From Amphiscolops sp. MND2022 (lineage: Eukaryota): DNA of 64,000 nt. The notes under the pieces were generated by a model, which saw only the letters and a program-made list of their open reading frames with translations, did no database searches and was not told where the DNA came from. Numbering within the stretch: the stretch's first letter is position 1; each line of letters starts with the position of its first letter. Made by a program: the position numbers and the translations under genes. Shown here piece by piece: positions 1 through 64,000 of the stretch. The stretch is taken from contig OZ076409.1 of NCBI GenBank assembly GCA_964187785.1, forward strand, positions 31,126,001-31,190,000, in the 5' to 3' direction.

Positions 1-420
1 TACGACCGTGCTCATCGGTTCTTTACTATATTAGACCTATAATATGGTACTGTATATTGAAACATAGATCGAACAATGGTCCTATACGGCTCTGTTTGTT
101 GAATTTCATCTACTATAGTCCAATAGTGTGGTACTGTATATTGAAAGGGAAGATCGAATGGTCTTGTGATATAAACAAACGGAAACTATGTTGACAACTC
201 AAACGAACTTCCAATCCAAGTTGAATTCAGAAGTTTGCACAGTCATCCGAAGAGTCAATATCAACAAGGAATCAACTTAACATTTCTACGTTGTCTATTG
301 CAAGTGAAACAAAAGGATCTAGGAGTTGATAAAACAAAACCTGACTCAAAAACCGTTTCTATTATCATAACACTTTTTGACGATGAACGCTGTTGGACGA
401 AGTTTTGCAGGAAACACGAA

Positions 421-1037
421 ATGAACAAATCCGGATCGATTGAAGCAATTATTGGCCCTATGTTTAGCGGGAAAACGACTGAGATTCTCAGACGGGTCAG
501 ACGTTATAGTCATCGTCAAAAATCCTGCGTCGTGGTCAAATACGCAGGTGACTTGAGATACAGCTCCAAGCATGTTGTTTCTTACGACGGGTAATCACTT
601 GAAGCAATTGTGACATTGACACCGGATGCAGTTTACGAAAAAATGTCGCAATATGACGTTGTAGGTAAGTTGTGGTACCTTGCTTTTCCATTCTTTTTTC
701 TGAACAATTGCTCAAAAATCGTTTCAGGCATTGACGAAGGACAATTTTTCGATGACATTGTTGAAATGAGTGACCAATTGGCTATGGCAGGGAAAGTTGT
801 CGTCGTCGCGGCACTGATTGGTAATCAGCGCAGAGAGGGCTTCAAAAAATTTTCAATCTCCTACCCAAACTTGCATCAAATAAGATGTTGACCGCTATTT
901 GTGGTATGTGTTCGAAAGAGAAAAGTTGTTTCACAAGGCATCAAACATTAGTGGCACCAGAAGAAATAACAACTGGTGGTGAGAAAGAATTCATCACACT
1001 GTGCCGCAAGTGCTGGAAACTTGTAGAACAAAACTAA
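421..1037 (+). pseudogene. TK1: Thymidine kinase (TK1 family) pseudogene, copy 1, with a 63-bp GT-AG intron at 665-727
   Basis: P-loop [21 protein letters not shown]; splicing gtaagt...tttcag restores YDVVGIDEGQFF; AGKVVVVAAL; LTAICGMC and LCRKC zinc motifs. In-frame TAA at 592-594 and frameshift(s) near 845-890. Confidence 0.92.
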
Positions 1038-4000
1038 TGAAGAAATTGAGCATTTCAATCTCGATCACAAACACTTAATTAGCAACTAAATAACTCTGAT
1101 TTTCATGTGTAACCCGTTAAAGTAAAAGATTTAATTTCCAACTTTTCTAGTCAGAAGACACATAATGCAATTAGTCCAGTGAACAATTTCAGGACTTAGG
1201 AGCTTGAGCTAATTATTGGTTGTGGATGTTCAACTGGTGAGGTGCAGTTAATTCGTTTTCTGTGCTATAGAGTTTTCTTTCAACACGATTTTCTTTCATT
1301 GTTTCGAAAGTTTAAAAATATTTGTGTCAACTCAGTGAAAAATTCATTTTTCGGTCTCTTGTGCTGCACAAGCAAGCAGTGAACTTTTTAAAAACTCGCG
1401 ATAATGTTATTTTGACAAAAACTCGCTCATTTTCATCTCATTGAATTGTCAGCAAGTTTCAGAGAACTTCCGGCGCACACACCTGTCACCATTTTCAACA
1501 GAACAAATCAAGTTAGGTTTTGAAACGAGTGATTAAGGGTCGTCCGATTGTGCTGCCCCGGGAACCTCTGATTTGATATCCAACGTTCCCTTGATTAATT
1601 TTTCGGTTTGCAGAAAACTTCGCCGTTCCAATACTTGAGCGAATGGGTGAAAATTTCATCGCTAAATACAGCCTAATTTTCCAGGTAGATTGCTGCGAGC
1701 ATCGTGAATGAACCAAGGCTGAATGTTGTTTCGGTTGGTATCAGACAATCAACAAAGAGTGCATAGCAACAAATTGTACATTGCGTCACTGATGTCACTA
1801 CACAAAGCAAAATACCCAGAGAACTGCAATCCAGCCATCAATTCTACCAACTCCAATGCGAGCAGCAGAGAGAATGCTATGTGCTGATGAGAGCAGAACG
1901 CGGACTGGTTCCCGGATAAGCGCGGGAGCCTGAGTTTTGAACAAAAGAAGATATGAAGATGTAGCATTTCGTCTTTCTGATTGAAAATTGAGTTTTGAAA
2001 GCTCAAAAGGAAAACTTGAAAGTAAATAGTCTCAGTGCTCAGAGTTTGGTCTATCAGCTTTATACGAATTCTTCTGACTTTTATACAGCGATCGCACTGT
2101 TTCAGAACAGTGGCTAAACTGGGATTGCTGTGTCTGTTCTGCTGAGAAGAACTTGAATTGCTGCTGCTGTTGATGGTGTGTACGATTGTACGATTGAATA
2201 CGAAGAAGCAAAATTGACTTGCAACATCTGAATACTGGTTTGGAAATCCTCAGAAAAAAGTGAATTGATAGTCTTACAGAGTGACCGAGAATTTGTTGTT
2301 CTTGCTAGCACTTTTATTCTAGATCGCGAGATGAATTTTGTGAATCCTGGCGCAAAATTAGTTTTCATGAACCTTTGCAAACCATGTTTTTTCAGTTGAC
2401 GTCGACAGTGTTGAAACAATTTTATAACAGTTTCCAGAAACCTTTCTGAACGTGTACTTTAAAAAAACTCTAGATCAAAAACAACTTTCAATCACTTTTC
2501 GAAAGCCCGACTCTAAAACGGATTCTATTTGTATCAAAATATTTCCCACAAATTATCGAATTTTTACCGTTTAAACATTGTGCTTCTTGTGTTGAAATTG
2601 AGTACCCGGTAACGCTGAGACAAAAACTTCAATTCAAGCAGGCAGTGTGGTCTGAGAGATTAGTCCTGCAGCTAGATACCATACTAATCTGAATTGTATC
2701 GAGCGATCAAATCACTGGGGTCACACTACTATTTTGATGCGGCAATCGAAGACTAGACGCTCAGCTCGTGAATTCTGACATTAACTGCTTCGGGTTTGAT
2801 TCAATTCTTCACTGACAAATTGCCGTCTCACTCATTGATCTAAAAGCGACTCCATCGAAATGTGGCTCCTGAGGCAACTGACTAAAAACCAAACGACGTC
2901 GAAAAAATTGTGACTTTCTCGAAGCCTGAGGTTTTTTTGAGACTCCAATTTGAGACTCCAGCTGTTCGAATTTCACATTTCTGTGTCAACTGTACCGTAC
3001 CAACTTAACTCCAAGCAGGTGGAGGCCATGTACCGACGAGCAATCTGTCAGTGAAGAATTGAATCAAACCCGAAGCTGTTAATGTAAGACTTCACGAGAT
3101 GAGCGACTAGTCTTCGATTGTCGCATCAAAATAGTAGTGTGACCCCAGTGATTCGATCGGTCGATACAATTCAGATTAGTATGGTATCTAGCTGCATGAC
3201 TAATCACTCAGACCACACTGCCTGCTTGAATTGAAGTTTTTGTCTCAGCGAAACCGGGTACTCAATTTCAACACAAGAAGCACAATGTTTAAACGGTAAA
3301 AATTCGATAATTTGTGGGAAATATTTTGATACAAATAGAATCCGTTTTAGAGTCGGGCTTTGGAAAAGTGATTGTAAGTTGTTTTTGATCTAGAGTTTTT
3401 TTAAAGTACACGTTCAGAAAGGTTTCTGGAAACTGTTATAAAATTGTTTCAACACTGTCGACGTCAACTGAAAAAACATGGTTTGCAAAGGTTCATGAAA
3501 ACTAATTTTGCGCCAGGATTCACAAAATTCATCTCGCGATCTAGAATAAAAGTGCTAGCAAGAACAACAATTTCTCGGTCCCTCTGTAAGACTATCAATT
3601 CACTTTTTCCTGAGGATTTCCAAACCAGTATTCAGATGTTGCAAGTCAATTTTGCTTCTTCGTATTCAATCGTACAATCGTACACACCAACAACAGCAGC
3701 GGCAATTCAAGTTCTTCTCAGCAGAACAGACACAGCCATGCCAGTTTAGCCACTGTTCTGAAACAGTGCGATCGCTGTATAAAAGTCAGAAGAATTCGTA
3801 TAAAGCTGATAGACCAAACTCTGAGCACTGAGACCATTTACTTTCAAGTTTTCCTTTTGAGCTTTCAAAACTCAATTTTCAATCAGAAAGTCGAAATGCT
3901 ACATCTTCATATCTTCTTTTGTTCAAAACTCAGGCTCCCCGCGCTTATCCGGGAACCAGTACGCGTTCTGCTCTCATCAGCACATAGCATTCTCTCTGCT

Positions 4001-4826
4001 GCTCGTATTGGAGTTGGTAGAATTGATGGCTGGATTGCAGTTCTCTGGGTATTTTGCTTTGTGTAGTGACATCAGTGACGCAATGTACAATTTGTTGCTA
4101 TGCACTTTTTGTTGATTGTCTGATACCAACCGAAACAACATTCAGCCTTGGTTCATTCACGATGCTCGCAGCAATCTACCTGGAAAATTAGGCTGTATTT
4201 AGCGATGAAATTTTCACCCATTCGCTCAAGTATTGGAACGGCGAAGTTTTCTGCAAACCGAAAAATTAATCAAGGGAACGTTGGATATCAAATCAGACGT
4301 TCACGGGGCAGCACAATCGGACGACCCTTAATCACTCGTTTCAAAACCTAACTTGATTTGTTCTGTTGAAAATGGTGACAGGTGTGTGCGCCGGAAGTTC
4401 TCTGAAACTTGCTGACAATTCAATGAGATGAAAATGAGCGAGTTTTTGTCAAAATAACATTATCGCGAGTTTTTAAAAGGTTCAATGCTTGCTTCTGCAG
4501 CACAAGAAACCGAAAAATGAGGTTTTCACTGAGTTGAAACAAATATTTTTAAACTTTCAAAACAATGAAAGAAAATGGTGTTGAAACAAAACTCTATAGC
4601 ACAGAAAACGAATTAACTGCACCTCACCAGTTGAACATCCACAACCAATAATTAGCTCAAGCTCCTAAGTCCTGAAAATGTTCAGTGGACTTTTTGCATT
4701 ATGTGCTCTCTGACTAGAAAAGTTTGAAATTAAATTTTTTCCTTTAACGGGTTACACATGAATATCAGAGTTATTTAGTTGCTAATTAAGTGTTTGTGAT
4801 CGAGATTGAAATGCTCAATTTCTTCA

Positions 4827-5410
4827 TTAGTTTTGTTCTACGAGTTTCCAGCACTTGCGGCACAGTGTGATGAATTCTTCTCACCACCAATTGTTGTTTC
4901 TTCTGGTTCCACTAATGTTCGATGCCTTGTGAAACAACTTTTCTCTTTCGAACACATACCACAAATAGCGGTCAACATCTTATTTGATTCAACTTTGGGT
5001 AGGAGATTGAGAATTTTTTTGAAGCCCTCTCTGCGGTGATTACCAATCAGTGCCGGGACGACGACATTTTTCCCTGCCATAGCCAATTGGTCACACATTT
5101 CAACAATTTAATCGAAAAATTGTCCTTCGTCAATGCCTGAAACGATTTCTAAGCAATTGTTCAGATAAAAAGAATGGAAAAGCAAGGTACCACAACTTAC
5201 CTACAACGTCATATTGCGACATTTTTTTGTAATCTGCATCCGGTGTCAATATCCCAAATGCTTGGAGCTGTATCTCAAGTCACCTGCGTATTTGACCACG
5301 ACGCAGGATTTTTGACGATGACTATAACGTTTGACCCGTCTGAGAAGCTCAGTCGTTTTCCCGCTAAACATAGGGCCAATATTTGCTTCAATCGATCTGG
5401 ATTTGTTCAT
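4827..5410 (-). pseudogene. TK1: Thymidine kinase pseudogene, copy 2 (right arm)
   Basis: [19 protein letters not shown] and ILNLLPKVESNKMLTAICGMC; same intron; ~34-bp deletion between AAGCA microhomologies near 5255; C-terminal frameshift. Confidence 0.92.
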
Positions 5411-5685
5411 TTCGTGTTTCCTGCAGAACTTCGTCCAACAGCGTTTATCGTCAAAAAGTGTTATGATAATAGAAACGGTTTTTGAGCCAGGTTTGGTTTT
5501 CTCAATTCCTAGATCCGTTTGTTTCACTTGCGATAGACAACGTAGAAATGTTAAGTTGATTCTTTGTTGATATTGACTATTAGGATGACTGTGCAAGCTT
5601 CTGAGTTCAACTTGGATTGGATGTTCGTTTGAGTTGTCAACATAGTTTCAGTTTGTTTATATCACAAGACCATTCGATCTTCCCT

Positions 5686-7228
5686 TTCAATATACAGTAC
5701 CACACTATTGGACTATACTAGCTGAAATTCAATGAACAGAGCCGTATAGGACCTTTGTTCGATCTATCGTTCAATATACAGTACCATATTATAGGTCTAA
5801 TATAGTTAAGAACCGATGAGCACGGTCGTATTGACTTATATTCGATCTATCTTTCATTTTACATTACTCTACCGGATTTCTAAAGTAGCTAAGATTCGAT
5901 GAAACTTTCGTATAGGACTTAGATTCGATTTATCTTTCCATTTACAGTACAATACGATAGGACTAAAGAAGCTAAGATTCTATGAAGACAGGTGTATAGG
6001 ACCTTCGTTCGACCTATCTTTAAATATACAGTATCATATGAAAGGTCTAAAGTAGCTAAGATTCGATGAACAATGTAGTATTGGACTTATATGCGATCTG
6101 TTTTTTCAATATTCAGTACAATACTATAAGACTAAAGTAGCTAAGATTCAATGAACACAGCCGTATAGGAATTATATTTATCTTTCAATATACAGTATCA
6201 TAATATGTCTAAGTTAGCTAATATTAAGTGAACACGATCGTGTGGGTTTCATATTTGATCAGTGTTTCAATATACAGTACCATATTTTAGGTCTAAAGTA
6301 CCTACGATTCAATGAACAGAGCCATATAAGACTTATGTTTGATCTATCTTTCAATTTACAGTACCATAATGTAGGTGTAAAGTAGCTAAGATTCGGTGAA
6401 CACGGTCGTATAGAAATTATATTCGATCTATCTTTCATTATACATTACTATATTATATTTCTAAAATAGCAAAGACTCGCTAAACACGATAGTATTGGAC
6501 TTATAATCGATCTATTTTTCAATATACAGTTCCATATTATAAAGTAGCTAAGATTCGATGAACACTTTCTCGATCTATATTTCAATTATCAGTACAATAC
6601 TATAGGTCTAAAGTAGCTAAGATTTGATTAACACGATCGTATAGGTTTTATATTCGATCAATCTTTCAATAAACGGTACCATACTATAGGTCTAAAGTAG
6701 CTAAGGTTTAATGAACATTGTTCTGTAGGCCTTATATTCGATCTATCTTTCAAACTACAGTACCATAATATAGGACGAGAGTAGCTAAGATTCGATGAAG
6801 ACGATAGCATTGGACTCATATTCGATATATCTTTCACTATACAGTACCATACTATAGGTCTAAAGTAGCTAAGATTCAATGAACACGGTCGTATCTGTTT
6901 AATATTCGATCTATCTTTCAATATACAGTACAATACTATAAGTCTAAAGTAGCTATGATTCAATGAACATAGACGTATAGGACTTATATTGGATCTATCA
7001 TTCAGTATACAGTACAATACTATAAGTCTAAGGTAGCTAAGATTCGATGAAAACGGTCGTTTACGACTTATATTTGAAAGTTCTTTCGATATACAGCCCC
7101 ATACTGAAGGTCTAAAGTAGCCAAGATTCAATGAACACGGTCGTGTAGGACTTATATTCGATCTATATTTCAGTGTACAGTACAATACTATAGGTCTAAA
7201 GTAGCTAAGATTCAATGAACACGGTCGT
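5686..7228. repeat. Tandem satellite, ~84-bp unit, ~18 copies; partial inverted units at 1-155
   Basis: Recurring tcaatatacagtaccatactataggtctaaagtagctaagattcgatgaacacggtcgtataggacttatattcgatctatctt; ORF 6658-7248 shows 28-aa periodicity. Confidence 0.95.
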
Positions 7229-7346
7229 AAAGCTGCAAGTTTGTGCATGTTTACAGCTCTTTAGCTGAAATTATTCTCAGAATCTCATTGCACTTTTTTG
7301 GCTCCCTAGTTGAGTTTATTCTCAGTCTGACAAGCCAATTTTGACG

Positions 7347-7544
7347 AGTAGTAAATGAAATTTGACAGCGGAGTGATAAAGTATACAAAATTTGACAGTT
7401 CAAACAAAATGATCTTTGACCTTTCTGACTTAGAGGAATTTCGGTTTGGGATCGAAAAATTACACTTGGTGATTTGGGATCGAAAAATTGCAGATGATGG
7501 TTTGGGATCGAAAAACTGCAGTAAACCCTGCTTCCCTTACTACT
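7347..7544. mobile_element. Putative ~200-bp non-autonomous element with AGTAGTAA...TTACTACT inverted termini
   Basis: 8-bp terminal inverted repeat; three internal tttgggatcgaaaaa copies; no TSD seen. Confidence 0.35.
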
Positions 7545-9689
7545 AACGTTTTTTTTTGATTATTAAAACAGCCTGAACAAGCATTTTTCAAGACAAATCG
7601 TCAAAGAAATAGCCATTTTTCATTTTAAAAAAAATTTTAAAAAATCAATGAACATGTTTTTCCAATATAAACTTTTGCCACAAAGAAAAAATTCGCTCAC
7701 CTTTATGGTAATAATATTGTAACATAATATCAACTACCAAACCCTATCAAAGCCATACCATGTGCATTCAAGCGGTAACATGAGTGGTCAACAAAATAAG
7801 CACCACACAAAGTTTCAACGCATAGTTTTAACGATAATAATTGTACGTCCACGAGTACACCAGATGGGATAAATTGGAATATGAGCTGAAAATTCTTTTT
7901 AAAATGTTTAGCATTCAAGTGGAATCTGTGCTGGAACGGAGGACGGGGGGATGATATGAAAGTATTATTTTCATATCGGTCCCGTTATTGGCCCGTCCAT
8001 CTCAAACATGGGAAAAGATAACTTGTTCAATATCTCAACAGGAAATTCTGTTCGAGAAAAACGTCAGGAGAACAAGTTGTAGCCAATCATAAGCTACACA
8101 CATTTTCTACCTGAGGGGTTTCTGTGCAATCAACCCAGCAATCAGAATCTGTCAAAACAAGTCTGAGAAATGGTTTTTCCCAATGTTTTCGAAAATGAGT
8201 GATTTTAACGCAATGACACAGGAGATCACAGTTGTCGACAACAACGGGACACACTTCATTCAAGGAAAGTTTTTCTGTAACACGAACGCAACAACCAACA
8301 CCTGCCAAATTGCAAAAGTTCAACAAAATGCTAGGCGTAAAAGTGAAAGTAGGCCAGTGAAGTTTTTGATATAAAAGCAGATATATTTTCGCTCATTTAC
8401 AGAATAAAAACTTTTTTATCTTATTAAAACAGAGAAAATGTCTTAATGGGAATATCAACCTTAAAGGAATATCTGCGTCTAAAAGAGATTAAAAAAACAA
8501 CAAAATTTGTCTCGAATAGCCCATTCCAAATAAAAAAAATCGGAAAATAAAATGGAATATGAAACAGAAAATCAAAAAAAGTAATAGAAGAAAAATTAAA
8601 GAATTTTGGAAGGTAGGTGGAATTCAAAACGTTTCATTGAAATCAAAATTAATATGTTTGTTCCCACTTTTCAGACCTTTCAAATATCATAAACAAATTA
8701 GAACAACTTAGGAAAAAAATCTTGCACAGAACAAAGAACGTTTATGATAAACTAAAAAACGGATTTATTCTACGAGAACAGTTTTCAAAGGTTAAGAGTA
8801 CAATTTCTAAAGTTCAAGTCAACTCCATGTTATGCCGGAATGATTTCAAATGAAAATGATTTGTACCAATTCCTTAATGGTCTACACTCGAATAAAATTT
8901 TGTAACAAAAAGTATGTTTCAATCAATATATGTTAAGGGTTTATTCTATTCTTTTCCAACAAAAATCAAGTGTTCGAAAAATACCTCTCTTAATGAAACG
9001 TATTATTGAATAAGTATAGAAAAACAACACCTACTTCACATGGTGAATATTATTTGTCTGAGTTAGAGTTCTACTTGTGAAATTATTTTGAAATCATTGA
9101 AAATATTTCCTGTGCTGATATAGTTGATTCGAGGCATCGAATGAAATTGAAAGAAGCTCACTCAGTTTTTATCTTATTTGATTGAATATTTATACATTTT
9201 TGCTATAATAAATGGAACAAAAACGTTATCTGTCTGCCCCTACTTTATCAAGTTATTCTTCTACAGAAGTAGCATCAATGATAAATAAGCAATTAGCAAG
9301 GGTAACTTGTTTTATTAATTCTATTCTAAATATAATGATGATGATAAAAGTTTATTGGAAGAAGAAAAGTTTCATACCAAGCACAAGAAACTTAACTGAT
9401 AAATAACCTAATACAAGTGATGGTTGAAAAAAACAGTCATGGTTGGAAAAAAGAACAAAGTTTTATTAATTTAAAGAAGTATACACGCATGCAGAAAGCA
9501 ACAGATGACCTACGACTGTTATGGTAAAAAAGTTTAAAAGACACTCACGTAAACGAAGTCGAATATAAACAGTTTGTGGATACGTGTAATAGCATTGAAA
9601 ATGATGATAATCGCTATAATCAAATTACCCGAAATTGTTTAACAATAATTTGAATATTTGTTCTCTTAATATGATTAAAGTTATAAAAA

Positions 9690-11667
9690 TGAATAATGAA
9701 ATTTTCATCAAAAATTCGAATTATGTTGAACTTTTTAATTTACCCGAATGAAATTTTGAGTAAATTGTAAAATCATTATTGAAAAAATGGTAAATGAAAT
9801 TTGCGAAGATTGTCATGCTGAATATTCTTTTTAATCAAAATTATCAACATTCAAAATCAGTGAAACCTCTAGCTGCTCTAGGAGAGTATCATTATAATCC
9901 TTTGATTTCTATACATCTGTAGACAAAAACGAAGATCATTCAAAAAGTGATGAACCTTGAAAAATCTTCAACGACAAACTTTGTTAGTTATGCGATGTTT
10001 CCGTTGAGAACATTAATAGACATAAACGATCTATTATTCACTTAGCTCGAATAAACAGAAATCTATATTATGATCAACCTTATTAAATCTTCTATTTTCC
10101 TTTGCATCCCGAAATTAATTCAGAATTACTTTCAAGAAATATTTCTTCTGAACCTCATTTCTCACGTTTCACGTATTATGTTAAACTATGTGGTAAGTTT
10201 AAAAAACCCAATTCAAACATAAATGCTTTTCATAAATGGGAAGTGTCAAATTGGTTTTTAATCCTTGAACTCCCCCCACGTTTAATATCCTTGAAAAACA
10301 AAGAGTCAATGAACAATTGGAATTTTCAGGATTTGATAGAAGAGAAATAACTAAATTGAAGGTTGAATTTTGTAGAATACGATATTACAGCTGGGTTTTT
10401 GAGTTGCCAGAAAATTATGAGAACAATTAGTCAACTATAAATATAAGAAATGAAGATCAATTTTGTTTTTGTGGTGTATCTTCTCTTCTTAGCTCATCTT
10501 TACCCGGTTGTGGATGATGAAATTGGAACTTCGAAATATGCTGTGTAAATGCCTTTAGAAGTCAAGGCCCCTGTGTTAAATGTGGTTTTAGTCACTATGA
10601 AATTCAAATCCCCTGTGTTAAGTGAGAGAGGTTGAGAATTCACTAGGAAAAACAAAGATATTGAAAAACTGAATAACTTATATAAATGTTTCTGAGTTGA
10701 ATGAAACAGTGCTAACTTAAGTTCATAAAATAGAAAACTTTGATCAACCACACAATGATGTTACTGTTTGAAAATCACTGTTGTCTACTAACAAAATTAC
10801 ACACTCTTATAGATTAGAATTCCCACATGAAACATGTTTTGTTTGAACATGTTTTACAGCATTCAAGTTTTGTGAGGTCCTGAACTATACCTATTGAAAG
10901 ATGTATAAATCAGGATATTTGTAGAATTAGTTTACTCAAATTTAAGTGTCTCAAGTTTCATGGTTATTCAATGAGAATACCAATATCATTCCGTGTGTTT
11001 GCTGATTTTGAATGCAATAATAAACCTTATTAGTATGAAAGAAACAATCAAACAAAATTTCTATTCGAACAAGAACCTATTTCTTCCATTATATTTATTT
11101 TTTTAAACAACTACTAACAAAATTATGTGTATGAAACTCAGTAGGAAAGTCTATGTATCAATCAGTCCAAGTAGGTCGTTTAAGGTGTTTAGATTCATAC
11201 TGATTTTTAAACAGCTCTTTAGACAAGTTAGTTAACAGTTCAAACACATTCTCCTTCATGGATTCAATCAACTTCCAAAATGAAACACTAAAAAAGAAAA
11301 TAGCTCATCCTTATGAATACTTTAATTTTGAAGCCCCACTAAGCTTAAGCAAAGAAGACTTCTATTCAATACTGGCACCCTTTCCACCAGATGAAGAAAT
11401 TAACCGCTCACAAGAAGTTTTTGAAAAGTATTTTATACAAACCGGACAACTATTCATTCTGTTTTATTTAAAATTGGATGTTCTTCACTTAGATGATGTA
11501 TTTCAAAACTCTTTGGGGAAATTCGAAAATGAGTAAGGTATTAATCCCTTGTATTGTTATTCGTTACCAGGCTATACATTTGAAGCAGGTTTGAAATTGA
11601 CTAATATCAAGTTAGATTTTGTAAAAGGTAAACACTTGGTATTATATTACTTTCGGAAAACAATATC
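9690..11667 (+). pseudogene. polB: Protein-primed family B DNA polymerase remnant (Polinton A), cut off by an insertion at 11668
   Basis: INIRNEDQF..WCI..AHLYPV; RVFADFEC (ExoI); LRCLDSY.FLNSSLDKL; KIAHPYEY...KEDFYS; FYLKLDVLHLDDVFQN; INPLYCYSLPGYTFEAGLK...ENNI; many stops and frameshifts. Confidence 0.88.
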
Positions 11668-12068
11668 TGTAACGGCTGCTTGCCCTTATCCTGCGCTGAG
11701 GCTTGACAAACTTTACGCCGCCATTATCTGTTGCTTGGTACTGTGAACCGTTTATAAACAAATCCTGGTTCTCTTGTTTAAAGGACTGTATCTTGTGGCT
11801 GGTGGGTCCGATGTGACCCGTGGAATCTCCTGCGATCCCGCTTTGCATTGACTTGGATCCGATGTGATCCTGCACAAACTTCCCGCCCTGTATCTTCACG
11901 CGCTCCGGCTCTCCAACTATGAGAGTAGCTACTTAGTCGCTCTGACTCTAGCGAAAAGTTATGGAGATTGAGAAGTTTATCAATTAGTCTCTTGGTCCTA
12001 AGACCCAACTTGACTATAGCTACTCAGTCGAGAAAATCTCTCTAATAATGGTACACATATCGTTTACA
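11668..12068. mobile_element. Probable LTR (solo, or end of a truncated retroelement) inserted in polB
   Basis: Begins TGTAAC exactly where polB stops (after ENNI); GC-richer block ending GTTTACA; no partner LTR or TSD found. Confidence 0.45.
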
Positions 12069-12419
12069 TTTCTACAGTAAATATAGAGCAAATATCAGTT
12101 GAAATATGTTGTATAAGTAAATGACATTTAAAGCATTATATTAAGATATTAGCTATGCAAACAAACAATGTGGTGGTTTTAGCATGTTGGTTAGGTGGGC
12201 TAGAAAGTTTGTTTACAGGTGGGTTTCGTGGGGTTCGACTTAGGTCACTTTGCGTGTTAATTGCTCAGAACCCAGAGGAGAGACGGGGTAGGGTGGTTCG
12301 AGTGAAAAGTGGCTGGTGTTTTTTGGTGATACCCTATTTCTGGTGAAACTTGTAAATTTTCCAACTAAAATCTTGATAAATTTTCTAAGTCCTTTGAGTT
12401 ATAAGTTTCATCAGTCACG

Positions 12420-12822
12420 GTCGAATTTGAGTTTCAGATCTCGCAATTGACTGATGCCAACATTGCTGGCCCTATTTTTCTCCTGAAAAACACTTTCGTA
12501 GAACATGGGTGCCAGTCTAGAACATTGTGTGTAAATCATTGACTTACTCGAAATGATTACCGGATGATGTTGTTAGTCGGGCATCACTAAATGAAGCAAC
12601 TGGACCCATAAAGATAAGTTGTTCATCGTCATTTTCTGCATATCTTGACTCATCCTTTTTAAAAACTTCGAATTCAAGTGCATTGTATGAGTTTTGTAGA
12701 CTACTATAGGAATCTTCCCTCGTAATCGAAATTAGAATTTGAGAGTTGGGTCCATTTGTTGTTGCTATTCTGGGAGGTGTATATCGCCCAAAATCAGTTT
12801 TTAAAATATGCTGAATAGGAAT
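12420..12822 (-). pseudogene. Major capsid protein N-terminal fragment of Polinton A; first codons displaced to ~17684-17725
   Basis: GPVASFSDARLTTSSGNHFE matches VALFSEAKLTTSSGKHLE in the MCP of element B; removing the Gypsy restores ELFNLKSTYIPIQHILKTDF. Confidence 0.75.
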
Positions 12823-13021
12823 TGTTGTAGCTCGAGACTTTACTAAACTTGTTGAACGAAAACTATTTATCGATTGATGCAACTGTATTTCATAGTAAGA
12901 CCATATTGCAATTGATTCTTTCTTTTGACTTCTTTCCTATGGTTGTGTTAGTAACAACCTGCGATTTTGACATTCGAATTCAGTGAAGTTATGCACATTA
13001 CGGGGCTTGCGCTCTGTCACA
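12823..13021 (-). repeat. 3' LTR of the Gypsy element
   Basis: tgttgtagctcgagactttactaaacttgttgaa...ctctgtcaca, homologous to 17487-17683. Confidence 0.93.
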
Positions 13022-13207
13022 TCCCCCATAATAAATGAAAGATTTATCTGGTCTCTATAAATTTACACAATCGATTTTACAACAGTTTACCTTTTATAGT
13101 GTAGGTAATAATCTCAAGCATAGTGAACGGGTTCTGTTATAAGACCCTGAAGTTTTGAAGTTTGTGTTTGGGTTTAAAACTCAGGTGATTGTTCTCTCCT
13201 CTTTTCG

Positions 13208-16200
13208 TTACTCTTTTTGATTTGTGTTATCATCACACTCTGGCCAAAAAAATTTGGCTTGCCTCTTTGTCGTTGTCCTCGTCTTGGCATGGGTTCTGGG
13301 TTTGGTCCTCTTTCGGGGTTTTTCGCCTTCGGTTGTTCTGCTCCTTGTTCCCCCTCGAGGTTTTCTCCTTCTTCTGTTCTGTTTCTGTTTTTTTTCGCTT
13401 CGGTTTGGCTCTATCTCCTCTTCTTCTATTGTTCCGAGTTGTTTGCTATCCCTCTCCACTTTTCCCTGTTCTCGTCTTTTTGACTTGTTGTTTTTGGTTC
13501 GCCTTTTTAAATCTTCTGTTTCAGGGTTTCTTATTGCTGATTGTAGTCTTTCTGCATCTTTTGTTTTTCCCGCCAATTTCGTTGCTTTTGTCATTGTTGC
13601 TTCTTTTTCATTGGCTGTTTGATTTGCCAGCTCGCTCGATTGTGGCCACTCGCTCTCATTGGTTGTTTCGCTCGTCTTTGTTGTCTCCCTTTCGTTTATT
13701 GGTTGTTTCTCCATTTGCAACACCACGGTTGTTCGCGATGCCCGATGTCTCTTTTGGAGGTAATTGTTTCCGTTGTCCTTCCTGCAGGCAAGAAGGTAAT
13801 CGTATTGTTGCTTTGCTCTAGCAACATTCCCTTTCTTTTCTGGTAGTTCTCCTCCGGCTTCGATCCGCGAGATCTTTCTCTTACGAGAATTGTTGAATCC
13901 TGCCCTGATTCAAAGTCGTCGTCTGTGAGAGGAAGCTCTGGTTTTTCTGAAATGCACTTTGGTTTGTTAGTTAGGATTCTTTTTATTCTACTCGGTTCTT
14001 GGCCCTTGTATCGTTCGTATAGTGATTTATTCTTTGCCGATGGATTCATTTTTAATGCGAAAAGCGAAAAGAATTTCTGATAGTCCGGAATCTTCTTTTC
14101 GGGCTATTATTTCTTCGCACGTAGTCGTTCGTTTATTGTACGAATTAGTCGTTCTATTTTTCATTGCCATTGTGGTCTCTTATGGGACATTAAACATGCT
14201 TAATAAACCTCTTCTCGCAAAATTCTCTAAAGCGCTTGCTTCTAAAGATAGTGGCTGGGTTTGTCCTTATTGTTTGCGGAATTCCATGTCTTGCTATATA
14301 TTCTTTTAAGAAAAGCTATTACCTTATCTGTATCTGGCTTCCGTAAGAACTTTGCCTCCGGCCATCCGTTAAAGTGGTGGATGGATACTATCAGATACCT
14401 ATTAGCTTTATTTGCGTTCTGAAATGGGCCTGTAAAATCTACTGCACTTTCTCGGGGTATTTTTTACACATTTTGGCAATTTTCCTATTTGATTTTGCCA
14501 GAGTCACTATCTGAGAAACTTTCCATTTCACTGCTGCTAGCTGTTAATTTAGAAGTGACAATTATGTTCTTTTGGTATGATTGTTTGTTTGTTCATTTGC
14601 GTTCGCACTTACGTCGCGTCGGCTAGCTCGCTTGTTTCTGCCAACTCGTTTCTGATTGGTTGGCTTGCGGTATTGCGTCCGTTCTTTTCATCTGAAACAG
14701 GCTTACTATAGTTAATTTCATTTACGGTGAACGAGTTGTTCCATAGTACCTCGGCTTTTAGTTTATTTTCTCTCTTGTTATCTGAAGGGTGCCTTGACAA
14801 ATAGTCCGCCGTTCCTAATGTTCGCCCGGCGGCGTGCGTTACTGTAAATTGAAACGGTAGTAACCTGTCTACCCACCTGGTAAGCCTACTTGAGAAAGTT
14901 TTGTTCGCTCAATTTCCTTTTAAAAGGGACGTTAATGCCTTATGATCAGATACTACTTCAAACTCTGTTCCGTATACGTAGTTTCTAAAATTTTCTTTTA
15001 CCCACACGACTGCCAGTAGTTCTAGTTCAATAATAGAGTAATTTTGTTCAAAGATTGTTAGGAATCTCGACGCGAAATGGACTGCTCTCCAACCTTCATC
15101 TGTCTTCTGCCGGAGTACTGCTCCCAATCCTTCATGGCTTGCATTACACACAATTTCCATTGATTGGTTTTTCTTGAAATGTTTTATCTCTTATCTCGGT
15201 TATTTGTTGTATTGCCTTCTTTATCCTTTGGAACGCTTGTTGGTTTTCTTCTGTCCATTCCCACGTCTTTTCTTCATTTAGTAGTGGGCGTAATGGTGCT
15301 CAAGGCTGCGCCAGATTTGGTATAAATCTGTTTAGTTGATTTATAGCTCCCATGAATGACCGCAGTTCCTTCAGGTTCGTCGGCTTCAGTTTGTTGGTAA
15401 CTGCTTGAATTTTGCCTTCAATTGGTCGTATGCCATTTTCTTATAATGTGAAACCTAGCCTTTCGGTACTCGTTTGTGCGAATTTGCATTTCTCCAAATT
15501 TAAGTGAATCTCTGCTTCGGCCATTGTTCTGAGTTCTTCTACTTTCTTCATGTGATTTTCTTCATTACCTTCCGCCACTATTAGAATGTCATCATTAAAG
15601 GCGAAGGTGGTCCGAATGTTGTGCAATATTTTATCCATAGTCTTTTGGAATTCTGGTGGCATTATCGTTTACCCATAAAATCCAGTTTTGAATGCGTACG
15701 TTCCGGTTGCTCTTCCTCCGATTATTTGAAAGTTGCAGTTTCTAGCTATTTCCGGGTGTAAATCTGTTTGCCCATACGCGTATAGCATATCCAATGATGT
15801 AAATCTGACTGTCCCGTCATCCTTACTGTTGATTATTTCAGCGATTTGCTCCATCAGATTCTCCAAGTTTGGAATCTGGTATTTCTCCTTTTGGATAGCA
15901 TTGTTGAGCGACCTGGCATCTAATGCGATGACATTTGTCTTGTTTGACAGTGATTACCACTGGCTTTTTGAAGACTTCGTCGTTGATTCTTTCCACGCGT
16001 TGAATGTGCTCTTTCCACGCTAACAATTTATTTATCTATTTCTTGTTCAACAGCCTCTTGCAGTTGTAGTGGTACTCGTCTCTCTTTTTATTGGGTGATT
16101 TTTGCGTTTTCCCTGAAGGCTTTTTTATCGTGTGTCCTTTTCTTTTTCCTTTTCTTGTGAACAATTATTAATATTTATTATTCAAAGTTTTTCTTTCTGA

Positions 16201-17440
16201 TGTTTTTATGTGGCCGAGAACGTTATTATACCCTCTATTACTGTTTGCTTCGCCCACGTGATAGTTTAATTGTGCCAACCAGTCTCTCCCGATTATTGAT
16301 CGTTTCCCATCTCTCGTTATGACGATTCTTGCGTTCGTGATTTTACGTTTGCCCTCTTGTACTTCCATATTGCTAAATCCTACCAGATTTGTTGGTTTTA
16401 TTGGTTGATTATTGTAATCTACGTAGCTTTCATTCTTTGGTAATGGTCTGGCGAATATCACGTCGGTCCTTAGAAGTTTCCTCAGATCGGCTCGAGTGAA
16501 GATTGAGATTGGTGAGCCAGAATCAATCATGGTTGTGAAAGGCTGTTCATTAATGTTTCCTTTCATTACAAACGGTGGGTGTCCTTGTTTACCTTCTAAG
16601 TGAAGAACCACATTATCTTCTTGCGTCTCACTGCTTGCATCTGATTGGTCGTCATCTCGGCCAATAAGGTTCACTCTTCTCTTTCCAGCTTGATGGTTAT
16701 TTCTGCCGCGACCTCTGATGTTGCCAGATTTTGGTTTTTTTCACATTCTGGCGAAATGGCCAAATAACGCACAATTGCTACAACGGTCGTGTTTTGCCTT
16801 GCTTTCTGCTAATTGCCCATTGTTAAACTCCGAGCCACATCTTGTGCACGGATTTTTTCTCTCGTTTATCGCAAAGACTGGTTCTTGTTTAATTTCTATG
16901 TAGGCGTTTCTTCGTAAGCCACTGCGAACCGAAAGCTTCTTGTGGGTCGTTCTTTGATCACTAAATTCTCCCGTTTGGTCACCAAACTCGCATTTTGCAG
17001 CTAATCTTGTTAGCGTATGCCAAAATTGTCTCAGCGTTTTTTTCTTTCTGTTTTCTCGAAAAGAACTTGAATCTTTCCAAAGTTCTGTTTCTCGGCTTGC
17101 AAAATGCTTCGTCACAATTGGTTCGCAATTCTTGTAGTGTCACCGTTGCGACTCTCATTTCTGGATATTTGTCCGTTACACTCTCTCTGTCAGCTGTTCC
17201 CAACAATAGGAAAAGGACACTGACTACTTTCCTCTCTGCTGCCTGCTCATTGAGGTTATTTATTAGGGCCAAGTTCCTTGGTGCGTGTTCTGTGACTATT
17301 CTCAATAACTCGTTAACTGACAATGACTATTTGGCCTTGACCGCCACTGTAAAGAGGTCCCACCAATCCTCCCAATCTGCTCTATGTGCTGCGTCTGTCG
17401 AATCCCAGTATCTGGCAATCCCGACACCGCCGATGCACTT
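13208..17440 (-). pseudogene. Gypsy gag-pol remnants
   Basis: Gag RNRTLERFKFFSRKQ and CSNCALFGHFARMC knuckle; protease TMIDSGSPISI; RT FTSLDMLYAYGQ and FAFNDDILIV; RNase H IVCNASHEGLGAVL...YSIIELELLAVVW...VSDHKAL; integrase fragment VDFTGPF near 14430. Confidence 0.93.
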
Positions 17441-17486
17441 CCTGACTTCGCCACGTCTCTACAATTTGCTGATTCTCGCAGCGCCA

Positions 17487-17683
17487 TGTTGTAGCTCGAG
17501 ACTTTACTAAACTTGTTGAATGAAAACAATATATCGATTGAGGCAACTGTATTTCATAGTAAGACCATATGGCAAGTGATTCTCTCTTTTGACTTCTTTT
17601 CTATGGTTGTGTTAGTAACAACCTGCCATTTTGACCTTCGATTTTAGGTAGGTTATGCAAATGACAGCTTACCCTCTGTCACA
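17487..17683 (-). repeat. 5' LTR of the Gypsy element
   Basis: Homologous to 12823-13021, visibly diverged; followed on the minus strand by the PBS. Confidence 0.93.
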
Positions 17684-17775
17684 AGAATGTAAGTAGATTT
17701 CAAATTAAACAATTCAGCTGTCAATCAATAAGAAAGAAAATAAATTTTTTTCATTGTTTTAGTAAAATATCTGAA

Positions 17776-18653
17776 TTATATCTTAATAAGCTGAATGGTA
17801 AAAGTTAAGGTTTCTCCACTGAAGTCCACTGGCATGGTATCAGAGTTTACTATGTACAATCGTATAAGACCTAATCTGTCTGTTGTTATTTTTTTAATAT
17901 AATTTTGTCTTTGGGGTGGTAGGTAATTTATAATCTGGGGGTTGTCTAGATTGAAACTACATAGAAAATGATCTCTAATTCCATTAACAAATGATTCATT
18001 TATACAATCACACTTAGGATGAACTTTATCTATAGGATTTATTGCTACTAGTTTTTCTGATTTCTTTTCCTTTGGAGTAATGTCTTTTGTAAAACGTAGA
18101 AGATTATTCGATTCTGAATTGAAAGCTATTGAATGAGTTGTATTCATTATTGATTTCATCGATATCATCTGCTTTTATGCTAACCTTGCGTCTATGGATA
18201 ATAATTAAATGGATTGCATTGTTAATTTCATGTATTTCCTCTTGGTGTTAGTTTTAATTCATAGTGATTGTTCTAACTGCGTAAATCAACATTTTTTCAA
18301 AGAGGAATTTCTATGTTAAATCTTGTCAATATACTCTTTGACATTATGAAATAATTCAGGTATGTTCATTTTTTCTCGAACTTACTTTGGTTTTGATTTT
18401 TTCTGAAACATGAAACTTGTTATGTGTTTTTGTTAGGTATTCAATTGCTAGTACGAGTTGGTGGTGTAATCCGGAGTGTTCAACCTGATGATCATCTAGT
18501 TGTATTTGAAACCTATTGTTTTTGTTGAATATATTATAAACGGTATTCTGGTGGTTTTACGCGAGTTTTTCTGACTATTTGTTGCATAATTTTTGCCATT
18601 TCTAAAGGAAGCTTTTTTGATTGGTTTTCTGGAAAAACTTTAGCATGATCCAT
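17776..18653 (-). pseudogene. Minor capsid (penton-like) protein remnant, Polinton A
   Basis: IDKVHPKCDCINESFVNGIRDHFLCSFNL...PVDFSGETLTFTIQLIKI, homologous to ORF 27050-27967. Confidence 0.75.
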
Positions 18654-18869
18654 TTATTAGAAAAGTTTTTTTTCGATTTAGTTCTGGTTGATGGAATATG
18701 TTCTTACTTTCTAAGGGTTTGTTATTTGACTCAAAATCAAAAACAGATATCAAAAGTCCTTGTTCATAATTTCCTCTCAGTTTGTTTTCCATCTGCATCT
18801 TCTAATATGTGCGTGATGGGATGAGTTGAGTTTGTTTTTTTTCTTCTGAAAGTTCTATTTCACGTTGTT

Positions 18870-19509
18870 GGTGTTTTGAATGAATAATCCCTTTATCGGG
18901 AACTCTCACGTATTCGCCCACTTGGAAGCGCGGATTTTACATTACTGTTGTGTTATAATCTGGGATGGGAGTTTGTTCATTAGATTTTTCAGTTGGGCGA
19001 TTTTTATTGCTTAGTGTTTACTTTTGTTATACACTTTCAAAGCTTGTTCGAGATGTTTTACCCAATTAGCGTTTTCTTCAATATACATTGGTTTTTTGAT
19101 TAGGTCCAAAAGTGTTCTATTGAAACGTTCAACGAGAACAGCTTTCAAATGAGAATTGGTTGAATAGATTTTAATGTTTTGTTCTTTTAGGTAGTGTAAA
19201 AATAATTCGTTATAAATGTCTTCACTTCTATCCGACCACACTTTTTGTGGTTTTCTCTCACTAGTTTCCAATAGTTTCTCAATTGCAGCTGTTGTACTTT
19301 GTCCTGATTTATCTCCAAGAGGAATTGCCCAAGCATAGTTTGCATAATTGTCAATATCTGTAAAAAATAAATTCGAAGTAGTTTTCGTATTTACTTAAAC
19401 TTGAGCGATCAATCAAATCAATAGACCAAAATTCATCGTTATAATGTGGAATTATTGAAATGCGCTCGAATGTTTTAATTACAGGAGTGAAGCTTTCGTT
19501 AGCTATCAT
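18870..19509 (-). pseudogene. Retroviral-like (rve) integrase remnant, Polinton A
   Basis: WSIDLIDRSS; YAWAIPL; RKPQKVWSDR; KAVLVERFNRTL; FQVGEYVRV. Confidence 0.9.
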
Positions 19510-19668
19510 TTTTTATCAACTTTCTTTCTTTAATTAGAAATTATTTTCATGAATATGTCCCATATTTTTTTAAAACATCCGGTGGTTATGTTTTTTTTGC
19601 TTTTTTTCTTTCTCTTCTTCTTATACTTTGAACACATAAGGCAAAACATTCATTTTCCGCTTTGTTCC

Positions 19669-20094
19669 TCATTTATTGTGTATAATATGGAAAAGCAAAG
19701 ATGAAACAGCTTTCTCAAAACCGAATATGTTTGCAAGATATGAAACATGTAAACAAGAAGATGCGCAATAACTATCAGCTTTCTGAATTTGGTATTCTGA
19801 ACAAATGCAATGTTTTGTATAGGATTTTATTTGTTTAGAATATGTCTCAGTGGGTGTGGGCAACCATAAGAATTAAAGTAATATTCATCAACAAAAAGAA
19901 CCCAATCTGTTCCATCAGTTGGGTGTGAGTTAAAATTCCTGATGTATAAATTTGTCTTCGCGCATGTATACTTTACTAAGTATATCAAGTTGTTGTAAAA
20001 TTTCTAGTATATTTACATCAGAAGTTGCTTCATCCTCTAATCCATATTTAGGAACAAATTCTTCGAATGATAAGTAGTTTATTTATTAATTCAT
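19669..20094 (-). pseudogene. Adenain-like cysteine protease remnant, Polinton A
   Basis: HPTDGTDWVLFVDEYYFNSYG (degenerate HW..YFDSYG) and YQIQKADSYCASSCL (catalytic Cys region); frameshifted. Confidence 0.75.
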
Positions 20095-22949
20095 GATTAT
20101 ATCTTGTTTAGTGAATTTTTGTTTAGAAAAACTTGTTCATGAATATGTCTCATTGATTTTTATAAATTTTCCATGAATATGTCTGATGATATACATTGAA
20201 AATATGCCTATTTTACTTGTTTTCTTATAGTCCGAGAAAACTTTTAGTAATTTTTATACCACTGAAAAATATCTAATTCGTGATGATATATCATGAAAAT
20301 AGCCTAATTTGATTGTTGTCTGACCTATAATGGGATTATTCCTCATACTATTTTCCTTCAATCAAATTGTTGCCTTAATGTGATTCAAAATAAGCATTCA
20401 GGCACAGAATAGCTGGAGATGACTAACTAGCAACAATTTGTCTGTTTGTCGTCCTGCTAACAAATGTCTTCTCTCATTTATTGTTTCCTGTTTTGTCGCA
20501 TGTGGATATGTATAATTTAGTCATCATGATATTTATTCTCATTTACAAAACCTTTGTTTGGGACAACGTGATTTTGCGCATGTATAATATATCAAACAAA
20601 TATCTGTAAAATGTAAAAAGTGTTTTTTTTTGCTTTAAAGCTTTTGGATCTTGAAAAACTTCCGTAAATATTTATTGTTCATGAAACTGTATGACAGCCC
20701 AATTCAGATTTTCTTCTGATCAAGTTTTTTCTGCAATTTTTCAATAATCTAGTTACGTAAGCGTGTGTAGTAACATAATTGTTAAAGGTGCTTAGGTTGA
20801 CACAAGTACGTATTTTAGGTACGAAGCCATCATCTCCGGAGACGCAGAATGCTATTTGGCAGAATACAAGAAGAAATTGTACTGCTTTGCGTCCGAAAAA
20901 AATGTGCAGACATTTTTACGGTTGGTATGTTTCTTCTGACTTGTCATTTCAACATGTGAAGAAGCAGTTAAAACGATAATCAGTTATCTTACGCGATGTT
21001 GTCGTTTGCAGTTTACCTGAGCGTTATTCTCACGTGACGCTACCACAGAAATTACCACCTAAAAGACAGCCCCTCTCTGTGACCGGTCTTCCCATGCTCG
21101 GCTACTTGGAACAGACGGTAGCTTCGGCTATCGTCAAGTCTCTTACTGCAGTTGGGGCCGCCAAGCCCAAACACCCATTCCTGTCTCCCACCAAATCTGC
21201 TCTCATTTACGTCGCGTATCATCTCAAGGGTAAGTTTAACGATTCCATTTCTTTCCCCATGCAGTAACAGCTCTGTCAGAGATCTAGTGTATGTAATGGG
21301 TCAAGTTGCTGGAATCAACGTATTCTCAATATTTTTTATTCCTCATCATTCGTTATTCCTTTTTACAGTAATTTTCAATTGAATATCACAAACTGGGCCG
21401 TGAAATTCGTGAAAATTTCCAAGTCTGAGCACAATGCGCTGTCTTTATCGTTGGGAGATGTATGCTTTTTCCTTGGATTAGCTAAAATTGTCAGCTTTAT
21501 ATATGAATGTGTTGATATACAATGTAAAAGTAGGCAACGCAACAACAGTCAAATCCAGAGTTTCCTAATCATCCGTCGGTGAATTTGTCGTTATTATCAT
21601 AGTTTTTGTTTGAGCAAAGAATTGTTCAAGCATTTCAGTACAATGTACTCAAAGACATCCAAAGATGCTCTGAATGTTTGTAGATTTGAGGTTAGAACTC
21701 TAGATGAGAAGTCTTCAGTATTCTTTTTCCTGTGAAGTTGAACATAGTTCTCTATAATGTTTGGAAATATTAGATTATTTCTTTGATAGTATACTACTTC
21801 CAAGAATTTACCTAAAGATGAAGGCGACACATGCCCAAAGAAATTGTAAAGAAGTGGAAAAACTTTCGATCAATGCTTGATGACTTTTGTTGAAAGCAAG
21901 AATGCAATTTAATTGAGCTACCCTTTGGTGTTTTACAGTTAAATTATCATATTTTTTAACCCTAACAACTTATTTGGTTAGTCCAAATTGTTTTTCACAA
22001 AACCGGCAAGTGCCTTCTTCTTGAAATTTTTTTCGTTGTTCTTCAGTTCTCGAAAAAGTTGCGAGAGAATCAACTTTAAGCTTTCATTGTTCGGACATTA
22101 ACCTAACATGAAACAATGTTCACTCCCGTAACTAAAAATAGATTGGTGTCCGATTACCAGGGTGGGATGCTATAAAAACAAACTGCTATTGGGGTGAATA
22201 AAATATCTAAATGCCTAATTTGATTGTTCGTTTTGAGCTTTTGTTATACTCGAAATCAGCGTACACTTACTTGTATTGGAACATCTACCATCATGTGGTG
22301 GTCTTCAAATAGTAACTGCTTATTCGCTTACAGCAACTTTTCGTGGGTTGTTGTTTCGATATCTTTTTCAATGATCATTCACAGCGTTTTCGTAACTAAA
22401 ACTTGTTAAAGGTGTTCACATTAATCTTTCGTTTGAGAATTGCAGTTTTTCGGCGTGTACAACTTTGTTGCAAGTGGTGCCAACAGAAAATGATATTTGA
22501 TTTGATAGATTGATGTAGTGCCGTTATTGAGTATTTTGTCTAATACCAGCAATGTAATGCGAGTTTAATTGTTAGTTCAAGGAAATCCGATTAGGTGAAC
22601 TACTGTAACATGTAAAAGGAAACGTGCTCAACTGGTACGTTGGTGTAGTCAGCGATCGTCGTTTTGCACGCCAAATTTTGCCAAATTATAGGCTCATTAT
22701 TTGAAGCAGATTGCTTCATTGGCTGATGTTGGCGATTTTGAGTGTCACCTGAACAAATGCAAAAAACGCGGCAACGTCCTGATTATAAATCCATCTTGCC
22801 GTGGAATTGGAAAGTTTTGAAGTAGTGCCAAAACACAATGTTTACCCTGGTTGGAACTGCTTGAACTTTGTAGGTTTTTGTAGGCTACCAAGCTAATTTT
22901 TCATTATTTTATAAAATTCTCAAGGAAACGTCCATGCATTAAAACTTCA

Positions 22950-23920
22950 CTGATGCGATTTAATTTTATGAAGCTGCCAAAAGAAGCATCCTAAATATGG
23001 CGGCATTGCCGAGCCGCGAAGTTTTGCAGGTTTCATCAAGACGCCGTTCTAATTTTGAAAGCAGCTGAGACCTTCATCAATTTTACCGCGGTTTCAGTCA
23101 CAAGTTTCAAAGTAGCGTCATATTCAGCGTGCTAATTGACTAATGGTGTTTACATAAGGTAGTTGCTTGAGAATTTTACGCGCCCTAGTTGAGACTGCTG
23201 GAACTTTTTACATGCTGCAGGCCTGCATGCAGGGTAATTTTTTTATAAAACCTAGAAAATTCAGTAAGGTTCCGTGGGTAAATCTTGTAGAATTACACTG
23301 CATTTTCCACTACTGCAATTAAATTTGAAAATATTTCCCACTTCTTTTACGGACACGATCACGATGTATTCACACATTGATTTCTCAAATACTCATCTGA
23401 TTTAATCACCGCTTCTCAAATGGGACGCTGAAGATGACGCGTAGTTTGCTGTTTACATTGTGAATAAGTTAAATTGCATTGAAATGGCGGCAAAATTGTT
23501 GACGTCTCAGCTGCATTTAAAATTAGAACTGATGCATATTGAAACTTGCAGAACTTCGTGGCTTGAAATTGCCGCCAAAACTTTGATGATTCTTTAAAGC
23601 AGCTTGATAAAAGTTGGCGACAACAGGGAAATATTAACGCATTAAAGTTTCCGTAAGATATGTAGAAAATCATAATAAAAGTGGCTGGCAACATTGAAGT
23701 ACATGTAAAAAGTTCAAGCATGTTCAACTAGGGCGTGAAAACAAAGTGATCGTGGTGATGAAGAAGTGGAAATGTTTTCAGTTTTAACTCAAATAGTGAA
23801 AACTGCGTAGTAATCCTGCAAAATGTTTCCATGCATGGTCTCTGAATTTTCCATGTTTTATAAAAAAAATTAGCCGGCATTTTTTGAAGATGCCTGTAAA
23901 ACTTCGCGGCAACTTTGACT
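22950..23920. repeat. Degenerate dispersed repeat with internal inversions; inverted homologue at ~49390-49900
   Basis: 23186-23335 is the reverse complement of ~49760-49900; 23000-23100 is inverted relative to 23480-23580. Confidence 0.7.
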
Positions 23921-24538
23921 AGGGTACCTATCGGCGGACATTTTACGGTTTCTAGTATAGAGCCTTGAGCAAGCTATTGTTTCGACAAAGTTGAAGATGA
24001 ACAAACCTGCAGGAAAATCGATGTCCAAAATTCGTGTAGTCGTGTGTTCGTGGAGGGGATGACGGCAAATGGACTTGCCGTCGCGAGACAATATCCAAAA
24101 TAACACTTAGAAGGGATGCAAATGGCGAAATCAGGAAGATCTTAAGTCGGATTTCGATCGAAAAAAGAAGCTATTCACGGCAGCAGATAAGTTGGAAAGA
24201 CAGATCAATTTGCTATGTCGAAAACAAGAGATATTATTGGCAGAAACTTCAATCTGAAAGAATTCGAAAGACAATGGAAACGATGTAGATGGTTGGAATT
24301 GTTTCCGATGCACAAAACGTGACCTTTGATCTTCATTCCCATTTAATATTCCCGTTTCTGCATTCCGTTCATTTATGAGATTATTATTTTCCGACCCCAC
24401 ATTTTACAAATAGGGGAGGAAAATCATGATCTCTGACGCGTTTTTTTCCAAATTCTGCCAAAACTCCACTTGGTTATATCCATCCACTTGACTATCTCTA
24501 CCACTTGACTATCTATCCACTTGACTCTGACTAGTTTA

Positions 24539-24636
24539 GAGGGGGAATAGGGAACAAGATCTAAAATTTCAGGACGGGAATAAGATCTAAAATCACTAAA
24601 TTTTATATCTTATTCTTTAGATTCTATTCCCCCCTC
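24539..24636. mobile_element. Small MITE-like fold-back (~98 bp), preceded by four ccacttg(act) repeats
   Basis: gagggggaatag ... ctattcccccctc ends; internal aagatctaaaa/ttttatatctt inverted pairs. Confidence 0.45.
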
Positions 24637-25711
24637 CCAAAATAGCTATGGCTCAATTGGTGAAGGCGAAAAGGGCGGAAAATATCCCGGTGCTTAGCGG
24701 GCGTCTTGTTCGTTTTTGCTACGTACTCTGATTGCCAAGGAGATTGACGAAGTCGATTGGCTCTGATGTTCTTAATAACCTATTTGAAGATAAACATCCT
24801 TTGCACTTATTCAACTCTGAAAAAAGGCAAACAAAGTTCAAGCGGCTATTTGGTAAGGTGGAAGATGGCACGCGTCTATACATTCCGATAACCATGGGGA
24901 AGATCAGAGAATCGCGGGGCGATGTCGGAGATAAACTCGTGTTGTATGGCACCAAAAAACCGACGAAAAATAAGTGTGACTTCAGGCCCTGAAGAAATCC
25001 TCGTCATACTGAATTTCTATCCACTGATAAGTACGATCCCCAAACTAGTAAAAATAGCTAAAAAGCTTATCTTGTAAAGTGCCAAAAGAGATGTCTCTGC
25101 TATTCGAAATGGATATAATCAGTTCCTCACTAGTCAGTCTGTTACGTATCCTCTGACGAAGATATGGAAGCGGACTCAGCCTCATCGGTCTGTTTGTCAC
25201 CCCAAAATCAGCAAGAAGACAGCGGTATTGAAATGGTCGTTTGTTACAATGAACTACGTGTGTTTCAAACGCAAATAGTTGCTGGAATGAAAATGACAGT
25301 TGACCTGAGTCAATACGCGGAGAGCACGTCGATCGCTGGATCTTCCTAGGAAGGTGAGCTTTCCAAACCCTTTACATTTGGATCAGCAGACTTTGACTCG
25401 AGAATGATAGCGAGTCTCTTTAACGGAGATCAAAGGCTCACTTTCAGACTGTCGCAGCTACAACGCTGTGATGGGTCCGTCGCGTAACGGATGAAAGAAG
25501 CAAATAGCAGCTGAACCCAATGGGTAAACATTATAAACTCCATAACTTGTTTTCCTTCTTATTCTTTTTAGTCGGCGCTTTTCGTGTAGTAGTGACTTTT
25601 TTAAGACCAACGAAGTGACAGATTTTATAAGCTTTATAAGCTGACTTGAACTAACGCTAGATGCCACACTACTTCTATTGGCACTTGAGATAGAGGTTAA
25701 TTAGGCTTTTT

Positions 25712-25906
25712 TGAGGTCCCCTTTTACATTTTTTGGCACTATGCGACTTACCGAGGACCAAACAAAATTTTGAAAAAAAAATCGATTTTTTTTTCAATTT
25801 TTTCCTCATGCGGGTACTGTAGCAGAGAATACTTGACACTTTGAAGTCCTTTTGCTATTTTTGAGCCTTAGATATGGCGCCGACTTGGGCCGTTCCTGGC
25901 TTGTTT
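25712..25906 (+). repeat. Short interspersed repeat, related to 62140-62390 and 63905-63999
   Basis: Shared ggtcccc...tttt(c/t)ggcactatgcgac and tttttgagcc(t/g)taga blocks. Confidence 0.55.
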
Positions 25907-27049
25907 AACATAGTCATGTAATTGATTTGTTTGTACCTTCCATCTTAAAACAGTGTTTTGGTATATCAGACTGATTTGGAGTTGCTTCATTTAATATCTC
26001 CTCATTCATAATTGTTTAGCAAGGCGAGTCATAATTGCTGATTATGAAGATATCAAAACTCCTTCTTTTCAAGTTTTGAATATCATTATACTTCACCTTA
26101 CGCTTATTAGTCTGACGAGTAAGCGTCAAAATGCTTATCCAGTGTAAATTGTATGAATATCATTCATTATACGTATTTTATAATGTTGCGCATCTTCGGT
26201 ATTCTGCTTCATTCAATCACGTGGTGTTATACGCATTTTAAAGTTGCGCATGTGAGGTATTATGCGTTTATCGATCATGCGGTAACATACATCCTTCAGT
26301 GCTTTGCATATGCGGAATCATCCGTTCTGAAGTATACCGCTTATGCGGGGTAATACATTCGCAGTAAAAACCCTGGATATCCACTTGAATACTGAATTGA
26401 AAGTCAATTAAATTAATTTTGGTATTTCATAAACAGAATTACGAATCCGTCGTAATACTAATTATATTTTAATAAGCCCGTGACTTCTGTGAGAAAAAGC
26501 GTCATGGTGTTTTTTCCAAAGATTGACGGTGCAAAGAGACTAATTCATTCGAAATTTTACTGTCCTTGCGGACAGACTTTATAAAGCCAAGAAATTTTAG
26601 GAGGAAACAACTTGGGATCTCAATTGACGTAACTTAGTCTAATCAGTTACGAAATCCAAGTGTGGACCCTTGAATCCTTGAGCAAAGGAAAGATGTTAAA
26701 ATCGGGATGAGAGAAGAGATGAAATATAAATTTGAAGCAATCCTTAAGAAATAAGGTCCAACAAAAAAGCACCTGAACTATAACAAATCCTAGGTGTGAA
26801 ATAACGAAATAGAATATGTACAACAAACGGGATCCTAAAATGAATAGTCTATGAGTGTTCACGCATCAGACAATGAAAATACTCAGAAGATGAAGATTAT
26901 CCTCTCAGGGCTTCAGAAATGAAAGACTTGAGACATACAGTAAAGCCAATGCTTCAAAACGAAGTAGATCGCAATGAGACAGTGCCCATAAAGAAAAGAA
27001 TTTTTTTAAAAAGAATAAACAAAAAGAATATTTTTCATTTGATATTCCA

Positions 27050-27967
27050 TTGGAGCTGCCAGAACCATGGATGATGGGAGTAACAAGTTTAGAAGTATAT
27101 AATACTGTATATAATATTACTGAAAAGAATAATAAACTTGAAATCCATTTCACACAACAACAACTCAAATCATTAAACGTTGACACTGAGTTACAGAAGA
27201 ATGTTTTTGACTATTCAAATAATTTCTATGATACAGAAACGCTGGCTTCCTATAATGAATTTATAGAAAATACTAATGAAAGTATGAATAATAGTTGTTC
27301 TAAAAATAAGAAACTTACTAGATATGATCTTAACCGTATAACAAGTAAAATTGAAGATGTTCATCAAGATGCAAAATTCCTTAATCTCGATATCGAAGGC
27401 GCTTCGCGTAAAGATCAATTAAATTCCATGAATATTCTTGAATTTGAAATTGTACACGATCACTTTGGAATAGAACTACCACCAGGAGTATATGAATTAG
27501 TTGATATAAATAGAACTATAAAACAAAAACTTTCTGATAGTGATTATGAAATTGAATTCAATATAGAAGCAGATACAATATCAATGAGATCAGTCTTAAC
27601 ATCTTCTCATGGTATACATTTTATTTCAGAATTAAATAAACTTCTAGGATTCACATATGAATACTACACAAAAGGAACTCATATATCAGAAAAACCAGGA
27701 ATGATAACAACCACAGACAAAGTTCATCTGAAGTGTGACTGTGTAGATGGTTCAATTGTTAATGGCATACGAGAACAAATTTTAGTTTCATTCAACCTTA
27801 GTGCTCCTCCTGGATATAAAATTATAAAAGAACTCAATGCTATTTTGTATAAAAAAAATAAAACAAGGTTAGGTAGTAATCAATTTTTCCTTCAGGATAA
27901 CAACCATAACCCAGTTGATTTCAACTCCGCAACATTAACTTTCAAAATTCAAATCATCGAAATTTAA
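27050..27967 (+). CDS. Minor capsid (penton-like) protein; open ORF, true start apparently lost upstream
   Basis: WMMGVTSLEVYNTVYNIT; ELPPGVYELVDIN; LNKLLGF; KVHLKCDCVDGSIVNG...LVSFNLSAPPGYKI; PVDFNSATLTFKIQI. Confidence 0.78.
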   Translation: MELPEPWMMGVTSLEVYNTVYNITEKNNKLEIHFTQQQLKSLNVDTELQKNVFDYSNNFYDTETLASYNEFIENTNESMNNSCSKNKKLTRYDLNRITSKIEDVHQDAKFLNLDIEGASRKDQLNSMNILEFEIVHDHFGIELPPGVYELVDINRTIKQKLSDSDYEIEFNIEADTISMRSVLTSSHGIHFISELNKLLGFTYEYYTKGTHISEKPGMITTTDKVHLKCDCVDGSIVNGIREQILVSFNLSAPPGYKIIKELNAILYKKNKTRLGSNQFFLQDNNHNPVDFNSATLTFKIQIIEI

Positions 27968-27979
27968 TCTAAATAAATA

Positions 27980-28381
27980 ATGAGCTTTATTAAATTTAAA
28001 AATGATTCATATTGTGTTTGTGGAAAACATTATTCCGCTACCACAAATTTTTGTGGAGATATTACTCAAAATAAAAAAAAAACAGGATTACCCGTAAAAT
28101 TATTACGTGGTACGTGTTCGACTTGTAAAAGAAATAAATCACTTATAGTATCAGATCAAACTATACAAGCCGAAGGATTGGGTGACTTCTTCCGAGGTGT
28201 AGGAAAAGTCGCCAAATTATCGGAAAGAAATATTAAATAATCCTGGAAGAGCACTAGAACTCGCAGCAAATATTGGAACTGCAGCAGCAGCAAGTAAAAA
28301 TCCAAAACTTTTTGCTGTAACTGCTCCTGATATTATAAAATTTGTTCATCAATGGAAAGGGTTATATTCAGGTAAAATTGA
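27980..28381 (+). pseudogene. Small Zn-ribbon protein with a basic amphipathic C-terminal half (candidate virion core/membrane-active protein); one frameshift near 28220
   Basis: YCVCGKH...LRGTCSTCKRNK, then EGLGDFFRGVGKVAK, continuing in another frame as NILNNPGRALELAANIGTAAA. Confidence 0.6.
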
Positions 28382-28448
28382 TTGATTTACGGGTTCGCTG
28401 GCTATGCTGTAAATTAAATAATATTTTTTATGATTAATGAATAAATTA

Positions 28449-29430
28449 TGTATTCAATTCATAATCGTGATGATTTAGAAAAATTAAAAAATTGCAATAA
28501 TCAAAAAGCTGAAAAATTAAAAGAGAAACTTGGGAACCAAGACTTTCATTGTGACATGGAAGAAGTATTTGAACCGGTTACTGCAAAGCAGGTTGAAGGT
28601 ACTAAAAACCAGAAACAATAATCTGAAAAACAAATACAATCACTACGTGATTCTTCTCAAACGACAGTACAACCAATAGAAAATCAAAAGCAGGCTATTC
28701 GAGAATCTAGTAACATCCTCAATAAAAATTTACAGAAATGTATTAAAGAAGGAATACAAGAATATGATAAAATTACTAACCGTAATAATCAACTTGTTAC
28801 AGATCTTGTTAATTCAAACCAAGTTGATTCTAGTATCGTTAGGACAGTTTCTAATTTGCTTAATGACAAAAACAAAAGTCCATTTAGTTTAGAACCAATT
28901 ACGCAAAATACGCAAAGCGCCTTCCATGCCTTCGGTGAAGGTAATCCAAATTTATTCACAATTAACCCCGATAATCCCCAACAAGTACTAATCAAACGTT
29001 CAACGATGACTTTCCAGAATGGTAACACATAATTTAAAGGATCCAGATCTTTCATATTTTATAACTAATACACAAATAGATAAAGAAATACAAAACGAGA
29101 CTCTAATTCATTCTTTTCTCAATGATATGAAATATGATCTAAATTATGGAGATAAAAAATCAAATAGATATAATTTCATTAAGCGTTCACTTCAACCCCA
29201 ATTAGGAAGTGGAATAAATAATTTTTTTCCATTTGATCCAGATGGGCTTGTAGATCAGTTAAAACTACTGTATTTTGAAAAAGTAGGAGGAAGTGATAAT
29301 CCTATGCTTAATGAACAAATCATTGCATTGCAACTGCAAATAAACTCCTGGAATATGAATTTATTACAACAAACCAACACCGAAATTTGCAAAGCACCTT
29401 CGGTAATGTTTAAAAAGGATCCGTTTGTGG
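28449..29430 (+). pseudogene. Polinton hypothetical coiled-coil protein
   Basis: Broken ORF MYSIHNRDDLEKLKK...DMEEVFEPVT...LGSG...DPDGLVDQLKLLYFEKVGG.DN...EQII, resembling a motif typical of Polinton conserved genes (recalled, not searched). Confidence 0.55.
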
Positions 29431-29468
29431 ATGAAAGATTTTATACTCCGGATTAGATTCATTACAAA

Positions 29469-30035
29469 TCAACAAATCATATACTTTTTGCCATTTTTAT
29501 CTTCTATTCTATTTATTAATAAATAATTATATTTTTCTTTCCGTGCCTCTCTGCATAAACTTTTAAATAAATCATGAGACATATCAAAACCAGCTATGTC
29601 TCTGTATATATGTTCTACATCTTTCAATGTTTGTTGAAATAAAGTTATATTCGAATTGTTTCTAATTGTTCTTTTAGGCATATCAAAACATGATTGTGAC
29701 AAATAATAAACATCTATATCATTATGTCTTCCTCTAGTAAAAATGGATCTGTTAGTTGGTGATTACTATCCAACGTATCATCAAACACAACACAACAATT
29801 TTGAAAATTTTATATTGTTCTATCTTCTAGATCTTCTTCCACTGAAATACCCCGAAGGAGCTCAGCTTGCAAACCGGTATCTCCTAGTTCAGAGTTCAGA
29901 GTACTGTTCCTGAGATCTAGTTATTATTTTCATTTGTTTTTCGGGATCATCCAAGTGAAATAATTGTAATTTGTTTAATAATAAATGAGTTTTACCACAA
30001 AATGAAAGACTAACTATTAATGTTCGAGTGAGCAT
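29469..30035 (-). pseudogene. A32/FtsK-like packaging ATPase 1
   Basis: RTLIVSLSFCGKTHLLL (degenerate Walker A); CCVVFDD (Walker B); FTRGRHNDIDVYYLSQS...IRNNSN. Confidence 0.88.
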
Positions 30036-30119
30036 ATTGTTATCAATTTCATGATTTTTATCAATTTCATTATTTAAATTTATATTATCATTATTTATTT
30101 CAATATTATTATCAATTAA

Positions 30120-30410
30120 ATGAACCTTTTAAATAAGGCATCTGTTGATAAGGCATCTCTCGATATGTTTTGATAAATGTTTTATTGAATTCCTTGTTAC
30201 AAAATTCACATTTTACTTTTTTATTGATACCTTCTATACATGTACTATATATTTTATTATTTTTGTCTTTGTAAAAGCTGTTTTCAATATATTACACTCT
30301 TTACATCTTTTTTTATTACTACAATCATCACACAGCAAAGTTGACTTTGCTGACTCTGCATACAGCGATTTTTCATTACTTCACCCACAATTTATACACT
30401 TCATTTTATT
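30120..30410 (-). pseudogene. Small Cys-rich (zinc-finger-like) protein remnant
   Basis: MKCINCG...LLCDDCSNKKRCKECN...STCIE...KVKCEFCNKEF. Confidence 0.55.
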
Positions 30411-30839
30411 AGTAAAAAAATGACTAAATCACTAAACAGATTCACTAAGAGCATATCTTCTTAAGTGTAACAAATATGCTTAGTGCTCAAATATATGCTC
30501 TTAGAAAATTAGCTTAGTGATTTTATTAAGAAAATCACTAAGAAATCCAACCGAATTTACGAAGCCAGCGAAGCTGTATTTTTGATGGTACAGCTTCGCA
30601 TACAACTTCGCTGACTCCGCAATAATGTAAAAATTTAACTTTTAGTATATCTGATTGCTTGTTCAATTACTATATTCTTAAGTTCCTCTTTAAGTTGGTC
30701 TGAAACACGTTCTCTATATAATCGTCTATTTCAGATTCATTGACTTTAATTTTATTTTGTTTACAATAATATACATAATAAAAAAATACATTGAAAGGTG
30801 TTATTTCAATTGTTTGATCTGACATCTCTTCTAAGCATA

Positions 30840-31440
30840 TTTACAATCTATTATTTTCCTCACCTATAAAAAAACCTTCATATTTTACATAATCTTCACG
30901 ACTCCATTTATGTTTAGTTGTATCATAAACTACCTGATACTTCTGGTTGAGTATTTTATACTTTTGTGATCTAGTATCGAATTCAATTATATCAAATTCT
31001 AACTGACTACGATATCAATTCCAGTTAAGTTCTTTTATACTATAAGTGCTTACTATTGTTTCAAAGAAACTATCTGGATTATTTATTGTGATATATAACT
31101 TGAAACATTTTCTCTTGCAACTGGAAGAACATCTTTTGCCTAGTGTGCAAGATAAATAACTTGTATATTATGATGCTACCAAATCGGAATAATTATTCTA
31201 CTTTTGTTCTGAAATGTTTGAATGCATCTGCATCGTCTAAAGTTATCGTTTTATTAGCAAGTGATTCAATGTTAATGTTTTCTAACTGCAACAAAGGTAC
31301 ATAATTATCACTAAACTCAGTCTCATCTCTACCGAATACTATAAAAATTGATTTAGTTTGATCTAAAAAATACTTTAGGAAAGATGTCTTACCTGCCCCC
31401 TTAGTACCATAAATTAACATTTGACAATTTGTATGACTGA
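30840..31440 (-). pseudogene. Second A32-like P-loop ATPase
   Basis: MLIYGTKGAGKTSFL (Walker A); TITLDDA (Walker B); LFRFG.HHNIQVIYLAH...V.REN. Confidence 0.8.
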
Positions 31441-31713
31441 TTGGTCTGAGTTGATGTTAAATGATGTTTAAATCCTTTGGATTGTTTTTAGTTTTTGGTA
31501 TAAATTTTTATATTATCCATCCTTAATGTAATACCAAAATTATATAATACTATAACAAAATTTACACATAATAAACCTATATAATTTTTATTTAATTCAT
31601 TTATTAGGAAAAAACACAAGCAAAGCAGTATGCGAAACCAGTGAAGCTGTTTGCGAAGCCTGCGGAGCCAGCGAAGCTGTATCACCGATTAAGTGAAAAT
31701 TTCAGATTATTAA

Positions 31714-32575
31714 ATGAATGAAAAGAAGAAAGAAATTGCTAAAGAAATATTCTATCCTGTAATCAAGAAGTTTCAAAGAATTCAAATACAAACTCACTAT
31801 AAAGATGAGTGTTGGAGCATTGATCTGCTAGACCGGTCTAGCTTAGCAAGGTACAACAAAAACTACAAGTTTATTTTCACAATAATTTATTCTCACGACA
31901 ATCATACCAAATATGCATGGGCAATTCCTGTTAAAGATAAATCAGGGAAAAGTACAACAACTGCATTCAAGAAACTCATTGAAAAAGAAATGAGAAAACC
32001 ACAAAAAGTGTGGTCAGATAGAGGTAAAGTGTTTTATAATAAAACATTTTTGGATTTTCCTAAACAAAATGAAATACAAACTTATTCAACCAATTCAGAT
32101 TTAAAAGCTGTTTTGTTGAACGATTCAATAGAACACTTTTGGACTTAATCAAAGAACCAATGTATATTGAAGGTAAAGATTGTTGGTTGAATCATCTCGA
32201 TACTGCTATGGAAAAAGATAATAATCGTGTCCATGGTACAACAAAAATGACACCATTTGAAATGTTAACTAATACTAATAAACCAATACCCCATCCGATA
32301 CTTAATGATAAAATAAAATTTCCAAAATTCCAAGTGGGAGATTTTGTAAGAGTTCCTGATAAACGCAATTTATAGAGCAAAGGTTATACAACAAATTGGA
32401 ATAGAGAACTTCCTAAAATACATAAAGTTAACAAAACGATTCCCGTTACGTATGGTTTAGTAGATGAAAACAACGAACAAATAGAAGGAAAGTAATATGA
32501 ACAAGAACATTTAAGAAGTGTATTCATGTTTAAATCTAACAACAAAACATTAGAAAGTATGACATTTTCCAACAA
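31714..32575 (+). pseudogene. Retroviral-like (rve) integrase, Polinton B; frameshift near 32115 and later stops
   Basis: WSIDLLD; DNHTKYAWAIPVKDK; KVWSDRGKVFYN; VERFNRTL; VHGTTKMTP; FQVGDFVRV; KGYTTNWNRE. Confidence 0.93.
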
Positions 32576-32601
32576 TACGAGTAATTATATTTAAATGAAT
32601 A

Positions 32602-33215
32602 ATGTCAATTCATAAATTTGGTTATAAAGCCGATAGCTTGCAAAAAGATAAAATTGAGAATCTTGAGAAAGAATTGGAATCACAAACCAAATTAATTAAC
32701 ATGAAACATAATGATATGCAAAGCGCCTTTGGTGGCATATCTGATAAATTAGAAAAGTCTTATACGCAAAGCGCCTCCGGTAATTTAGAAAATATACAAG
32801 AAATTATTTTTGACGACGGTGAAACCAAGGTAGTAGTCAATGCAAAGTCATTCTTAGATATAAATAAAGATACAGCAAAACTGGCTTCGCAAATAGAAGA
32901 TATTAAAATAAATTTGAATTATTTAGAACAAGATATTAAAAATAAACTGTTGGAAAAGAAGACATTCTTTTGGATGCTGCTAACTTAGATAAAGAACAAA
33001 CCATTTTACGTAATCATTTCGAGAGAAACCTTATGCGAAGCCAGCAAATCTGTATTTCAGGATTGGAAAAGTGTAAAAGCGAAGCAGTCAAAGATGTTAT
33101 ACAACTTTTTTATAATAAAGGATTGTTTGACTCATTTGAAAATAAAGACCAAATCTTTGAAGCTTATCTAACTTTTAGTGATGAACACTTGTTGGAAAAT
33201 ACGGAAAAGAAATAA
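32602..33215 (+). pseudogene. Hypothetical coiled-coil protein (frameshifted)
   Basis: ORFs 32602-32988 and 32970-33215 overlap as one broken gene; no recognisable motif. Confidence 0.5.
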
Positions 33216-33304
33216 AGACATCAGATGGTGTGTATTATTTATCAGACTTAGACTATTCAACAAGACAAACCGTGTTGAATAGTTTGAAGAAAGCCTTTAT
33301 TGCT

Positions 33305-34285
33305 TTATTGTTGCTTTATTTAGTGAAGCTAAGCTGACAACCAGTTCGGGGAAACATTTGGAAAAAGTGGATAAATTACATATTATAAGTATAATGCATA
33401 AACTTTTAACTTCCCAACAACAAACCAGGGAATTGATGTATGGGTTTGAAGATTCAGTCGCTATGAGAAGACAAGAACTAACAAACAATAAGACAGAGAA
33501 AGGAACATTCTTCGTGAACATCAAGTTGATTGATTTATTTGGGTTTGCTGATCAAGAAAAGGTAACATATGGTTTAGGCTATAATCTAACTTTAAAACGA
33601 AATAATAATAACGATCCCAATATGAGGAATAATGGGGTAGATGCTGCAAAAATAGTTATAAAAGATATTGGTTGGTATATTCCACACTTTACACCTAGCT
33701 TAGAAAACCAACAAGTTATGATGGATCAGTTATTGAATAAAGATCCAACTGAATTGTAATATTTGGAACGGATTGCTTTTAGAAAAGTTGTAAACACTAA
33801 TAATAATTGGACCTTTGATTTAGGAAATAGTGTAGAATCAACATCAACTTTCGTAATAGTTGGATTTCAAGCTAGAAATAAAATTGATTCGCAAACACAT
33901 GATAATGCAATATTTGATCGACTTCCATCTTCAAATGCTCTTTGTAAAATAGGATCAGAAAAATATCCTGTTGACGGAATTGACTGTGACTACAATAAGG
34001 ACAACTACCGTGAAGCATATCAAGGAATAGAAAACTTCTATCGATTGCATACAGAAACCAACCTATTGAGGCCATTTATTGATTTGCATAAATTCAGGAC
34101 AAATTATAATTTTTAAGTATTTGACTTATCCAAACAAAGATCATATTGCGAGTCAACCTATTCGATTAGAATTTAAATTTAGTGCTGCCATTGATGTAGC
34201 TGATTATATAGCTTATGCCCTAGTCCTAACACCCAAGCTCATAAGCATCAGTAGTGATTGTCAAAGGCATTTCGGTTTAATATAA
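33305..34285 (+). pseudogene. Major capsid protein (double jelly-roll type expected), 5'-truncated
   Basis: IKLIDLFGFADQEKVTYGLGYNLTLKRN; IKDIGWYIPHFTPS; FVIVGFQ; KIGSEKYP; REAY; VFDLS; IRLEFKF...YIAYALVL. Confidence 0.85.
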
Positions 34286-34399
34286 TAAAATAAGGAATCT
34301 CTGATAAAAAGATTCCTTAATAATATATAAAATGATCTTTATAGATAAATGATAAAAATATAACATTCATATATGAATCTTAGCTTCGCTGTATTTTTT

Positions 34400-34745
34400 G
34401 TGTAATTAAATTTAATATTAGTAAATTTTAAACCAGCTTTCCATGTATAACCAGGTAGAGAGTCATATTCAAAGGATTAATATTATATTCTCGTGTAGAA
34501 CTTTCCACAAAGTTTTCGAATACATCTGCTAATTGTAGAACATCCATTTGCAAATAGAACATAGTTAATTCTTGTCCTTCCTTTGTATCATTTTTTTCAA
34601 TATTTTTTTGTACGGTTAATTTCTTCATCTGATGGATAAGAGTGCTTTAGTGTTGACCAAAAAACTTCTTTTTTATATTTAAAGATTCTTGGGAATTACT
34701 AAGATTAAGATATTCATAAGGATAGGCTAATTTCTTATTTCTATA
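34400..34745 (-). pseudogene. polB: pPolB fragment, convergent with MCP; polymerase C-terminal half missing
   Basis: KKLAYPYEY; FYLQMDVLQLADVFENF; YNINPL; SLPGYTWKAGLKFTNIK, homologous to polB of element A. Confidence 0.88.
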
Positions 34746-34945
34746 NNNNNNNNNNNNNNNNNNNNNNNNNNNNNNNNNNNNNNNNNNNNNNNNNNNNNNN
34801 NNNNNNNNNNNNNNNNNNNNNNNNNNNNNNNNNNNNNNNNNNNNNNNNNNNNNNNNNNNNNNNNNNNNNNNNNNNNNNNNNNNNNNNNNNNNNNNNNNNN
34901 NNNNNNNNNNNNNNNNNNNNNNNNNNNNNNNNNNNNNNNNNNNNN
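34746..34945. other. Assembly gap (200 N)
   Basis: Run of N; adjacency across it is unverified. Confidence 1.
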
Positions 34946-35289
34946 CACTTGACAGGTTGACCAAACATACTTACCCATGCTATGATCATGCCAAGACCGT
35001 ACCATGGCGACCATGTTTCATAGTATGACCATACTATGGTCATCATGTTTCATAGTATGATCCCTCATGTTTCATAGTATGAACATAGCATGATCATAGT
35101 ATGAGAAACGATGAATTCTAGATTGAAAGTCGAGATGTCGGACATGGTAACCTCCTGTAAACAAAGTTCACAAATTGGATACCGAGTCCTTATGCTGTAT
35201 TTTTAAGGAGGCACTCAGCTCGTGAGATACATAGAATCCAACTTGACGAGACCCACGACGAGAACGTGGCCTCCGTTGGGTCTCAAAAA

Positions 35290-37230
35290 TCTAAAACTTG
35301 GGCAAAACCGCAACAAAATTATGGAAATCAGCTACTGAAAGAGGAATTAGATCTAAAACCTGGGTCAATTCGATCTAAAATCATCAGAACCTCTGGAAAG
35401 ACAGCGAAGAATATCTAAATTATGCATAATTTTATCTCTAAATCGAGAATAATAACTGAAACTTGGGCAAAATAGCTACAAAATACTGGAAAATCAACAA
35501 CTGAAAATGGAATCAGATCTAAAACCTGGATCAATTTGATCTAAAAACAAAAACTCTGGGGAGACAGCGAAGAGTATCTAAATTATGCATAATTTCGTCT
35601 CTAAATTGGGAATATCATCTAAAACTTGGGCAAAAATAGCTGCTAAATTTCGGAAGTCAGCAATTGAAGTAGCAATCAGATCTAAAACCTGGATCAATTT
35701 GATCTAAAATCATCGAAATCTCTGGAAAGAGAGCAAAAAATATCCAAATTATGCATAATTTAGTCTCTGGATTGAGAATAATATCAAAAATTACGGGGGA
35801 ATAGCTACGAAATCATGGAAATCAACAACTGAAAATGGAATCAGATCTAAAACCTGGATCAATTTGATCAAAAAACAAAAACTCTGCGAAGACAGCGAAG
35901 AGTATCTAAATTATGCATAATTTCGTCTCTAAAATGAGAATATTCTCATTTTAGAGACGAAATTATGCAGATTTTTACATCTGCAGAAATTACCCAGATT
36001 ATACATCTGATTCCTATTCCAATAGCCGATTTCCATAATTTAGCAGCTATTTTGCCCAAGTTTTAGATATTATATAATATCTAAAACGTGGGCAAAATAG
36101 CTGCTAAATTATGGAAATCGGCTATTGAAATAGGAATCAGATGTAAAATCTGGGTCAATTGGATCTGAAAACGAAAACTTTAAGATAACGCAGAGTATCT
36201 AAATTATGCATAATTTTGTCTCTAAATCAGGAACAAAAACTAAAACTTGGGCAAAATAGCTGCTAAATTATGGAAAACGGCTATTGAAATAGCAATCAGA
36301 TCTAAAATCTGGGTCAATTGGATCTAAAAACGAAAACTTTAAGATAACGAAGAGTATCTAAATTATGCATAATTTTGTCTCTAAATCGGGAACAATAACT
36401 AAAATTGGGCAAAATAGCTGCTAAATTATGGAAATCGGCTACTGAAATAGGAATCAGATCGAAAATCTGGGTCAATTGGATCTAAAAACAAAACTTCAAC
36501 ACAACGAAGAGTATCTAAATTATGCATAATTTCGCATCTACATTGAGAATATCTAAAATTTCGGCAAAATAGCTGCAAAATTATGGAAATCAGCAACTGA
36601 AATAGGAATCAGGTCTAAAACGTGGATCAATTTGATCGAAAATTATCGAAAACTCTCTGAAGACAGCGAAGAGTATCTAAATCATGCATAATTTTATCTC
36701 TAAATAGAGAATAATAACTGAAACTTGGGCAAAATAGCTGCTGAATTATAGAAATAGGCTATTGAAATAGGAATCAGTTCTTAAATCTGGGTCAATTGGA
36801 TCTAAAAACGAAAACTTTATGATAACGAAGAGTATTTAAATTATGCATAATTTTGCCTCTATATTGAGAATAATATTCGAAATTTCGGCAAAAAAGCTGC
36901 AAAATTATGGATATCAGCAACTGAATTAGGAATCAGATCTACAACCTGGATCACTTTGATCGAAAAACGAAAACTCTGGGAAGACAACGAAGAATTATGC
37001 ATAAGTTTGCGTCTTAATCGAGAAACACAACTAAAAGTTGAGCAAAATTGCTGCTAAATTATGGAAATCGGATATTGAAAAAGGAATCAGATCGAAAATC
37101 TGGGTCAATTGGATCTAAAAACGAAAACTGTAAGACAACGGAGCGTATCTAAAGTATGCATTTTTCGCGTCTATATTGAGAATATCTAAAATTTGGGCAA
37201 AATAGCTGCAAAATTATGAAACCAGCAATT
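35290..37230. repeat. ~160-bp satellite array (left) with an internal inversion
   Basis: Recurring aaacttgggcaaaatagctgc...ggaatcagatctaaaacctggatc...gaagagtatctaaattatgcataat at 158-166-bp spacing. Confidence 0.95.
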
Positions 37231-37242
37231 ATGAAACCAGCT

Positions 37243-39170
37243 TTTTGAGTATTTTAAGTGGAACGGAACAAAAAAGCAGGAACTGTGAACGGAAATCACC
37301 TTAAAAAAGCCGACGTACATGAAAACACTACGAAATTATTTTTTCTGAATCAGCAGGCTTCGAAGAACAAACCAAATGAAGACTAACAGCAACTGCAGCA
37401 CGAAAGTCCACACGATAAAGCATTTTTATGTCAATCGAAAAACCATTGCAGTACCACGCTAAGTAACACTTCCATTTAAAACTGTAATTTACATGACATG
37501 ACACTAGGCAAAGACGGGGAAGACAATCAACAGTTTTGATTGTAAAAAAAACTTACGGAAAAAACAATGACTAATAGTGAACTCAGTTTGATATTGTTCG
37601 GGTCAAGTAAAAAACAACAACAGGACCTTTAAAAACTTCACATTTCCTGAAAAATGGTAATGAGTTCGTGGGACAAAAAACGACTCAGCCACAACATACA
37701 TCTTTCATAACGAGCAGGATCAGAAAACGAAAGAACCTCGGCGGAAGGTTTACCGATAAGCGAGGAAAATTTCGGTGTTAACGTTTGTTATGTAGTCGGA
37801 AGAACCACAAAGCAACTGAAACTTTTCTACAATTTGAAAAAAAAATCAGGTAGAAAGTAACAAAACAACAACAACAGGAACAACTATGAATGGGAGTCAT
37901 CTGAAATACGGGAGAAGTACATAGAGCGAATACGTAACATCGGATATTAAACGAAACAATGTTTCGGAGGTCAATCGTAGATAATCTGTGACCATAACGT
38001 CTCAATTTCTCCATACAAAACGCGGGTCAACAGAAGGTACAACGTACAAACAAGATGACATTCATACCGTGAACAAGCAGGCTGCGGAAAGAATGAGAGA
38101 AACTGCTATTACACCAAAAAGAATCAAAATGCTAGACTTTTTACGCTTTCCGAAAAATTATTTCATGGTTTGCTAGTTTTTGCTAACATTGTTACAGCGA
38201 AAATCACAACCCAAATGATACAAGGTGGAAATGTGGAGGACTGTCAACAGTTTTGACCCTAGAAAACTCCAACGCAAAAAAAAACGACTTAGCGAACAAG
38301 CTGTGCTAATATATGTGTCCTATAAAAAACCTGTACAATACCTCCAAAATTTTTCAACTTTGGGGAAAAACGACAAGAATGACACAAAAAGGGACTCAAC
38401 CTCCTCGTAGATCATTGTTGCCAAGCAGCATCAGGAAACGAAAGTAGCTCAACGTAGAGATCACATCACCGAAATAAATATCGAAAATCTAAGTCTTAAC
38501 GTTTGTGAAATAGTCAGAAAAACCACAAAGCATCGAAGACAATTTTACATTTTTGAGTATTTCAGGTAGAACGGAGCAAAAAAGCAGGAACCGTGAACGG
38601 AAATCATCTTAAAAAAACCGACGTACATGAAAACATTACGAAACATGGGAGAGTCAAAGAAACATGGTTTCTGAAAACAGTCGAAAAACCAATCCATTAC
38701 CTCAAGATTTTTCATTTATACATAAACAATGCGGGCCAACGGAAGCTACAAAGAACAAACAGCCTCACACCATTTTACTGAATCTGCAGGCTTCGAAAAA
38801 CAAACGAAATGAAGACTGACGCAACTGCAGCACAGAAGTTCACACGATACATCATTCTCAAGTCAATCGAATAACTATTCCAGGACCATCTAACTCAAAC
38901 TTCTATTTAAAATTGTAATCTACATGACACTAGGCGAACACAGGGAGGTCTGCCAATAATTTTGATTGTAAAAAAAACTTACGTTAAAAACAACGACTTA
39001 AAACGAATGCAGTTTGACATTGTTCAAAAAAAGTCACTGAGAAGTCACAAAGCAACAACGATTGTTCTAAAGTCTGACAACGATAAATTCATGGAGAAAC
39101 GCAACTTCAGAAACAACAGTTACCGGAAATTAATTTTAAAAAAGACAATTCAAAAAAAAATATTTTGAAA
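37243..39170. repeat. Degenerate long direct repeats
   Basis: 37243-37600 aligns to 38551-39030 (ttttgagtatt...aaaaaagcaggaac.gtgaacggaaatca...ccgacgtacatgaaaaca). Confidence 0.75.
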
Positions 39171-39789
39171 AGTGGAAAACAACGATGAGCTGCACGTTAA
39201 TGAGACACGAGCACCATATATACTATCGTTATTCTTTCAATTCGCTCAATTTGAACGACTCTAGCTTAGTTCAATAGTTCTGTTTAATCTTGGAGTAAAA
39301 TGAGTCTTATTCATTTTAATGAGAAAAGCCTTCTGAAATAAAATGGGCTTCAAAAAAGAAAACAATTGCAATGTTCAATTCGAACGTTGAGGAAAATAAT
39401 AGTAGAAAAACGTTTCTGTAACAAATTGATAAGAACAACCCAAAATCAGGCCATCAGTCATTCATAAGAGCTTTTTAGCTAAACAGACCGAAGGCCTCTC
39501 CACGGGTGTAATATACTAAAACATGGAACATGAAAGTGTAATACAAAATATTGTAATTGAAACATATGAAAACAAATGGAACATGAAACAAACTCTCAAA
39601 AATCAGGCATCCCAAACCAGCTCCAACATTCAATTCATCATTAATGAAAAAGTATGAGTTCAGGCATTCTATTCAAAAACGGGTGACAGCATATTCAACT
39701 ACCAGTCAGCCATAGAAAGCATTGAAGCTAAGCCGACTGATGAACTTCAAGCGAAAGGTTTCAATTTCAGGAAGTAGACAAATCACTTT

Positions 39790-41330
39790 CCAGGCAAGTC
39801 ACTGCATGTTCTATCTTGGCTGGCCAAGATCTCCTTGCTGCCAGGGCTTCTCATAGTAGTCTTGTGTTCCCGGCCACGCTGATTAGCAGAGTTGCGAGCC
39901 AGTTGGTAGGCGTAAAGCGCTTTCACAGGGCCTCGCTTTGAATACGCCCACAGAACAAGTTCTTTGACGTCGGCTTGTTTCTGCAGATCAGCGGGGGTCG
40001 ACTGGCGTTGCTACCCTCGGGTTCAATCATACTGTGTATGAGTTCACTTTCTAGATTTTTGCCAAATATATATTCCGCAATTTTACGTCCATATTTTGAC
40101 TGCTCATAGGGAATAAACATTTCCCGAAGGTTCACTCCTTTATACTTTATTTCCCGGAGATCTGCAACATCGTTCGGAGTGTCACCTTCACACTCAAGGT
40201 CATTGACTGAGATTTCATTTCTCTCAGCAGTCTCGAGGCCTCTAGCGTTTTTGAAAAAAAACTCGACCGACTTCGACTGAAAAAAAGTAATACACTCATA
40301 AGCTATATATCATCGTCTCATGACTAATTGTCTCAAGACTTCTCGGTTCAATCACCATTTAAAAGTCTGAATGTATCGGTCAAATGAGAGGCAAAAGAAA
40401 AGCATGTGGAAAAAACGAAATCAGCGGATATTTCTCATAGCATTTGAAAAGACAAAAAAGCTTACTAGTCGTTCGCGCTCTCTCCGTTCTTTCCTTGCCT
40501 CCTCGCGATACTCTTTCCAGCACTCGCGGTGTGTATCGAGCAGTCTCTCCATGGTCGAGGAAAATGTCTTCAAGGTCTCACGGATCGCGCTAGACGTACA
40601 ATGTAAAAATTAAAAAAACAAACTCCTATTTCAGGCCTATGAAAAATTGATCGGGAATTATAGTCCGGATTCAGGTTGAGGAACTATAGCGAAGTTTTGT
40701 TTAGAAGTGTACTTCCGTCCGAAAGATATTGTCGTGAAATCTGAGTTTCGAGATGAACTTACTTTGCTGACATTGTCACAAGTGCATGGAGTTGACGTGG
40801 GCGGAGTGGACCGATCAATCAGCATTACTGGGGACTGCTCAAAAATTGGCTTCGATTTGACAATTTTTGGTCGTTTCGAAGGTGGTGGTCGTTCAAGGTC
40901 TATCGGGTCCGGGGCATCAGAATCCGCAGACAAATCTTTGTCGTCTGAAGCCTCTCCGTCTTTCGAAGGTTCTGGGGGATCATTTTCATCGTTGGCGAAG
41001 GAGACACATAGGTCTAGCAAGGTCTCCTGCATATTCGAGATCGGTTTCGCACCTTTAGCTTCCACTTTTTTAAGGTACTCTTCCGTGCCACTGTCTATCA
41101 GTGAACACTCATGGTATTTCCGGGTAACCGGGTTCCGGATTTGCAATCTGGAGTGCTTCTGTAGGCTCAACTTCCGATGCAAAGAAGTCCTTCGGCCAGC
41201 CAGAGCTTTCGGAAGATATCATAGAAACAGTTTTATCTCCGGGGCAATAAAACAACCAACGAGTACTGGCTACATCCTCCAGCAATGCTTTTGTATCAAA
41301 CGTTCGTTTTTCACGTCTATCCATAGTGAT
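39790..41330 (-). pseudogene. Multi-exon second gene of the CMC element, with acidic/PEST region, coiled coil and BEN-like C-terminus
   Basis: MDRREKRTF...WLFYCPGDKTVS; PPPSKRPK NLS-like stretch; coiled-coil exon ~40465-40595 (WKEYREEARKERRERE); SKYGRKIAEYIFG...EL...MI...RPPL resembles the BEN pattern. Confidence 0.5.
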
Positions 41331-42166
41331 CAAAAGGTTAGCGCAGTTCTGAAAAATCAACAAAAACCACAAAAAGGGGAACCGCATTGCGAACTCTGGA
41401 AACCAATTATCGAAACGGTCAGCAAAAAAAGCTTGTGAGCAACACCCATTAAGATAAAAAGTTCCAGTCAAAGAAGGATACTCATTACAAACATTTAAAT
41501 AAATCAATGGAAAAAAGTCAAGATCCATTAGAGTAAAAAGAATGCCATTGTTATACAAACCGGCGGATTTTTCAGAAAAGACAAACTTGATAATACTAGT
41601 TCATAGAATTGGTAATTTCACGATTCTGAGAAACTGACAATTGTTGAACTTTCCAGGTACTGATGCGTGAAAGATGCGAAATGAACAAACTTATTCTTTA
41701 CGAGGAAAGGGTTCTAAGGAAAATCTTCGTTGGAGATAAACAGTGCAATCGAAAACTTCATTACTGATGAAGAGATTTGTATTAATAACGTGACATCAAA
41801 CCAAAGTAAGACACTCCGTCAGTCATATAAGCTTCGAAGCTAAACCGACTGAAGGTCTTTAACATAAAACCGATGGAATGAAGAAACATAAAATGTTAAA
41901 ATTAACAATTCGAGATAACAATTCGAAATTCCAAGGAAGATTCTCGAAACATCTACTGAGACCATGAAAGAAATATAAATGGATATGTACTTGGTGGCTG
42001 AACAGAAAACAGAACTTTAAGGCAATCTGCATCAAAAAACCAATGTTTATCTATGAGTCAGCTAAAAAAGCGTAAGAGCTAAACCGACTCAAGGACAAAC
42101 AAAGTGTTAATGAACATTCAGAAGCTTTCATAGTTACAGTGTAACAAAAGAATTTGGTTTATTCGC

Positions 42167-45100
42167 TCAGTTGTGATCGAAATGTGGCGAAAGTTTTACG
42201 AAGAATTTCTCTTGATCAGTGAAAAAAGCAATCATTTTCGCGAAAATTGCGTCACATGGAACATCGATTCTTTCTTCGGTTTTTGCTACGCGAAAGAAAG
42301 CACAGGCTAAATCAGCTCCAGGACATGTAAAAGCTTTCTCGACTATGTTCGTTCAACTAAACAGAATCGGTGTCCACCAAGGCGGAAAAATGCGATGATC
42401 TGGCCGAACCAGAGTTTCCCAGAGCAATCAGAGGAATATGAAATGAATGAGTTGCGGTCAGACTTGGTATCGCTGGCGGAGTCATAGGCTACTCCGTTCA
42501 CAATTTCTCTCGCTGACACTGAGGAAGCTCGGAGAGAGAGTTCTCGAACGGCTGCGGATTCTTTCAGATGACCATATCCAAATTTCTTGCGACCACGCAC
42601 CAACTCAGTTGTCAAGTCGAAGAGCCCATCATTGTCTATCTTGGAAGAAAGAAGTTATTTTATTAGTCAAATAACGTTCAACCAGTAATCTGAGGTGGTT
42701 AACTGATCCGGTGAAAGTGGATACGAGAGAGTGATGGGCCGATTCAAAAGCAAAGCAAGACGCTGTCCACAATGGGCCATAGTTTCGCACTTGTCAGGTT
42801 AAATGTCTTAGCGAATGCAGAATAAAAGTTTGTTCAATCTGATCCAGAGCAGCGAAGCCGACACAAAAATCGTTGAGCAAAGTATCGCATTCCATCAAAA
42901 AATCGTCAGTTTCCAGCAGGACTCGGATTGCATAGGAAAACGTCCACAACAACTCACTGAGAGTTTCATTCAGCAACCCCAATGTAATTACAGGCGAAAC
43001 GTACAAGAGCCAAGTTTTGAATTCACTCGCTTTAAAATGAGACATTTGGTCCAAGCCACGAACTGATCGTTGGAACTCGAAAGGCAATCTGAAATTTCGG
43101 GCTCTCTGATTTAAAACTAATCTTTTGGCGGGTTGTAGAGAAGAATACAGGTGACAAAAAAAGTTCTTAGCAACTCCCAAACAAACTGTATGCATGTAAT
43201 CAATTGTAACGAAGAAAGGTACCCTCTCACTGATCAAACTCAATGGAGACTTACCTAAGAGTATTGAGCGTTTAATTTCAGGAAAAATCAGCCAAAAAAG
43301 GAATTTCAAGTCCGCGAAGATGAATTAGTCAAGATGCTTTGATTGGTGAATGAACTAAATGGTTAAAGAAAACCAAAAAAAAACATTACCTTTTTGCTTA
43401 ATCAATTTAGCTCAATACCCCTGACACCCTTCGTTTGACGACGAAAAAACTTTGCGCTGGGATCAAACCCAGCAGCTTCCAGTTTCTGAACTTCAGAGAG
43501 ATTTTTGTGATACGACTCATAAGTGCGCATCTTGATAACGCTTTGGCAAGGATAAATCCTTGAACTGTGTGAAACAATTTCACCTTCATCTTCACGAAGA
43601 TGACAACCAAAATACCCATTGAACTGCTTCATGTTGAGTATGGCAGCTTTGGCAACATTGTCAGCACTCAGAAACAAAAATTCGATGTTCACAGTATAAG
43701 AAAAACCGTCATGATGGAAAAAGTCGAAGTCCGATGCTTCCCTTTTGACATATCGGAAAATAATGTCGAAATCAGGTTTTCCTTCACCAAACCACAAGCT
43801 CGCCAGAACAATATTGTCGAACGAAAAACGCAAAACCGGTGGTAAATCCGCGATAGTCATCCATAAGGGGTAAAGATGTTTACCAGATGAGTGAATAATT
43901 TTGACACCATCAGTCGAAATTATCAGATCGAGGGTGATTCCTGTACCACTCTCATTGAGAAATTTCCCAATTTTGACATCTTTCGAACTCTCCGATGTGG
44001 CCCTGCGCGAACGTTCTTTCAGAATCCTCCAATTGCGGCAACAAATATCCTTTAACTCCAAAGCGAACTTGAGAGGTATCAAATCACCTGAATTACAAGG
44101 CACTTGGGTGTATGTTTTTTCAAGAAATTACTTCCTACTTTCATTTTTGAAATGATTCATTCCTGGTAAATTTCTGCCCGGATTTGTTGAACGGAAAACT
44201 TTCAGAACGTCGTTCATGAGCGCGTCTGATGCCCGATGTTTAGAACATAATGCCGTTAAACATAACTGGAGATTGTTCAACCCAATTTCAGGATGGGCAG
44301 TCAATGGGATGTCCAGTGTTGAACATTGACTATCTGAACGTGAGAGTTGGTGCACTTCTTCGATGTTTTCAGCGGAAAAAACTTCCCTGGGGTCTCCGTT
44401 ATGAATTGGATTTGAAGAACCGACAGGTTCAAGCTCGAGGAGACGTTCTTCAGGTCGAGATTCCTCACATGAAAAATCACTCGAGTCCTGACTAGGAGAA
44501 GCTCGCAGGTCCTCAATTTCACCAGTGGAATTGTCCATGAGAACCGTTCTTTTCCTCTTGTAGGATTTCGAAGTTTCTGCGCAGACGAATGACATAAAGC
44601 CTGACAACGTAATACGCCGTCTTTTGACTTTAGCAGATTCAAAACTTCGACATACAGAAAATGATTGGCTACAAACAGTGGATAAAGGTGGCTCGTGAAG
44701 ATGCACATGAGGACAACGACATTCAAGCGATTCGAAAAACTCTTTTCCATAGTAGACTGTAATCTCGTCTGCGGCCTCAATAGCTTTCAATGTTTTTAAT
44801 TTGAAACAAGGAAGCCCGTTAAGGGACGTGAATTCATATTTGCAATTTGGATTACATGAAGAATTGACGAAACGAATACTTCCAGCCACTAATCTAGGAT
44901 ATTTACACATCTGAGTTGGCGCTATGGTGGATAGGTCATCAAAATTATGTTCGTCAGCGGGTTTGATCTTGGCCATGATGCCAGCCGGAGCGGTCAGAAC
45001 TTGGTTGGCTTGTCTGTTTCGCAATGTTTTGAGACTGTGACCGCCGAACTCGTCAGGAAAGAATTTGTAACCAGCTTCGACTGTCTCTTCATAAAGTGAT

Positions 45101-45264
45101 TCTAATCGACGGAGTAAATCGAATTCGTTTTTAGTCGCATTTTTTTCAAATGTTGAAAAGTCAGGCAGCTGAATCAACGTGCTGGCTGTACGGCCAGAGG
45201 TAGAGACAAATTTCTTTGCTGCAAAACCATCACAAAGCGCCAGACTTACTGGTAGCAAATTCAT
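42167..45264 (-). pseudogene. SET-domain / EnSpm-type DDE transposase fusion gene, with a 164-bp intron (43255-43418) and a few lesions
   Basis: SET-like GSIRFVNSSCNPNC...IEAADEITVYYG..FF...CRC; then LIISTDGV, LYPLWMTIADLPPVLRF, GEGKP, SADNVAKAAILNMKQFNGYFGC, spliced KGVRG/KSPL, IDYMHTVCLGV, FKASEFKTWLLY, HSLRHL..QVRNYGPLWTASCFAFES, ending HFDHN*. The stop at 44128-44130 is in frame with the downstream ORF. Confidence 0.9.
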
Positions 45265-46274
45265 TGACACAATACTGAAATTATACCTAAACACAAGCTG
45301 GAACCGAAGAACTCACTTGCCAGCTGTTTGGAAATTAGCTAAATCAAAGTGTTTAATCCAAGATTCAATAGTTTATTTTCGTCAACGGAAAAGACTGACT
45401 TCGACGTGACAAAAATGTTGAAAGGCAAGCAGCGTGAACTTGTATCCATCTACGGGCATGATAATGAAAAAAGTCATACCAATTTAAAGTCGAAATTTGC
45501 AAATCAACGAATATTACTAAGCTGAACACAGCCTATCTATCAGCTGAACTATTAGGTCGTTGGCCTCAAAATTTGAAAGGAAGAACGCTTTTGCTACAAA
45601 AGCTGGAGCATAATTTTAAGTGTAAAAAATGCCAAAAAAAACATTCAAGTTGGTACAAGAAACATCTATTCATGTAAAAAGAAAAGTTCATGTAAAAGAA
45701 TAGAGACATCAGATCGTCAGCAAAAAAGTAGAACAAAATCGAGAGAAAGAGAGCAAATTAATCAAACCACATGTTTTATTAAACCTCAAGCCGACTGCGT
45801 CGCTTCGTTTTTTTCTGAGCTCCCGTTGGCCGCTTACGCATAAGAGGTAAACGTCCCTCCGTTATTCTTCGCAGGATTCTCGACAGCGTGGCCCTTATTG
45901 AGAATCTCGTCTGGTGAAAGGCATCACCAGCTTTAAAATGCAGACCACCCAAGATTACCTCGTGCACTTTGAGCGAACCGCTCGAATTCAAACCCAGAAG
46001 TACTTTCTTCATTTCGATGTTGATCACATTCTCGTCGGTATTCAAAGGTATTTTCATTTTTTTCGCTACGCCATCGCTGGCAGTTCTTCCGGGCTTCGGC
46101 ATTTTTGAGTTGTCTTCTTGAAAACCCAACGAAAAATTCAACTCACTTCTGGGCGCATTGGACATTGGCCTATTTATGTGATGTTCAATCTAATCAAAAC
46201 CATGGAAAATTTTAAAAATATTTTTTATATACTCTGATGCTTTTATGGGACATAGTTGAAACGTTGTCTATTTT

Positions 46275-46739
46275 CTAAGTTGCCATCTTTTTTATACCAC
46301 CGTTCATAAATGGAACATCACAGGCCTCGGTTAGTTTTCTCCCAACTTCTGAACACGGTTTTGCTACATTTTTGCACCCAGGTTTATTAAAGATGGAATT
46401 CTGGATCACATCCGGGTAAAGAAAAATACAATCAGCTCCCCAACACAAAGCACTCTTCGGCGCTCCATCAAATGACAAACTCTCGTTTTTGTGCTGAAAT
46501 TTAGACCCACTGCCACCGAAACACTTCAGCAAACAACCTTCGACGTTGGAAAGATGGTAGGGGATTTTGCACTTGCACCGGCAAAAACAGGACTGCCAGC
46601 CAATTTTGTCCCAAATGGCTTTCTGCAGTTTCCGCAGATTTTTGCTGCACTTTCTCCGCACCGAAACAAAACCGTTCGAAGCGATCAAGACCGCAATCTT
46701 TTTTCGTTCTGGACATTTTCGTTGTATCTTCATCATCAA
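46275..46739 (-). CDS. Uncharacterised Cys-rich ORF inside the CMC element
   Basis: 154-aa ORF (CFCRCKC...LCWGADC); no family recognised. Confidence 0.3.
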   Translation of the reverse strand: MMMKIQRKCPERKKIAVLIASNGFVSVRRKCSKNLRKLQKAIWDKIGWQSCFCRCKCKIPYHLSNVEGCLLKCFGGSGSKFQHKNESLSFDGAPKSALCWGADCIFLYPDVIQNSIFNKPGCKNVAKPCSEVGRKLTEACDVPFMNGGIKKMAT

Positions 46740-47329
46740 CTAAAAATATTTCGCAATCAGCACTACTATTAAACGGAATTCCGCAAATACTTACCACCCT
46801 TGAAAACCTACAGTGGCCCTCTATGCTTGCAAAACGCTTTGTTCCCCTTTCAAAACAAAGCGGGCAACTTTGGTTTAAAAAAATTGGTGAAAAAATCGCA
46901 TAGTGCAGAAAAAAATTGTTAAATCAGGGAAACTATCTTGAATAAGGAATAAGATCGAAAACCTGGGTTATATTGGTCTAAAAACGAACGCTTTCAGAAG
47001 ACATGAAGAGTATCTAATTTTCGCATTTCGTCGCTAATTTTTAAAAATTCTCATTTACTTTTAATAAGGACCGTGCGTACTGAAACCCACTTTTCATATT
47101 GATACAAACTGAGAAAGAAGCCCGTAGTTAAGAGGGCGAGTCGGAAAAAGTTGAAGATGGTGTCGCATACGCTGCAAGCTGCAGAGCCTCCTTGCAGTGT
47201 CACTAACGTTCCCATTTAAATAAAGATTGTACACCTTGGTAAGTGGATGAAAGTTTATTTATTACTGCACTAATATCACTATGTAAAACAATGCTCGTTG
47301 TAATAAGGAATCTGGCAAACTACACTAAT

Positions 47330-48855
47330 AATATCTAAGCAAAAACTTGAGCAAAATAACTGCAAAATTATGAAAATAGGCAACTCAAAGAGGAATCACA
47401 GCTAAAACCTGGATCTATTTGATGTAAAATAATCCGAAACTATGGGAAGACAGCGAAGAGTATCTAAATTATACATCATTTAGTCTCTATTGAGAATAAT
47501 ATCGAAAATTTTTCAAAATAGCTTCAAAATTATGAAAATAAGCAATTCAAATAGGAATCAGATCTAAAACCTGGATCTATTTGATCTAAAATCATTAAAC
47601 TCTGGGAAGACAACGAAGAGCATCTAATTTATGCATAATTTAGTCTCTATATTGAGAATATTATCTAAAATTTTGACAAAATAGCTGCAAGATTATGGAA
47701 ATCAGCAACTGAAATAGGAATCAGATTTAAAGCCTGGATCATTTTGATCTAAAATCATCAAAAACTATGCGAAGACAGCGAACAGTATCTAATATATGCA
47801 TAGTTTCTTCTCTAAAATGAGAATAATATCTAAAACTTGGGCAAAAATAGCTGCTAAATTATGGATATCAGCTATTGAAATAGGAATCATAACTAAACCT
47901 GGATCATTTTTATGTAAAATCCTCGAGAACTCTGGAAAGACAGCGAAGAAAATCCAAATTATGCATAATTTAGTCTCTGGATTGAGAATGATATCAAAAA
48001 TTACGGGGAAATAGCTACAAAATTATGGAAAATCAACAACTGAAAATAGAATCAGATCTAAAACCTGGATCAATTTGATCCAAAAACAAAAACTCTGGGA
48101 AGACAGCGAAGAGTATCTAAATTATGCATAATTTCGTCTCTAAAATGAGAATAATATCTAAAACTTGGACAAAAATAGCTGCTAAATTATGGATATCAGC
48201 TATTGAAATAGGAATCATAACTAAACCTGGATCATTTTGATCTAAAATCCTCGAAAACTCTGGAAAGACAGCGAAGAATATCCAAATTATGCATAATTTA
48301 GTCTCTGTATTGAGAATAATATCAAAAATTACGGGGAAATAGCTACAAATTTATGGAAAGTCAACAACTGAAAATAGAATCAGATCTAAAACCTGGATCA
48401 ATTTGATCTAAAAACAAAAACTCTGGGAAGACAGCGAAGAGTATCTAAATTATGCATAATTTCGTCTCTAAATTGTGAATTATTTTTAAAACTTGGGCAA
48501 AAATAGCTGCTTATTATGGAAATCGGCTATTGAAATAGGAATCAGAACTAAAACCTGGATCATTTTGATTTAAAATCATCGAAAACTATGGGAAGACAGC
48601 GAAGAGTATCTAAATTATACATAATTTAGTCCCTATTGAGAATATCAAAAAATTTTCAAAATAGCTGCAAAATTATGGAAATAAGCAATTCAAATAGGAA
48701 TCAGATCTAAAACCTGGATCTATTCGATCGAAAGTCATCAAAAACTCTGGGAAGACAGCGGAGAGCATCTAAATTATGCATAATTTAGTCTTCTATATTG
48801 AGAATATTATCTAAAATTCCGGCAAAATAGCTGCAAAATTATGGAAATCAGCAAC
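47330..48855. repeat. ~160-165-bp satellite array (right), same family and orientation as 35290-37230; partial unit near 46945-47030
   Basis: Same consensus; two monomer variants alternate over ~47830-48480. Confidence 0.95.
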
Positions 48856-51639
48856 CCAATATCCCAAAAAATCCTACCTATCTCAGCGGCTTCAGGAAAC
48901 GCCGTGCCGAAAAGCGTCCTTAATGCTACCCGGGTCATTAAGGTAACCCTAGATCTTCCAAAACCGAGGAACAAGCCAATTAGATACTTTTTGATGTGTT
49001 TCGAATTTCAAATTTTTCCGCTAGGGGGACTTCGAATTTTTGAAAATTTTCAAACATGGTCACTCATACTATGACCATAATCGTTGCCATGCTAGTCATA
49101 ATATGGCCATACTATGACCATATTATGATGATCATTTTCCACCATGATCATTCTATGACATAGTATGATGCGCCATTTCCGAGTATGGGGGTCAACCCGG
49201 GTTGGAACAACAGCTTCAAGCTGACCAAGGCTGCAAATATTGTTTCATAGCTTGGAGAGACAGTATCTTAAAAGGGCGCGGACTTGGAAAAGCAGAAGTG
49301 CTTATTTGGCGTCCATACCGCGGATTCTGCTCTCTTTTCTGCCTCAACTAGAAGACGAAAAACCAAAGAAACAAGGTCTTGTAGTAAACCCTTGTTGAAA
49401 TCGCTTGAACTTTTTACATGTACTTTAATGTTCTCAGTAACATTTATTTTGATTTTCTAAATTTCTTACGGAAACTTTCATGCGACAAAAGTTCCCTGTT
49501 GCATTTAACTTTTATCAAGCTGCTTGAAAGCTTGAAATTTTAACCCGTGAAGTTTTGCAAGTTTCATTATTCATCAGTTCTAATTTTCAAAGCGACATTT
49601 TACCGTCATTTTAATGCAAATTAAATTCATTCACAATGTAAAGAACTAACTAGCGTCATCTTCAGCGTCCTACTTGAGAAGCAGTGATTAAATGATGAGT
49701 AGTTGAGGAAACAAAGTGTCAAAACAAAATGATCGTGTCGGTAATGTAGAGTAATTTATTTTCAAATTTAATTGCAGTAGTGAAAAATGCAATGTAATTG
49801 TAATGATTTACCACCCGAAATTCACTGAATTTTCTAGGCTTTTAAAAAATTACCCTGCATGCAGGCATGCAGCATGTAAAAAGTTACCGCAGCTTCAACT
49901 AAGGAAAGAATAGTGGAAAACGTAGGGATTTCAACTGAAGGAGTGAATAATCAAATATCTCAAAGACTTGGTGGATTATGGGACGAGACGGATGCTCAAA
50001 TAGAGAGAGTTATTGACGCTTCGATAAATGAGAGAGTAGTTCCCCACATTTAGGCAAGTTCAGGCAGTCTTAGCGATGTAGTTAACCTACAAGGTGACTC
50101 TTGATCCATGGGACCGGAACGGATACCCCTGAAGGTATAAATGAACGCCCTGTGTCAGGTCTATAATTCAGGTGTTGTCGCCGCATTTCACATGATTGAA
50201 TATAGTATTGTGGAATAGTGCGCTTTTCTCAATACACAAATTTACTGTTTCTCCAAGAGATTGCATTTGCTAATTTTCTCCTTCAATGTACTCTCAATTC
50301 TGCTCATATATGATAACGCCATTGGCTGATAAATGAGCTCTGTTATTAACTTCTCTAGGTTAGCGTCATGGTTGTTGGTGAGGATAAAAGTAACGCCAAG
50401 TTTTTCTCAGACTTGCTTTTTTCGCATAAAAAGTCACCTCAAACAGAATATGGGGCTTAATTTTTGTTTTCTTCGCTGGCTTTGATCTGTTTCACAGTAG
50501 TGAAAAGTGAAAGAGTGCACTTTCGTTTTTTTGAACTCTCACTACCGTGACATAATAATGGGTTTGCCTTGGGATCTTAATTTTTTCTGAAATAAATTTC
50601 TTGAAAAAAACAATGAACCATTTTTGTCGCTGAAAACTGTCGATATTGCAACGCATAAACGTCGCGAGCATTGAGCTAAGCAGAGTTTCTCCAATAAACG
50701 AAAATGTGTATTTTTCGGGATAAAGCAAATTTAATAGGAACTCAAGGTCCCAAATGTTTGTTAATTTTTGCAATGACTCACCTCCGGAGGTGACCAGAAA
50801 ATATGCTTCCCGAAAAGAGGTTTATAAAGAGAGTTTTCAATGTTTAAAGCATTTCAAAACTGCCCTAATGTTTTAGCGAATAACAACAATGCTTCCGATT
50901 TCAAGAAGAAAAAGTACAGAGAGAAGCTTCGAAAATTTGATGAGAAGTGTCAACTAGTGCTTTACCTATGTGAAAACATGACAGTTGGGTATCGGGAGCC
51001 CCACAATCGCCCAAAAGACTTTGATCAGAAGATGCTATCGTTCCTCCAGCTCAAGACAACCAACATGACCTCATAGTGACGTTGTTGTCTTGGATGCCAT
51101 CATGAGCAATCAATCATTGAATCAATCTCAACTACTTGTCGATACAAACTGCTTGAGCAATACGTTGTCAATTGTATCTAATAGTTTCAAATTCATATTA
51201 ATTGCATCTCTTGATTTGGAAATTGTTCTCGACGTGGAAAAAAGTCGAATGAAATCTAAAATAGAGCAGACTTTTTTTGCAAGTCATTGAATTTTTTTGT
51301 AAATGTTCAGGAAATCGACACAACTTACACTTTCGAAATCCTAACGAAGCATATAGTTTTACTTGGCAAGCTGATATAAGAGCAACATCGAGCGCAGTTC
51401 TTCAAAAATTTCCAAAGGCGAGATGCAAAATTGCTTCGAAACGGAAAATGAACTCAAATGCGAATGGCATTCCTAGCTTTGAAAAAAGTGATGAGACATC
51501 GAGCCGAAGGAGCTGGACTGAAGTTTCTTGAAATTTCGTGTGGATTACAATGCTGTTTGCTTGGAATTACTATCATCAATATGACACTTCATTTTTGTTT
51601 CAACATGTATCATTAGTTTAGAGCTGGAAAACACGTGAA

Positions 51640-54600
51640 AATTTTTGCGTTGAATAACCTAATTTTGCAAGCCCAACGTTTTTACAATATGGCAGCGCGT
51701 TTTATCTGTTTGTGCTTTTTAGCGCGAAAATACGCGTTTTAGCGCACTTTACCTTGCTCCAGCTGCGAAACGGCTGTTGATGCAGGCAATTGCTTGTTTT
51801 TCGTTATTAATAGGTCTGCAGAGGAAAACGGGGTATTTGCGTTAGAAAAGCGTTATTCGCGTTGTAACCGTTTTTGGCAAAAACGAGTCTCTAGGTCAAA
51901 AGAAGGCGTTTTAGCATACATTTAGCTCAAAAATAAGTGAATGCAGGAAATTGCTTGTTTTTATTTGAGATTCTTCATGGCACAACTCGTTTGCAAGCTT
52001 GCCAGTACCTTATTTGCGTTATAACCGCTTTACAAAAACGTGCTTTGTGAGAAACAACACGTTTTGGAACACTTGGAGTTTTTTGCTGAAATACGCGTGT
52101 AAATGCAGGGAATTGCTTGTTTTTGCGTTATTAAACTATTTCTGCCCAGCACAACGCCTTTGCACGCTTGCTTGCCAGCGCGTTTTTTTGCGTTATAACT
52201 GTTTTTTGCAAAACAGCGATAATTTTGTAGTTGCATTATAGTTTCCGCGCAAAATACAGTTGATTCTCGTTACCGCACACCCTTTGGAGACTATGTGGCG
52301 AAGTGCTTGATAACGAGCCTTACGCAATAACAAAAATTCCGACATATAACGTATTACATGTAAACCTGAAAAGGGATTAGTTTATAATAGCGCTCTCAGG
52401 GCATCTGTACGGTGACGGCATTGTGCAGTAAAGTCAACTTTTTTGACGGAATCAATTTTTTAAAGCTGAAAAATGCTTGGAAAGGCAGAAAGTTGCTTGT
52501 TTTGGATGTTAATAAGCGACTGCATTACACAACGCGTTTTTTTGCGATTTAATCGTTTTTTGTCATTACCGGGAAAGAAAGCGTTCTAGCTGGAAAACGT
52601 GTGGAAAGGCAAGACCTTTTGTTTGCGTTATAATCGATTTTTGCAAAAAAAAATGTAAATGCAGGTAATTACTAGTTTTTGCGTTGATAAACTAATTCTG
52701 CACAGCAACGCGTTTACGCGCTCGACAGCGCGTTGTTTGCATTATAACCGAAAACTGCAGCAAAACGTTTCCACTGCGAAATTAATTGTTTCAACTCACA
52801 TTGAACTGTTTTAGCTGAAAAACGCGTGTAGAAGCTGGAAACCGCTTGTGTTTGCATTCGTTAAATAGGCACGCCGGATTGCATTATTATTGGAGACCGC
52901 AACAGACCGCTTTTTCGCGCTAAATTTTGCGTTTAGACGCCCTATACCTTGTTTTAGCTAAAAAACAGCATGAAAAAACAAGGAATTGTCTGTTTTGCAA
53001 ATTAATAACCTACGTTTGAAGTGCCCAACGCCTTTGCACGCGTGTCAGCTCGTTATTTCCGTTATAAGCAGTTTTTGCAACGAAGAGAGTCTGCACGCGA
53101 GCTAAAACCATTTTGCGTTATATTGCTTGTTTTCAGAAAACTGTCTTTGGGCGAAGCAACACGATTTGATGCACTTGAAGGTTTTGGCTGGAAAACCCGT
53201 GTAAAAGTAGGGAATTTCTTGGTTTTGAGTTAATAAACCTATTCTGGACCGGAAGTAGCGAGAAACCGTTTTCGCGCTAAATGAGGTGTTTCAGTTAACT
53301 TTACCTCATTTCAGTTGAAAAAAGCGTGTAAATGCAAGAAAATGCTTGTTTTTGCGACGTCATTTTATTTGTGTCAGAATTTGTGTTGCGTTTCAACCGT
53401 TTTTCTACAAAAAAAGCGTTTTTATCGCGGAATAACGCGTTTTAGCGCACGCGTGTGAATACATGAAAACAGTTGTCAAAACTACCAACTCGACGAAGCA
53501 CAAGGCAATTGCATCTATGCTAGACTATTTTTCGCATATGACTGATTTTTGCAAAAAAAAAACACTTTTTCAGCTCGCGAAAACGAGTGTTGGCGTATGA
53601 CATCAAGGTGGTTGCGTTATATTCTTTGTCTACTCAGTTCAGTGGTTCAGTCTTTGCTTTCCAACCGGTCTGCGCGAGTTCCAATCTGTGGCTGTGCCTT
53701 TATCAATAAACTGCTTTCTATTATTACACTGTTGACCTTGATATTGCTAGTTTCTCATTTATACACTTAACCGATCAAAGCTCTTTCATGAGACCTTTTT
53801 ATTCAAACATATGTAAACAACCTGCTCAGATCTTTTTGTTGTCGTCTCAACTGTAAACGCCGCCTCCGCTACTGCTGCCCTCAATAACCAGTTAACAACC
53901 AGTCCCCATAACTTCACCTATTATATCATTTATCTATCCTTCACACAGTAAATAAACTTTATCAAATATAGTTCTCTTGCTTCGACATAAATCCCTAATC
54001 GTCAAAAGCCTGAACTCTTTTTTTTAGTCCTCTCAAAACTATAGTTTGAACTTTATCTTGAGTTCTTTCGTTGTTGCTCACTTGGCAGCTATCTCGAAAC
54101 ATTGGTGACCTCCACGAAATAGCAACGACAGATAACACATGAGGTTCAGAAGACTCTAATGGTGTGTTGAAGTTGCCTCGACTGACGCGATCAAAAGGGG
54201 CTCACATTATATGGGCAACACTAATCCAGTGTTGTGGTGTAAGGGCAAGATCAAGGAGTTGCAGCCTCCAAGCACCAGTGACACAGTGTCCCCATCAAGT
54301 GACCTGGCCATCTGACTACAAAGTTAACCGTATTTGTCTCTCAGCGGCGAATTCACACCTTGACTTTCTTTCTGGGACCAAATTGAAACCCTTGTTGACA
54401 TTGCGGACGTTGAGAAGCTATAACACGTCAAAGTGTCATTGAACGTTGATACCGCTCAAAAAGTACTCTCTGGTGATCACTCATGCAAACTTCGACATTG
54501 CGAAGCGAAAGTGAAAAGGGGCACTACAACAACAGCCGTTCAATGGAGGAAGCGCATTCACCTGAAGTTTAAGTCTACCAGATGTAAGCAAGGAGTCAAA

Positions 54601-57600
54601 TGTCGAGCTGCTACAGATTTCGGAATCGACGACTGAACAAATGCGAGCAGTGGAAGCATAGATGTTACCTTTTGATCGATGGGATGCAATATTAGGTGCT
54701 AATAAAATTAGATCGAGAAAGCGGTTTGAATTGTCACATCCTGGCACTGATGTAATATTATTCAAAGAGTCATTTACTTTCTTTGATAGACAAAGCTGCG
54801 CATTGAATCCAATAGTGACCAGCCTGACGCTTCCATTCCTAAGATGCACATAATAAAATGCATCAAAAAGCCTACTCCTCAACTGTTGAACAGTCCACGA
54901 GTTGTCAAATGAAAGAATACAATTTCGATGCACAAATGTGATCGGTACGAGCAATTGGGCACGCGTGAAAGAAAAACAGCGGCGAGGAAGCTCCTCAAAC
55001 GTTATGTTTAGTGAAAAACGCATTCAAACGCAGGGAATTGCTTGTCTTAGCGTTAAATACCCTAAAAATGCAATGATCAGCCCGTTTGCACGCATGGCAG
55101 CGCTGTCACTGTGTTAAAACCTTAGTGAGCAAAAAAGGCGTTTTTAGCGCAAAAAAATGCGTTTTGGCGCATCTAACGTTGTTTTCGCTGCAAAACGCGT
55201 TCAAAACGCGGGGAAGCACTCGTTTTAGCGTAAGATAACCTATTTTTGCATAGTTCAACACAGTTGCATGCGTGGCAGCGCTTTCATTGCGTTAAAACCG
55301 TCAGTGTGCAAAAAACACGTTTTTACCGCGAAACAACGCGTTTTAGCGCATCTATGGTTGTTTTTGCTGAAAATTGGGTATAAAAGCGGGGAAACAGTTT
55401 TTTTGCGTTAAACAACCTATTTTGCTTAATTCAACTCATTTCATGTTTGGAAAGCGCTTTTATTGCGTTAAAACCGTTAGTGTGCAAAAAACTCGTTTTT
55501 AGCGCGAATTACCGCGTTTTAGAGCCTTGTTTTAGCTGAAAAATGGGTTTGAAATTGGGGAAAATCCCGTTTTTGCGTTACACAGCCTATTTTTGCATAG
55601 CTCAACGCAGTTGCATGCGTGGCAGCGCTTTCATTACGTTGAAATTGTTAATGTGCAAAAAACGCGTTTTTAGCGCAAAACAATGCGTTTTAGCGCATCT
55701 AACGTTGTTTTCGCTGAACAACGGGTTTAAAAGCGGGGAAAATCTCGTTTTCACGTTAAACAACCTGTTTTTGCATAGTTCAACCCATTTGCATGTTTGG
55801 CAGTGCTTTCATTGCGTTAAAACCGTTAGTGTGCAAAAAACTCGTTTTTAGCGCAAATTCCCGCGTTTTAGCGCCTTGTTTTTGCTGAAAAACGGGTGTA
55901 AAAGCGGGGAAAATCTCGTTTTTGCGTTAAACAACCCATTTTTGCATGGCTCAACGCAGTTGCATGCGTGGCAGCGCTTTCATTGCGTTAAAACCTTAGT
56001 GAGCAAAAAAGGCGTTTTTAGCGCAAAATATTGCGTTTTAGCGCATCTAACGTTGTTTTCGCTGCAAAACGCGTTCGAAACGCGGGGAAGCACTCGTTTT
56101 TGCGTAAGATAACCTATTTTTGCATAGTTCAACACAGTTGCATGTTTGGCAGCGCTCTCATTGCGTTAAAACCGTTAGTGTGCAAAAAACTCGTTTTTAG
56201 CGCAAATTACCGCGTTTTAGCCCTTGTTTTTGCTGGAAAACGGGTGTAAAGGCGGGGCGGGGAAAATCCCGTTTTTGCGTTAAACAACCTATTTTTGCAT
56301 AGATTAACGCAGTTACATGCGTGGCAGCGCTTTCATTGCGTTGAAACCTTTAATGTGCAAAAAACGCGTTTTTAGCGCAAAAAAACGTGTTTTAGCGCTT
56401 CTAACGTTGTTTTCGCTGAAAAACGGTATAAAAGCGGGGAAAACCTCGTTTTTGTTTTAAACAACCTAGTTTGCATAGTTCAACGCAGTTGCATGCGTGG
56501 CAGAGCTTGCTTTCATTGCGTTGAAACCGTTTGTGTGCAAAAGACACGAATTTAGAGCGAATTACTGCGTTTTAGCGCTTCTAACGTTGTTTTCGCTGAA
56601 AAACGGTATAAAAGCGGGGAAAATCTCGTTTTTGCTTTAAACAACCTATTTTTGCATAGTTCAACGCATTTGCATGCGCGGCAGAGGTTGCTTTCATTGC
56701 GTTGAAACCGTTTGTGTGCAAAAGACACGATTTTAGAGCGAATTACTGCGTTTTAGCGCATATAACGTTGTTTTCGCTGAAAAACGCGTTTGAATATGAG
56801 GAAGTGCTTGTTTTGCGGTAAACAATGTTTTTGCATAGCTCAAAGCATTTGCATGCGTGGCACCGTTTTCATTGCGTTGAAAGTTAGTGTGCAAAAACTA
56901 ACCTATTTTTGCATAGTTCAACGCATTAACGGATTTGCACCCGTTGCAACGCTTCTATTGCGTTAAAACCGTTAGTGGGCAGAAATCAAGTGTTTAGCGC
57001 GAAATACCGCGTTTTAGCGCATCTAACGTTGTTTTTGCTGAAAAAACATGTTCACAGGCGGAGAATAGTTTGTCGTCGCATAAAAAACCTAGTTTTGCAT
57101 AGTGCAACGCATTTGCACGCGTGTCAGCGCTTTCATTACTTTGTAACTGTTAGTATGCGGAAAAACGCGTTTCTAGCGCAAAATACCGCGTTTTAGCGCA
57201 TCTACCCTTGTTTTCGCTGAAAAACGCATTTAAACGCGGTGAACTGCTTGTTCTTGCGTTCTATAACTTTTTTTCATAGTTAATCGAATTTGCACCCGCG
57301 GCAGAGGCTCCAGTGCGTTAGAACCGTTAGTGTGCAGAAAACGAGTTTTCAGCGCCAAGTAATGCGTTTTAGCGCATCTAAAGTTTCGTTTTGCCGAAAA
57401 ACGCGTTTAAAAGCGGGAATTGCATGTTTTTGCGGTGGATAACCAAATTCTGCATAGTGCAACGCATTTGCACGCGTGGCAGCGCTTTCATAGCGTTAAA
57501 ACTGTTAGTGTTCAAAAAAGCGTTGTTTTTGCTGGAAAACGCGTTTGAACAGGAAAATGTTTATTGTGTTAAGTAACATAATTTTGCATGGTTCAACTTG

Positions 57601-58150
57601 CTTGCATGCGTGGCAGCGTTTTCATTTCATCAAAACCGTTAGCGTGCAAAAAGCCGCTTTTAGCGTGCAAAACCGCGTTTTAGCGCCTTGTTTTTGCTGA
57701 AAAACTCATTTAAACGTTGGGAATTGCTTGTTTTCGCATTAAAAAGCCTAATTTTGGAATATGCAACGCATTTGCACCCGTGGCAGCGCTTTAATTGCGT
57801 CAGAAATGTTATTGTGCAGAAAGCGCGTTTAAGCGCGAAAAACCGTGTTTCAGCGCATCTAACCTTGTTTTCGCTGGAAAACGTGTTTAAACACATGGAA
57901 TTGTTTTTGTGTAAAGTAAAATAGTTTTGCATAGTTCAATTTGCTTACACGCGTGGTAGCGCTCTCACTGCGTTGAAACAGTTAGTGTATAAATTGCTTT
58001 TTAGCGCGAAATACCGCGTTTTAGCGCATCTAACCTTGTTTTCGCTGAAAAACGCGGTTAAACGCAGGGAATTGTTTTTCTGTGTTAAGTAACCTAATTC
58101 TGCATAGTTCAGTTTGTTTGCATGCGCGGCAGCGTTTTCATTGCGTTAAA
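51640..58150. repeat. CpG-rich ~170-180-bp satellite: degenerate at 51640-53587, homogeneous at ~54960-58150
   Basis: Recurring gcgttttagcgcatctaacgttgttttcgctgaaaaac...ttttgcatagttcaacgca.ttgcatgcgtggcagcgctttcattgcgttaaaaccgttagtgtgcaaaaaa. Confidence 0.93.
53588..54950 (+). mobile_element. Truncated LTR retrotransposon in the satellite: 5' LTR 53588-54101, PBS 54103-54116, protease remnant
   Basis: TGTT...AACA LTR with aataaa; TGGTGACCTCCACG resembles a tRNA-Trp PBS; IETLVDI and LPFDRWDAILG are retropepsin-like fragments. Confidence 0.72.
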
Positions 58151-58559
58151 CAGTAAAACCAGTGAGTTGCTCTTTTGCTCAGCTCCTGCATCTTTCAAAT
58201 CTTTTAACGTTGAACTTTTTTCAGTATAGAAACTTTAGGATTTCAATAGGAAATCCTGGATGTTCATCACCAAAAATATCATTGTGTTAGATACCGGAAA
58301 CAAAGACGAGAAACCAAATTCAATAGTTTCAGACAACTCTTAGGCATCAGAATGTTTCTTTAGATTTAATTGGAATACCGGTTTCCACAGAGCTGTTTCC
58401 GTTGTGACTTGTAAATGTATGCTCACCCAAATTGACTGCTACTGTACCGTTTATAAATTTGATTGCTCTTTCACAGCAGAGTTTTAGAAATCCTAAGTCA
58501 CAGTGTTTCCAAAATTTTCGCTGCTGAAGTGAAGTGAATTTTTCCCAGGAGAGTATATG

Positions 58560-58930
58560 CAAATTTTTCGCGCTCCTTGTCAATCTCTGTACTATTGCCT
58601 GTGACGAAGGCAGATAAAAAACAGTTGGTCCTGGGCCTACAATATTAAAACAAAATTTCAAAGAAGCAAATCTTTAGGATACACATCAAAAAGTAATTGA
58701 CCAAAGGGCTCTGCAACAGCGTTTGTATAACATTCTTTCAAGACATCACTTCTCTTCAAATGTCCTCTGAAATATTGAATTTGTTGACTGCCTCGAGGTG
58801 AAGTTAAAACGATATTGTGTGTGTTATCTAAATCAATTGTTCGTGACCACTTGCTCTGATGAAAAAGAGGTAGGTCTTTTTGTTTAGACAGGTTATGAGA
58901 AAACTCACAACAGTCCCACAAGACCAAAAA
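58560..58930 (-). pseudogene. Relic A32-like ATPase, C-terminal half (third Polinton-type family)
   Basis: LFHQSKWSRTIDL.NTHNIVLTSPRGSQQIQYF...AEPFGQLLFDVYP. Confidence 0.75.
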
Positions 58931-59379
58931 ATATCTGAATGCTCTCCCAAAATCTTGGAAAACGATTTTCCTGAACCGATTATTTCGTAAAACGAAAGTT
59001 TAATGGGAACAAAGTTCCATTTTTTTTGGTATCAAAAACAATTTTTAATGTCTGCGGTAAAAGGAATACTGCCAAACGATCTGGGTAACGTTCTTTTTTT
59101 CAGAGCGCTGTTTCTGTTGAGAATTCAAGAGGGCAACTTAGATGTTCCGCAAACATACAGGAAAGTGGCAAAAAATCTAATTCTTTTTCCTCTACAGTTG
59201 AGCTCGTAAATAAAAACTTTTCGAAAAACGTTTCACAGCGCCAAAACACGCAGAAACCGAGACTTTTTGGGCCTTTTCATCATCCAGTTGGTTGCAGAAA
59301 ATCAAAATAGGCAAAGAAGGGGCCCTTCGGCGACAACAAAAAATTTCAGGAAAAAAACAATTTCCGCGCTCCGTTTCAA

Positions 59380-59990
59380 TATAAGTGATTTTGCCTGTGA
59401 TGAAAAAACATAAAACACAGTTGGTCCTACAATTATCAAACAATTTCTCAAGCAATCGTCTAGTTTGGATCGAGATCAATTAATAAATGACCAAACGGCG
59501 CCGCAACAGTGTTTGTATATCTTTCAAGAACTTAACTTTATTCAATTATCTTCCAAAATATTCAATTGGTTCACTGCCTCGAGGTGAATTAAAAACAAAA
59601 ATGTGTGTGTTGTTTTGGTCACTTGCTCGTGACCACTTGTTCTGATGTAAAAGATTGTGTTTGATAAAAGTGTAGTGAACTCCTCTATGACGCCCAGAGA
59701 CTGCAATTTCTACAAACTCTTCTTGTTCCTAAATTTCGCCACATGAATCATCAAATATTAGTAAAGAATCAATCCTTAAAGGTCTTCATCATTTCAAACT
59801 TGAGACAATAGAGAAATCAATAATTCATCTTCTTCTGCAGCTCCTTGGAGATACGTTGGAATTCTTTTGAAAGTCGTAGATTTTGTTGCATCTTGAATTG
59901 AAAATCTCCGAGGTTAGCATTGAAAAAATAGGCCTAGTTTTTTTCAGAGCCAGACGGACCAACTACAGACATGGAAGGTCTGTCGATTGT
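59380..59990 (-). pseudogene. Relic A32-like ATPase, second adjacent copy
   Basis: MSVVGPSGSEKT (Walker A); LLIFDDSC; IAVSGRHRGVHYTFIKHNLLHQNKWSR; FNSPRG; IDLDP. Confidence 0.8.
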
Positions 59991-60504
59991 GAATAATACT
60001 TTGTTCATGGTAACGGACCTTGTCAAATATCCAACTGCACCACCCAGAAGTGAAGTCCAGATTGGCAGGTCCTCCAGGGTACTTCAAACGAAAAAGAGCT
60101 TTATCAAACAAACTGATTTGAGATCGAATACTAAAATCGTGTTAACAAAAAATACCTTTTGAGATAATGGTGTCTTTTAGAATTACAAAGCTTCAAAGGT
60201 GGACTTTCGTGTTTGTTTTCATCGTATATTCATTCAGTTATCGCGTCTCGCGAGTCAACTGGTTCTGACTGCATACCTGAACAAACGATGTTGACAGAGT
60301 GTCTCAATTGAAATTACCAAGCAATCGAATAAGCATGCTAAGTACAAAAATCTACGGGAAATGTTCGTTTACGGCTCAAAATACAACAGAAATATGACCG
60401 CTATTGTGTTTCTTGTACACATTCGTTTTTTGTTGATAATGTTCGACAATTTTTACTTTGGATCAAAGTCTGAAATTGCCGTAATATTCAGCTCACAGAA
60501 CGCA

Positions 60505-63500
60505 ATTACAAAGCCAAGATTTTCTTTGAAGACAAAGGGGGTTCCCTTTGACGCAATTGGAGTTTTTCATTGCATAGTGCCGATGAAACCGTAAGTCCTT
60601 CGCATAGGTAATGAGAAAACTCTCATCAGTCCCACAGTTCAAAACATTACCGAGTATGTCATCCCTAAGGCTTGGAAAAAGAATTACCCGAACCGAAATT
60701 ATCAAATAACGAAAATTTAGTTGAAAAAACTTTCACCTTTTTCAATGTCTTCGTTAAGTTGCATAAGTTGACTAAACTTCTAAGGAGAACTCAATTGTTT
60801 CAGAACAATGTTTCTGTTAAGCTATCAAGGGGGCAATTCAGATGTTCCGAGAAAAAGTCAAGAAAGTTGCAAAAAAACTGAAAAACCCCAATGGTTTTTC
60901 CTCTACCATTGCAAGCGTATTCAAAAGTTTACCAAAAAAGTTTCATAGTGCCAAAAAACGCAGAAGAGGGGACCTTTTGGGTTTTTTCCTTGTCCAGTTG
61001 GGCGCAGAAAATCAAAATACCCAAAGAGGGAACATCAAAACACCTTTCGCGACATCAAAAAGCTTCTGAAAAAAAGTCTCCCAATGCCGAAAAAAAACAG
61101 TAAAGCCCAACCTCCTGAGCTGTATAGTAAAGAAATCGGTATTACCTATTACCCATTGGTGGCAAACTTTGGAAGCACTCGAGAGTGCTGTTTGGTCAGG
61201 TAGGAAGGACTATGTATTCTGAAATTCTAATAAAATTTTGAAATATATATAAATTCAAATGAGCACCGATTTCCGGGCTGGCTTTTATCAAAACCCATGT
61301 AGCATTTCGTTTATTTTACATTGTAGTAAAATTTGGAAATAGAACTTTGTCTTTGTTGGTGCTTTTCCATCTATTTCACCACTGACTTAGTACGAATGAA
61401 TTGACTTCTGGTGGCGAATAATTCAGCCTTGTGTCACTAGGGTAAAAACGGGAAAATCGTTTCACGCTAGCTTCTAGGAAACTTGCTTCACTCGATGGTC
61501 GGCAGAGTACGGATTGATGACTGTAGTGTACCAGATCGTTATTTTCCTTTAACTTTACTGCAAATTTGATGGGGGGTTGAAGCGAACGAGTGTTAATCAT
61601 TCGTTCGCTGAGAGCTTCGCCTGCATTCAAATGCGAAGGCGAAACTTCGTCCACGCTTAGTGGTTATGTCACTGTTACGAGAAGAATTAACTCGGATTGG
61701 AGGTTGAACTCGGAATGGAGGATCCATCCAAAAATCTGGTACTTAAACTTTAAACACTGGCTACGGACTTTGCGCCGAAACTTCGCACGCATTGTGCCTG
61801 TGACTGCATTCCAGCATGTTTCAAAACATGCTTGAGTCTCTTTCACCCAATCGTGTCCTAAGTGGGATAAAGAGGCCACACAAGAAAACAAAAAAACGGA
61901 AATTTTACTCTCATATTTTTGATGTTCTGGTCCCGTTTTTAGTCGGTGTTTTCGAAGAAAATCCCGACTCTTACAGTGGCTAGTTTTTTTCGTCAGTTCA
62001 ACGCGATCGGTCCACTTTTTTTGTTCATTTGTTCAACCTCTTGGCCGACTAATTTTCTGATGTCTGAGAAGCAGGAAGGCGTGGGTTCGATTCTCGCACC
62101 AAATCACAATTTTTTTCCTTCAAAAGTATAGTCAAGACCAAAGGGTCCCCCATTTGCGGTTTTTTCGGCACTATGCGACATTTTTCCGAAAAAATTTTCA
62201 ATTTTATCAAAGCGTACCCCCTTGAGTATTTTGAAGTTTTCGGTTTGTAAAAAACGTTTTTCTGCACCTAAAAGGTCTCTTTTTTGGGGTTTGCGATTTT
62301 TTTTACCAAATACTTTTTTTGAAAAACAAATTTTCCAAATATTTTCAATTGTTGTTCCTTGAATATTTTTGAGCCGTAGACATTACGATACATATGCCGC
62401 TAAAGGGGAAATTATCATTAAGTGTAAAGTGTATTTTCTGTAAAACGAGAACGAACCGTATTCTAGTCAAAAAGTGCATCGTGTTCATCGCAAGTTGTGA
62501 TGCACAGTGTGATCAGAAATTGCGGATTGTGATCATTGAGCGTAATTAGAGAGAAAAGTGGAAACCAGTAAAGATTTTTGGTATACACCGTGAGTAAGAA
62601 TGGCTCCAAACGATGCTTCCATTCGTGTGTGAAGTGGAAACCAGTCACAGTACGTAATTGTAGAGATTACAAAGCCAAGATTTTCTTTGAAAACAAAGGG
62701 GGTTCCCTTTGACGAAATTGGAGTTTTTCATTGCATAGTGCCGATGAAACCGTAAGTCCTTCGCATAGGTGATGAGAAAACTCTCATCAGTCTCACAGTT
62801 CAAAACATTACCGAGTATGTCATCCCTAAGGCTTGGAAAAAGCCGAACCGAAATTATCAAATAACGGAAATTTAGTTGAAAAAACTTTCACCTTTTTCAA
62901 TGTCTTCGTTAAGTTGCATAAGTTGACTAAACTTCTAAGGAGACCTCAATTGTTTCAGAACAATGTTTCTGTTAAGCTATCAAGGGGGCAATTCAGATGT
63001 TCCGAGAAAAAGTCAAGAAAGTTGCAAAAAAACTGAAAAACCCCAATGGGTTTTCCTCTACCATTGCAAGCGTATTCAAAATTTTACCAAAAAAGTTTCA
63101 GAGTGCCAAAAAACGCAGAAGAGGGGACCTTTTGGGTTTTTTTTGTCCAGTTGGGCGGAGAAAATCAAAATACCCAACGAGGGAACATCAAAACACCTTT
63201 CGCGACATCAAAAAGTTTCTGAAAAAAAGTCTCCCAATGCCGAAAAAAACAGTAAAGCCCAACCTCCTGAGCTGTATAGTAAAGAAATCGGTATCAACTA
63301 ATACCCATTGGTGGAAAATTTGGAAGCACTCGAGAGTGCTGTTTGGTCAGGTAGGAAGGACTATGTATTCTGAAATTCTAATAAAATTTTGAAATATATA
63401 TAAATTCAAATGAGCCCCGATTTCCGGGCTGGCTTTTATCAAAACCCATGTAGCTTTAAACATTGGAGGTTGAACTCGGAATGGAGAATCCATCCAAAAA

Positions 63501-63999
63501 TCTGGTGCCTAAACTTTAAACACTGGTTACGGACTTTGCGCCGAAACTTCGCACGCATTGTGCCTGTGACTGCATTCCAGCATGTTTCAAAACATGCTTG
63601 AGTCTCTTTCACCCAATCGTGTCCCCAGTGGGATAAAGAAGCCACACAAGAAAACAAAAAAACGGAAATTTTACTCTCATATTTTTGATGTTCTGGTCCC
63701 GTTATTAGTCGGTGTTTTCGAAGAAAATCCCGACTCTCACAGTGGCTAGTTTTTTTCGTCAGTTCAACGCGATCGGTCCACTTTTTTTGTTCATTTGTTC
63801 AACTTCTTGGCCGACTAATTTTCTGATGTCTGAGAAGCAGGAAGGCGTGGGTTCGATTCTCGCACCAAATCACAATTTTTTTCCTTCAAAAGTATAGTCG
63901 AGACCAAAGGGTCCCCCATTTGCGGTTTTTTCGGCACTATGCGACATTTTTCCGAAAAAATTTTCAATTTTATCAAAGCGTACCCCCTTGAGATTTTTG
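60505..63999. repeat. Direct duplication: ~60505-62240 and ~62666 to window end; copy 2 lacks ~390 bp
   Basis: Duplicated ORFs 60493/62645, 60672/62833, 61664/63439, and identical translations of 61946 and 63712. Confidence 0.95.
62040..62120 (+). mobile_element. tRNA-derived (SINE-like) fragment; duplicate near 63806-63885
   Basis: B-box-like gtgggttcgattctcgcacca followed by a T-run; no convincing cloverleaf. Confidence 0.45.
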
Positions 64000-64000
64000 A

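Follow-up and report, generated by a model that had tools for sequence, protein, structure and literature searches.

The window, by which we mean the whole analysed stretch of 64,000 nucleotides, contains a SET domain in the same reading frame as an EnSpm-type transposase, and this raises the question if the two form a single gene of a mobile element and what the SET domain could do there. The locus turned out to be a dead DNA transposon of the EnSpm/CMCT type on the minus strand, 14.2 kb in length (34953-49201). Its bounds, 49201 to 34953, are those of the similarity among copies, and this span includes two subterminal arrays and further conserved genes. From the left end the element is composed of the following features:

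49190..49201, minus strand: left (5') terminal inverted repeat CCCGGGTTGACC; similarity to the copies at C6 and C1 begins exactly there
47317..48860, no strand: left-arm subterminal array of ~160-bp repeats, located by repeat search and internal to the element in other copies
45782..46739, minus strand: two upstream open frames (46278-46739 and 45782-46189), with 53% and 63% identity to a sister family
44690..45264, minus strand: SUV4-20/KMT5-type module (N-flanking helices, SET, post-SET CxCxH) with ATG at 45264, assigned by Pfam PF00856 and PDB SUV420H2
44311..44689, minus strand: linker, basic then acidic, weakly constrained (dN/dS 0.23-0.50 between families)
44131..44310, minus strand: transposase N-terminal helical region, in the frame of the SET
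44128..44130, minus strand: nonsense codon TAA, private to the window copy (sense codon in 9/9 copies checked)
43419..44127, minus strand: core of the transposase, containing the first two catalytic Asp residues (TDG, SAD) and CxxC (CHLR in the window); DUF1258 E 2e-5
43255..43418, minus strand: predicted phase-1 GT-AG intron of 164 nt, from comparison with intron-less families
42167..43254, minus strand: transposase exon 2 with DYMH, HSLRH, the catalytic Glu in FES and the C-terminal domain; open throughout in L031
39786..41330, minus strand: second gene downstream with several exons, a coiled-coil part and a conserved C-terminal domain; 56-72% identity to the sister family
35272..37230, no strand: right-arm subterminal array of ~160-bp repeats, oriented as the left array
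34953..34962, minus strand: right terminal inverted repeat without its final two bases, located 7 bases from an assembly gap

Intact right ends of the GGTCAACCTGGG type were present in the C6, C7, C8 and C1 copies. The upstream open frames are probably an accessory gene or exons. Neither these frames nor the downstream gene had a significant Pfam match; distant matches of the latter were detected in two more families. The possibility that the ~160-bp arrays represent a satellite into which the element had inserted was rejected, since they lie inside the terminal inverted repeats (TIRs) in all copies compared.

The SET lies in a 394-codon minus-strand frame (44128-45312, ATG at 45264) that contains GSIRFVNSSCNPNC, IEAADEITVYYG, CRC, an acidic linker and LCSKHRASDALMNDVLKVF; the SET motifs, linker and transposase N-terminus described for this ORF in the first-pass annotation are thus present. 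The Pfam SET profile matched residues 139-189 of this frame (44898-44746) with an E value of 5.8e-9 and 36.8 bits (cut-off 22.4), and the best PDB match was SUV420H2 (E 4e-9). The 241-codon core frame starts directly after the TAA at 44130-44128, in frame with the SET, and has no start of its own, because its first Met comes after the first catalytic Asp. The annotation had placed this TAA and eight further codons between the two frames; the TAA is indeed in frame, but the eight codons have no clear counterpart, as the core frame directly adjoins it. The GT-AG intron proposed to join the transposase segments agrees with our prediction at 43418-43255, where the joined product GVRGKSPL matches GVLGRSHL and GVKGRSAF of intron-less families. 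A stop conserved in all copies would have spoken against a single gene; the codon at this position is GAA in the three closest copies and a sense codon in 9/9 relatives. In L031, which is 94% identical to the window copy, SET, linker and core form one 644-codon frame and the second exon is open. Further lesions of the window copy are a TGA in LRHLT*Q (42796-42794; Trp in L031), a Cys-to-Arg exchange in the CxxC motif and two frameshifts in exon 2, near 42660 and 42345. The window copy of the transposon is therefore dead.

The 1.07-Gb genome of the window was searched with the SET region, and 150 of 340 candidates were scored, all with an E value of 0.001 or better. From the match lists 100 ten-kb SET loci were taken by rank and distinct score, not at random, and a transposase was sought within 4 kb downstream of the SET using profiles cut from our transposase alignment (A1). 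A transposase followed the SET in 79/100 loci and lay in the open frame of the SET in 38/100; six of them were whole single ORFs of 977-1099 codons (L069, L070, L109, L110, L112 and L113). Of the remaining 21 loci, 14 had a recombinase-like region and one was the host SUV4-20 gene; two had short remnants of a transposase, and four were without explanation. The reverse search gave the same picture: 20 of 114 transposase matches, all absent from the SET lists, were fetched, and 19 of these 20 had a SET upstream. A DNA search with the core of the window copy revealed 17 matches, and all 16 long ones were SET loci (the other match was 94 bp). The SET is thus present across the family, which the first-pass annotation had left to be seen. 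Clustering of 59 intact transposase-linked SET sequences at 85% identity yielded 28 types, referred to as families below.

Some families consist of near-identical young copies in which the SET frame closes in the linker (L045-L048, L059/L063). Among 12 split loci with a stop or frame change in the linker, ten permit some in-frame GT-AG join, none of them convincing, and two permit none. In nine of the 12, no Met precedes the conserved start of the transposase within its frame, which therefore needs an upstream exon. Taken as a whole, the fusion of SET and EnSpm-type transposase is real and represents one gene of a mobile element, as proposed from the window alone, and we are almost certain of the structural part of the explanation, namely an EnSpm/CMCT-type transposase gene that begins with a SUV4-20-type SET.

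The ends of the elements read CCCRGGTT..AACCYGGG or CCCTAG..CTAGGG; the left end of one family was not found. A 2-bp target site duplication (TSD) flanked 10 of the 11 copies for which both ends were found; in the exception (C_C4) the right end may belong to another element. This length, seen in copies outside the window, falls within the 2-5 bp of CMCT elements. Copy pairs on different chromosomes were 98.6-99.9% identical over 11-20 kb, and several families have therefore moved recently. The ends are different from the strict CACTA/EnSpm termini (5'-CAC..GTG-3' with a 3-bp TSD) and from the CA..TG of most CMCT elements. Since they are CCC..GGG with 2-bp TSDs, the CACTA label of the first-pass annotation does not fit. 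CCC..GGG ends are known from some animal EnSpm families. The assignment of the transposase motifs to EnSpm/CMC was supported: the DDE triad as well as CxxC and HxxxH were identified in all 14 full-length proteins of the alignment, and the window copy shows TDG, SAD and FES and lacks one Cys of CxxC. PMC12730594 gives the same triad, together with C(2)C and H(3)H, for the CMCT clade. Of the Pfam profiles, DUF1258 was passed by 9/26 proteins scanned and PF02992 (Transposase_21) by one (P0007); L069 reached 27.6 bits with PF02992 (cut-off 28.6), and the core of the window copy stayed under the cut-off.

By sequence, profile and predicted fold the SET is closest to SUV4-20/KMT5B, the H4K20 methyltransferase, as its motif layout had suggested. 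A profile of the family found SUV420H2 in the PDB with an E value of 1.5e-20; SUV4-20 entries ranged from 1e-20 to 1e-18, and the next SET family followed at 6e-9. Using an AlphaFold model of the L069 SET module (pLDDT 88.5), Foldseek retrieved SUV4-20 chains exclusively down to rank 15 (4AU7, E 2.6e-11), with 22-27% identity to KMT5B in the fold alignment. The profile and structure matches that the first-pass annotation had lacked were all obtained. The explanation of the SET as a neighbouring host gene was rejected; the host SUV4-20 gene is on C12, where an exon at 41.46 Mb is 57% identical to turtle KMT5B and has no adjoining transposase. This identity points to an animal host.

The active site was compared using the residue numbers of mouse Suv4-20h2 as given in PMC3874154. 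According to this paper, Ser161 replaces the canonical Tyr in SUV4-20 and holds the lysine together with Tyr217, the hydrophobic pocket of Phe191 and Trp174 demands a monomethyl substrate, and H4 is bound mostly via main-chain contacts. As in SUV4-20/KMT5B-C (PMC3874154), the transposon SETs keep Ser161, Asn182 and Tyr217 (28/28 families of this genome), Cys185 (27/28) and the zinc cysteines (fourth ligand in 26/27). Ser161 was in addition present in 20/20 public proteins and in 8/8 recombinase-linked types, and Tyr217 was invariant in the 20 public proteins. Unlike the host enzymes, they have a shorter N-terminal flank, lack the host C-terminal region and do not have the hydrophobic methyl pocket of SUV4-20: Trp174, replaced by Met, Leu or Val, was kept in none of the 28 families (Met in 24), and Phe191 was kept in three and changed to Tyr in 24. 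His183 was Ser in 15/28 families and Ala in 3/28; the window's family is among those that lost it. PRDM9 is active without this His. The idea that NSSC is a sign of decay in the window copy was rejected, because the change is lineage-wide (15/28 families). Mouse Suv4-20h1 lost activity dramatically upon the exchange Phe-to-Tyr, which left the enzyme nearly dead (PMC3874154). This effect and the remodelled pocket make a standard me1-to-me2 enzyme unlikely, and the residue pattern points to a re-tuned writer or a reader.

The dN/dS values, calculated from 19 pairs (near-identical pairs are uninformative), were 0.09-0.18 for the SET, 0.09-0.17 for the transposase and 0.23-0.50 for the linker in diverged pairs with measurable dS; the transposase reached 0.25 in the most distant pair, and the values are rough because dS is saturated in most diverged pairs. 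By these estimates the SET is as constrained as the transposase, with dN/dS of about 0.1-0.2. Such purifying selection is compatible with a role in binding no less than with catalysis. In a comparison of 43 elements, 11 of the 13 strong splits of the SET tree recurred in the transposase tree and none was in conflict with a strong split, and the distances of both parts were correlated (Mantel rho 0.78, 0/999 permutations). These tree and distance comparisons showed that the SET was inherited together with the transposase.

A protein search of 1.84 billion representatives revealed the SET region in 25 of the 152 matches listed (two from a separate search), and 21/23 of the SET-region proteins scanned passed the Pfam SET cut-off. 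Five were 92-100% identical to loci of the window's genome; the rest showed 27-40% identity to the fetched loci. Three of the rest were compared with the whole genome of the window and found best matches of 32-48%, so that these proteins come from other genomes. In the SET tree, sequences from other genomes interleave with the families of the window's genome, which indicates an old radiation or transfer. A single clade of all transposase-linked SETs is compatible with, rather than shown by, the AU test, which did not reject it (p 0.68, in a tree rooted with two host sequences only). The transposase tree was built from unnamed relatives only; in this tree all 43 SET-bearing transposases fell into one branch of 62 rows with 88% local support, together with 19 proteins without a SET, 18 of which are N-terminally short. 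The ESM Atlas returned transposase clusters only, under 0.8 and none with a SET, and word-seeded protein searches, an insensitive method, gave two and four matches.

Fusion, mobility, selection, co-inheritance, the SUV4-20 match and the kept Ser161, Asn182 and Tyr217 lead us to favor, with a confidence just short of even, the reading that the intact fusion would be an H4K20 writer tethered by the transposase and acting on nucleosomes at the element ends and the insertion site. An ancestor element would have taken up a host SUV4-20 domain, and the transposase would bring the SET to the element ends, the subterminal repeats and the target DNA, where the intact fusion protein may methylate histone H4 lysine 20 on the adjacent nucleosomes. 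With Met in place of Trp174 and Tyr in place of Phe191, the remodelled pocket would probably give a low methyl state (me1/me2), and a pre-methylated lysine would not be required. 53BP1 reads H4K20 methylation. The mark could favor end-joining repair of transposase cuts or, alternatively, keep the host silencing mark off the element. We regard as doubtful the more far-reaching version in which a SUV4-20 domain was captured in a single ancient event, had its pocket rebuilt to work without PR-Set7 priming and was passed between EnSpm-type and CryptonV-type elements, with the transposase writing H4K20 at cut sites. If true, it would mean a self-targeting histone writer that steers break repair or pre-empts silencing, and dozens of natural variants of the SUV4-20 active site.

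The altered pocket could also mean that the SET catalyses hardly or not at all and instead reads nucleosomes or H4K20me and acts as a tether, which would steer the transposase to a certain type of chromatin or shield H4K20 from the host enzyme. This is consistent with the loss of His183 in 18/28 families, the change of Phe191 to Tyr in 24/28 and of Trp174 in all of them, with the nearly dead F-to-Y mutant of Suv4-20h1 (PMC3874154), with non-catalytic roles of SUV420H1 reported in the titles of PDB entries, and with the statement in bioRxiv 2021.11.30.470311 that the commonest transposon fusions are those with readers; chromodomains steer some integrases likewise. However, Ser161, Asn182 and Tyr217 are invariant in 28 families, Ser161 and Tyr217 also in 20 public proteins, and NHxC is kept by all eight recombinase-linked SET types; residues on the cofactor side are not obviously needed by a pure reader, and we consider this reading rather unlikely. 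An active lysine methyltransferase might instead modify a substrate other than H4K20, such as the transposase itself, the accessory protein of the element, a different lysine of the histones or a host factor involved in silencing or repair. The pocket and the H4-pairing SET-I strand have diverged from the host enzyme, and the fold alignment with KMT5B gives a modest identity of 22-27%, but the lysine-holding Ser161 is kept, and because SUV4-20 binds H4 mostly by main-chain contacts, side-chain drift need not alter the substrate. A change of substrate appears quite improbable to us.

We give very little weight to the view that the fusion is incidental and that the SET is for the most part produced as a short protein of its own (by a stop, by splicing or by premature polyadenylation), which would work in trans as an accessory gene product, like those of HarbingerS and Plavaka. 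The closure of the SET frame in the linker of near-identical young copies (L045-L048, L059/L063) speaks for it; the six whole single ORFs, the fused public proteins and the upstream exon needed by 9/12 split loci speak against it. SETMAR (Metnase), in which a SET is fused to a mariner transposase, is one domesticated gene of primates, and both its SET and its transposase are of other types. This precedent and the strong purifying selection would agree with domesticated host genes. Domestication is contradicted by the number of families (28 or more) and by their TIRs and TSDs, their dispersed copies, near-identical pairs and numerous decayed members; a host SET gene lying by chance next to a transposon is contradicted by the host SUV4-20 gene, which is located elsewhere (C12:41.46 Mb) and has no adjacent transposase. 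The probability of both is close to negligible.

The element can be compared with known systems. To our knowledge, the chromatin enzymes borne by transposons of plants, fungi, algae and oomycetes are nearly always accessory genes, and their activity has not been tested. The elements described here resemble SETMAR in having an N-terminal SET in frame with a DDE/D transposase and differ from it in being multi-copy and mobile, with TIRs and TSDs, rather than a single fixed host gene. They are thus a mobile counterpart to SETMAR, and a SET-transposase fusion can be the element's own adaptation. An H4K20-type SET inside the transposase itself has been maintained by selection in 28 or more families as well as in other genomes. 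Whether transposons mark histones to their own advantage can thus be tested directly in a single protein, of which young and intact copies exist. Naturally occurring variants (Phe/Tyr, Trp/Met and His/Ser) are also relevant to the determinants of SUV4-20 product specificity.

Plavaka elements of red algae (EnSpm superfamily) are reported to carry an accessory gene, PAG2, in which an N6-adenine methylase is joined to a SET (bioRxiv 10.1101/2025.02.11.637652). As described there, they share with our elements the character of large EnSpm-type transposons with a SET, accessory genes and internal tandem repeats, and a SET that has persisted for long periods of evolution and moved from one type of transposon to another; unlike PAG2, which is a separate gene, the SET described here is of SUV4-20 type and lies in the transposase's own frame, in elements with CCC..GGG ends. 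SET-carrying Helitrons are mentioned in the same preprint, and SET genes in HarbingerS and MuDR elements of Phytophthora (Repbase Reports 2014) are cited in PMC12730594. All of these are mobile elements that have likewise acquired a SET histone methyltransferase, for which a role against silencing has been proposed. They belong to other superfamilies and hosts, and the HarbingerS SET is described as an accessory gene. In 172 genomes surveyed in bioRxiv 2021.11.30.470311, there were 823 candidate chromatin-transposon fusions; some of these involve SET, and SETMAR is named. SET-carrying transposons as a class are therefore already described; the in-frame fusion of a SUV4-20-type SET with an EnSpm-type transposase in a mobile lineage was not found in the full-text literature searched, whose scope lay outside Repbase Reports, Dfam and subscription journals.

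In the 14 loci with a recombinase-like region, a related SUV4-20-type SET precedes this region, and NHxC and CxCxxC were present wherever the SET was intact. Met at position 174 is common to both carriers and hints at one capture followed by exchange. The recombinase-like protein shows R..K..R..H..Y-like motifs by eye and a Pfam match to Phage_int_SAM_4 with an E value of 0.02; the Atlas gave one row with Phage_integrase in 13% of members, and a model of low confidence (pLDDT 52) gave weak recombinase rows in Foldseek (E above 0.3). Nothing significant was obtained in PDB sequence and profile searches, PHROGs, NCBIfam, Foldseek and VIA, and the insensitive word-seeded protein search returned no match. 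CryptonV elements are tyrosine-recombinase transposons that insert in microsatellites (PMC8869645). The recombinase-linked units fit a CryptonV-like element as described in that paper, with repeats of ~9-10 kb, (TAA)n at both ends and a recombinase-like protein, and differ from CryptonV in bearing a SUV4-20-type SET ahead of the recombinase-like region. The units were >99% identical and often arranged in tandem. All five copies examined, from two families, had (TAA)n-like runs at both ends, in agreement with the TIR-free insertion of CryptonV into microsatellites.

In the genome of the window, a second young repeat class carries a SUV4-20-type SET domain followed by a tyrosine-recombinase-like region. 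The repeats, found at the 10-kb loci listed here, can be described as CryptonV-like; they are flanked by a (TAA)n microsatellite and are frequently arranged in tandem. At L105 a single frame of 1153 codons comprises both the SET domain and the recombinase-like region.

L105-L108, L120-L122, L144, L150, L153, L156, L158, L160, L162: SET plus recombinase-like repeats
Chromosomes C6, 57.81-57.83 Mb; C11, 60.85 Mb; C5, 41.80 Mb: example sites

A multi-copy SET frame of 219 codons was identified at L116 (C8, 1.96 Mb) and L117 (C13, 46.59 Mb), and no transposase was found within the 10-kb locus. On its other strand, L116 contains a further frame with a SET domain, 551 codons long.

In one family (L191-L193, L196, L198) an apparent intron interrupts the SET domain; between this split SET and the transposase there is another, partial SET. 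L041-L042 (C1, 42.82-42.84 Mb) hold a head-to-tail array of four SET-transposase genes, all decayed, spaced at about 2.7 kb. Some families also contain a putative SGNH/GDSL-esterase-like frame, recognized by eye from GDS..GGND motifs (Pfam Lipase_GDSL_2 match weak, E 0.13).

L086, 4315-4953; L083, 9572-10000: SGNH/GDSL-esterase-like frame

Near the right end of the 14.2-kb element, a motif of ~110-160 bp (window 35133-35294) is shared at 72-84% identity with the distant families L054, L059, L062, L063, L065 and L068-L070, in which several copies occur per element. It is a candidate binding site for a protein encoded by the element.

In the window, positions 1-5830 form a large inverted duplication with arms 95-97% complementary. 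Tandem repeats of 84 bp lie next to it, at 5.7-7.3 kb.

2824-3039: centre of the inverted duplication, 216 nt

Repeats of ~176 bp make up an array at 51757-58150, which may be a satellite or belong to the subterminal part of a different element.
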